Of a stretch of DNA of 64,000 nucleotides, positions 1 to 64,000 are shown in pieces. The DNA is taken from NCBI GenBank assembly GCA_965153455.1, contig OZ234493.1, positions 36,384,213-36,448,212 on the forward strand. The letters are read 5' to 3'. Made by a program: the position numbers and the translations under genes. The notes beneath the pieces are model-generated. The model had not been told where the DNA came from. It saw only the letters and a program-made list of their open reading frames with translations, and ran no database searches. Position 1 is the stretch's first letter. The number at the start of each line of letters is the position of its first letter. This stretch comes from Sphagnum compactum (taxonomy: Eukaryota).

Positions 1-3000
1 CAACCATATGTTTGGTAAGACCTTATAAGAGTACTCAACAAGTAAAACAATTTGGCCTTTGTTGTCTTTTCTACCTCTTTTCTACTCTTTACTTGACTTC
101 TGCACAATTCATTTTGAGCTCTCCAATTGTGTCAGTGGCTACGACTACAATGCCATGCTACTAATTTTCATCACTGTTTTGAGCACAATGTCTATTCCTA
201 GGTCTTTCACTTGAAAAGGGTTCAGACATTCCAATATAGAGCTCCCATATCTTGGGCCCATTGCTTGGATGTGGTTATGTCTCTTAAAGTACAGAAATGT
301 GTTCTACTAATGTTCTTCAATCGCACCCGCAATTTCATAGAGTACCTCAACATGGTTCACTAGGCTTATGTGTTGTAATGCACTTCTTCATTTTTCCTTT
401 CAAGGTAGAGAGGCTCTACTTTTGTACAAGATGAAACCTGATACAGAGTCTGTGCAGGAACTTGCATGACAGGTGAACCAGCCAGTTGTTGATTTTATTA
501 CCCATGAACACAATCAACAAGTGATTTAGCTGCTCAATTGGCTGGTCTCTTTAAATCTATTTCCAACTCTACTACCAACCAACCTTATGAGTCCAATTTG
601 TGTCCAAGAGATTGTCGATTGTTACTTCCATAGGAGGAGATTTCTCAAGAGTACATTTAATTATCAGATTGATGTTGGGATTGGAATTCCAATATCTGAT
701 GGTAGCATTCCATAGAATGTTCTGTTGTATATGCATATCATCCCATTTGGCATTGTGGGATCAATGTGGGATCAATCTGTTGAATGTGTTATATATTTCT
801 CACATATAATGCATGGTTTGGTCCAAAGCAAGGAGAGGTGCAGGTCCCTCGTCATCTAGGCTCTTCAGAAGTGGGGTTAAGCACATCCTGAGAGTGGATT
901 TCATATCTCTCACAGCAGCAGTGGGCACCTTCAATACATGCTTCACAATGAACCTCCTATCCTCTGTTCACCATGGTACTCAGATGCAGAGTCTTCAGCA
1001 GTGGTTGAAGATTGTCAAATCTTCGTTTGTTTTTCAACCTATGTTGTTAATGATCCATGTACCGTCTACCTACCAGCTAGTCTTCTAAATGCATAATCGT
1101 ATGTTTGGAAACAGTTGGACATGTCTTGGAATTATTTGCCAGCATCCTCATAGTCCATCATGTTCAAGTCTTCATCTTCAACCCTAAATACCTCACAATT
1201 AGCATTGTTGAATCATGTAATAACTCTTCATTTGATTATCCATGTGTAAATGCTGTGGACTTTCAAAGTTCTAAGCTTGGAATTAAAGTTTACTTGGAGA
1301 TTTATGCAAATCGCACCTTCAATTTTGATGTGCATAAATGCAGGTAACAAGATCATTCTTCCTTCCACTTGCACTTAAGTTTGTAAGAAGCACTTACAGT
1401 AAAGGCTATCCTCTATTACTACGCTCACGATGTAATATTCAAATGAATTTAAATTACTTTAAACTCCACACATATAGCAAAAATTTGCATATATTACATG
1501 TACAATGTGACTCATTGAAATTTACTTTATAAGTACTTTATTTGTTGCACAACATAGAATCATACTATATTGAAAACAACTTTAGACATTTAGTGGGTTT
1601 GAGTTTAAAGTTGTCGCTTGACCTTGACCTCGGGGTGTGTACATATGGCTTATAAGGCACATACTAAATCACATTATATGAATTAATGCATGTCCCAGCT
1701 CTTCACCAAAATATTATCCCCATCACACAAAGATAAGAACTTCCAACTGAAAAAATATCCCCATCACAAGGATAATAACCTCCCATAAGTGACCATCCTT
1801 AATGTCTTTGCATTGCAAGATCCATGAGGTTGCAGAGAAAACTCCATAATAAGTCTTTGAAGGTAACAATTATGTAAGTTCCAATAAACCAAGAGACATG
1901 ATAAGAATAACTGTCTTACCTCCTGCTAACTTCCACAGTTCCGAAGGATGGGTGCAGATAAATATGGAGCAATCTTTTCAAAATTTGGAGAAAATGATTG
2001 ATCAAAAATCTGCAATCAAGTTTCTATCACATTTCTGAAGGCAATGAGAAGAAATGGCCTCTATTCTCAAAGTCATGACGTTGGCTAGAGGTAACACTCG
2101 AGAGACATAACAAATACAAGCAAGCATCTAAGCACAAGGCTCGGAGAGGCCTACATACCAGGTAGTGGTCCAAAGGACTCCTGCACCCTGAATGTATCCT
2201 TTTAAGCAAACCATTCATTTCTTGCAAACCCCTTTAATCAAACTCTAGACCCCAAGCCCTCTTTTCTTCAGCTCTTCAGTGGATCAGATAAATAACGTTC
2301 TGCATGGCAATTATTTACAACTTGCAGTCCACCAACTTGTCCCCATTTAAATAACATATTCCCTACTGCTGTGTTGTTACAAACAAAAATACTGTGTAAT
2401 TTTCCCCACAGGGAAAGTGCACATCACTGTGCCCATTAACCTGTTTAATCCACTAAACCAAATAGAGGAGATGACCATGACAGTGAAAATTGATTGCAGA
2501 CATATTTTGATGAAAACCCAATTAGTGATCTCTATTATGAAGTTGTAGTTGAGGGAGTCCAGAAGAGGCATCTTTTCAGGCCTCTAAGAACATAAGGGAA
2601 ACTGCATCAACCTTCTCTTTTTCAGTTAGGAAAATTCCATTCATTTGCTCTAAGAAGACAATCCAGCAACCTTTTCAAGGCTTCCTCAAACAGGACCGAC
2701 TGGACAGGCTGGGGTATGGCAATTGGGCATGATGAGAGAGTGCTGCAATACCTAAGTACCCCTTTGCTTCACCAGAATTTCTTTGCATAAAATTGGCTGC
2801 CATTGACACATCAGTGCTTCAACTAATGCTGCCCAGGCATCTTCTGCCATGTACCTGTCTGTACCTGCACAATCCATTCATTGAGAATAAGACCCACAAA
2901 GCTTAACATCTTCAGCCATGCTGGAGACAACAATATGCTGTAGCAATGATAGCAATCAATTTATAGAACACCTGGCCACTATGCATTTGGAGTTCAAAAG

Positions 3001-3468
3001 TTGCAGAGAAATGCTGAACTCCTGAACCAACACAAAACCAACCTGCAGCTCAATGTTTAACCTGTAAACCAACCCAAAAACCTACCTGCAGCTCAATACT
3101 GAAGCTCAGAATGCCAGGCAATTATGCTGAATTACATGCGTGTGCTAAGATGTATTGATTGTTGTCAGCACACTTCTAAGTCCTGGACTGAGTTGCAAGC
3201 TAGCACTCCAACAAAACACATTGCTCCCTCCAGCAGGAATGAGCTTATCCTTCTCCCTCTGAGATCTGTACCCAACCATCTTCACTTTGTTAACACAATC
3301 ACCTCAACGCCTTACTGGAACATGAAGCTCTTTATCTTTAGGACATTTGCATTTGGTATTAAGTTTGCAGGGAAGTGCAGGAAAGCATACTGAACAATGC
3401 AGAACTCACCACTGTGCTGGAATATGATAACATCTACCATCCTCTCTTTTTCCAGCTCCTTATAGTTT

Positions 3469-6400
3469 TCATTGTTTACCACCAATTGCACGACTCCCAA
3501 ATAGCCTAGTCTTCAACTTGTGAAAAGAATTTGACTTAGAGGTGTTGTTTGTTGTCATCTGTTGCGATTTTCCATGGCCCCTTGTGACCTCAGCTGGACT
3601 ATTGGTATTAGAATCATGGCTAGCTTCATAATCCTTGTGAACACTTATAGCTGTTGTGCCCTTACTACCCTGTGAAGCCCGCCTTGACATGATTGACACA
3701 ACTTCCTGGGAGGGAAATGCAAAAAAGCTTGAGTCATCAAAAGACTGAGGTTCAAAATCAGACTTCATCTCCTGAGCATCTGCTCTATCAGCCACCTCAG
3801 ATTCAGTATTGCGAAGCTCTTGATCATTTGTATGCATGCCATCAGAATTTGATATTGACGTCAATGTGAGCGGTAATGAATCATTAGAAGGATCAAGCTC
3901 CATGTCCTCAAGACCACTGCGGAAACCATTTGGAAAACTGTTTTGCAAGTCACTCTGTATCCCATTTTGTGACAAGGTTGAAAATCCATTTTGACACACC
4001 CCATTCAGAACTTCCCCATCCTGGGATTCAGAATTGACTTCAATTTTTAGTTTCTCCTTGAAGGATCTTTTTGACTTCTTCATGCTTTTTGACTCCAAGC
4101 GCTTTAGACTCCTTGGTTTCTGAAGGTCACCATTTCGAAGCTTGGGAGGTGTCACCAGAAAAAGGCGTGACATGACATAAGCCAAAAGCTCTTCACGATT
4201 CCCAAAAGTAAAATCCAAATGTGCGTACTCAAATTCATTATATGAAACCTTACAACCAGCATCCCGAAGGGTTCGATAGTGTTTCCTGACCATTGAGCAA
4301 GGAATCAAGCGGTCCTTCAAACCTGCGACCAAGTCGACAGGGATATCAATGACCCCGTAATTAGCCCCAATGTCTAGAGGCTCTGGCGTTCCATAAGCTT
4401 CTATATTGGCAAGCACACTCCCAAAATCAAACATGATGAAACGTTTTACACGCATCATCTGAGCTAAGTGATGGGCCACTTGGAAAGAGACACCTGGCAT
4501 GTCATCCATGTTGTAATGTGACATGCCAATTGCACCAACCCAGTTAGAGCTGTCACCACCGACAGCCCAGCTTAATAAGGTTTGAACTAAGCCCCCTATT
4601 GCTGGATAGTTCTGGAAATCTCGAGCAAGCTTGTTGAAGACCCCTCGAAAAAACCTTGTTGGTATGTAAAGCCCAGGAATGAGAGGGCCTACAATTGGAG
4701 CCACGAAAGGAATTGCATATTGCATCAAAGCACAAAAGGCAGGAGCATCTTGGTGGAATCCAGCAGGTGAGAGGAGTATTAGTCTTGAGAGATAGTGAGG
4801 TTTATTCTCCAAGCACCGTGTTACCACATACATAAGGATTGATGCACCTCCCAAGCTATGAGCAACACCACATAATGAATAAGGAAGCTGTTCACAATCA
4901 CAGTTCACAGGATTTGAAGGGCTTAGTTCATCTTGAACATCTCTCAAGTCATACATCTTAATTTGATGGATCCTTGTTAGCATTGCTGGAATGTCTTGAG
5001 TGCCATGCTCATTGACTGAGTACCGCCAATACCTGTTAAATGGCAAGCGAGGTTCATCAAAGTGAAGCAAAGATTTTGAAAAAAAGAGATGGCCACAAGT
5101 GGTTCTCATTAAGATTCTCAAACCCCTACTAAGAAGAAGCAGCACCAGCAGCAGAAGGAATACACTGCAAGAGAAGATGTTACTACTGAGAAATTGAACT
5201 GAACAGCACACCTTTGGGCTGATATGTGCTTATTGACATGTTCCCGTGACGCCAAGCCCCGAAAATTACCCAGAAACACATCATAGCCTGCAAAATACAG
5301 AAACCGTCTCCCATAAGCAGCATCAAAGTGACTTCTATAGTGCATAGTAGCACACTAGCATCTTCATGCTCCAAAGACCACAGTAATTTTTCAACAACCA
5401 CATCATTCTCTCTAGATGCTATGTCTTCATATTCCACACCATGCCAAGCTAAGAGCATAAATACAGGAAAGCTTCACTTCACTAGATCTTTACCTTGATC
5501 ATAAGCAGCAAAAGCTTGAGAGCCCACAACTCCACTAGAGACCCACCTGTCAAAGCAGACAAACCAGGTCAATTTGATAAAACAAACACCTACCTGAAGA
5601 CCATCAACAGATTTGCTAGTATAGACTAGACTACAAATGCAATAATCCTATTGCCTTGTCAAAATCTCAAGGCTTGTTTAAGCTTACCCTAGAGAAGAGT
5701 CTAGCAACCCATGTTGCAAATACAGCACCTTTCGAGAATTTTGTCTGCACACACAGACATCTGCATATGATTAGTACAAAACTTGTTCAAAAGTCCATTG
5801 GAAGCAGAAAATTGCAATCATGCTTGTAGATCCATAGGTCCCCTGAATAGGAAACTGAATTCAGTATCAGGCACTTATGTAGATTTGATGATTGTTGACA
5901 TGCCTGGGAATTCGCTCAAGTAAAAGAACATGACCATCAGCTGTAGTCACTCGCAGTGCTTCATATGGATACCTGGCACATATCAGGAACTTGTTCAAAA
6001 CTGATAAAGAATTGTGAAGGAAATGAGAAGACACTAGAGTACGCAAAACCTTGCACAGGACATGGATCACCATTATGGATTTTGTCCTCACTCCTGTTAG
6101 CTCAGTGCTGTGAGACTCAACCAAAAACTCTCTCGTCCTTGTGAGCTATCATGGCTAAGAATGAATCCTAATGGAAACCTTATATAGTTCAAGCTGGCAA
6201 GAGTTGACACAATACTTACCCCAGTCCAATGATGACATCCTCACAAGTGCGGCTATCAGTATTCAAAGTCTGTTCACGTTTGATCTGCTTCTGTGGAGTA
6301 GGGTCTGCATTGCCCAATGTGGCTGTGTCAACAATCTCCAGCTGAGAATCATCATACGGATTGCAGACAAAGCACCATCTGAAAAATAGCTTCATTGTCT

Positions 6401-8564
6401 CAAATGGTGACAACCCAAAATAGATCAAATTTCGCACAATATCAAACACGCGTTCAATGAACAGCTCCACTGAGAGTTGCAAATCCTGTTACACAAGACA
6501 AAGTAGGTTAATAATACAAAAAAGAACAACATAAACCCAGAACCCCACAAGAAATCAGTAATTTGCTCACTAGGGTATAGGCGTATCCTTGAATATTGGA
6601 GATGGTTTGGAGAAAAACAAACCTCCACAATACCACGTCTCAGGTCTCCAGTTTGTTTCGGCATCATGAAGTCTTTAACCCCACTGAAGTGGCGAGTAGC
6701 AATGCTATACATGCGACTGAGACTTCCAGAACTGGAGTTCAATTCATGTGAGCCTCTGAGTCCACTTGAGGTTCTTGCTCTAGGTGTCACTTGGGAATGC
6801 CCTCCTGTGCCCCTGCTGCAACATGAAGACACCACCAGTTGGCACATCAATACATGCCACAGATCACTAAGTATAGGCAACCATAAATTGCAATCAGAAG
6901 CACAGCATTGGCAAGTACTACATCTTTCTAATGTCATTCAATTTGCTTGACAGATTGATCAAGCATAGGGCCTCACAATTTTACAAAGCACAACAGATCC
7001 ATATTTCTGGTTTTTTGTATTACAAGGCAAGTTCCAGCTTCAATTTCTCTTCCAATCCTGCTTGTAGGGTACTGCAGAAAACTATGTATTTAGCAGTTGC
7101 ATATGAAGGTCTAGAAGACACTATAAGACAAACTTGATATGCATGAGATCCTTCAATTGATCATGATATTTAAATTGTGATCTGAAGCATGCCAGCAAGG
7201 TTGATGGCCAACTTTGTTCCTTGCAAACCAACACATGGTGGGAATTTCAAGTAATTGACAATTTGTTTACAGTTTTGCAGTCAGCATATGACACAAAATG
7301 GGAAGCTGAAAAATACCAGGCATGGAATGGACATGTCAATTTTCGAATCACCCGCTTCCAAAAGGAGGAGCTGTGTCGGCGCTCGTGCCGACTATGTATA
7401 CTGCTTGCTCTTGAAAAATGTGAGGTTTGAGAAGCAGGTGATGAAGGTGGCAAACTGTTGTTATCTTCCAAGCCTGACTCATATTCTGATTCAGTTTCTG
7501 ATTCACTGTCTGAATCAGACTCATGAATGAATTGGTTGAACGATGATACACCTCTGTAAAAATGGGAAAAGAACCACAAACAATTCAGCAGAGAAGACAA
7601 TGGGAAATCTTGCAAGCAAGCACTTGCTGTTTCTCAAATGCATGAAAGCAATACTCACTCTTCCATCCACTGTGGCAATCGCGGTGCACGAAATGTCGGA
7701 TGAAGTTCCCATCCTTGAATACCCTCCAAACTCGCCTTTGCAGGCAACAAGGCAAGGACAAGTGCTGAGAATCCATTGATGAACCTGACAGTGCTGTTGA
7801 ATGATTCTTGGCTGAAGGTCTTCAATGATCTGAATCAACAAAAGAAGATTAAAAAAAACTGAAAAGAAGAAAATACTTAACTGGTTTTTTTTGCAAGAAC
7901 CACACTCAGTTCTTCAGCCTTAGTTCTTGCTGTCTATGGATGGGGTTTTGCAACTGGTGTTGGAACTAAAACCCTAGATAACAACATTCCCGAAACAATT
8001 CCAATGCCTCAAGGCAATTTATGCACCGCATGCCAGTGTTCCACAAGCTTCTTTCGACAATGATGACCTCACAAATCAAAAGCCGCGCTTCTTCACGAAG
8101 CCTCCCTGTAGGAGAAGACCACACACTGACCTTTTTTTTCTTTTTTTTCTTTTTTCCTTTTTTCCTGCATCAGCGACTTGTGAAGGGAGATGAAGGACCA
8201 GATCTACTCGACAGGATGATTGCATGCGAAGAGTATTACTTCTCTCTGACTTGTTGGAGAAATGGACAACGACAAGCAAAAACTCCAAATGATTTTCTAC
8301 AACATCCTCCCAAAAAAACCATTCTTTATGCTCCTATCTACATTGCGGACTGACACAAAAGAATCAAAATCATTCTTTCGGTTCCGATCTACATTGCCGA
8401 ATCACATGCGAAGACTCAAAAACATTCTTCACTTTTCCAAATTGCAGGAGCAAGGTAGGAATCTGCAGTTGCAAATAAGACAGGTCAAAAGAGAAGAGAA
8501 GAGAAAGAGGGCCTCTTACTTACTCCTTGACTACTCCCAAGACACCATCGATAAACCTTTGCAT
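3469..8564 (-). CDS. Alpha/beta-hydrolase, acid/gastric triacylglycerol-lipase-like family (resembles Arabidopsis At1g73920/At1g18460 type); 10 coding exons, ~907 aa
   Basis: Hand-spliced exons (minus): 8564-8524, 7829-7659, 7553-7317, 6812(or 6815)-6623, 6485-6220, 5972-5904, 5744-5688, 5546-5494, 5287-5212, 5032-3469. Total 2724 nt, in frame, ending in a stop. Motifs: MQRFIDGVLGVVKE, GWELHPTFRAPRLPQW, YPYEALRVTTADG..LLERIPR, YLQHGLLDSS.GWV, GYDVFLGNFRG, nucleophile AHSLGG, GLKD, YAHLDF. All introns are GT-AG except one GC-AG. Confidence 0.92.
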
Positions 8565-10562
8565 CCATCCCCCACGCCCGACCATCACTACACCGGCAAC
8601 GAATCCTCCAAACTCTCCCCTCTTCCCAAAACAAATCCAATCAACCACCAAAACACCCAGCTTCAACTTCTTCTTCTTTTCTCTCCAAACACACTGACTC
8701 TACCACCCACAAGCGCGGCCACGCGAACACCCACGCACCACCACCACCACAACAAACACTCGCAAATCTCCACCAGCTCACCTCCACACTCGAACTTTTC
8801 TGAATCTTTCTCACAAAGACGACAACAACAACAAGAGATCTAACTCATTGACTACAACTTTCTGGCAATTTTCTCCCCACCACCACCACCGTCATCATCA
8901 TCAACAAGAACAGGGAACAACAACAACAAAAACAAAATTGTGTCTCGTAACTTACAAAGTACGATACTTTAGTCCCTTAAGGCTTACTTCAAGTCAGAGT
9001 AAAAACACTCCATCATAGTTTGTGAAAGATTTTCTTTCTTCAAGTCCATTACATATCATGTTGTCTATATTTTAAGGGCCTCTTTTAACTCCTCTTGCCA
9101 AGTCATAGTAAAAACATATCATTATTCCAAGTCATTAGTGGGTATCAAACCTTTCTTACGTTTTTGAAATCATTTCTTCCTATGAGCGGCTCTAATTTGA
9201 AAGGAACCAAAGAGGGGAGATTATTCTTTCTTTCGATGCCTTTTTAACACATCATCAGCTTCTCTTATTGCTTATGTCAAACCAAAAAAAAGTTGTTGTG
9301 AGATAAAGTGTAAGGATACACTCCAAGAGATCAGTGTTAATAAAAAAAACTTCTTTAATCTCATCAGCAAACATTTTAAGGTCAACCATGTGTACACCTA
9401 ACAATCCATGCTGATTTTCACTTATGTCATTGCTAATCTCTGCTCGAGATGAGCACGAGCTTGACACCCACTATTGTAAAACATCTCATTGTTTTCTAAA
9501 ACTTTTCTTCAGGTCCATCATATATACACATATCATGTTGTGTCTTTCTATCACGAGCTTTCTTCAAGTCCACACAGTACTTATCATATTTTCTCCATTT
9601 TTTAGACTTTCTTTGACATATCATACATATATGGGTTCCAAAGACTATATTATTATTATTATTATTCAGGTTGATTTCTGGACCCACTTGGCATTCTCTC
9701 TTCCCATTTGTATCTGTTACTTGCTTCCGGTACTTGAATCAGTTTTGTTTATTAATCCTTGGTTAAAGAACTAGGGCTTCAGCCTCTTTACAATTGGGAG
9801 AGTTTTGACAAGACGTGTGTCTTTTTGTACTCACCCTCCATTCCTCCTTGTTTAACTTTTCATTGCAATAAAGTTTGGGAGGTTTACATCACATTGCTAG
9901 GTGGGTTGGGGCACATCACATTGGTGAAAGAGTAAAAAAGGGAGGTCATGGTCAACTTGGGACGGAAAGAGTTGAAAGAGTTAGTGTCAAAAAAAATACA
10001 AATAAAAATAAAAATAAAAGTTAGTATTAAAAAAAGGGTTGTTTGGTTAAAGAGTACTTTTTGTTTTGTGAGAGCTTGAGTCTTTTTGTGGGTAGGTGCC
10101 GGCCAGACTACCACCATGTAGGTCGGTTACTTTAAGTACTACGTATATTATTTAGCATTATGTACATTGGCATGAGGTAAGTATGGTTCCACATGGATAT
10201 GAGTGGGGCTTGAATTGACCATTGCGTGGTATGCGATGAGTTGATCAACTTAAGTAGAGACAATAAGTAGAGACAAAGATTAAGTAGTGAGGTGATAGGT
10301 CTTGTTGTCTCCGAGCAGCTTCATGGAAGTTATTACATGTCAAAAGGTTGTCACTAGTTCCCTTGGATAGTTTATTGGGCATAAAGTTGTTGTTAAGGAT
10401 ACATTACACGAAGGTTGTCTCTAACTGGGACAAGTATGCATCATGCAATCCTTGTGATTGGTGTTATAAGGAGTGGTGTTGGTGCAATGAAAAGATCATC
10501 TTTGGCTGCCCTTGCTAACCGCCTCGGAACAGGTTGCTGATTGTGTAGGAGTCATAGGGTGC

Positions 10563-10936
10563 AGTATAGTGTGACTCATATTAACTAGTTGTGGGGACCT
10601 CAAAAAGTTCATTTTTTCTCTTTTGGCGATGGGCATCATTGATTGGTCCATCACAAAAAATTAATAAATCAAGCTTTGCACAATCCCAAAATAGATATAT
10701 ACAAAGTCAGCTAATGAGAAAGAGCAACGTGCAGAAGAGCCTTTTCCATATCCTTTATATACTTTAGCCCAAATCCTTTTCCCCTAAGTTTTACTCTTGT
10801 AACCTATAATAAGCCCAAAGGAGGAGACTACAATACATTTATTTATTTTGGGAATGTTGTAAAGCTTGATTATCTTTTTTTGTGATGGACCAATCAAAGA
10901 TGCCCATCACAACTTTAATATGAGTCACACTATACT
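10563..10936. mobile_element. Foldback/MITE-like element with perfect 22-bp terminal inverted repeats and further internal inverted repeats
   Basis: AGTATAGTGTGACTCATATTAA (10563-10584) is the exact reverse complement of 10915-10936. Inner IR: GATGGGCATCATTGATTGGTCCATCACAAAAAA (~10628-10660) versus ~10876-10908. No coding capacity. Confidence 0.75.
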
Positions 10937-13900
10937 ATACTATTTGTCTTGCATTTTACAAGGCATATATACATATGTTCCACCCCCCTTCCTGAACCGC
11001 CTCACAACCTTTTCTTCCAGAAATTTTGGATGATCCCCTTACAACAAACATAACTACATTTTGTAACAAATTGTCAAATCTACCAACATTTCATTTGTCA
11101 GGTATTCAAGGAAAGGAGGATGAAAAGGTCGTCCTTAAGTTAAGATAAGGGTTTCGAACATGGAATACGGTGGCCACAAATACACGCACTTCTTTTCTTG
11201 TGGATCTAACCGTATCGTCCTTCCCACATGGACTTTCCATTGCGTGCACAATGTGGGCAATGTGATAAGCTTACCCATAATGGAACAACACCTTGCCCAA
11301 TGCCCATATTTGGTGGAGACTTTGGATGAGGTACTAAATTAGGGTTTGACTGGGTGACAGCCACCACCAGATTCATCACAGCACTTTATTAGATCCTCAT
11401 CTTTATCACAGCCAGTTACCAATGCACAAATGCTGCCAGATGGGCTCTGATTTCATGCTGTGTGAAGTTACTTACCCCAGTGTGCCCACAGATGCAATGC
11501 ATGTACTTACTTACTCTACTTTTGTCTCCCTCTCTCTCAGCCTTGAAAAATTTTAGGTCAATTTTCATTTTTGTTACTGAGCATATGATGATCAACTCGG
11601 TGGTCTGCTTCCTTTTTGTTCACAAACATGTAAAAGGGATGAAAATAATTGTTATCTGGGGAGTGTTGTCCCGCAAAGTGTTTATCATTATACATCCAAC
11701 CTATTTGCTTGCTGGCTTGCTTGTCGATCACAACTAGCTCAATTACTTCAAATGATATGCTACAGTGAGCTTGTGCTAATGATGAAAAATTGCGGGTAAA
11801 CATTGCACACCGAGGGGGATTAGAGAAGGAAATGGAAGGACCAAAGTCCTATCAAATTTCATCCCTAAGGCTTATTCTGCTATCAACTATAAATAATGAA
11901 TCATGCAATTTTCAACTGCAAATAACAAGTAACGGAACAGAGTAAGTGCAGTAGAGGAAATGTGGTGCTCAGGCTTTGAGCAAGGACCTAGATTGGATCA
12001 GAAGCAAGAATGGGTTAAAGGAGACTTTGTGCAACAGCTTCAGTAAAGGATTGGTGGAGAAGGGAGAAAAAGGGTTGCCCATCCCTTCTCTAGTAGGCCT
12101 TCTCTAGGGTTTGATGATACCCTAATCCGTACATCTTGTGCCTTGATATCATTTACCCTCGTTGCCCTAAAATGATGTGGCAAATTGGTTCCAGTTGATG
12201 AATTTTATCCATGCACTTTGACCACATTGCTCATGTTTTGAAATTAAACAATACTACTTTTTTGGCTTCTCCATACCTCTTTTCCAAAATGGGGAAGAGC
12301 TCTGTCCATCCCAAGCAATGTTTTCCAAAAATGCTCTAAACCTCAAACTCCTTCCTGATGTTTTTTAAACATCATTTCCAGTTGATATTATTCCAAACCC
12401 TTTCTCATGTCTCCCAAACATAGGGTATGTGACATGGCCAATGTTTAAAAGCAGTACCATGTAACCACCAAATTTTTAAATCATTTCCAAAGAAAATTAT
12501 GTCTCCAAAAATTAATCATCAAGGGGTGTCAAAACAAATCCCATTGAATACAATAGTACCTTGAGGGCTTTTTGAGACAAATTATATTCTTTTTAGAAAT
12601 GGTGAAATTTTCAAAAACTAGTTTTCTTTAAAAACAACAACAAAATTTTGTGAAGGAAATTGAAGAATCTTTTGAAATATTATTGGATATTCTTTTTTCA
12701 AAATGGAATCTTCAAATTTAACTAATTATTTGACAATCATTTGATGTAAGAATTTCGTTATTGAAAGATGGAAAGAAAGAAACGAACAAGTTCTTATGGT
12801 TATGGCTTGTGTTTAATCTGATCTTCGCCTCATTACTTTAAATAGGAACACATTCTTCATCTTTCCAAATTGTATGTATACTTCTAATCTGGATCTAGGA
12901 AGCCTGTACTCTAGTTTAATATCATCAATCTACAAACCTCATATTTCTACACTATAGCTTACAACTTAGAGCTATAGAGCTACTGATTTACAATGTCGAG
13001 GCTTGGCGCTCCAAGCTAGCACAAACAACAATGGCAATGGAAGAAAGACTCGAACAAAGCAAAAAGATGCAAGGTTTTGCCATGATTTTGGGAGACTTAA
13101 CCATATCCATCACTTTGGAGCTGGGCATTGTTCTTCACGGCCTAAGAATCTGTTGGTTTGTGGGATGAATTTCATTTCAAAGATAGGGAGCAATAGCATT
13201 GTTAGGGATGCCAACCATATCTCTTACTTTGGAGATGGGCATTGTTCATTATGGTCTGAGGCCCCACCAACATGTACCATATCCATCACTTGGAGCTGGG
13301 CATTGTTTTTCATGAACTGAAGCCCCACCAACTGTACATGCTGCTGTTGATCAGGCATTAGCAAATAACAAGGCGGAAAGCTCTTGTCAAATTTGATGCA
13401 TGAGCACCACCTGCATTTCCAATCAGTAACCCCTTCTTGTTCAAACAATCACAGTGCCATATGTAAAAACATGACAAACACACGTAAACCACTGTGTCTG
13501 TTCTTTCTTTCAGGTGCTTAAAAATGAACAAAAACCAAAGGAGAATGATAAGCGTACTTGCCATGGCAATCACTCGACCAAATCAGGGATGAAAACCAGG
13601 AAGCCTATGGCCCCAATATATCTCTTCAATGGTTTCAGGATGTCAGTCACAACAGCAACATAAAGACAAAGATGTAAGTAGCAGGAGTTGCTAAATAGAC
13701 AGGGCTCAGAGTAACTATTGTGTGCAAGCCCTCCCCCCAACACACACATACAACTTCAACTGCCAATTGATGACTGCCTTGAGACAGGTGTTCCAAACTC
13801 ATTGGAAAGTTCTGAAAGCTGCAAAACAAACAAGGAAGATGTTCCAAGAATTTCCTGTTGCAGAAACATGAAATCAACACCTCAACAAATGAAATCCCAC

Positions 13901-14090
13901 ATGAGAAACCCAACAATATGGACAAGCACACCACCATGAGCATCCTGCAAAGACTGAACAGCCCCTGCCATGACCTAGCCCAAAGAAACTCAACATAAAG
14001 ATGTGACATTCCCAACATAAAACCCTCAAACAGTGAGATGAATGTGAAAGTAAAAAAGTTCACATTGCAGGTGGAAACCTGGAGTCCTGA

Positions 14091-15830
14091 TTATTCCTCC
14101 ACATCATCTGAAGTCATCCAGAATTGTTGATTTAAGTCACCCCCATCTGTATCATCTGACATAGGGGAACTGCTACCTTCCTGCAGATTTTCAGCATCTG
14201 TTGGCATAAAATAAGTGACGATTTCTTCAATTTCACTGCTGTTCTCTTGGTGCAAAGTGCTGATGGGATCACTTGTTGTGAGTTCAATTCCAGCACTCTG
14301 TTGTGTGTCCACAATGCTTCCCACCCCATTTCCAATCCCAAGTGCAGCACGATCATGTCCAGCAACAAGAATATCCAAGAACTGCCGAGCAAGGTCAGTG
14401 TGCATCCGTCCTGCATGTCTTACCTCAACCATTTTATGCTCTGGTTTGTGCTGCTGGTTGAACCGGCCAACTACACAACCTAACTGATGACACTTCCCAC
14501 ACAAGTCATAGCCTGTCACATCAGGGCAATCGGTGCAACGGAACCTACTGCCAACAATTGGCATCATCCCACAACCATCACACCCAACTCCATCATGGAT
14601 AGGCCTATAGATTCTCGACTCCTTCCTGTTTTGACTATTGGCTTCTGGAACAGATTCCAGTGCTTCTATCCCCTTTCTTGGCTCCTCAGAGTCGCATCTG
14701 GTATGAAAGGCTCGTTCACTGTAGATGGAGGGAAAAACACTCTCAAGGTAATGATGAAGCTCCAAGCAAACTTGTGGGAAGAGACCAGGATGGTGTGACT
14801 TACACAACGGGCATAAGAGTGGAAACTCTTTCGACTTTTTGCTCCCGGGAACACAGGACTGACAAAAAATGTGGCCACAGTTTAATGTGATAGGCCTGTA
14901 TAAGATATTCTTGCAAACTGAGCACTGCAAATAGGTCATGGCAGTCACTATATCTGTGTTGGAGGCTCTAGCATCTGCCTGTTCTTCAACGTGTCTCTCA
15001 GCTACCCTTTCTTCAACAGCAAGCTCACTGTCCTTAGTTGGGGACTGATCCGATGCAGGACCCTTGGCTTTCCCAAGAGAGTCTTGATGACTTTTGAGAA
15101 AGCCCATTATTGTGGGTTCTGTCTGAATTCTGGAGACAGTCACAGGACACATGCTTGAGCAATTGGCCATGCTTTCACATCCATTTGAAGTAAAACCGCC
15201 ATGTTTGTTTTGTGGGCACTGCACATCTGCAGAAACTTTGACCTCTGAACCTAACAGACCATTCTGATTCTCTGAATGTGCACTTGGTACCTGGAAATGA
15301 TTGACACCAGTACCAAAATCTGGAGCAATGCTGGTGAAAAGCTCACCCTCTGCGGCTTCTGAGTTCAAAGTTCTGTTGTTTGCAGCTTCAGTGCTCAAAG
15401 TTGGTACATTTGGAACCATGGTGCTGTAAGCCTCCTCATCTTTTGAGGCTTCTTCTTTGGTGCAAACACCATCACCAAAGGTCTGCATGCTAGAATGTTC
15501 TCCATTGCAAACTTTCAAGAAGAAAGTGTCCTCTTCAAATTGAGGGGAGAATCTCTCTTTCTGCAGCTCCTCCTCCCAAACCTCTTTTGCTCGCACAAAG
15601 TACTCATCTTTGACAACTTTCCAAAGAAAGCGATGGAGTTGCTCACAAATGCGTGGAAAATACATGTACGGTCGTCTACAAAGTGGGCAACGGGATTTGG
15701 AGGTTCCATCCATAGCCAGGTATACACACCAGAAGCAAAAAAGGTGGCCACATGCATGCACTATTGGCTTATATGCAACCTCCAAGCAAATCAGGCAATG
15801 AAATGCCTCTTCACCAGACCCTAATTCCAT
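14091..15830 (-). CDS. PRT1: E3 ubiquitin ligase PROTEOLYSIS1-like (RING-RING-ZZ N-recognin), 579 aa, single coding exon
   Basis: First ATG of the ORF is at 15830 (MELGSGEEAFHC). RING1 is CLICL..ACGHLFCFWC..CPLC and RING2 is CSVC..CGHIFCQSC..CPLC. The ZZ domain HDGVGCDGCGMMPIVGSRFRCTDC..YDLCGKC..GRFNQQHKPEH completes the PRT1 architecture. Confidence 0.9.
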   Translation of the reverse strand: MELGSGEEAFHCLICLEVAYKPIVHACGHLFCFWCVYLAMDGTSKSRCPLCRRPYMYFPRICEQLHRFLWKVVKDEYFVRAKEVWEEELQKERFSPQFEEDTFFLKVCNGEHSSMQTFGDGVCTKEEASKDEEAYSTMVPNVPTLSTEAANNRTLNSEAAEGELFTSIAPDFGTGVNHFQVPSAHSENQNGLLGSEVKVSADVQCPQNKHGGFTSNGCESMANCSSMCPVTVSRIQTEPTIMGFLKSHQDSLGKAKGPASDQSPTKDSELAVEERVAERHVEEQADARASNTDIVTAMTYLQCSVCKNILYRPITLNCGHIFCQSCVPGSKKSKEFPLLCPLCKSHHPGLFPQVCLELHHYLESVFPSIYSERAFHTRCDSEEPRKGIEALESVPEANSQNRKESRIYRPIHDGVGCDGCGMMPIVGSRFRCTDCPDVTGYDLCGKCHQLGCVVGRFNQQHKPEHKMVEVRHAGRMHTDLARQFLDILVAGHDRAALGIGNGVGSIVDTQQSAGIELTTSDPISTLHQENSSEIEEIVTYFMPTDAENLQEGSSSPMSDDTDGGDLNQQFWMTSDDVEE

Positions 15831-16082
15831 CTTTGAAACTCCCTTCACTACGAGTCCCCCTTTTTCCTCTACTCTAAGTATCAATTTGTCTCCTCTTTGT
15901 CAAAACTCAATGTTTTGTCTCCAAGCTTGCAAGAAGGGAAAGTACTTAAAACTTCACTTGATGTTGCCTTTCCTTACCACCATGTAAATTCTAGTCTCTT
16001 CAACTTGTCCGATGCATAACCCGATATTAGTGTGCAGTTGTTGTTGGTTGACCTCATCTGCTTAAACTGACTGAGCAGCCAC

Positions 16083-16533
16083 CTGCGCCAAGCAACAGAA
16101 CAAAGTTGAAGAATCTCCAAGGAATTTTTAACACCCCCGCACCTTCCAAACGGCAGACCAAAACCCCAACAGCAAAGGATCTCAGCCGAGACCTCATCAG
16201 ACAAGAGAGGTATGTGCTCACCTATTATCCTCCTGCTTTCGGGATCACAGAGATGCCGCCCTTAAATCTTAGAACGCAGAGTGGTCCGTAGTCAGTAAGA
16301 ACTTGCCTGTTTCCTCTCTGGAAAGAAGAAAACAGCACATGTCTTGTACTCACAAAAAAAACGCAACTCCTTATCCCTCTCACCCCGCCGTCACAATTTT
16401 TGCCGTCACAATTTTTAGGCCCTCTAATTTGAGTTGCAAACTTCTTAAACGCTTCCCCATTCCCTCAAATCTTTAACTTCCATCCTCGTTGTTTCTTCCA
16501 CCAAAATCGATACTTGCGCGTCAGTTTTCTCAC
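16083..16533 (-). other. Two predicted 5'-UTR introns of PRT1 (16533-16318 and 16221-16083)
   Basis: Minus-strand donors G|GTGAGA (16533) and AG|GTGAGC (16221). Pyrimidine-rich acceptors CTGTTTTCTTCTTTCCAG (16318) and CTTTGTTCTGTTGCTTGGCGCAG (16083). Confidence 0.55.
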
Positions 16534-16918
16534 CCGGTTGCTGCTGGAGAAGATGAGCACATCAGAAACAATCGCAGAAAACAGGTGAGTATATCCACAG
16601 GGATGATGCTGGCTGGCTGGCTGCTACTGCCTGCATCCGTTGAGATGCCGCAAAAATTCAGGACCAAAAACAAGCACAACCTAAACACCCATTTCCAGGT
16701 TCCAAATTCTCCGAATCCCGGGTGCAATTCTCCCGCGGCTGATGCTGTGCAAACCAACCAAAACAAACAACAAAATGCCGACAAATCTCTCGAAAAACAA
16801 ACCCCGCAAGTGGATTGTTCTGCACGGCAGCGAAGTCGACCTCGCAAGTGGATTGTTCTGCACTGTGCGCTGTCGAGCAGAGCGCTCTCGAGATCCCCAG
16901 TTGTGGTAAATAGCTTAA

Positions 16919-17093
16919 ACGACGGGCGGCTTGAACGAGGCCTCAGACGACGGGCGGCTTGAACGAGGCCTCAGACAAGAGGCGGCTTGAACGAGGCCTC
17001 AGACGACGGGCGGCTCAAACGAGGCCCCAGACGAGGGGCGGCTTGAACGAGGCCTCAGACAAGAGGCGGCTTGAACGAGGCCTCAGACGAGGG
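16919..17093. repeat. GC-rich 28-bp tandem repeat, 6 copies plus a partial copy
   Basis: Unit ACGACGGGCGGCTTGAACGAGGCCTCAG repeated head-to-tail with no spacers and few substitutions. Confidence 0.95.
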
Positions 17094-17108
17094 AAAAGGT
17101 ACCACTAT

Positions 17109-17386
17109 GGGGCCTTTCGGATTTGAGATCGCCGAGGCTGATAAAAATACTAAAGAAAAAGAGTGCCAGTGCTTTATGGGGGGCCTTTCGAATTTGAGAT
17201 CTCGGAGGCCGATAAAAATACGAAGAAAAAAGAGTGCCAGTGCTTTACGGGGCCTTTCGGATTTGAGATCTCCAAGGCTGATAAAAATTTCAAAGGAAAA
17301 AGAGTGCCAGTGCTTAACTAGGCCTTTCAGATTTGAGATCTCCAAGGCTGATAAAAATACAAAGGAAAAAGAGTGCCAGTGCTTTG
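17109..17386. repeat. ~70-bp tandem repeat, 4 copies
   Basis: Unit GGGGCCTTTCGGATTTGAGATCTCCAAGGCTGATAAAAATACAAAGGAAAAAGAGTGCCAGTGCTTTA, repeated head-to-tail. Confidence 0.95.
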
Positions 17387-20300
17387 CGTTGCTTTTTTTC
17401 ACAAAACAATTGGGAAATTTTCATTCTTATAGAGTAAATTTGACTTGGACATTTTCAACATTTTTCTTTTTTCAATTGATTTTTTAAAATTAAATAAAAC
17501 CTCAATGTACAATAAAGCCCAAGGTCATTACCCAACTAAATAAAGGGGCATTCACACTTGGTGTTAGGGACTCTAGTGTTGCCAGTCTCAATCAGTGAAC
17601 CTTTTTCGGTTTTTGAGCTATGAGTAATTTTTTTAGGCTGTTTTTTTCGCCATATTACCCTACTGACCTAGTTATCTTATTGACCTAGCAACCTTAATAA
17701 CCTAGAGCTTGGCCCTATCAACCAACTGACAATCGACCCCCTCCTACCTACATATCTATCTTTTATTTTTTTCATCGTTTAAATTTTTACTCTCTTGGCA
17801 AAAGTTATTATCTTTTCTTAACTTAGCCTTTGTTTTTTGACAAAGCTTATATCTTTTTATGGTTAAATTTTTATCTCTTCGCAAAACCTTTTTAATTTTT
17901 GACTAAATTTTTATGTTGTTTCTATTTTTATTTCTTATCATTTGATGCATGTAAACCCCAAACCTTACACTAAGTGTTCCCCCCAAGTAATTGAATGGCT
18001 CATTTGAAATAGCAAATTGTTTGCATCAAATTTGATGAAGTTAAATGTGTCTTTTCTTGTCTTCATTACTTGTGATGACTTACATATATGTTCAAAATAA
18101 AATTGTAAAAACAACACCATCTAGTGAAAAGAATAATTTTTAAATGAAAGTACCATGCCAATGAACAATAAGAGACCTTTAGAAATGGATGGGAAAAGAT
18201 CATGGAAAGGTAGAAAGGAAAAAGAAGTTTGAGCGAACATAGAACTCAAGTATGTGAACAAAAGGAAGATGGATTCATTTTGTTAAAGTTTTATAATTTC
18301 GAGATGTGTTTGGACCATTTGTTTGAGGTTCATTACACTAATTGAAATGTCAATTAATTTTCAATTATGCAAGTTCACACAATCATGAATAATTCCAAAT
18401 GTAATTCAAAATCTGAATTTATCTCCAATACATTGCTTCACATACTTAATTCATTTGATTTGGAACTCATCAAAACGGAATGAAAGTTACAAAAATTGTA
18501 GAGTTCAACATTCACAAAAAAAATGTAATTAAGTTATAAACATAATTAACATTTAATCCATTTGTTTTATCACTTTTTCATCCAATTGCAAAAAATATTC
18601 ACCAAAATAATTAAATGGATAACTTGCAATTTAACCACATCATCACATATCGATGCCACATCATCACATATTGTTGGCATGGAACATGGAAGGTGCCATG
18701 ATAGGGCATGATGTCATTGCACAATTGACCTTTCAAATACAATTCAATTGAAATTTTTTTGGATTAAAAAAAATCAAAGGTAAACCCTAATCAATGGTAA
18801 ACACCATATGATTACTAATTTAGTCAACAACTTGACTTTTTATTTAGTAGGTATAATTATTGACGTGAAATTCCTTCAAATTAAAATAATTATGTAGTGA
18901 AAATATGATTGAAAATTATGTGTAGTTGAAAGCTTGTTGGTAAAAAAAAACTTTTTGTCCTAGTGATTTTTTCATGGAATGAAAGTTGAAAGATCATTTT
19001 TCTTATGTTATCAATTATCCTTTTACTAAATAACTAGATTTTTATATTTAGTTTTTTGGTCTATCGATGCAATTTCCAAACTTGTGAGAGAAAAAAACTA
19101 TGTCATTTTTGTTTTTCTTCATCAGCTACTCAAAAAGCTTCATCAAATTATTATTTTGTTGCATGTTTTCTTCATCACTTTGTTTATATATTCTTTGTCA
19201 ATTTTTTTTTTTGCTTGTTTGCAATTGGTTCATGTTTGGTTTGTGCACCATTGCTTTTGAAGTCCATTGACTCTTGGTTATTTCATACACCATCATTTGT
19301 GAGGTCGATAGTGATGATTTGTTTTGTATGTCAATATTGTTTCTATTGGTCACATGCTTTTTTTTGTAAGGCAAAAAAAGGAAAATTTAGAAATATAAAG
19401 ATTAAAAGAAATTCCTTCGATAATTTTGGAAATTATTGTTACAAGTTGGCAAGGATCATTCAAGACTTTGGAAAGCCTTGCACCTTGAAGGAGTGTAATC
19501 AAATTCTAAATCCATATGGATTTTAATGAAACTAATGCAATGGCAATTTTAAAGGCCAAGTCAATCTCAACTATATTGAATTGTCCATTTCCAAATTGGT
19601 TTTGAATGGATTTTGATCAAACCAAGTTGATTTTGATTAGAGTCTTAACAATCCAATTTTGGATTCATTTTGGTGTAATTTCATCCAATTGTGAATTGAA
19701 GTTTTGATATGATGTATTCAATTTGTTTAAGCTAGATTCGTCTTGTTACATTTTCAAAGAGTTGAACCTATTACATGGGCTTACACAAAGGAGATTTAAT
19801 TTCAATATTTCTTGAACTATTTTTTTTTTTTTCATGTAATTTCATCCATATAGCCTTCCCCATATATGTAGGTTTAAATCACAATATTCATAAATGAAGT
19901 TTAATATAATTAAAGGAATCCCACATATGACATTTTTCAAATGAAAATGATGTCTATTTATACATGTAGTACAATAGTTTTTTGTTAGGGAAAAAGTTTG
20001 GCTATGAAAGGGATTTTGTTTCCACGATCCTTTCTTTCATAGGTCAAGAATGTGTATAATTAGGTGAACAATTGGCCATCCATTAGATGAAGAATTTAAT
20101 TAATTTTGTCCATAGAATTTTATGATATCATGGTTCATAATTTGTTTTTTAATTGTCTCGTTGCAACTTTTTAGATTTAAAATCATCCTAAAATTAAAGG
20201 TGTTTGCATTTCTTGTCATATATAAATTTAATATGATTTGAATGTTTTGAATGAATTTTATTATTTCATAGTTTACAAAGTTTGAAACAATTGTCATGAC

Positions 20301-21744
20301 CTTAAACTTGGGTTTGTGACCAACATTTTGGTAAATGAGAAAATAGAAATGAAAATAAACTAAAAATTTGAGGAGATACAAGGGGCTAGAGATGACACAT
20401 TAACACAATGAAGGAACAAAATTGTGGGAATCAAAAGGGGTTTTCGAAGAATTCAAAGACATGTTTTAAATTTTGAATCTTTAACTTTCAAAATGCCATG
20501 AACATTTATAGGAGAAATTGGAAGGAAAAGTGTGTATGTGTTTAATAATCCTTTGGACCATTGGAAATACTAAAACAATTATAAGATGTTAAATTCACAT
20601 GTCTTCATTGAAATTCTTCATTATATGATTACTTGAAGCTTTAAAACACAAGTGTTCTAAAGAACCCCAAGCATTTAGAGCATAATGTGAAGAGACAAAT
20701 CATGTCAAAATTGGGTAAGTTAGACCTAGATGGAGGTTTCCAAAATGATAAGATAGTAAACCTACAATTGATAATATTTATGTGTATACACTATGTTTTG
20801 ATCACACTAGATATTTTACTCTAACGGAGGATGCATGAAAAAACATGATGTTGACATGTAGTTTTAATGAAGGATTACCTTGTAAAAGTATTGCCTCCTA
20901 TGAAAGTCATAATTAATTCTGATTCACATTGAGCCCAAATCACATCAAATCTTATTTTTGTTTTCCTTGCATAGGATAAAAGGTTGAATATTTCTCATTG
21001 GAAAAATGATATGCTTTTGATGTGTCTTAAAACTTTTGTTACTAGACCATAGTCATAAGGAGTTGAGTATATTGAAGGCTTTTGAAATCTTTCTTGCATG
21101 CTTATATATGCTACCCACATCAATAGTAGAAAAACTAATTTCAGCTAAAGTTTTGTAATTAAAAAAATTGCTTATATCCAACAAATGATTATGCATTGGT
21201 TGGCTTAACAAAAAAATAAAATTCGTAACATTTATTCATCTTTGGAGTTTCAAAAAAATTATTTCAAGGGCTTCATAATTTCTGAGTTATGAGCACTTCA
21301 AACTCCACTTTGTTTGCAAATGATGATGCTCTAAGAAAAATTTCATTATCTTTCTCTTCATTTTTAGAAATTAGTTAATTATTTCATTTGTGACTTTTTC
21401 TTCTTGATTCTTTTGTTTAGTTTTGTCTCCTTTATGTTTTGTTGAGGTAGTAAACATCATGGTTTAATCTTCTTATTTTCATTACTAATCTTGTGATAGA
21501 AACTCAATATTGTATACAATAAATGAATTTAACTTCCATGCATTAGTTGCTAGGAATTTGAGAAGCTAATGGGCATGTTATGGTAATGTAATATATATTA
21601 CTAGAGGGTACCTGTGACCTTCAGACACTGTGAAGTCCCCCAGTTTCATTAAATAATATTTATTTCAAAGAATCATTTTGTTTTAAACAATTGCACGTCG
21701 TGAACGTAGCTTCTCGCAGAGCCATTTAGGAGATGCATGCAGCC

Positions 21745-24700
21745 TCAAAGGAGGGCTTCTTCGTATACAACATTGCGCATAAGGCCACTCCGGCCATGCA
21801 CAGTGTTTGGCAGCTGAACTTTGATCTTCGCTGGTGCCTTGGCGCGTGAAAAGGCAACGTAAAGTTGGCCATGCGAAAAAACGTCATCTACGAGATGAAG
21901 GCCAACATGAGAGAGGGTCTGCCCTTGAGACTTGTTAATAGTCATGGCATAAGCCAGCCGCAAAGGAAATTGCTTCCTTGCAAATGTAAATGGCAAACCG
22001 TTGTTATCGAAAATGAACTTAATGCGCGGGATAAAGGCCACATTACCGGCCCCTTTTATTGTGATGATCTCAACCTCAACGACTTGCATCGTGAAGCGTC
22101 GAACAATCAGGCGCGTCCCATTACACAGCCCAGCCAATGGGTAAGGATTGCGCAGCAGAATCACTGGTGCGCCAATCCTCAGCAGTAGCTTGTGTGAAGG
22201 CATGCCACTAACTTCCAAAGTGTTGAGAAACTCGGAAAGGTATGTGTTCGCCACTTCCGTATCCTCTGCAGAATCCGCACTGAGGAATTTGACTTGTGCG
22301 CCTAGAAGGTAGCTTAAAACCATCGCGTTTATTAACAAAACCTCCTTGTTGCGAGGAGCCAAAATCGCATGCTCATGCAAATATTCGTTTGTGGCTTGGC
22401 CCTCATGTAGTCAAGGGTAGATGGCCACAACCATGGCTTGTGTGTTTGCAGGAGGGAGTACCATCATGTCTGGACACTTGATGTAGTCCTCATCGATGGT
22501 TTCTAGTTCGTTGTTGCCAAGACAAAGAAGCCAGTCTGCAAAAGTGCGATTCCCAAGATCAGGGTGAACAACAACAGCATCACTGGCCCGCATATTTTCC
22601 GAAAGACGGAATACGTCAACAGATTCCCATAGGTAGGAGTTTTTGATTGATGCAGAGACAATGTCTGCATGGGATCCCCGGGGGATGACTAGAAGGACTT
22701 GGCGAAAGTCCCTTGACATGACGAAAACAATGCCACCAAAGGGTTCATTCCTGTCTGTAAGGTCACGTAGAGTTCGATCCACCGCTTCAAAAGCGAGCTT
22801 ATTAGTCATAGGAGCTTCATCCCAAAGGATGAGCTTTGTTTGACGGATTAGCACCGCTAAATCATCCTACTTACGGATATAGCAGAAGGACGTACGGTCG
22901 AGCGCGATCGGGATCTTCAGGTATGAATGGGCCGTTCACCCTCCTGAAAGCAAAAGCGCAGCAATGCTTGAAGAGGCGACAACAAGTGCAATATCGCCAC
23001 GCGAACGCACAACGTTGAAAATCAAGTTTTCGATGTAGGTCTTACTCGTTCCACCAGGGCCATCGATAAAGATGACTTTAGCGTGATGGGCAGCATATGC
23101 ATCGATTACGCCATTGTAGGCTACACGTTGCCCATCATTGAGGCTTTCAATGGCCATAACCACCTCGGCTTGCAAGACCTCGACATTGTAGTTGCGCTCC
23201 ACCTCAAGCAGGCGATTGGTCTCTAACTGATCAAAGGCAACAGATGGGGTAGGAAGGCCAAAATCCTCAAGAGTTTTACTAAATTTGGCAAGCGCATCCC
23301 GTAAGGAATGCAGTGCCCAACTCTCAATTTGCTCAATGGACGGTTCCACTATACTGCGACGTTGCAATGCTACCTTGTAATCATCGCAAATGTGCTCCTT
23401 GTACTTGTCCCAGAGCATGCACAGCGCATTTGGAACGCCAAAGGCCAAGATGGTCACAAACAAAGACCGCAACTGCGCACCTGTTCGCATGCCAACTGCT
23501 TCTTCCAAGCAGGCATTCCACTCGTCATCCGAGTCATACAAACCAAGTGCAATGCATGCTGATTTGAATGTGTCATGGACAACACCATTATTTGTGTGAA
23601 AAGCTTCAAAAGAAACAGCACCTTTGACCTTCGTTACAATGTACGCAAGAAATAACGTTCGCCAGCGGAAGGACTGACGAAATAAAGGTGCCCGACACAA
23701 CACCCTCTCTGCCGGATGGTCCATTTTTTCGTCCCATTGGTCCATGTAAACACGGAGGGAAAATCCATGTACGTGACTTCTCTAGCCAAGGGGTAATCAA
23801 TATTGGCTTGGAAGTATTCGGTGAGCGTTGTTTTTTGGTTTTGCTCGCTATTAACAGTTTCAAAAATACTGGCATTATCATTGTACACGACCGTATGCAT
23901 TCCAGGCTCGTGCACAACAAGGCGTGTGACAGACGGTGTCCCGTTAAGCATTCTAAAAGAGAAAAGACGCCATGATGCCTCGGAAGTGGAAACATAGTGT
24001 CCTTCAAGGTATGCTTTAATTTCAACACGGTTTTCCCACTCACCATTGGCAACGATCGCCTGCGCGTTGTTATCCTGGCCAGGCATATTCGCTCGCCTTT
24101 CGACAACGGCAGTAGCACGGTCAGGTCCCTTGTACACATACTTGTACAGGTACTTGACGGCAGATATGGACGAACATATCTCCACGTTGATGTGCGCGTG
24201 GTACTTGGTTGCTAGGTGAAGATTATACGGGACAATCCACTGGTTATCCACCACACATTGCGTCTTTGGATCTACAAAAATGCGGGTTTGACGGCGCCGA
24301 TACTCGGGGTACCCATCAACATCATAGCGCGTTTCTTCGCTAAAGGAACGCGGGTACCTTTTCATACACTTTCCTTGCTCCATGCATTGTGCGTTGAAAA
24401 AATCTGGACCACATGGCCCATGCACCATGCACGAAGTGACCGTCTCATACGCCTCAGGATGGCATATCGGCTCCGAAATCTCGGCCGATACCATCGAATC
24501 GTAGTCCTCGGCGGTGCGCAATTTCGACACTTCATCTAAAATGAGCAAAATGTGCACATGGGGCAAGCCTCTTTTTTGAAACTCGATGACCCAAATTTTA
24601 GCAATCACATTGCCAAGAACACCGTCTTTAATGTCCTTCAAAAGGGCGTTAAGTTTCAAATTAAAAACACGAGTTATTAAGTCAGGGCGATCCTTGGCAG

Positions 24701-26184
24701 TTAAGTGGATCTGTAATCTCTTTCCATTTAGGATTACAAGTAAATGTGACAAAAAGGTCCAGCTTACCAAATTTGCGGACCCTGGCCATGGCATCCTGGT
24801 ACAGTTGGCCCATGGCGCGCTCACCGCCCTGGAATGACGACGGAAGAATCATCTTCTGCCCGATGTCGTTCCCAAAAACGTCGCCAGCATTCAATGCATC
24901 TTGAAGACCATTGTACAGGTCGCAACGTAGTTGTCGCTGGTTCTCGCGAATAAACTTCAAGTGGTTTTGTTCAGTACATGCATATGCGTCAACAATGAAT
25001 TGCTGTAAAAGCTTTCCGACTCACAGAATCCATTCTTCGTTGATGCGATGTTATAGTATGTATGAGTAAAACTGAAGCATGGTGACGCGTGCGGAAGCGC
25101 GTTTACCACCTACTGCATTCTCGTCATCTTGGATGAGCCCAGAGCCATCCCATTGAAATCCATTCAATGGGATGTCGTCATGCCATCCGTTGCGTCCATC
25201 TGGGAAGAGAAGGACGTAGTGCAGTGGCGCGTATGCACTCTGTAGGGGAGAGACGCGCTGAAAATAACCATTAGTCGAACGAATGACAATGTCACGTGCG
25301 TTTGCTTCATCCACATCGCCCCCAACCATCAATGCGCCAACTTCGTCAGCAGTTGGCGCATCGTAGCGCTGCAAATCAGTGCGGCGATCATTTAGCAAAC
25401 GAAGACTTAGCTTAACAGCCTCGCCTTGGAATCGTTCCATGGCCGTTTGGTAGATGTTGGCGTAGGGGTTACATTCATGCAGCATCGTTTGCAACGACTG
25501 CATAATGTCCCTGTTCAGGCCGCCAAAATTGCCCATCCAACCATCAAGCTCGGCATGTGGATCGCTAATGTATAGTTGGGTGAATTTTGGCACCTCGCCA
25601 GGCTGAGGAAGTAGACTCCCCATCCTATGGTAAAGCTCACCGCAAAGACGGTAAGTATAGTTGCCAAGTTGGGCAACACTGGTATCCAGGTTGGCCCCCA
25701 TAGACGTGAAGGCCAACGCATTGTTGTAAGAGCGAATCCGCTGACGAAAGTCTTTTGCCTCTGCTTCGTTACTTGTAAGGAGCCACCTGAGCAGTTCTGG
25801 TGGGGGTGCCAACGGGGGCAGCGTCACCTTACCTTGTGCGCAACACGGTGTAAACTACGGATTGGCACGCGAACTTGATGCAACACGCTCCTCCAAAAAG
25901 TGTAGGGCGTCGCACTTGCCACACATTGTGGTCATTTCACCTAAAGTGTGGCGAAGACCATGATGGTTGCCGTCAAATTCACGGCGCGCCAAAGGGATCA
26001 CTTGGTTCCCACCTTGGTTTGCGTGATCTAGCTCACGTTGGGCACTACGTGCGCTTTGACCTTCCCGTCGGCTAGCATCCGTTGCACGTTGCTCCTTAGA
26101 TCGAGCAGTGTGCCTCTCTAGGGCAAGACAGTTTCGGCGGACGCGCGAGCCTTCCAAAGGGGACTCTTCTTCCTCTTCATTCAT
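21745..26184 (-). pseudogene. Helitron RepHel (Zn-finger-like + HUH Rep/Y2 + Pif1-family SF1 helicase), disrupted by stops and frameshifts
   Basis: Seven collinear ORF pieces: CGKC..CC N-terminal motif; FVTFTCNP (Rep motif 1); WVIEFQKRGLPHVHILL (HUH); KYLYKYVYKG (Y2); FIDGPGGTSKT (Walker A, G>S); ILWDEAPM; QFPLRLAYAMTINKSQGQTL; FSHGQLYVAFSR. Confidence 0.95.
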
Positions 26185-26914
26185 TGGTTTAATTATAAAG
26201 CATCAGAAGTTACTTCTGAAAATCTGTAACACCTTCTGCATCCAAAAGCACCATTTCCAATAGGATGATAGTACCTAAGCAAAAAAGATGATCTGCTGTA
26301 GACTCTTCAGTAGGATCAGTGCTTGACAGCCTGCATTGAGCAATCAAAAAAATTTTGGGTCCTTTGCACACATTGCTGATATGTCTCTGGCTTCTTAATT
26401 TCCACAGTTGCTCATGTGCCTGCTATATATGTGGCAAATGATGATGATGATGATCAAGCTGATTTTTCAGATCAAAAAAAAAAGGGAGGGCTTGTGACAA
26501 ATAGACAATCAAGAGAGTCTTGACCATGAAGAAGACTTGCTGATGAGGGCATTAAAATATGTCCATTCCCATGTCTTGTGCTTTTCCATGGATCTTTTCC
26601 AAGGGTGCTTAGTTTTCATCATGAGAACATGAAGCTCAAGCAAGTCTAGAGTTCAGAAGCTGAACTTCCCTTGAGCACTGTTACATTGCCAGCTATGGAG
26701 AATGTTTTCATTGGTTCCTGCTCAAAAAAAGAAGGAGTTACTAAGAGAAAAGTCTAGGCTTTGAGTCTAAGCTTTCAGCTTCATGGGACCAAGACTTATG
26801 GTGAGAGAACTTCAGCTTTGAGTCTAAGTTTTCAGCTTCATGGTCAGAGGAAGAAAAAGCTTCAAAAGCTTCAAAAGCAGCTCAGAGTGATGGGTATCAA
26901 TCTTCTCTAGCTCC

Positions 26915-27442
26915 ATGAGCTTGATGAAGCAGCTCATGATCAGCATTGGAAGAAGAAGAACCACCACCCAGTTTGTTGTTACTGTTGCTTTTGCTCAGCT
27001 TCCTGGACAGTTGATGGCTCAGAGATCATGGAGCTTCATCAAGTTGCTGCTACTGCTGCTAATCCTATTGCTGCTACTGTTTTTTGTAGGCCGTCTAGCT
27101 GGAAGAAGAAACCACCTTCAAGTTGTCATGGTTGTTACTACAGCAGCTGCATCTGTGGTCGACGACAATGACGTAGCAGCATTATGGGCATTCAAGCAAG
27201 GAACTACATGGCAAGGAGCAGATCCATATCCAGATTGGGTGCTAGCAGCTCCTGACATGCAAGGACCATGTCACTCGATAGGAGTTACCTGCAACAGCTT
27301 GGGGCAAGTCTCAGGAGTGAGTCTTCACCAACTGGGTCTTTCTGGCACTCTGACTCCCAAGCTTTTCTCCATCACAACTCTGTAGCATCTGGATCTGAGC
27401 TCCAACTCCTTCACAGGAACAATCCCAACCGAAATTGGAAAT
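26915..27442 (+). pseudogene. Captured 5' fragment of an LRR receptor-like kinase/protein (signal peptide, LRRNT cap, first LRRs) inside the Helitron
   Basis: Hydrophobic leader FIKLLLLLLILLLLLFFVG; cap DVAALWAFK..DP..W..PCHSIGVTC; then [44 protein letters not shown] (plant-specific LRR consensus). One TAG at 27383-27385. Confidence 0.88.
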
Positions 27443-27563
27443 TCCAAACCGAAGACAGAGGGTGAGTATGTGCCTACACAGAGCCCAGAAGATAACAGCC
27501 ACTACAAAAATGCGCAGGACAACCGCCGCTTCATGATCTATGTGCATGCCAAGATGATGATTG
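27443..27563 (+). pseudogene. Captured phospholipase D (C2-PLD alpha/delta-like) exon fragment ending in the second HKD motif, with splice donor
   Basis: Translates [40 protein letters not shown], then G|GTGAGA at 27563/27564. This matches the recalled plant PLD consensus GEYEP.E.P..DY..AQ..[16 protein letters not shown]. Confidence 0.88.
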
Positions 27564-29903
27564 GTGAGAGACTTGAATGTCTATTTTCCAGCTTTTCAAC
27601 TGCGTTTCCACTCTAGAAGGGCATGAAGATGTCTTAAAAAATTCATTTTCTGCAGTCTAGAATCGACTCTTTGGTTGATAGACTACCATATACTCACGGA
27701 AAGCTCAAGTGGGTTAATCTTTCATAGTTTGTTACTCAAAGAGAAATTTCAAATTTGGAAGCTAGTCCTGGAAGGGAGTTGATCATCTGGAAGACTAACC
27801 CACTCTTCTTTGAACTCCATTGCCACCACTTCCCTCTAGGCGCTTCCACGTACTGCCTTAAAGTTGTTCATCTCTTACTTTTGAGCTCCTTTGGTGTGAC
27901 GATCCCCCATAAGATGTCTCCTCTCTTCGGTAGCTTCGGACTGGTACCTTTCTTCTCTGTGCCTCCATTTGGTTTCTGTTGTTGCTAGCCCTCCATCGCT
28001 CGCTCTGCTAAATTCATGCAGACCACACAAAAATAATTTCGCAGTGCTAAAACAAACTGGGCTAACAGAATCACATGAACATGTGGATAAACTGCTGACG
28101 CCGCCATGAGTCGTCATCCTCCTCCCGTTCCATCATCTTCTTCTTCCGGGATGAGAAACTTGGATGGATAGATGACGGGACGAATGGATGGAAAGGACGA
28201 CCACTCAAGGATATTATATAAGGATATTATATAAGTAGATACACATTGCAATTGAAGTTCATTGAACAAGCATGTAAATTGTATCGATCGTTCAAACCAC
28301 TAGTTAATCAGTCCTTTGTTTTTTGGTATGGAGTGTCTTATTTCTTTTCTCTAATTGTTGCCTTAAAGATCTTTATAACCTTATCTTTAAGTCATTTCTT
28401 GATTCTATTCAAGTTGGTCTAAATTGCAAGTACATGAAACACAAGAATGGGAAATTTCTCATACTTATAAGACTTTAACAAGGAAGAATGAAAGTTACAA
28501 TTGATTATAAGCATGGCAATTGAGACCAAATAATGAATTCTGCCTCCTTTTTGGAATAGATAATTGTTGAAGAAGGAGAATGGTGTTACACAAAGTCTGA
28601 TGTCGGAATATGTGCCAATTATTCATCAGATATTTGGAATGACTAGACTAGGATGAGAGATCATGCAATGCAATGTAGGAAATGTGGGGGTGCATATGAT
28701 TATGGAGATAACAAGCTTTTATCATAGCAAGGTATAAGAAAGTATAATACACAAATTTCATTGCAAATTGGCTTAAATATGTGGAACTTCATGCAGATTG
28801 TGGTTTTCACATGGCAATAGGAGGAAAGCCTGATAAAACAAACACAGATTGAGCGTTGTAATGCAGAAATTGAGATCTTTGATTAACACGTATCAAAATT
28901 CAATTGCTGCAACAAGATTTGGTCAATTTCAACAGCTGCACAGCAACGACAGCAGCAGGGCTCTTGTATATAGTTCCGTTCTTTCAACCAAAGAAAGAGG
29001 AACCTGATTGCCAAAATGCTTCTCACAGACACAGAGACCTATGAAGAAGTCAGCCTGCATGAAAAAGCTGCTCAGCTTTTGACAAGATAGCAGCTCAGCT
29101 TTTGACAAGATTGCAGCTCATCTAATGGAAGCTGGCTGGCAGTCTGTGGTCCAGATGTCCAGACTCCAGACATTCGTCAGTTTCCCCTTCCCCTATTGCA
29201 CACTTATCCTCACTGACTGAGCTGCAAAGGATGGTTCAATTTCCTAGAGATCAGGCATTTGTGAATAGAACCTGTGACAATTTGTGCAATTTGAATCTCT
29301 TGCTCCAGATCAATTTGTGACTAGGTATAGGTACCCACTATCCACCCTCTTAGGAACGGCGTACTAGGTTAGGCAAAAGTACGCGATGAACACAAATAGT
29401 TGAGAATAGAAATTCTGCCCCGCCAAATGAGCTGATGCAGCAATGCACCCAATAGATCCAGTTTTTTTTATTTTGAGGAGGGTGGGGGCTGTTGGTTTCT
29501 TTGAATATTTTTGGTTCTCAATGTGTTCCCATCAAGTCCCCACTGTGTTCACATCAAGTTCCCAATGTGTTCTCAGCAGGTTCACCAAGTTCCTAATGAG
29601 TTCCCTAATATGTTCCCAAAAGCACCTCACTTTATCCCATAGGCTTTGCCCAGCAATGTCCTCTTGGAACCGATATACCTGGGCCAATATTGAGATTTCG
29701 CTACTCCCCTTGCTTCTAGTAAAAATTTGAAAGATTCAGGACGTTTCAGTGGAGCAAATCAAAGAGAGTCCTTGCAAGAAAAAATCTGAACTTCAAATTG
29801 CTGCTCCAGAACAGCATTTGTATGTGTCTATTGTCTCCTCCTCCCACGCATTTTCTGATTAATGAGTAAAGGGGCGTTTGTTGTTTCCCCTCCACACTTG
29901 TGG

Positions 29904-29930
29904 CTCTCTCTCTCTCTCTCTCTCTCTCTC
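29904..29930. repeat. (CT)n microsatellite
   Basis: About 13 CT units, read directly. Confidence 0.95.
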
Positions 29931-31063
29931 CTGAACAGGATTTGTAAATAGAACCTGTGACGAGTTGTTGCACTTGAATCTGCTGCTCCTATACCCAAAA
30001 CCTGGAGTATGTCATCGGGAGGACAACAGTGAGTACACAGACAAGGTTCCAGTCTCCTCAGAAATGAGATGCTTGCTGAGCTTTCTTGCATTTTGATTAG
30101 GAATTCATGGTACTTTTATTTTCTCTCTTGATGAGATGAGGTGTTTAGGGTTTAGGGGAGAATTTGGTGTGGAGGTGCATTGGATCATGATATTGCTGCC
30201 AATTGGATTTGCTGCACAAACTTTTTGAACTCAGATGCTGCTGATTTCCAACAAAGGTTTGTCTTGTGACCCAATTGCTAATGTTCATGAAAGTGGACAT
30301 AACTGCACTCATTCTAAATTCTCTTAGCTTTGGTTTTGTCTGGCAAACCCGTGTTTTCAAATACATAATCTGACTGAAAGAATGGCTACCTTTCAAAAGT
30401 TGTTGTTATGGAGTACTCTCCACAATTTCTGTTATCTCTTTTTCTTGGATGACAGTTGATATTAACTTACTGCATATCATAGTTGGGTTTTTTGTATCTA
30501 GAATATGAAAGCATTCTGTTGTGTAAATTTGTTCAAGTGTCAGATTTCAAAGATTGGTTCAGGGTTTAGGACACAGCACCAGAAGCCCTGAAAGATTTGC
30601 TGTTTCTTTACCATTAGCCAATGTTTGAAGTTCGCTTCATTTTGATAATTTTATTGATTCTTGGGGTAGTTCCGAATGGTCATATACTTAATCTTATTGT
30701 TCATTTTCCAGGACATTATCAAGTATGTCAATTCCAGTGTGGATTCAAATACCATAGCCAAGGCTCGCTAGGTACTAATTAATTACTTTTTGAAATTTCC
30801 AAGTTTTGAAAATATGTGCCTGCAATGGCAAAAATCTGAATGAAGCTCTCAAGTACAATATGTAGCTTCATTATTTAATATAATATCAAATTATAAATTA
30901 TTTCTATTGCTGAACATAACTGATTTTTAAAAATAAAATTAGGCACCTAAGCCCTTGCTGCCGAACCAGCCCTAGGTGGTAGGGTACTACAGGTAGACAG
31001 AATTCAAGTCCTTCTGAAGAAATATAGAAACCTAGATTAACACCAAAAACCAATCTGACTCGA

Positions 31064-31428
31064 TAAAGTTATCAGTAAAGTCACCCTGTCTTCACCCTGT
31101 CTTTGGGCCTGCTTTCACCCCCTTTCCTCTCTTTCAGTGGTATCTGCAAAGTAAGGAAAATTTATTAAATCTCAGTATGAAATGCTGAAACTCAGCATTT
31201 AATGCACAAGGTTCGAAAGTAATTATAGTAGTTTTACAGGTAGGAGCAGTGAAAACATATGTAACAGCAGTGGAGCGCTCAGGAAAAAGAAAGACAAGAT
31301 GAAACTCAGTTTACCACCAAAATTGGTGGAAAAACTAGTTTGGGTCCCAGTTATTTTGCATTGTAGAAATTTGATTCCCAGTTATGCGTTTGATGCCCTA
31401 TACTGCTGAAACTGGCCGTTCTCGCCCT
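31064..31428 (+). repeat. Dispersed ~350-bp repeat; second copy inverted at ~57234-57578
   Basis: Shares blocks such as GAAATGCTGAAACTCAGCATTTAATGCACAA and GATGAAACTCAGTTTACCACCAAAATT with the reverse complement of 57234-57578. Confidence 0.85.
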
Positions 31429-31863
31429 GCAATCGTGAGACTTTAGGGATCACTCTAGTACTTGAAAACTGCAGACATGTTTCCTTCTGCTCTCCTTTGA
31501 CCAACTGGGCACTTGTTTTTATAGGATCTTTGTTGCTTTCCAACCTAATGTTTCAGGCTTGCACAACCCATGTGCATCAGTTGCAACAAGCAGTGACTGT
31601 GTACCTTGTGGCAGGTTCAAAACTTCAAACCAGGGATGGTTTAAAAGGGAAATGTTCCATTTGAAGTTCAGAGAAAATTAACTCACACTTTGAGGGATTT
31701 CTTACTGGGGTTTTAAATTGTGATTCATCAAGTGTGAATGCACCATAAGGTTGTCAAGTTATCAGTTTCTTTCACAAACAAAATAGAAGAAACTGGATGG
31801 TCACATATTTTTCACACAAAAAAAGTTCTTAAGTTCTCAAAATTTTCCCAGAAACCCCAAATA

Positions 31864-32180
31864 AACAAGGGGTGTGTCACACCATGGCCTTGCCATTTAC
31901 ATTAAAAAGTATCTTAAGGCAAAAGAAGAATTATGGAAACTCAAATATTTCACCATAGCAAAAATATAATCTTCAAAAAGTCCTCTAAATCCTTCAAGAT
32001 ATTACAACTCTGTAACTAATCTCAAGTTTCAACACAAGCCAAAATATCACCTTTCAAAAATCCTCATATAAAAATAGACCTGTTATTACCTAGGGGCTAA
32101 AATCCCTTGAGCTACTATACTCTATAATGAATCTAAACCCAATATCCTTGCCTTGGTAGGCAAGGCCAATAAACTACAAT
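31864..32180 (+). repeat. Dispersed ~320-bp MITE-like repeat; second direct copy at ~40078-40432
   Basis: Near-identical to 40078-40432 (CAAGGGGTGTGTCACACC..TGGCCTTGCCATTTACATTAAAAAGTATCTTAAGGCAAAAGAAGAAT...). Short inverted repeat TGGCCTTGCC (31885) / GGCAAGGCCA (32159). Confidence 0.88.
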
Positions 32181-33959
32181 TATTTCAAAGCAAGGAACAA
32201 TGCATGAATAGTGCACACTGACATCAAAAGCATGGGTCCTAACTCTATGCAAGAAATAATGCCATGTGAACACAACTCTTGACATGCACAGCTTGACAAC
32301 ACCAGTGCTTGAAAGCTGGTCCTGCTGGTCCTTAGACCAATAGTGCAATTTAAGGGCCACTTTACTTGACATTTCAAGGTCCAGAGTCAAATGAAATAGA
32401 GCAATCCTATCGGAAGGGAGTCATAAATTGGACCCATGACTTTTAGACAAGGGTCCAAGACCAAAAAGTGGCAAATCAAGGCTAAACATACACACCACCA
32501 TTTTTTTTGAAGGGAAAATGAATTGGTTTGAACAAACAAAAAAGAATTAAGAAGGAGATAGCTCATGATTTGAAGAACTAAGGTGCAAGCTAAGGTCAAA
32601 GGCAAGGTCCAACTCAAGGATTCAATTTGCTTCAAATGAGTCCAAATTGGTTCCTAGGAAATTGGACCCTGGATCCCTGTCTAAAGGGGTGCTTACACTG
32701 TATGTGCACCCTAACCTCCAAGTCCCATGTGTTGATTTCACATTTCCCCAATTGATTAGCTTAAATGAAACAAAAAAAAAAAGAAAAAAAAGTGAAAACC
32801 TAAATGCCTAATTTCATTGAAATTCCAAATCCATTGCCAATCATGAGCATAGACCATGGTAGAGTTTTCCATCATTTAATAAATATTAGGCAGCAAAAGT
32901 CCCTAACTTGGTAGGCAGGCACCATAGTAACTTTATAAACTAAAATTGCAACCCATCAAATAGGTCTAGTGCAAACAACCAAACTCAGGACTCTTTTTTT
33001 TGTGGCTAAAAACTGCTAAATGGCTACCTCAAATTTGACCCTGCTTTCTCCAAGCCTTTTAATTATTATTATTTTTTTAATAAGTCAAAATTTGTTTTTC
33101 TGTCAAAACTCAGCATTCAAACAACAAGGTAGCCAATCCACCCCTCATATTGGCATCACCATTCCAGCTCTCCTCACCCAGGAGCTTTTCGCCTCCTCTA
33201 CTCTTGCTCATATCAATTTGTCACCAATGTGATAGCTCCATTTCACTTTGCAAGTATTTTGCGTAGGAAATTTAGGAACCGATGTAGTTAGTTCATTATG
33301 GATGTTGATATGTATTTGTAGATTTGTAAAAGTGCAATCAGATTTTTTGAGTTGTTTTTGCTTATGCTGTGTGATTTGGAAATTGCAGCTATGCTTGAAT
33401 TTTAAGACTCAAGTTGATGGTGGAGGTTGTTAGTTTGGTGAATGGATCTTTAGTATTTATTGAGAAATTTGGGGGTTACATTGATTTCAAGATCTTGTGT
33501 TTAAGGTGGTCATTGATTGTTGGGGAGTTTGGGACTCGAAATTTGGAAGTGACAATGCACAAGTCGACAATTGATATCAAAATTAAGAGTTTAAAAAGTT
33601 TGTCTTTTATTCATGCAAAAGTGTGCAGACTTCATTCTTTTTATTGTTATGTTTCATTATGTATGTGGATTGTGTGTGTGAATTGTTGCAAGTTGTCACT
33701 AGGCTTTTTAATTTTTGGCTAGGGAAGAAGTTACACATTACACAATGCATAATCATAGTATGATGTTTCTTTTATCATTTTCAAAAACCTTCAAGTTCAA
33801 GCTAATATTCCTTATTGTTAATGTTGGCGTTGATGTTGTCATTCATGTTGAAATTGTTGTTATTGATTTTGAATGGGATGCTTCCCAAACTATTATTGTT
33901 GATCTAGTAAAAGATTTTGTAAATCTAAAACATATTCATGAAGGGTCCAAACACTTGTG

Positions 33960-36900
33960 GTAGCTACTAGAAATGATGTGCACTAAGTATGTTGTATGAT
34001 GTGTTTTAAAGTAAAAGGCAAAGAAAAGTTTTTGGTTCCTAAGATTTATAATCTATTGAGTCATACAAATAAGCACAAAGACAAGGTTGCTAGTGTCAAC
34101 ATTGAGGCAAGTTCTTTTTACTTTGAAACCCTAAATGTCAACATGCATGTAATGAACAAATATACACAAACTTTAAGTGTCCTTTTGATTTTAAATTTGG
34201 TTGTTCTTGAGTTTCCACAAGAAAAATAAAATAAAATTTGTTAAGTTTGTTATGTCTATCATTTGTTGTCTAGTGGCTAAGCGATCATTAATTTTGAGAG
34301 TTTGAAAGAACTTTTTTGTGTGCTTAAGGTCAAGGACATTCCTAAAAAAAACTTGAGTGACTTTACAAGTTGAGGTATAACAAAATCCATTAATGAATTA
34401 TTATTGGAATTTGCACAAAATCTTGTTGTTGCAAATTTCTTATCTATCATTGTGGATGAGGTCATTGCAATTGACAACATTTTTTGGATATCCCTTCATT
34501 TGTATGTTCTTCAAAGTTGGAAACAAATTCCACTTTAGTTTTGTGAGAGAAAAGTTAGTGTGCAAGGGATTGTTTAGAATGTTTTCCAGTTGATGGTCAC
34601 ATTTGCGGGTTTGAATATTGAATAATTGAAAGCAATGTTCATATCAATGGGTTGTGATGGCAACAACATGTTCCAAGGTGCAAGAGCTAGTGTGATTGCA
34701 TCGATGAAAAAGAATGTGGTTCCATTCTTGATGGGAGTGCATTACTTTGCCCATTGAACGACCTTTGCAGTTTTATAAAAACTAATTTTGGTGGTTTGCT
34801 TGGAAGCCCTCCTTGAAGGTTTATATGGTGTTTTTTTTAATTTGCCTAAAACTATTTTAGAATTTCAAAAGCTATGTGACGTGTTCACATAAAAATAAAA
34901 AAAATGTTTAGGAATGTGAAGACAAGATGGGTACTTATATTGTCTCCTATAAAGCACATCACGGAACAATATCTACTTATATAATATCCTTGGGTGGTCG
35001 TCCTTTCCATCCATCCGTCCCTTCATCCGTCTCGACATCCATCCATCCAAGTTCCTCATCCCGGAAGAAGAAGATGATGGAAGAGGAGGAGGAGGAAGAA
35101 TGGCGGCAGCAACAGTTTATCCAAATGTTTATGCGATCCAATCCTGTAGTCTTGCAATTTGCCAAAAGCTACAAACTAATTTTTAAAAACTAAAAATTGT
35201 TGAAAAAAAAATGAGAAACGAGAAAAGAAATCTTTTGAAGACAACACAAGAAATTTCAAATTAAAAAAGAAGAAAACAAGTTATTAATAAATAAATAAAA
35301 TGAAACAAAGTTGTAACAAAAAAGAAAAAAACAGAACAAATATATATTTTTCAAAGGGAAAAAACTAGAAAAAAAATAAAAACAAAAAACACTTTAACAA
35401 TTAGAAATTTTTAAAAAACATTTTAAAATAGAAACAAAATATGAAACATATGCAACTATTATTACTTTATGTTTGTATATATTTATGCAACATATTCAAA
35501 CATTATCGTGCATCTAATTGTTTGTAACAATAAAACATATAAAATAAATATATTTAAACATGAAACAAAAAGGGAAATATAGTAAAATAATCTTAAAAGA
35601 AAATCAAAAAATAGATGACAAAAAATAAAAAACAAAACAGTGAGCAAAAGAAAGAGAAAAAAAACCATACTTGAAAAAAAAATGAGGTTTGTCTTCTTTT
35701 TCCAAACTTCAAACCTGCATCTAATCAAACAAAAATACAAAAGTTTTTAAAAATTATTTTCATTATAAAACATATTAGAAAAACTAGAATTCTTTTGAAA
35801 AAGAAAATAGAAAAAATAAATAAATAAATAAATAAATATAGAAAAAAATGAAGATAGACAAAATAAGAATAGAAAAAATAAAAACATGAAACAAACATAA
35901 ACAAAAAAAAAGTAAAAACGCAAAAACTATAAAAAAGGAACGGAAACAAATGAAACAAGGAAAGGGAAATACAATAAAATAATTTTAAAAGAAAGAAAAA
36001 ATTTAAATGAAGAAACCAAATAAAGAATAAAAAAAATAAAAAATAAAACTTATAATAATGAAGAAAAACCCTACTTGAAAAAGAATGAGGTGTGTCTTCT
36101 TTCTCCAAACTTCAAACTTGCATCCAAATAAACAAAAATATAAAAGTGAAAAAGAAACACTTTATTTTATTATACAAAATAATAATAAAAACAGAAAACA
36201 CATAAAAATAAAAAATATAAAAGATAAAAGTTTCTAGAAAAAATTAAAACATGAACCAAGTTTGAAGAAACCGGGGACTTCACAGTGCCCGAAGGTCACG
36301 CGTACCCACTAGGTAATGTTTTAGGTGTCTGTCTGTCTGATCGTCCTCCTTGGGGGTAAGGGGGTTAGGGTTAGCACGCCCTTCAAAATTTAGCACGCTC
36401 ACATGTTTAAAAAGAAGAAAGCTTGGAATCTGCCCAAATCCTCCACAAATCTTGGCAATTTCAAAACCTGTTTTTTTTCTCCTCAAAATGTGCCGATTTC
36501 AAAACTCTTTTTTTTCACCCTTTTGGAAATGTGGCGATTTAGTTTTGTTTTTGGAAATTTTCCAAAACACTCGCTTCACCATGTATGTTTTCATGGGGGA
36601 CTTTTCAACGGATTTTCGCCACAAAAAATAAATAAAATAAAAATAAAATTAGCTGCTTTGATTAAACTTGCCCAATTTCATGAAGTAGAGTTCCATCATT
36701 TCTATTATGATCCTTATAATAAAATTTTTGACCCAACTTTTGATGAGTTGAATGTTCTTAATATGCTCACCAACAAGAATATGTCAATGATTTTGTGTAT
36801 AAACTTTAATGGTGAAAATTTTGACTACCTTGTTATTGAAGTTTTTAATGTTAAATGCTTTGTGACAATGTTGTTTTAAGCAAGCAATGCATTAAGTTAT

Positions 36901-37560
36901 GAAATTTGTATTGAAGTTAATTTCTCATTAGTGTTAGCTTGTGTGAAACAAAGTTGTGAAAATTTTGCCAAGTTTCTTATCCTTGTACTTCAAGACAAAG
37001 TTTTGGGCCATGAAATCATGTTGGCATTAAGTGTAATCTATCCAAATTTTTGGTTGATCATCCCATTGATGTTAAAGATTTTTTCCACCAACATTTGATT
37101 GTCATCAAGGTTGCCTATTATGGGCCTCACAAGGTGCGAAGGAATAGGGTACAAGTGAAAGGTTTGCTTGATGGCCATGCTTTGAATTTACAATGTTTCT
37201 TTTGAAAGATGACAATTGTTACAAATAATGAAGCAATCATGAAGGAGAATTCTCTTGTGAATCTTATCACTTGATTATGGGTCAAGTTTAGCTCTTTGCT
37301 ATCTTCAAACATTAGTTCTTAAAATTCATAAAGCTTGTTGAGATAACATGTGTTCAAATCCTTGGGCCTATGGATGATGAGTGTTGGTTCTCAATAATGA
37401 CATTCATTAAGAATGTTGAAAAATTGTCTCACTTGTCATTTGGATTTGTGCAAAAAAAATTATACACAAAATTTTTACACAATTGAAAACTTCCTTTTTG
37501 ACAAGGCCATCACTCAATGAAAGGACACAAAGACATGCTACTATGTTCAATATTTATTGT
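33960..37560 (+). pseudogene. Highly decayed hAT-superfamily (ZNF862-like) DDE transposase, interrupted by a non-autonomous Helitron
   Basis: Fragments: KVKGKEKFLVPK; FLSIIVDEVIAIDNIFWISLHLYVLQSW (first D); SMGCDGNNMFQG..GVHYFAH (second D and CxxH-like); NVKTRW; C-terminal VQILGPMDDECWFS..F (E motif/dimerisation region). Many stops and frameshifts; boundaries approximate. Confidence 0.7.
34972..36312 (+). mobile_element. Non-autonomous Helitron (1341 bp) of the same family as 21601-28239
   Basis: Starts A|TCTACTTATATAATATCCTTGGGTGGTCGTCCTTTCCATCC, with ~170 bp shared with the large element's 5' end. Ends GGGGACTTCACAGTGCCCGAAGGTCACGCGTACCCACTAG. The interior is A-rich and non-coding. Confidence 0.9.
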
Positions 37561-40077
37561 TAAAGGTAAATGGCCTATTTTTTGAAATAGTTAGTTTTTA
37601 AAAGTTGTATCCCATTTCTAATGAAACAATTTTTTGTTAAATGGATGATCACATGTATAATATTCTATGACAAGTGTTTTTTTTGTCTTTGAGTTAAACC
37701 ACATTTTGCACAAGCTTGTAATTTGTTATCGTTTGCAAGTTTCAAACATGTTTGAAAGCTCATGCAAGTGTGTTGATTCATTATGGAATGTTTTAGTGTA
37801 ACAATGGAATGTGAAGAGCCTTGAGCCGTGGAGTTTAAACTTTTTTTCCAACTTTATGAACATTTTGTGAAATTTTGAAGTTTTATTTGGATTTGTTCCA
37901 TGCATTGTGCTATATGCACTTGTGTAGCTTTGTGCACTATGCATTGTGCCATTCTACATCTCTATAACTCATTGTTTGAAGTTCGAATATTTGCATGATG
38001 TGGTTGGGGGTTTGGAACTTGAATATTGAGGTGGGTTATGGGTGCAAGCACATTGTTGTTTCATATGGGCAAAGTTTTTTTTTGACATTGGAGTTCAAAT
38101 CCCCTAGCAAGGCTCAACTTCCAATGTGCATGTTGTATATGTTTGTGAATTAGTTATTGAACAATTTGCTCAATGTTAAGTTTTAAAACTTCTTTTTAAT
38201 GAGATTGTGGAATTTGAATGCTTCAAAACTTTTTTTTACTTTGTGTTGGGTGTTTAGTATGCACGGTTGCAATTCAATTTTGCACGCATTAATTGCCAAA
38301 CTACACAATTTGCATGTGTTTAAGACGGTAATTTTTATAAAAAAAACATTAAACATGATAGTCAATTCCATGATCACATAAAAATCTTATTAGCCAATTT
38401 TTTTAATCTCCATAATCACTACAATAGTTACATAATACACTCTGCCCAAGCAATTAGAGCCAATCTTGCAACTTTCAAAAATTGAAAAAACAACACACTA
38501 CTCCAGACCATCTCCTCATCCGAAACACATTCAAACCTGATCCAGAACGATTCTACGATCAATTGAAACCAAAGGTTCTCTAAAAACGGAAAGAAGAAAA
38601 AGCATGATTATAAATAATAATCATCCAACATTGCTAATACCAGTGTTGGGTTGGGTATTTGATTTTGTTCGTAATGATTAGTTCCAGTTTTTAAAGGATT
38701 TAGAATCAAAGAACCAGCAGTTCCAGTCATCTCCACAGGATCAAAGGCCTAGTCGTTCATAGTTGTTACGTTCACTATTCTGAGTGAGGCCTCTTAGTGG
38801 CCATATTTAAGCTCCCAAAATGTTAGATTAAAGCAAATAATTATTAAATAAATAAATAAATGTGAGATTTGAACTCACTGACTCACTCAGAGACCCTGAT
38901 TTATTCTAACCATGGCATGTTTGTAATATTTCGAAATAATTTAAATGAAAATTGGGATTTTTACCATGGTACTGGTTCACTCAAAGGCCCACCACCCGAG
39001 TAAAAATCATCAGATATATATGTTTATTTCTAATAGGATAGCCAGAAATGTAAAAAGGTGATTAAATAGTTGTAATTTATTTCTGGTTTATAACCATATT
39101 TGGCTAAATCTATGTTGGGCTGATAGCCACTTTTTTTTGACATCTCGTCGTATGTATGGATGATCGCCACACCGGGTACGCACAAAAAAAAAAAATCCTT
39201 TAAAAAAAAACACTGGTTCACATGCATGTATCCACTCAGAATCTGACTTTTTAAGTGAAGGGTAGACGGACGACCTTCTTTCCGGAAGTAAGCACCTGTC
39301 CAAGGTGGAGTCTCGGGGTGCTTAGTGCTTTACTTTCGGAACCGACCACTCCTTTAGAATTCCCTCATGTAAAGCACTGAGAGAATTTTTATTTTTTTTT
39401 CCCTTGTGATAACATCATGGGTATCTGACGGCAATCATGGGCGGAAAAGAACACCGCACCCTTTGTGGAAGAAATCCCTCCGGCTAACATGCTTCTTATG
39501 TGTGCCCTCCAGATACACTAGAAATTTTCTGCGGGTGCTTTACTGGGGCAAAATAATACAAAAGTTCAAAAAGTTCCCAATTTTTAAAAAAAAAATTTGA
39601 TTCCAAAACCGAAACCCTAGACTTTTGGGGGGCGGGGACATGAGGAATTTTGTAGAATAATATGGTTGAATATTACTACACTACCAATTCTGGCGCATTG
39701 AATTGAGCTGTGTAATGATTTTGCTTTTTGGGATTCCGGTTCATGTTCGGCGTTTCATGAGTCAAATGGGTACGCCCTTTTTCCCCCTTTGACGCCTTCA
39801 CTTCTCCATTACTTTTTGCATGTTCGTAATATCAAATCTGAAAAGTCTGTGGTGATATTATATTATAAGGCTTTCTAGGGCTTTCGGTCAATATGAAAGT
39901 CCACACTCACACCAAACCACTGCCTAAGCAGCGACTTATTAGTCGCACACCCGCGTCCGAAAGGCTTTCTCTTTGGCCCGCAATCTAAGAGCCATTTTCT
40001 TCACTTTTGGTGTGCACAACAATTTGTGGAAAAACACTGGTGTGGATCCGCCCGGCCCCTTTCTACTACCTATGTCG

Positions 40078-40432
40078 ACAAGGGGTGTGTCACACCGTGA
40101 GTGGCCTTGCCATTTACATTAAAAAGTATCTTAAGGCAAAAGAAGAATGATGGAAATTCAAATATTTCACCATGCAAAAAATATAATCTTCAAAAAAATC
40201 CTCTTAAAAGAAACCAAAATCCTTCAAGATGTCATAACTCTATAACTAATCTCAAGTTTCAACACAAGCCAAAAATATCATCTTTCAAAAATCCTCATAT
40301 AAAAATAGACCTATTATTATTATTATTATTATTACCTAGGGACCAAAATCCCTTAAGCTACTATACTCTACAATGAATCTAAACACAATATCCTTAAGGG
40401 CCTTGGTAGTACGCAAGGCCAATAAAATTGCA
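40078..40432 (+). repeat. Second copy of the 31864-32180 MITE-like repeat, with a (TTA)n expansion
   Basis: Direct alignment by eye with 31864-32180. Confidence 0.88.
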
Positions 40433-41245
40433 AAACCTAAAGCCTGAGAGTTATTAGTCTTGGCCTTGTTTAGGGGACCGTGAGGGGGGAGGGTTTTGCA
40501 ATTTGTCAAGTAATATGCAAAGGTGAAATGTTGCGCATTCTTTGTGATTCGAAGCTTTTTCTTTGATGCAAACGCGCTCTCCAAAAGGTCAACATTCTGG
40601 GACATGATTCTGGGACGAGGAAAATCAATGGTACTGTAGGTGTTGAGACTCCACAAAAGTTTCGGTTGGGGGGCTGCAGAGGAATTGACAACTATTTTTG
40701 CTCTTTTTTAGGCAGTTTTTTTTTTTGTTTTTTCAATTTTGTGATGTTGCTCAAATGGGGATCATCCATAAGTACATTTAGCCAAATTTGGCAATATTAA
40801 AAAGATGAAAAAATAGGAAATCTAAAGCACCCTCTTTCTATTGTTTGTAGCCAATTCTGGCCATTTTAAAACAGGGAATTTGTGACAAATTTTTTTCAAA
40901 CTATTTTTTTTCTTGAAATGGTTAAAATTCATCACCAAAACAATCACTGCTTCAACTTTTAGGGCCATTGAATCATTTTGCAAACCAAATGTTTTAAAAA
41001 TGAAAACTTCAAAAATTAATAATAATAAAGAAATTTGATTGTAATTTCTTTTTTAGAAATATAAGTTTAAAATGGCTTGGAATAATTTCTTTTTTCCGTT
41101 TTAAAATATTTTTGCAAAAAACAAAAGGGAAAAAAAAAATTCAGATTCAGTAAAACCAAAAGCCCCTATTCACATTGCAACAAAAGTGAGATGTGGGAAT
41201 ATTCTTGCCTAATGTCCAGGCAACTTCTCTCCACTGTGATACCTC

Positions 41246-41387
41246 CACGTGGGCGTTAGTTCGTGAGCTGACGCGCTTCAGGCGCGCCACGTCGGCAGAA
41301 ATTTCCGTGAAGGGAGGGGGACACCCAGCGGTTTCGGATTCTTTTATTGCGTAGCAACTAGCAACCATCGGTCCAAAGGGTATAAAA
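41246..41387 (+). promoter_or_regulatory. Candidate proximal promoter of the GBA2-like gene: G-box/ABRE, DRE-core and TATA-like motifs
   Basis: CACGTG at 41246-41251; GCCACGT (= ACGTGGC on minus) at 41286-41292; GTCGGC (= GCCGAC on minus) at 41291-41296; TATAAAA at 41381-41387. These lie at an abrupt AT-rich to GC-rich transition upstream of the gene. Confidence 0.4.
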
Positions 41388-43175
41388 CCGTCGATAGGCT
41401 GTTCCGACCGGCGGTCGAAACCAGTTCCGTCGGCGATATTCTCCGAATATCCAGCGGGTGGGGGAAACCAACTAGGACCGGAAAATATCCAGGTCCCAAA
41501 GTAATAATAAAGATCCAGGTCCCCGGTAAGACTTTCCTCCTAACCATTTTACCCTCCAAGTGTTTTTACCACTGGTTAAAAAGTAAATCCCGAGACAAGT
41601 CGTCTTCTTCTTCCCCCTGTGCGTGGAGCAATCTTCCCTTTGCCTTTTGGGCAAGTGTTTCTTAGACGAGCAAGGCAGCGCTCTCGGAGTGCAACGATGG
41701 AGTTTTCGTCATCGCTCGCCGTTTGCTAAGGTACGGGATGCGTAGGCCTTGTCGAGATCTTTCTTCCGATGCCCTTTTTGTTCAGTTTGGTGAAGGATTG
41801 CGTCTTATTATGCTGTCTGTGTGTTTGTCTTGTTTGTACGCACCGGTTCTTGTGAGCTAGTAGTTTTGCTTGCTTTTAATGATGTACACTCTTGTGTGCT
41901 TGTGCGTGTGTTTTGGTTAGATGAGAGGTGATTCCTGGATCTCGAATAGAGGCGCTTACTTAGGTTTTTCGTCGGGGCGTTTTGCGGAAGCGAACGGACA
42001 TGTACGGCGGTTCTTGAGCTCTGTGATAGCTCGTTCGTGGCGTGCGGTGAAGGATTGTCCTGTAGCTTGCGTGCGAAAATTCGGGAAAGTTTGAATGGGA
42101 AAGCTTTTAGTGGCGAGTCTTCATTGTGTTGGCTTTTGAGGGCATTTAGGGAGGTTGATTCTCCCGCTGATTTTGTGGCATTTGGCCAAGCACGTCTTCC
42201 AAAGAAAGGTCCGGGACCTTCTTCAGTAGTAATCAAGCAAGTCCCAGGCGGCGTTCGTCACTGTTGCGAGACTTTGCAGATTGCTTGATTCGGAAGACGC
42301 TGTTTTACGAAAGATCTTCTCACTGGATCTCATCTCGTTTGCTTCCAGTTTTGCTGCCCGAAGTCGGATCTAATTTTTTTCCCAGCAGCTCGACGATTGG
42401 CTCTGTGCTGATCGGTTTGCAGTGGCGGGTGCCGAAAAGCTGACGACAAGCCGGAAACGTGACTTCGATCTTCCCAGGATCAATTTCATAATGACTTCAA
42501 CTTGATACGGTAGCGATGTCACGTAGCTTTCTCCGATCTTTCCCTTCGTGAGTACACTTCTCTGCATTATGCTCTTGAGCATCATCCCATAGTTCTCCGC
42601 TGTCCATTGTGATAATAGGATCTTCAGAATCTAGGCAGAGCCCTCGAGACAAAAACTCTCGCCGAAACTCTGACGTCTACCTAATGGTATCTGCGACGAG
42701 GAAGAGAGAAAATCTCTGGTCCAATTATCATCTCTTCAAGAGCACTTGCAGCCCTTCACAAAATGCAGAGCAGAGCTTTGACGGTCACTACTACAGTCCG
42801 TTGCTGCGTCGACAAGTATAGGTGAAAGACAGGTTACATCTTGACCAGCTGGTCATCTCCAACGGCAGCTGCGTGCAGTAAGACTTATTAGACAGACCGC
42901 TGTTCTGTTTTTGCAGGGTTTTGCGAAGTTGTCTACTACGAATTTCTCCGTCTTCGATAGTCTGGAAATCGCTTGTTGCATCGCACTGAACACGGCCGCT
43001 TCAAGCGGTATTCGGAGCTAGAATGTGCTGAGAAGGAAGGCAGATTGTGGAAGGAACAACTCCCGCCCTGTTGTCTCGCACCAAATACGGTTACTGCTTC
43101 AAGCAGTAGGTATCCCGAGTTAGAAAGTGCTAAGAAGGCAGATTGTGGAAGGAACATCGCCGCGTCTACAGAGCC

Positions 43176-46100
43176 ATGGCTTTCTACGGAGGAGCAGGAA
43201 AGACATTCCATGGTCGGAGGCCATCTTGGCCGCTTGCTGACTACGTCCAGAAGCCTACTCTTTCTCTTGTATGTTGATTTCTCTCCCAATCTCTTCCTCC
43301 TCCTCCATGAGATCTCTGAATTGACATGGGACTCTTAAGGCCCAAATTTGCTGAAATCCCTCAAACACAACTCGTCTTTGGAACTTTGTTATTGATTGCT
43401 TCATGGATAGAAGAAAGTCTACAGCTACTATGACCCTTCCAGACTCGTCCGAAGGGTTGTGAGAAACTCATATCAAAACCCTTGTTCGATGTCTTCTTGC
43501 CTCGAGAGCAGACCTGGGATCTTGAAACCTTGAGTTCCAAATCACTCAGCACTTCAGATGGGCATTTCCATCAAGCATGCCTCATTGAAGTGAGAATCTG
43601 TTCAGTAGTAGCAAGGAAATTAGGCCAGGAGACTGGGTCACAGACATTTGTGGCTGACTCCAGTATCTGCTGATGGAAGAATTGCCTATCTCTTTCTCCT
43701 TTGGAGAGAGAATTGCTGTGGCATTTATGGAACTGGTTGTGGTCTTGATGCAATCTCGCTGAAATCACTTTGTGGGAGCTGTATTGTTCTGGCAACACCT
43801 GCCAGAGACTCAGAATTTTCCAGTTTCTAAAAGAAACATCAACACAGAAAAAGAGATTAAAAACTCAGAATTCCAGTTTCGAAAAGAAACATGGACACAT
43901 AAATTGTAGACAGGTGTTGTGAATTTGATTCTGCCATATAATTATGTTTTGATGACATGCAGTTAAATCATGTAGCTTCCCAGATTCATTACTGTGAGGA
44001 TCCTGGGGGTTTTTCTTGAGCTGCAGCTGAATCTAGTCTAGGGTTTAGGGAAGAGTAGGTCCAATTGTTGTTGTAGGAAAGTGGGTTGGGTAGATAGATT
44101 ACATGTTCACTTGCTGTGTTTTTTCATGGCACAAGAAGTCAAAAACATGGAGAAGGTCAATAAAATTATTATGAAGAGTCTCCATTTGAGTGGAGCACAA
44201 TGGTGGGAAGGACTCAGTGAGTTAGCTATAATGAGTAAACTGTGTATAGGAAGAGGAACAAGTTATCCTTGAGTTCCAACTAGGCCATTTCCCAGAAGAT
44301 AGAAAGCATAGAGGAGAACAGCATTGTGCTGTAACAGATGCATGCATGCTACATAGAGCCTGAAGAAAGTTCCAGAATTCTGCTTTTGAAATTACTGTTG
44401 ACCTTTTGGGACAGCTGGACCACGACCCTGGAGCTCCCCCAAAGGAGGCATGGAGACGCAAGCTTAACAGCCACGTCAATTTTCTGACAGAATTTAAAGT
44501 GACATTTATGGAGGCCATAAGAATGGTCTTATATCTTTCCCAGTTGACTTTTCCCATTTCTAGGAACATGCTATCAGCAGCAAGTCAACAAGAAACTACA
44601 ATAATGTCTTTAAGATGCTTATCGTTACAATTTAATTTGAGAAAATGCATAAAAACATGTGTCTGTTGTTATAACTTGGATATGTAATTGCAGTTACAAT
44701 TGGGATTGCGGATGTGGTTTTATGTGCAATCAGAGCGAGCACATGGGCGGGTAACTTCTGACTCTAGGAATCCATGCAGATTGTGCACCAATTATTTTGG
44801 TGTTGGTTGTCCAGCTCAATAAACAACATTGTTTGGTTCTCATGCTCAATTCAGCCTTAGAGACCTGCAATGAGCCGACATCAGGGCTACCAACCCTTGC
44901 TTGTTTGCATTCGTATGTTTTCTCCTGTGCACTGACCTTCAACTTGCTTTTGTTGCAGAGTCCTCCAATTGATCCTTTTTATCGAGAAACAAAGCCTACA
45001 GCCTGTCATGGGGTACCTCTTGGTGGAATGGGGTCAGTGTCCCTCTAATAACTTTCTAAAGGATTTCCATCACCTGAAAAAACCCTTCCAGCTTTCCTTG
45101 TGGGATTTGCCACTTTTGAATAACTATCTGATCACAGCAGAGCCAAAGATGTGGCACTACTGCCATTTGAGTGCAGATAATTTGTGAAAACTGCTGGTCC
45201 AGGTTCACATTTCTTCCATTGTGCTTGATGCAGAGGTGGAAGTATTGGCCGGGGCTTTAGAGGTGAATTCAATCGGTGGCAGCTGAGCCCTGGTGTATGT
45301 GAGGAATCCCCTGTGTTGGCCAACCAATTCTCGGTATATTTTAGGCTTTCCTTTGTCGCAGAGTCTGAAACCAGTATTGCACTCCCATTTACAAATGACA
45401 ACATACAAGATGCGACCTTCTTTGTTGCCAGTGGTGTGAAGATGACTCTGGTTTTACCATGGCTGGAAACATAATTGGGTGGTCTCAAAATTTTCTTAGA
45501 AGAAGAAGCATTACTAACAATGGCAAAGCTAAAACAGCCCAAATGGTTGCTCAAACTTCTGTTGAATGTTGGGTAGGTGTTTGTCACACGTGAGAAAGAT
45601 GGGGGTGCTAAGAAGAAAATTTCTTCAGTTCTTGCACCTGGGCGTCCTCAGGACCTTGAAAGGTGAGATTTGTAGCATAAGATAATAGAAATGAAGTGCT
45701 TGATGGCATAGCAGTTCAGAACTAATTTCTCTTCCTTCTACAAAGCTCATGCCATTTAGTCACTGTCTTTCAAATAGCTCTTTTCGGATGATTTCAATAA
45801 ATGTTCCTGTTGTAGGGGGGACAATGAGCAAGGTATCTCATCATGGGACTGGAACTTGCATGGTCAGCATTCTACATACCATGCTCTTTTTCCAAGAGCA
45901 TGGACAATTTATGAAGGTAATTCTTCTTGATTATGTGATTTCTAGCATTTTGCTGGATGATTCATTCCTTACCTGTTAGCTAAGAGTGCCTAAGACTTTT
46001 CAGGTTCTCTCAATTGAGACAAGATGGAAGTGCACTGCGCCAGACAAGGCATTGGCATTGGTTCAAAGCTAGTTAGCGACATCCTGTCTGGTAATGTGTC

Positions 46101-49100
46101 ATCATATTCCTTCTGAGTTTCTGGGTGTCCCTGTGGTCTGTTTTGTACCAATCACACAGGTGAGCCAGATCCAGATCTGAAGATCTCATGCCGACAAATA
46201 TCTCCATTCATACCTCATAACTACACTGAAAGCAGCTTCCCAGTTTGTGTTTTCTCATATACGGTGAGTAATTGCTCTATGAATTCTGGATTCAAGGTTC
46301 TTCGGTTGGATCTGCAAATGTATGTTGTCTTGATGATGAAAGGCCCTCTGTTGGTTTCTCACTTGAGTCAGTTGTGATGCATGAACCTCTGTTTTTGCAG
46401 CTCATCAACACAGGAAAGGAAAGCGCAGATGTGAGCCTCCTTTTCACATGGGCAGTAAGTAATCATTCTTCTACTTGCAATGAGTTACATGATTTGATGT
46501 ATACATCCTAGGTTCTTCATGGAAAATTTCAGTAGAGCCTAAAGTTGGCCTGGGTAATCAATCAGGATCCTAGTAAAACTGTATAATATGTTGATCTTAT
46601 GTAGGCTGTGGATTTCTCTTGTTGTTGCCGCAGCCAACTGGGTGTTCTTTATGAGCTATTCTCACACAGAAAGCTATAGAGAAGCATGCTAATCTGAGTT
46701 GTGGACAATGGTTTGTACAGAACTCAGTGGGTGGAACTTCTGCTTCAACTGGTGGGCACTGCAATGAACCATATGTGTTAGTCACATACCCATATGCCAA
46801 AAGCTGCAAAGTGTTTTCTTCTTAGTACAAGCTATCTCAAGTGCTAGCCAACATCATGACTGAGTCTTCTTGTTGCTTCTGCAATTGCAAAAGAAACTCA
46901 GAATTCAGATCAAAAGTTTGGGTGGATTATTATGTACTCCTCTATACCCACTGTTGGGAGCTGATGAAGCCAGTGGGTAGTCATGGCAGCTCATCACTGC
47001 TAGTCATTATGAATGTGATGGTCTGACACTTTGTGAGTGAAACTCATAAGGTTATGACAACACTCATTGTTTTGTTACCTTCAAAGTGCTGTTGTGGAGA
47101 TATCCCTGCAATCTCATAGATATCTTCTTACCACAAAATGTTTTCTTGATGCACCAATGCAAGAGTCTGTCTCAGATTAACCCCTAAACATTGGAGAAAG
47201 CCAAACATAAACTGAAAAGCTGACCAAATTGGTCTGCCCAGATGTTTAGGGGTTAATGTTGGAACTGTCCACACATATGCCATTTCCAAAACATCTCATC
47301 AATGGGGAATCTTCTGACTATACTTGAGTGATTACAGGGACAAGGATGGAGTATGTGGTGTACGCCTTCATCATAAGCAAGTTCCTAGCTTTCTGCCCCA
47401 ATTTCAAATTGATGCATGTGTCACAGAATCTGAACCCCTCATCTCCTGCAAGTTCTATTTTCTGCTGTTAGGAGATGAATATAATAGTTTACTTGTTTCC
47501 TTATAACCTCTGTCAGCCATGCAGGAGAATTCTTGCATCAGTTTATTCTCTCTCATAATGACTTGCGTTTACAGGACAAGCTGTGATGGCTTTTTCTTTT
47601 TCAAATTGCAAGAGCAGCAGTCAAAATTAAATTAACAAGCTTCAAGCACCTAACTTTTTTCTGTATCATCTGGATAGTCTCTCTGTTTTCAGATGATGTA
47701 AAGCAGAGGAATTGTAGAAGCCCAATAACTTCTGGTTGTGCTTTGCTAAAATAGCTCTAGGAGCCCCAGTATTACACCTCCATTGCTGTCTTTCCTTTTT
47801 TTTAAAAATGTTTCCTAACGAGCAGGTCGGGCAAATTGCAGGACAGCTGCAAAAGGAGGTAGCCCAGTCACATTTGCAATTGCTGCCAAGGAGGCACGGG
47901 GTGTAACATTATCAACATGTCCCTGCTTCTCAATTGATAAAGAGGGTGACTATAGTGCCAAGTCCATGTGGTTGGAAATGAAAGAGGTTTCCCTTTCTCC
48001 TCTTATCTTGGCTATTGTCTCCTGCTCCTTGAGCTGTGTACCTGAACTTCCTCATACTCATTTAATTTTATTCTTTGTCTGGTAATGAATGAGGAAAAAG
48101 GTGTTGGTCCATAGGGAGAATCAAGGATGTCTTCTGTGGTTATGAAGGGGCAGTTAGAGTACTAAGATGGCAGCTTCCATGTTCACTCTCATCCTATATC
48201 TTGTAGGAATTGTTGGAAATTTGTGAATGCAATTGAGAATTTCCAATTCATACTCAATGCAGCTCAAGTTTGGACTACATGGTTGTTTGACATTTTAGTA
48301 TAAGGGTGTGTTGAGGGTCATCTCAGTGACTGCTTTTCTCTTCTGCAGAAGGGGGCCTTTGATAGTGGAAATTGGAATTGTGACATCTCCCACCCTTCAC
48401 AGCAAGGGGCATCAATTGGTGCTGCTCTTGCAGCTCGGATCCTAATACCTCCAAATGAAAAGAAAGAGGTGGTCTTTGCATTGGCATGGGATTCTCCAGA
48501 AGCTAGATTTTTGAAAGGAAGAGCATATTACAGGTGCACTTCTCATCAATTGATAGAATTTGCCACTTATACTTTAATACCTTAAAAGTTGGTACTCTCA
48601 CCTTGAAATTTCAATATTTGCACTCACAAATGATAAAGTTTGGTAATTTTCATTCACAGTCACTCCACTTTTTTCTGATCTCTTGGGTGAACATTTTGCA
48701 CCCTCTTCTGTGTCCATATGTGTTTGTGTCTGAATCCTAAAATGCCCTTAAGCAATCCGCTGACACTCACTTTGAGTTTCTCTTAATTGAATTTCTACAA
48801 TAATTTCATGTTGATTGCAGGCGTTATACACAGTTCTATGGTACCAAAGGCAATGCTGCTTCAAAGCTTGCACATGATGCGCTTCATGGTAAGACTCATC
48901 ACTGCTAATTTTAGGCATTTCAGGAGCTACTGGCTGTTTTTGGTTTCCATGAGCTAGTAAATGAACAGACTGAAATCATTTGCATAGGCAGTAATTCAGT
49001 CTGCTATTAATCTGTTATCAGCCAGTTAACCAAATTAGTAGCAACTTTTCATGTTTCTGCTTGTGTTCATATTCATTTGGTAAAGAAGCCCTTGGCTTGC

Positions 49101-52100
49101 TGTAGTGCATCTTTGAATTGGTCACTTAGTTCATTGTATTCAATTTGATGATGCTGCACTCAAGGTGTCTAAATCTACCAAAATGTGTTATATCTCATAG
49201 TAATCAAGTTGCAACCATCTAGTTTCTCTCTCAGATATCTTAGCTTGGATTTGAGAACAGGAGTTATTGAGTTTATTGCAAACTGCAAATGGATTGAAAT
49301 CAATTCTCCTGCTTAATGCATACAGATTATCGGAAATGGGAGGTTGCCATTGAAGATTGGCAGCAACCAGTTCTGAGGGATGAAAGCCTACCTGAATGGT
49401 GAGTGCAGATGAAACTTGTTCTCAACAGCTCTCATACTACTTATGTACCTTGGAGGGGCTTGATTTCTATACTACATCACAGCAGATTAGCTGTTCTCCT
49501 TTCTGCACCACAGTGAAGCCCACTTGGTCCTTGTTTATCTTTTTCCTTTTGTCTATTTTTTGTCTGTTTTTTCTTCCTATTGTGTGTAGTCTTCTATTTT
49601 TTGTTTTTCTCTATGTTTTCCCTTCTATAGTGTTTTGTGCGAGCCAGTGTCATGGCTGAGTCTGCCTGTTGCTTCAGGACTTGAGACAGAAACTCAGGAT
49701 GTAGGCTGGTGGTCACACTGGCCTATACCCACTGTAGGGAGCTGATGGAGTTGCTGGATAAGTTGTAATGGATAAGTTGCTATCATACATGCTACTGTTG
49801 ATGGTCCTTGAACAACTGAGAGACTACCAGTCTTGTTCATACTGCTATTGTTCTTCATTCAAGTCTACCCTTCAGTGTTTGTCTTCTGCCCAGTTCATCA
49901 GTCCTTATCTGATATACTTTCTTTGACTCCAAAGAAAAGTTTTGAACTTTGTTCTGGCCCTCTTAATCATGAATATGGAGATTTCTCATGAGAGTTATTT
50001 TTGCAGCACATTCATTCCTATTTTTCTGAAGTCAACTTCTCTTTTATAGAAAGGCCTCACGACAGATTTTCTATAATCAGGGTTAGGTGATTTAAAGGCT
50101 TGTGGCATTGAGTGAACATTCATTAGTGATCAGAAGAAAAGATCAGTGTAAACTGAATTTTCATTACTTCCTTCCTTTCAAGAAAGATTCATTATCTTTA
50201 ATGTCCATCTGGGTGTTTGTGGGTCTGCAGGTACCGAGTGACTCTCTTTAATGAGTTGTATTATCTGGTTGCTGGGGGCACACTTTGGACAGGTAGAGTA
50301 ATATGTGTTTGGCACAGCTTGGTCCTAGCCCTGTGTAAACCAGTTTCTCTTTGCCTCAGCCTGAACACCTGTCCCCCAAGTGATGATGACTCTGATCTCA
50401 ATTTTCTCTCTGTTGCAGATGGTCAACCAGCAATTGAAAGAGGCTCTGATCTCTTGTCTACAGATTCAGTCCCTGATGCCCTTCCACAAGATCCTATTAG
50501 CAAGATGGAGCCAATGCCTGCAACACCAGCTTTCATCCTTGCGCATGATAAACCGAGCCTGGACCATAAAGATGAGATTCCAAATGATGCAAAGCAGGGA
50601 GGTCTCCAGATGGAGAGTGATGAACCACCATTTGACAGCCCTGTCTCAAATGGCCACAGTGTAGTTGTTAATTACAACCCCTTCCTCACGGGATTGCAAG
50701 AAGAGCAAATGAAACGGATATTGGAGCTCGAACATGTGCAAGGAGTTGCAAGTTCTGAATCTCTCCCTCGTTTTACTGAAAAAGCAGAAAATGAAGCTAC
50801 CCTGGAGGCAGCCAACAGGTCTGAGGCAGAAGAGAATACAGAGCCAGCAGGAATAGAGACAGCAGAGGGATTGCTATTGAAGGCTATGGAGGCAGCAATG
50901 CCCCATGATCCAAAAGATGGATCATCTGGGCTCCCTTCTGGATTAGCCCTTCTCCAAAAAGGAGAAGAGAACATTGGTCAGTTTCTTTACTTGGAAGGCA
51001 TTGAGTACATCATGTGGTGTACATATGATGTGCACTTCTATGCCTCGTTCGCTCTCCTATCTCTCTTTCCTAAGCTTGAACTCAGCATCCAAAGAGATGT
51101 TGCAGCTGCCACTCTCTCCAACAATCCAGAGAAAGTTAGATACATGGCTGATGGAAAGACAGGTGTTAAAAAAGTTTTCGGTGCTGTACCACATGACCTT
51201 GGTCAGCATGATCCCTGGGTAGAGGTCAATGCTTACAATATTCATGATACAAGCCGTTGGAAGGACCTCAACCCAAAATTTGTGATTCAGGTTTGTTATA
51301 TACCCTTCGGTTAGAACTTCTTCCTGAATGCCTTTGAAGTTGTTGCAAGGTGGGTTTCTTGGCAGATTTTTGCTAGACATCAAGAAACTGAATTTCCAGA
51401 ACTGTTTTTCCTTAACCAGGTGTACCGGGATGTGGTAGCGACAGGAGACAGAGTATTTGCAAGGGCAGTCTGGCCTGCTGTCTTTGCAGCTATGGCATAC
51501 ATGGATCAATTTGACAGAGACAGGGATGGTCTGATTGAGAATGATGGGTTCCCTGACCAGACATATGACACCTGGACTGTGCATGGTGTCAGTGCATACT
51601 GTGGGGGTTTATGGCTAGCTGCTCTGCAAGCAGCAGCAGCCATGGCAGACATGGTAGAAGATAAGGATACTGCACAATACTTTCAAGCAAAATTCAGCCA
51701 AGCTCGTGCTGTGTATGAGAAAAAGCTATGGAATGGCTCTTACTTCAATTATGATTGTGGTACAAGCAGTAACAGCAACTCGATTCAGGTGAGAACTGTT
51801 GCATTAGTCTGATGGAGCATCCTGAGGACAAGCAGTGTAGGATTGAGAAATGTACTGTGTTAAAGATGGAAATTCAGGTCTAGTTCTGTCTCAGCAGAAT
51901 TTCCAGTGCTTCACATATTCCTGATTACAGAACTTATGCTATCTTGCAGGCAGACCAGATGGCTGGGCAGTGGTATGCTTGGGCTTCAGGGCTGCCTCCC
52001 ATCTTTGATGACTACAAAGCTCGCAGTGCACTACAGAAAATTTATGACTTCAATGTGATGAAAGTAAAAGGTGGTAAATGGGGGGCTGTCAATGGAATGC

Positions 52101-52987
52101 ACTCCAATGGAAAAGTTGACGAAACATGTATGCAGTCTCGGGAGATTTGGACAGGTGTTACTTATGCAGTTGCTGCTGCTATGATACATGAGGGCATGAA
52201 TGAACAAGCATTCACTGCAGCTGAGGGTGTGTTTCTTGCAGGCTGGTCTGACCTTGGGTAAGGGATCCATGAACTCCTTTTGTGCTTTTTACAATTTTAC
52301 TTGGAGTTTGCTTAACCCCTGTGGAGAACATCCTCTATATCTAAATCTTTGGATTTCTGTTGAATGCTTGGAAAATTGTTATGTAGTTTGCAGTAGTGTT
52401 CATTCTTATTTCATTACTATGCCGGTACCTGCTGGAACTTTTTGGCAGTTTAATCTGGCTTTGCTCTTCATCAGGTCCTTGCTCATTTGGGGGCCATTTC
52501 ATGACATGAAAAAATGACATTTATCTTAGTCTAAAAGGCAGGAAAATATATGGTGCTGGAACATATACTTCAGATTTGTGTGGAATCTTCTGGGAGAAAT
52601 ATCTCTGTCAGGAAGGGATCAGATTTATTGTGAAGCTTGAAGTACTTTCTGTATTGTAACAGATACTCTTTCCAGACACCAGAAGCATGGACAACAGATG
52701 GCCACTTCAGGTCTCTTGCATACATGCGACCACTTGCCATCTGGGGCATGCAATGGGCACTTAACCCCCATGCATCCTTGCTGGAAGCTCCTCGAGTCCC
52801 CTTGATGGAGCGAGGCTCCTCCCATGGCATTCACTGTGGCTTTTCTTCACTTGCAGATGCCCTCCGAAGCAATCCCATGCCACAGTTAAGAAACTCACAA
52901 TTAGAGAACTTCCTCAAACATGCACTTGTAGTAGGTGGAATTGCTGGTACAATGTACTTCATAGCTTCTGCATTAGCTCGGAAATGA
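43176..52987 (+). CDS. GBA2: Non-lysosomal glucosylceramidase (glycoside hydrolase family 116), 20 coding exons, 1093 aa
   Basis: Hand-spliced exons: 43176-43268, 44415-44525, 44694-44750, 44959-45032, 45234-45333, 45577-45662, 45816-45916, 46160-46263, 46401-46454, 46721-46776, 47338-47376, 47842-47986, 48349-48533, 48821-48888, 49326-49398, 50231-50292, 50419-51290, 51420-51788, 51950-52257, 52663-52987. Total 3282 nt, in frame. Motifs: [39 protein letters not shown] (nucleophile E), TYDVHFY, VPHDLG, WKDLN, DQTYD (acid/base D), [22 protein letters not shown]. Confidence 0.95.
47177..47256. mobile_element. 72-bp piggyBac-like miniature inverted-repeat element flanked by TTAA, in a GBA2 intron
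   Basis: TTAA|CCCCTAAACAT...ATGTTTAGGGG|TTAA. 47176-47191 is the exact reverse complement of 47242-47257. Confidence 0.55.
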
Positions 52988-55900
52988 ATTTCTGCCAGCT
53001 CCAAAAGAAGAGGGCATATTTTATTAGCAATATTGCATTGGTGTAATACATATTACATCAGGTCATTGAATTGTATGTCAACTGTAAAACAAACATTGAT
53101 CATTCAAGTGCCTATTCTTAACTCTTTTGATACAAGTGAGTAGATCCAGTATAAGTGCAGATCCTTTATATCTGACTCATGTTAGGTAATTTTACGAGTG
53201 GCTTGCACTGCTATCATAGAAATTGAGTTCCTATATATTATCTTTACCTTCAGATTCTGACGTTTAGAAGGTCATTATTTCCATTTTGTTCTATTAAGGT
53301 GAGAAGGGTCATAGTGATTATAGTTGGGCTGCCTGTCAAAGAGACTTATTATTAATCCTGTAATGGTTTTGTTAGCTGATCACTCCTGTTCTGGAGCGGC
53401 TTTTCATTCTGGTTTCCCATTCTGTCGAGGTTTGTTTCTGTACTTGAAATTCCTTCCTTTTGTATGTATTTTTGGGTATGCTCCTCATTTTTTCAGCATG
53501 ACTGTTTTGATTTATTGTTCAAAGGACCTGGATCAATTGACTGAACCCAGTGTTGTCTCACAGACAGGTATAGCTCATTTTGGCGAACATGCAAGTCAAC
53601 AGATGATGAGGAAACAGGAAACATTTTCTGTCGTCCTGAAGCATAGATCTCTGGTACAGTCTCTACTCCATCTGTTCATCCTGCATTAACTTCTTATGGA
53701 CCCTGGATCCATACAGAATTGAAGGTTGCATTGCCCTGAGGGAGAAGAGGGTCAGTCATGCTTGATGGTATCCTTTTATTTTGAAGAGCCAACTGCTTTG
53801 ATTATAAAGCTTGACTATTGGTTAGAGCAGAGAGCTTGGCTCTCTGGATGCACTAGAAAATCTCAGTTTGCAGCTTGTTTGTGATTTGACATGACATCTC
53901 TGCAGATACAGTACTTAAATTGCTATTTTAACCCTAGTTTTCTGGAACAGATTTCTAGCTAAAAACATCTTGGAGAACAATTCATAGGGATGTAAACAAG
54001 AAGCTGGAAGTCTGCATGGTCAAGTTCTACTACCAAGAAAATGTGATGGGTATACTGACATCCATAGGGAACCCAATTGCACCCAGGAAAACAAAGGGGG
54101 GTTTAGTACGAATCTTCACAGGACCTCAATTTGCTGCTCCACAGAGGCTACAACCAGTCCAAGGTTAAGACCCACTGGAACTTGTAATGTGCTCGCTGTT
54201 CTTAGTAGATGTTTAAAGTTTTACATTCTTTCATTAAGCCTGTAGTTCCAGTGTAGTCTGCTCCAGGATGGTATAGAGAATATGAAAGTATTTATTCTCT
54301 CCTAGCTGCAATTTGCTAGGAGCTATTTAAGTGCACTCCCTTTCCAAGGGGACTGACTCATTTTGAATTTCTCTTCTTTAATCCAATGTCAGTAAGCAAC
54401 CTACTAAAGAAATGCTTGTTGAGAAGGATCTTAAAACCGCAAATGCATTGCCGCCACTAGAACATTTCTATGTCTGTTCAGATTTGAGCTGTCAAGGTGC
54501 ATAGATGCTTGTCTGGTATCAAGGACAAGCTTTTGTGATTTTGTCCCACAGGCCAGAACCCTGCAAGGGACTTAGCAAATAAAGATAGTTGATATTCAAT
54601 ATTTTTTTTGAGAGACAGCTTTATCTAGGACACTTGTATAGATTCATTTCCATGACCAGAAAATATCAATCGCGAGTCTTTCTTAGTCTTCCTCAGAGAA
54701 GCTAAATTGTAAAACGCAACTGTGATGTTTGATGTTTGCTGATAATGGTCCATGCAGTCCATGTTACTGTGTTTAAAGATTTGAATCTGTGTTATATGCA
54801 GTGTTGTAGAGCAATATCCCAGTCATGAGTACAACTATGAACATGCTCATGCTTCAGAGTTGTAGGTTTGTTACATGCCCATGGTTGGATAAACTGACTT
54901 GGATTACTGCCTCCCTAATACAAGATCTTAAAGCAATAGTGAAGCTATTTGGTTTGCTTCGCTAATGTCAATGTGAACATGATGTGGGCTTTGTAGAGAT
55001 CTAGGAGATATGTGACAACTGTTTGTGTAGGGCGAAGGCTCACATGTGGGGATAAAAGCCCATGGATGGGTGAGTTACTGTTTGAGGGATCCTCGGAGGT
55101 GGTAACCATGTGGCTGGAGATGCGTTTGTCCAGGGGCCTCACCAAGCATAATGGCTTAGGCACCGTACAAACCGTGAGGCACCTCCAAGACGTGGAACTT
55201 TACATGCATAAGGTGCAACCTTCTTTGCCTCTGGGCCTATCCCACTGCATTATGTGTCAAACCCTATAACTAAGAAGTTCCAGCCAGAAACCCTTTATGT
55301 TTACATGCAGAGTGCATAAGCATTGTGCTCTGCTGCAGGGATTTATGCAGAGTTGAAAGATTTGTAGGATTTCATCTATTGGCACTCACAGCTCTTCTCC
55401 TTTTGTGGCATTGTGCTCTGCTGCAGAGATTCAACTTGGGATTCATCCAAGTTGAAAGATTGCTAGAATCACCTACTGGCACTCATGGTTATTCTCCTTT
55501 TGCGGTGAATGTGCAAAGGGGCTTCAGTTAGGAGGGAGAAGATCAGATTACAATCACAATGATAGTACCTCCGAAATTGGGAGATAAGTTCCTTTCTCAT
55601 CCAAATGTTTTTTGCCATTTTCTGGGTTGATAGCTTTCACCAACTTTCGTCATGCACTGCCCTTGATTTCATGTTTTCTTTCAACAAATTTCACATACTT
55701 TGAGTACTCAATTAATGTAATGGGGTCTCAAATAACGTAACATACATATATGAATACTCAATACAACAAAGTATAAACTTAAGCAACAGAATAAAAGAGA
55801 GGATGACATGTTATGATCTCATCATTTGTGTGGATGAAAATAGTGGTTGTTTCAGATAATGTAGCTGGAATGTTATTTTGTGAGCATGTGAGCACCATAG

Positions 55901-56072
55901 ATGAATGTAAAATATGAGTGAAAAACAAGGAACCAAAAGTGAGACTCTACAGCACAAGCAAAGAATAAGACCCCTCAAAACACAAAATAACCCAAACCAC
56001 CCTCAAGGCTTACAGTTGAATATGTTTTATAACTAATCCTAAACTAATGCAATCTAGAGTTAACTAACAGAA

Positions 56073-56402
56073 TCCTATATATTAATTCAAACAGTCCGTT
56101 TGTCTGTGACGGGGTTTTGGGGGGTGGGGGAGGGAGAGGCCGGTGAAGCAGCGGGCGGGACTGGGCAGGGACTGGGCACGGGCGGGCTGGGCTCGGGAGG
56201 GAGGCACGGCACGGACAGACTGGGCACGGGCGGGCACGGCACGGGTGGACTAGGCACGGACTGAGCACGAGCACGGGCACAGGCATGGGCACGGGCACGG
56301 GCACGGGCGGACTGGGCACGGGCTGAGCACGGACGGGTTGGGCACGACACGAACGGGCTGGGCACGGGCGGATTGTGTTCAAACATCACGGGTACCCACT
56401 AG
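56073..56402 (+). mobile_element. Miniature non-autonomous Helitron (330 bp) filled with (GGGCAC)n-type repeats
   Basis: A|TCCTATATATTAA start; end TCACGGGTACCCACTAG|T nearly identical to the 3' end at 36312; A|T target; GC-rich interior in an AT-rich flank. Confidence 0.8.
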
Positions 56403-57233
56403 TTAAATCTAACATTCTTGACAAGTTTCACATGAATTTCAACACAGCTTGAGCCATTTTCAAAAGGATATTCTTTGAATTGTAAACTTTATAACTCTCC
56501 CATGAATCCTACATCAAAATGGCAAAATTCATTTTGGAACACATTCTCTATTTTGCAACAAATGGTGTCCCTACAATCACAAAACCATAACTTTCTGAAA
56601 ATTCAACCAAATTGGGCATGCAGATTCATTTTGTTGTAAAAAATTTCAAGAACTTTTTAATGCCATGTCAATCTCCCAATTCAAATAAGATTTGCATCTC
56701 CACATTTCACAGGAATTCTTTTTCCACATTTCACTTTAAACGTATAAACTGCGCTTGTGGACAAACTTAAACACTTTGTCTTGATTTTTCAAACTTTCTT
56801 ACAAATCAAAAATGACCTTTCTTTGGGCATATGAAGGCATCACTTTAAATGGAATGCCAAACTTCGGTACCAACTCATCCTAAGCCCCGGATTTTTGGAT
56901 TGCACCCACCCTAATGTGTACCCTACAAGTAACAACCTTCGAGATTTTTCACTTGTTATTCAAAGGTGCTTCCCATCTGATATTTCAGACTCATGGGTTT
57001 GTTGCTTAGTTTAATTGGAGAAAATTCACTGTGTTGTGATAATGACTACATGTAATCATGATGAGTGAGAGAAAACTAAATCCATAGTTAATATGATATC
57101 CTAACTTGCTATGCAGGGGAAGGCATCATTGTCAAGACATTTCATCCTAGAACCTCAAGCTCCTAGGGTGGAATGCCACGATAACATTGATTTCCCTTAT
57201 ACACAAGAGTTATTCGTAAAGTCAGGAGACTAG

Positions 57234-57578
57234 GGGGCGAGAACAGCCAGTTTCGGCATAACAGGGCATCAAACCCATAACTTTATAAAACTGAGTTTCA
57301 TCGCTTGCAAGCGATAAAATTTTGGTGGTAAACTGAGTTTCATCCTGTCTACCCTTTTTCCTGAGAACCTCTATTGCTGCTACATATTTTCACTGCTCCT
57401 ACTTGTACAAGTACTCTAATTACTCTCGAACTTTGTGCATTAAATGCTGAGTTTCAGCATTTCATACCCAGATTTAATAAAATTTCCTTATTTTGCGGAT
57501 ACCACTGAAAGAAGGAATAAAGGGCTGAAAGTAGAGGAGATAGGGTGAAACAGAGGGCGACTTTACAGAAAACTTTAC
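57234..57578 (-). repeat. Inverted copy of the 31064-31428 dispersed repeat
   Basis: The reverse complement aligns with 31064-31428. Confidence 0.85.
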
Positions 57579-60500
57579 AATGTATCTATTAAGGAGGGGA
57601 ATTTGTTTGTTTTATTTTCCTTACAATAGCAACTACATTCTTAGTAGCAATGGAAAACCCTTGATGAATAAAGGTGCATTTAGAGGTGGTTTCACAATGT
57701 TTAGACTTACTTTGTAGGAGTCCAATGTTTTTATTAAAAAAATTGTGTGTTGGTCAAATGATAATCATCCATAAAAATAGTAGCCAAATTTTTCTATATT
57801 CAAAATATGAAAGTAGAAAACCTTAAGCAACTTCCATATTGCAAACACATTGTGCCAATTTTTTTAAATTTTGAATTTTGACCAACTTTTTATGTAATAA
57901 CCAAGTAATTTATGATAGAGAATTCCTTTTTCACAAAATGGAAATTTTTTGCCACAGAAAGAAAGCATTTTCAAAAGAGGATTTATTGAATATTGAACCA
58001 TTTCATCATTGAAAATTCAATAAAATCAAAACTAAATACTTTACGTGAATTGGGTTGCATTCTTGGTATTATTGGAAAGCTCTCCATGAGTGTGCTTTTA
58101 TGGAGGTTAATTCATAATCTTTAGACCTATTGCAAGGGGGACATTTAATTTTGAGGTTTTGTTGTTGCTAAATATATTCCTCCACACTTTTTGCTTGTTA
58201 CTCAATATATTCCTGCACATAATTCAAGAGTAAATCCACATGACAAGAATATTCTGTCAGGCTCTCATGCTTACATTCACTTGCTCACATTGCAACAACA
58301 TTGGGTTTAATATTTGGAGTGATATATTAGGAGGTGAATCCCTTGCGGGGAGGGAGGCAACAGCCCCATCAGTCATTAGAGAAATTGAGGAAATATAAGG
58401 GGGGGAGGAAGTGCCACGAAATGGCAGACCCGCCCTCCCCAAAGATGTGGCCGTGAAGCCATTCAGCCTTAAAGGCTTTTTCGATACAACTCTGAATGTT
58501 CTGATCTCTACTCTGGTAAGAAGATCTAATGGCCTTCCAGGAGGCCATGCCGACCTCGGCAATAACCTCCCAGGCCTGGAGTAAGACTCTCTTGAGAGAG
58601 TATTGGTCGTCAAAATGCCTTCGGCATCTTTCGAACCAGAGGTAGAAGAGGAGGAAGTTCCTTAGGATGTCGAAAGGTTGCCTTCGGTAGGAGAATCCAC
58701 CAGTGTGGTAGCAGTGGAGGTCCGGGGGTCATCGTCCTCCTCAAACACAGCTTCGCCGAGGAGCACAAAGGGCCAAGTGATGGCGAGGCGGTTGGCGCCT
58801 CCCACTCCTCCCAGACTCGGAGGAAGGCTTTCCACGCCAGTTGAGCGGGAAGGCAGTCCATGAGGCAGTGTTGAGCGGATTCCGGGAGTCCTTGCTCGCA
58901 GCCTTTGCAGGGGGCTTGGATTCCCATCGTTTGAAGCCAGGTGCCCACCGGTAGACTGTTGTTGAGGGTTAGCCAGGTGAGTGCCCCGACTTTTCGCGGG
59001 CGGGCGTTGTGCCACATCCTCGCAATGATTTGAACGACCCTGGAGTTGCGCAAATTTAAACGTTGGATGAAGGAAGTGATGTTGGGGGTGTGCTGGATTT
59101 TCCTGGAGTTTTGGTACCCTCTCTTGGAAGAGTAGCCGAAGAAAGGGGCGTCTCCCATGTTTTGCACTTTCTGCCAATGCCAATCTCCGGGGTCCCATGG
59201 GAGGTCAGAGATGAAACCAGTTTCGAAAATCCAGTAGAAGGGGGGTTTTTTACCTGGGAGCAGCAGGTCTTTGGCGGGCCTGAGCGTTGCTCCATGTCCA
59301 TCCTGGGCAAGCACTCTGACAGGCTCATATCCCTCCAGGGGGATAGAGATGTTCTGAATGTTGGTGGCTTGGATGCGGCCGGCGGGAGAAGATTTTCTGA
59401 ACTCCTTGGCGCTAGCCGTGGTTTGGGTTGCTTCCGTTATCTGATAGACCCATTCAGGCGAGACATTCCTATGAGCTTCCCTCTTGCTGACCCAGTCCCC
59501 CACCTGCGGCCTGCTGTTGAAGGTGGTTGGGTTCCAGGGAATATTGGCGATGATGAGGTCTTTGTTCTGCCTGTTGGCAGGGTGGAAGTTCACCCCAAGT
59601 GTAGAGAGGCCTTTCCAGTCTTGCAACTCGGGGTCCCAGAAGTCCTTGACCCTGGTGCAGCCGGCGTTGGCGAACGTGTTTCCTTCGCTTCTGTCACTGA
59701 GTCCAAGGGGTCTGCTTTATGCGTTGGTGATGAGGGGGTTCCTGAATACCGGCTGCTTGAGCAGCTCCGCGGTGTTAGTCGGTTCTGATTTGCACAAACC
59801 CGGCCTCACGCTCAACCTGGCACCTAGTATGCTCTTCCACAGGGAGCACGGTGGTCTTTTGAGTTTGGGGGCTGAAAACAGCCAGTTTATGTCCTGGGTG
59901 TTGGGGCCCGAGCCATGGACCGGGAGTCTGACCTGGTCGGCTTTGTGCTTCAGGAGCTCCTTCCAGGGTTCGCCTCCTGGTGCGAGGCCCCTGATGAGGA
60001 GCTTTGCTAGGAGTGCTTCCAATTGGGTTTTTGGGCCGATGATCCCTAGCCCTCCCTTGGTGGTCGGGAGGACTAGGGTATCCCACTTTACCTTCGCTCT
60101 GGCATTGGTGGCCTTCCCACCCCATATGAAGTTTCTCACGACCCCTCGGACCTCGCTGCACATCCTGGGATTTGGATTCCAGCATGCAGCCAGGTACCAC
60201 ATGGAAGCTAGGAGCACCTGGTTCGCCACCAGGATCCTCCCTGCTAGGGAGAGGTGGCAAATGCTCCAATTGATGAGCTTGCCCTTGAGCGCGATTAGCA
60301 TTTGTCAAAGTTGGCTTCCAGGGGGAGATGGAATCCGACCTGGATTCCCAAGTATCTCACCCCTTTGCTTTCCGGGACCCATTAGAGTCCCACCTCCTGG
60401 CCCCATTCCCAATTTTTGCTTCTTCTACTGGCCCATATCGCAACCGTCTTGTTCCAGTTTACTTTAGCTCCTGAAGCCTTGTAGAAGAGGTTCAGGACTC

Positions 60501-61467
60501 CTTGAGCCCTATCCATGTTAGAGTGTGAGCCTTGTAGGTAGAGCGCGGTATCGTTCGCAAAGGTCTAGTCTATGATGCGTCCTCCTCTCGGGAGGGACAA
60601 ACCCTCCACCCCAAAGCGTTGGTCATCTAACATGTGCCCGAGCACATCCGTGGCCAGGATAAAGAGATAGGGGGCAAGCGGGCACCCCTGCCTAACTGAC
60701 CTGGCGAGGGGAAAGCTGCTCCCCACCACCCCGTTGAACTTGATCGCCGATGAGGCTAAGTGGTACAGGGAACGCACCCAGTGGATCCACTGGTTGCAAA
60801 ATCCAAGCTTAGCCAAGGCTTCGAACAGGAATCCCCACTCGATCCTGTCGAAGGCTTTCTCGAAATCCAGAAGTAACAAGATCAGGTCCTAGTCACTCTC
60901 CTCAGCCCAGTCCAGGGCCTCCTGCACCAGGAAGGTGTTGTTGAGGATACTCCTCCCCTCCACAAACCTGGTCTGGCTGGGCTTGACTATGCTTGGAAGG
61001 AAAACTTGGAGTCGCCTGGCCAACATTGTGGCCAGGATCTTATAAGGGCTGCCTAACAGGGTTATCGGGCGCCGGTTACCTAGTCTGGCGTGGTCTCTAG
61101 ACTTGGGGATTAAGGTTATGAGACCTTTGTTGATCAGCTCAGAGGTTGCCCCCGTGCTGAGCATAACTCTGAGCAGAGTTGGGGATATTTCCTTTGTGAA
61201 TTCCTGAAAGAACTCAGTGGGGATGTCGTCGCTCCCCGGAGCTTTGTCCTTTGGCATCGCCGTGATGGCGTCCTGGACCTCTTTGAGAGTGAGCTCTTTG
61301 ATCAGCTTGATGTTCATCTCAGTAGAGACCCTGGTCGGGGTGCTGGCCCAGCATACCTCCCGGGCTTCAGTGGTGCCGGGGGCGTGTGCTTCCGAGGCAT
61401 AGAGGTGCATATAGAAGGAGCGCACATAGTGGGCCAGGTCTGCCTGGCCCGTGATTTCCCCGTCGTC

Positions 61468-61608
61468 TGTTGTGAGTTCTTTAAGCGGCGTCCTTTTCCT
61501 GCCTATGCGGTGGAAATCAAAGAACTGCTTGGAGCAGGTGTTGTGAGTTCTTTAAGCGGCGTCCTTTTCTTGCCTATGCGGTGGAAATCAAAGAACTGCT
61601 TGGAGCAG
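61468..61608. repeat. 71-bp tandem duplication inside LINE ORF2, causing a frameshift
   Basis: TGTTGTGAGTTCTTTAAGCGGCGTCCTTTTC...GGAGCAG starts at 61468 and again at 61539. Confidence 0.92.
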
Positions 61609-62543
61609 ATATCGCCATACCTGAACCAGGTTGCTGCGGTGAGCTGATGGTTCCGGGCTACCTGTTTTTGCAGGGAGTCGGCCATGTGGCCTTGTGCTTC
61701 CGAGAGGATGCTCCTGACTGCTTCATCCTCAGGGTCACTCTGAAGTTGTATTTCTACCAGGCGGATTTTCTGTTGTAGGGCTCTGAATCGAGTTCCTTTT
61801 GCGCGTTTTTTTTCCTTCGCTAGGCGAGTACTGCATTTGAGTACTCTGTCAGTTGCTACTTCCAGCCGGCCCGCCCACTCGGTGTCGTGTCTGGGTGGGG
61901 GCTCTATGCCTTTCCAGGCTTCGAAGAGGGCGACCTTGCTCTCTTCCTCCCTTAGGAGGGAGCACTCAAAGTAGGGAGTAGTTGTAGGCGAGGTGGATGT
62001 GCGACCCCATATTGTCATGTCTAAAGGGGAATGGTCTGAAATTCTTCTTATGGAGGGAGCGGGTTCAATTCTCCCTCCTCTGAAATCGATCTCATGTGAG
62101 ACAAGAAACTTGTCTATTCTGGAGACGACTGACCCTGAGCCCACTCTCCCGTTGTCGTATGTGTAGTCTTTTTTTGTCATCTTTCTGAAACTATCCAAGT
62201 TCTAGGCGTCCATCAGACCGTATTGCAGGGTCAGGTGGTGCCAGGAGGCGGCCTCCCTCCTGTGCATCCTTCTTTCCCCCGCCCTGCCTCTGCAATCGAC
62301 TTCTTCCAGGTGATTAAAGTCTCCTCCTATTATAACGTGGTCGGCTGTGAACTCAGCTTCACTTATCCTTTTCCACAAGGGGGCCCTATCCCTGGAGGAT
62401 CTGGGTGCGTAAGTGTTGATGATTGTCAGTTCGGAGCTATCCGGGAGGTGGAGGGTTATGTACTGAACTCTCCCTTCAGTTAGGATTCCATTTTCCATGA
62501 TTAGATGTGCGGTCGCCCTGTTCGCCAGGATGGCGGTCCCGGC

Positions 62544-63363
62544 TGTCGCAACCCCACGTTGTCCAAGTGTGGGGGTGAAGCCCAACACTTGGAAAAGTTG
62601 GAGGTTTGGAGTCCTCCGGGACTCCCGAATGTTCAGAGCTCAACAGCAAGCCCCAAAACACCTCGCATTGAGGTGTTCTTGGTGTCATTGGAAAGGTCTT
62701 GAAACGTAGATATCGAAAATGGCCTGGCATTGGCCATTCGGACATCTGCAGCCCAAGTTATGGGCAAAAGAAGGGCCGGGAGTCAAACTGGCAGTTTGAC
62801 TCCCGACCACTAAAAGTTGGGAATCGACCCTTTTCCGACGTTGCCTGAGGGAGTGCAACATGGCGTTGAAACGATCTCGACGAGGGCTACAACTTTGATT
62901 CAGACCTCGTTGCAATCGAACTCTGTAGTCGGGAGTTATGGCCATTCAAAGTTCCGGGAGTCCCGCCGGGACAGTTTCGGGACTCCATTTCGGGAGTCCC
63001 AAGAAAATGTGCCATTTGGATGTAGCCTCCGTGACGAGCTGTAGAGAATACTATAAGGGGGAAGGTGGTGGCTTCCCCCGAGTTCGGGCCGTGGTGAGTC
63101 TTGTGTGTCCAATTGCCCGTGGCTTGTCCCAACACCCAAGGGTGTCCCGAATGCTAAACTAACCTCCCATGGTTGGTTTTTGGATGCAGATTCACACAAG
63201 CTAAGCTAGTCCCTCTTCCTAGTCTAATCCTGGGGCTTCCAACTCGACCCTCTACCCCTTTCTAGAATTGGAAGTCGGGAGCGTGCCCTTCGGTCCCAAC
63301 TTTCCGCAACTTCACATTGGTGAACCCTCAAGTGGGTTCACCCCGGGACCAAGGAGCACGTCA
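62544..63363. mobile_element. Solo LTR (820 bp, TG...CA) inserted into the LINE endonuclease domain
   Basis: Starts TGTCGCAACCCC and ends GCACGTCA. Perfect 5-bp TSD CCGGC at 62539-62543 and 63364-63368. Removing it restores the LINE frame ...RTSAG-TAIL.... Confidence 0.9.
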
Positions 63364-64000
63364 CCGGCGCTGGTGCGCTGAGAGTTTCCCATCAGGATTC
63401 CCGGGTTCCAGAAGGCCTTGCCTTGCCAGAATTCGAGTCCCTTAGTTGAGTTGGAGACACCCAGCTCGTCCAGATGGTGCTCCTGAAAGAGGAGGATCTG
63501 CGGCGGGTTTTGGAGAGAGGTGATCCAAACTTTGATAAACTTTTGCTTGGGCGAGTCTTTGCCCAGCCCTCTGACGTTGAGGGAGACGAACGTCAGGGGT
63601 CTTTCAGACATGGGCTGGAGGAGTAAAGGCGGCCTGCTGGCCGAACGATCCCTGGAGGCTGCCCTATGCAGGCTCTGAGTTTTGCGGGTTGAGGAGCTCT
63701 GCCATCTGGGTACCTGGGAAGGGGTTCGCCTCAGCTGTGAGGTTGGGCTCAACACTTCCCAGGTCTAGCCTTATGTACCTCCTTTTCCTGGCAGCCTGTG
63801 GCGAAGCACGAAGCCAGGATGCTCGCCATCCTATGCTTGTATATTTGGTGGTCAATGCGGGAGGGCCCATTCTTGAGGAGTAGGTCATGCGCCTCAGCCG
63901 CGAATTCGGCTTCGTTGTTCATGACTGTGATGGAATCAGTTTCCTTCCAGTGCAGGTGGTGCTTGTTTTGTACGCTGATTGTGCTTGTGCATGTGTGTAT

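Follow-up and report, generated by a model that had tools for sequence, protein, structure and literature searches.

Fragments of LRR receptor-kinase and phospholipase D genes share one stop-interrupted frame inside a defective Helitron of Sphagnum compactum

Maize Helitrons that carry gene fragments have reportedly been treated in works by Morgante in 2005 and Barbaglia in 2012, and studies of Helraiser and of bat Helitrons are said to stress read-through at the 3' end as a capture route. In maize, the Helitrons that are transcriptionally active number about 2,791, with sequences from 376 genes (PMC13317346). For the insect Hel1 Helitrons, both end bypass and filler DNA have been described; internal fragments were argued to exclude end bypass, internal acquisitions to point to the repair of breaks inside the element, and 2-13 bp at the end junctions are common to the source loci (PMC6544945). 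Among the papers retrieved on Helitron gene capture in mosses, no title or abstract opening described a bryophyte case. Here, we describe such a capture in the window, the whole stretch of 64,000 nt of Sphagnum compactum DNA that was analysed. We regard the feature as most probably a dead transduplicate, that is, a Helitron carrying pieces of an LRR receptor-kinase (LRR-RLK) gene and of a phospholipase D (PLD) gene that were copied into an internal break by filler-DNA repair.

The carrier, Helitron A, is a defective element of the autonomous type, 6,639 nt long (21601-28239, minus strand), delimited by its termini, an empty site and the filled junctions. Its 5' region (27617-28239) begins at 28239 with the terminus TCTACTTATATAATATCC, preceded by a host A at 28240, while the 3' end (21601-21640) consists of a short imperfect palindrome and CTAG (21604-21601), followed by a host T at 21600; with TC at 28239-28238 and CTAG at the opposite end, the element displays the 5' TC and 3' CTRR of Helitrons. 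A second element, Helitron B (34972-36313), has the same end sequences and the outer ~170 nt of the 5' region in common with it, and the 27-nt 3' end motif occurs twice in the window against none expected from 100 shuffles. The 3' palindrome folds at -3.7 kcal/mol in Helitron A, a value equalled or bettered by 155 of 200 shuffles, and at -8.4 kcal/mol in Helitron B (17 of 200). An empty site is found in a sister organism, where X9 record 9 (5,282 nt, depth 32.4) joins 28239 to 21597: by the alignment coordinates of this one contig from one run, 28810-28239 corresponds to record positions 731-1303 and 21597-20500 to 1306-2398, and the two letters between these segments are as expected for A|T-A-A, with the T assigned to 28239. 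Helitron A is an insertion relative to the sister organism, placed between A and T without target-site duplication. Both filled junctions are also covered, 21600/21601 being bridged by 37 nt in X3 record 1 and 28239/28240 by 65 nt in X3 record 3. An alternative in which 36314-36388 served as the family 5' end, with 26194-36388 inverted, was dropped given that the empty site puts the 5' end at 28239. The segment 36314-36388 matches positions 2076-2148 of the metagenome locus L014.

Inside these ends lies a RepHel gene remnant (21745-26193, minus strand; ATG near 26184), recognised by its Pfam domains and frame lesions. Four of six ORFs matched the domains of a RepHel protein, namely Helitron_like_N (E 7.9e-18), PIF1 (E 7.4e-34 and 3.6e-16) and Pif1_2B (E 8.2e-18), on the minus strand over 21745-24848. 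The gene is broken: stops interrupt its frame at 25855-25857 and 22411-22413, and 1 nt is deleted after 23635, the lesions comprising a frameshift, a TAG and a CGA>TGA change. Other copies differ from the window at 22413 (16/16 reads of Hi-C run X21) and have an extra A after 23635 (40/51 X21 reads). Homology to a related element in L014 and L017 ends at 26193, and the 117 nt that separate the start of RepHel from the LRR-RLK fragment (26194-26310) match none of 79 loci in our metagenome scan. The captured fragments are antisense to RepHel, between the gene and the 5' end region of the Helitron. The earlier note had the chimera assembled by a Helitron; termini and empty site now enclose the whole patch (26311-27616), so that its placement inside the element is directly seen, while the Helitron may or may not have made the join itself.

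The first captured piece (26311-27442, plus strand; 1,132 nt) comprises 604 nt of upstream sequence and 528 nt from the beginning of the coding sequence (176 codons), with an ATG at 26915, a hydrophobic N-terminus, an LRRNT-like cap and the first LRR. Pfam recognises it weakly, with LRR_1 (E 9.4e-4, 19.3 bits) and LRRNT_2 (E 0.05, 14.3 bits) both below the curated cut-offs. Despite these scores, the previous identification of a plant LRR-RLK start is borne out by six full-length native loci (L001-L006), which match over 1013-1143 nt at 88.4-89.7% identity in BLAST with gaps counted, or 95.4-95.7% over aligned bases only. In all six the match to the window ends at 27442, and the native sequence continues (...EIGNLVALQYLDL...) into more LRR exons and then a kinase; in L001 the LRR exons number two and the kinase is nearest BRI1 (E 8.8e-94). 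The breakpoint is seen independently in organism A, where X3 record 2 (4,045 nt) follows the window over 26719-27442, differing from it 16 times (16/724, ~2.2%), and then runs for 3,321 nt unlike it. By homology, the donor is a BRI1/EMS1-class LRR receptor-kinase gene. LRR receptor-like kinases combine an LRR ectodomain, a transmembrane segment and a kinase, and the fragment ends after the first LRR.

The second piece (27450-27616, plus strand; 167 nt) takes in the last 114 nt of a PLD exon (27450-27563) and, from the intron behind it, the first 53 nt (27564-27616), keeping the native GT donor at 27564. The native PLD loci L007-L009 are 98.2% identical to it over 165 nt, and L010-L011 97.0% over 167 nt; homology starts at 27450 or 27452, depending on the type of native locus, and stops at 27616. 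In PDB 6kz8_A (phospholipase D alpha 1), chain residues 624-666 align with query residues 17-59 (E 5.1e-9). The piece had been described as the second-HKD exon of a C2-type PLD, and of this the PLD match stands; the motif is incomplete, with the exon piece ending ...YVHAKMMI and holding the H and K only of the second HxK(x)4D, whereas the D lies in the next native exon (VDDEY; L007, L008, L011). In the native loci a C2-region exon is followed by HKD1, the captured exon and then VDDEYIIIGSANINQRSMDG, and the C2 region and both HKD motifs are all present in L007, L008 and L011. The VDDEY exon was absent from the window, and nowhere in its 64,000 nt did we find the D of the motif, the first HKD or the C2 region. 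C2-type PLDs are marked by a C2 domain together with two HxK(x)4D motifs, each of them complete; the fragment is thus a piece of such a gene and not a member of the family. A native PLD gene at 46.8 kb was considered and rejected, since 46835-47071 is the intron of a glucosylceramidase-like gene and has no PLD motif. The same interval resembles L065-L069 near the PLD exon, at 71-75% identity. In keeping with the proposal that two unrelated host genes were the donors, one for an LRR receptor kinase and one for a C2-PLD, both fragments have an intact parent elsewhere: full-length native donors occur in related plant contigs of the metagenome collection, and the LRR-RLK donor is also present in organism A. 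Because upstream sequence and part of an intron are included, what was captured was DNA and not mRNA.

From the ATG at 26915 to 27563 the plus strand reads as one frame of 216 residues, running from the LRR receptor-kinase start through a TAG at 27383-27385 (X157) to 38 residues of the C2-type PLD, with GTGAGA (27564-27569) directly 3' of its end. A hydrophobic run after Met34 was judged by eye to be a putative signal peptide. The TAG is the single stop, and the native genes read CAG at this codon, with C at 27383 in 6/6 loci, so that the earlier description of one frame with a lone stop, one C>T away from CAG, holds on both counts; both fragments also lie on the same strand in one frame, and the join is without frameshift, as had been claimed. 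Such an arrangement would be expected in about one in six random joins. The suggested use of GGAAAT microhomology, on the other hand, fails at the junction itself. GGAAA(T/C) is present in both parents in the same phase, yet in the window GGAAAT is followed by bases unlike either parent, and PLD identity resumes from 27450 or 27452. Alignment to the native loci of both genes leaves a filler of 7 nt (27443-27449), or as many as 9 nt when PLD loci of the L007-L009 type are compared, a length too short to discriminate among other possible alignments of these 7-9 bases, such as a slipped AAACCG. The junction bases rule out clean microhomology at GGAAA.

Could the join be older than the capture, or not exist at all? 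A native rearranged pseudogene, later captured whole, would be consistent with the divergence of both fragments from their donors by ~2%, as for one event, and nothing more direct speaks for it. The metagenome scan, in which the junction peptide was included as a pattern, retrieved 79 loci, six matching residues 1 or 5 to 176 and 73 matching only residues 174 or 180 to 216; none of the 79 matched both parts, and the peptide pattern matched no other locus. Nor did any protein cover both halves. The chimera search gave 7 matches among 413 candidates (top query coverage 65%); in a further search all 7 candidates matched, P0009-P0011 being partial PLD calls without an LRR part; and in a larger one there were 116 matches among 2,563 candidates (top coverage 62%), 6 with C2/PLD and 110 with LRR Pfam sets and none with both. 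On these metagenome and protein searches, a chimera that arose first in the host is very doubtful. That the assembler made the LRR-RLK/PLD/Helitron join would fit the observation that no read or contig across 27442-27450 was seen among the rows from runs holding at most 0.54 of the words, the share of sampled words of 26150-28100 found in the best DNA run. An assembler would not, however, produce a 167-nt piece 2% diverged, 7 nt of filler and a 1,132-nt piece ~2% diverged with its own stop, in a block whose limits are canonical Helitron ends with an exact empty site, and we give this explanation almost no credence.

The preferred reading, a dead transduplicate, has also to be weighed against function. 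An exon working now or recently would code for a secreted LRR-PLD fusion under the captured LRR-RLK promoter and be spliced from 27563/27564 into downstream sequence. In its favour, the upstream region, the ATG and a hydrophobic N-terminus are there, the join keeps the frame, the GT donor is native, and a single stop shuts the frame. Against it stand this very TAG, a PLD piece of 38 residues that contains no complete domain and lacks the catalytic D, and the lack in the window of a downstream PLD acceptor or later exon; the in-frame join, moreover, carries little weight at about one in six. No open version occurs among the proteins of 41-2000 residues searched. Expression and splicing from 27563, as previously suggested, find no echo in the polyA RNA run X22, where depth on 26392-27373 is 0.2-0.6 and, among the rows listed, none of the joints or loose ends crosses 27442-27450 or departs from 27563 at this locus, though with ~12/100 of the run read, and a run that may be without the insertion, this is no evidence against expression. 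Over 27527-27561, the X22 reads carry a loose end at either side and continue into a VDDEY exon, and therefore derive from native PLD mRNA. A working exon is thus extremely improbable. A related idea treats the captured block as a portable 5' gene module (LRR-RLK upstream region, ATG, secretion signal, LRR and PLD splice donor) pointing out of the 5' end of the Helitron. If true, sister copies with CAG upstream of host exons would drive spliced fusion transcripts, and a new promoter and secreted LRR head for host exons would amount to transposon-borne exon shuffling in a bryophyte; we hold this to be a long shot.

How widely the patch is shared bears on when it was acquired. Word depth in run X3 is 1,040 on 27865-28355 and 143-1,047 on RepHel, compared with 22-31 on the single-copy flanks, so that RepHel stands at 5-35 times the flank and the LRR coding part at ~1 times; most family members therefore are without the patch. 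Hi-C run X21 was left out of these estimates, with a flank depth of 0-0.3 and most reads 90-99% alike; the left flank has 1 GATC site. X3 has both Helitron A ends at this site, yet its depth on 26883-27373 is 37, close to single copy and explained by the native gene, whose contig alone contributes 34.6. The LRR-PLD patch is thus not demonstrably present in the X3 individual, where collapsed contig bubbles could hide it. Such figures would suit a patch private to the accession of the window, acquired in place when the Helitron had already landed and a later double-strand break in this one copy was mended with LRR-RLK and PLD filler, never mobile and unique. The younger open copies foreseen in the earlier note did not turn up, neither the metagenome scan nor the protein searches having yielded a second junction, and this too agrees with acquisition in place, as does the excess of RepHel over LRR. 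Nonetheless, contigs cannot prove absence, and in organism B, which is without the insertion, the contig over 26489-27039 has a depth of 108.8 against 30-44 for single copy, hinting at extra LRR-RLK starts elsewhere. Furthermore, the ~2.2% separating the fragment from the organism A gene resembles the 2.6-3.6% between the flanks of organisms A and B, which argues that the copy is not very recent. On balance, acquisition in place seems unlikely, if worth retaining.

Overall, we suggest that the transduplicate arose through template-switching (filler-DNA) repair of a break within the Helitron, for which host genes served as templates, and that 3' end bypass would not have been the capture route, because the short pieces lie internally, follow one another and are linked by filler. 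From the CAG>TAG change, together with the CGA>TGA, TAG and frameshift in RepHel, we infer that this copy is decaying neutrally and would yield no LRR-PLD protein. The chimera is apparently an ordinary, dead by-product of transposon gene capture; capture of this sort is well known, and no new mechanism or protein is revealed. The case is nevertheless well delimited, with both donors, both breakpoints, the exact element ends and the empty site defined, and its carrier is an autonomous-type Helitron in a moss. It is relevant to the way in which Helitrons acquire DNA, since a patch that is internal and contains filler argues against end bypass, and it carries a warning for annotation: the "LRR" ORF is the cargo of a transposon rather than a gene.

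Among described systems, the gene-fragment Helitrons of maize are similar in holding unrelated host gene pieces with introns, in series, between TC and CTRR ends (PMC13317346, PMC4528327), and in that the fragments can be read as a single chimeric frame that retains native splice sites. Here, by contrast, the carrier has its own, though broken, RepHel gene, the fragments are antisense, upstream of RepHel and adjoining the 5' end, only two are recognisable, no chimeric transcript was present among the X22 rows, and the host is a bryophyte, not a grass. Pack-MULEs and CACTA elements likewise bear host gene chimeras, some of them expressed (PMC13317346, PMC1947982); the present element differs in having Helitron ends, an A|T target and RepHel, without terminal inverted repeats or target duplication. 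The insect Hel1 Helitrons, with their stepwise internal acquisition, resemble it in that the pieces are internal, short and in series (PMC6544945), whereas the LRR|PLD join has 7 unmatched bases and is without clean microhomology. Helraiser and the bat Helitrons capture pieces of host genes, too, and mobilise them (PMC4778049); in the moss element, however, the patch lies away from the 3' end, and the RepHel stop is separated from CTAG by only 144 nt.

On the + strand, a single frame runs from an ATG at 26915 to 27563, interrupted by one stop, a TAG at 27383, and joins the start of an LRR receptor to a piece of phospholipase D (PLD), which confirms the chimeric frame claimed in the earlier note. 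Residues 1-176 form the LRR receptor start, with a long N-terminus, a hydrophobic run past the second Met, a cap with LRRNT-spaced cysteines, and a single LRR. Three residues (SKP) follow that are encoded by filler and the first PLD-matching bases, and the last 37 match plant PLD just ahead of the second HKD motif and extending into it (PDB 6kz8_A, E 5.1e-9); GTGAGA begins at 27564, directly after the frame ends. Since the Pfam matches on the LRR part (LRR_1 and LRRNT_2) both fall below cut-offs, the LRR identification is carried by DNA comparisons, not by Pfam alone. In functional terms, neither fragment belongs to the PLD or the LRR-RLK family.

We scanned a metagenome collection with the read-through peptide, the junction peptide being one of six patterns; 170 pattern matches yielded 80 encoding a relative, at 79 loci. 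Residues 1/5-176 alone are matched by six of these and residues 174/180-216 alone by 73; none of the 79 matches both halves, leaving the proposal of open younger copies unsupported. The LRR-RLK loci (L001-L006) align to 26311-27442 at 88.4-89.7% (95.4-95.7% on aligned bases only), every alignment ending at 27442. In L001, the frame goes on as a normal receptor kinase, whose first exon encodes 476 residues and whose LRR exon encodes 716, with a kinase nearest to BRI1 (E 8.8e-94). All six read CAG where the window has TAG, as the earlier note had supposed. The nearest PLD loci (L007-L011) align to 27450/27452-27616 at 97.0-98.2%, and three of them (L007, L008, and L011) have the full PLD gene, in which a C2-region exon, HKD1, and an exon with ...YVHAKMMI as its end are followed by a ~140-nt intron that leads into VDDEYIIIGSANINQRSMDG. 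The window holds the final 114 nt of the ...YVHAKMMI exon and 53 nt from the start of the intron after it, no further PLD sequence being found in the window; the LRR-RLK piece includes 604 nt of upstream sequence. Because of this intron and upstream sequence, both pieces must have been copied from genomic DNA rather than mRNA. The donor loci place the breakpoints at 27442 (LRR end) and 27450/27452 (PLD start). The central proposal, that two host genes are joined in frame inside a Helitron, proves right. Breakpoint 27442 is marked independently by the native receptor-kinase gene of organism A (X3 record 2, a contig of 4,045 nt): over 26719-27442 it shows 16 differences (2.2%), and its other 3,321 nt, past that point, do not resemble the window. 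A further truncated version of this LRR-RLK start is a metagenome contig protein (P0003) that breaks off at another point, its homology stopping at ...GADPYPE (~27227 in the window) before unrelated AT-rich sequence. Organism B, the sister organism, has a contig over 26489-27039 at ~3x single-copy depth; this and P0003 hint that the 5' end of the LRR-RLK gene was copied more than once.

Around the junction, GGAAAT leads into CTAGTT in the LRR parent, and in the PLD parents nine bases separate GGAAAC from AAGACAG; the window has GGAAAT followed by TCCAAAC and CGAAGACAG. Seven bases (27443-27449), or nine when compared with the L007-L009 type, are unmatched by either parent. GGAAA is common to both parents in the same phase, which explains why HMMER drew IGN into the PLD alignment. 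A simple switch at this microhomology would keep the PLD's own nine bases, which are absent from the window; the GGAAAT join first envisaged is therefore not what the 7-9 unmatched bases record. For two randomly joined fragments, sharing strand and frame would be about a 1 in 6 outcome.

The carrier, Helitron A, lies on the minus strand, where ORFs at 21745-24848 encode Helitron_like_N and PIF1 helicase domains. At its 3' end, a short palindrome precedes CTAG (21604-21601), and the adjoining base at 21600 is T; in L014 and L017, a related, internally deleted element has its end at this point too, as CTAA. The second end was set by comparing public runs with 20500-35200. In organism B, a contig at single-copy depth (X9 record 9, 5,282 nt, depth 32.4) passes from 28810 down to 28239, through two letters, and then from 21597 down to 20500; on the minus strand, the 5' end has A at 28240 and TC at 28239-28238, followed by TACTTATATAATATCC. 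Therefore 21601-28239 (6,639 nt) is a single insertion that separates an A from a T, has Helitron ends, and left no target duplication. The same organism B contig runs gap-free from 28898 to 28810, lacking 87 nt of the right flank (28811-28897). Organism A contigs span the filled site on the left (X3 record 1, 20500-21637, 4 differences) and on the right (X3 record 3, 28175-29573, 2 differences). The 27-nt 3' end motif occurs twice in the window versus 0 expected (100 shuffles). In X3, word depth is 22-31 in the flanks, compared with 143-1,047 over the Rep/helicase gene (RepHel) and 1,040 at the 5' end, so the family numbers tens of copies. The 3' hairpin of this copy folds no better than shuffles; that excepted, Helitron A passes the Helitron tests run. 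A second, short, non-autonomous member of the family, Helitron B (34972-36313, 1,342 nt, + strand), starts with the outer ~170 nt of the Helitron A 5' end, inverted at 34972-35137 (81.5% over 173 nt against 28239-28070). Its interior is AT-rich and of low complexity, and it carries the 3' end motif; its CTAG (36310-36313) is followed by G, not T. In the ~360-nt derivative on other plant contigs, L014 (2223-2583) and L017 (597-957), ~50 codons from the start of RepHel run directly into its final few codons and the 3' end (CTAA); on its upstream side, L014 has a stretch (2076-2148) that matches 36314-36388, just past the Helitron B 3' end.

From its 5' end, Helitron A comprises, along the minus strand, the 5' end region (28239-27617), the PLD piece (antisense to the element), the filler, the LRR-RLK piece (also antisense), 117 nt of unassigned origin (26310-26194), RepHel with its ATG near 26184, and a 144-nt tail before CTAG. 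Read-through past the 3' terminator deposits new DNA at the 3' end, and since the patch is not located there, this route is disfavoured. In the filler-DNA model, a break is repaired by copying ectopic templates. Short genomic pieces, serial, internal, and joined by a few extra bases, would be accounted for by such repair of a break within the element, which we consider the likeliest capture route.

Could the junction be private or artefactual? The junction did not turn up in independent reads, the best DNA runs containing 0.46-0.54 of sampled words from 26150-28100. X3 depth over 26883-27373 (37) is accounted for by the native-gene contig alone (34.6). Contigs collapse near-identical paralogues, so this depth cannot prove that the patch is absent, but it gives room for the less likely reading that the patch belongs only to the window's accession and was gained after Helitron A inserted. 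An assembly artefact joining LRR, PLD, and Helitron is very unlikely, given short pieces diverged from their sources and exact element ends. The PLD piece differs by 1.8-3.0% from the nearest native loci; set beside the 2.2% of the LRR-RLK piece and the 2.6-3.6% between organism A and B flanks (X9 record 9), this dates capture to about the A/B split or later. Organism B lacks the Helitron A insertion.

This copy is decaying. Besides CAG>TAG at 27383 in the chimera, RepHel (21745-26193, minus strand) has a TGA at 22411-22413, where 16/16 reads of a raw Hi-C DNA run (X21) give the base making CGA, a TAG at 25855-25857, and lacks an A after 23635 that other copies retain in 40/51 DNA and 14/16 RNA reads; other-copy reads are intact at two of the three sites. 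In polyA RNA (X22, ~12 in 100 of the run read, from material that may be without this insertion), the Helitron family is represented, with a depth of 2-16 over RepHel on the strand where sense transcripts should map, from reads of copies 90-99% alike. Depth over the LRR part (26392-27373) is 0.2-0.6. About 20 reads over 27527-27561 are loose at either end and extend into a VDDEY exon, and hence represent native PLD mRNA. Among the joints and loose ends listed for this fraction of X22, none crosses the chimeric junction, so the suggested splicing is unsupported; given the possible absence of the insertion, this is a lack of support for expression of the chimera, not evidence against it. The patch is an ordinary, apparently dead transduplicate.

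Neighbouring content, named by eye from ORFs only, includes a putative lipase-like alpha/beta-hydrolase exon (3469-5229, minus), a putative RING/ZZ-finger protein exon (14091-15899, minus), a putative multi-exon non-lysosomal glucosylceramidase-like gene (44000-52300, +), and, in a GC-rich block, putative LINE-type reverse-transcriptase/endonuclease remnants (58200-63800, minus). A ~310-nt repeat, probably a MITE or SINE-like element, occurs at 31865-32173 and 40078-40426 (83% between the two copies) and in L001, L003, and L021; its X3 word depth of ~138,000, against 22-31 for single-copy sequence, implies thousands of copies.

Maize provides the textbook examples of Helitrons whose serial host-gene fragments form chimeric reading frames or spliced products, and such elements are also known from bats, insects, and fungi (PMC13317346, PMC6544945, PMC4683698, PMC4528327, PMC4778049, PMC4289320). 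Among the papers listed by searches on Helitron capture in mosses, none was evidently of this kind. Both end bypass and filler DNA have been modelled, an internal position being argued against end bypass in PMC6544945; the serial, short, internal pieces of Helitron A, with extra bases at their join, agree with the filler-DNA model described there. Compared with known gene-capturing Helitrons, Helitron A is less usual in its apparent bryophyte host, suggested by runs labelled 'moss metagenome' that contain 0.31-0.34 of words, in its RepHel-bearing carrier, and in cargo lying antisense upstream of RepHel.
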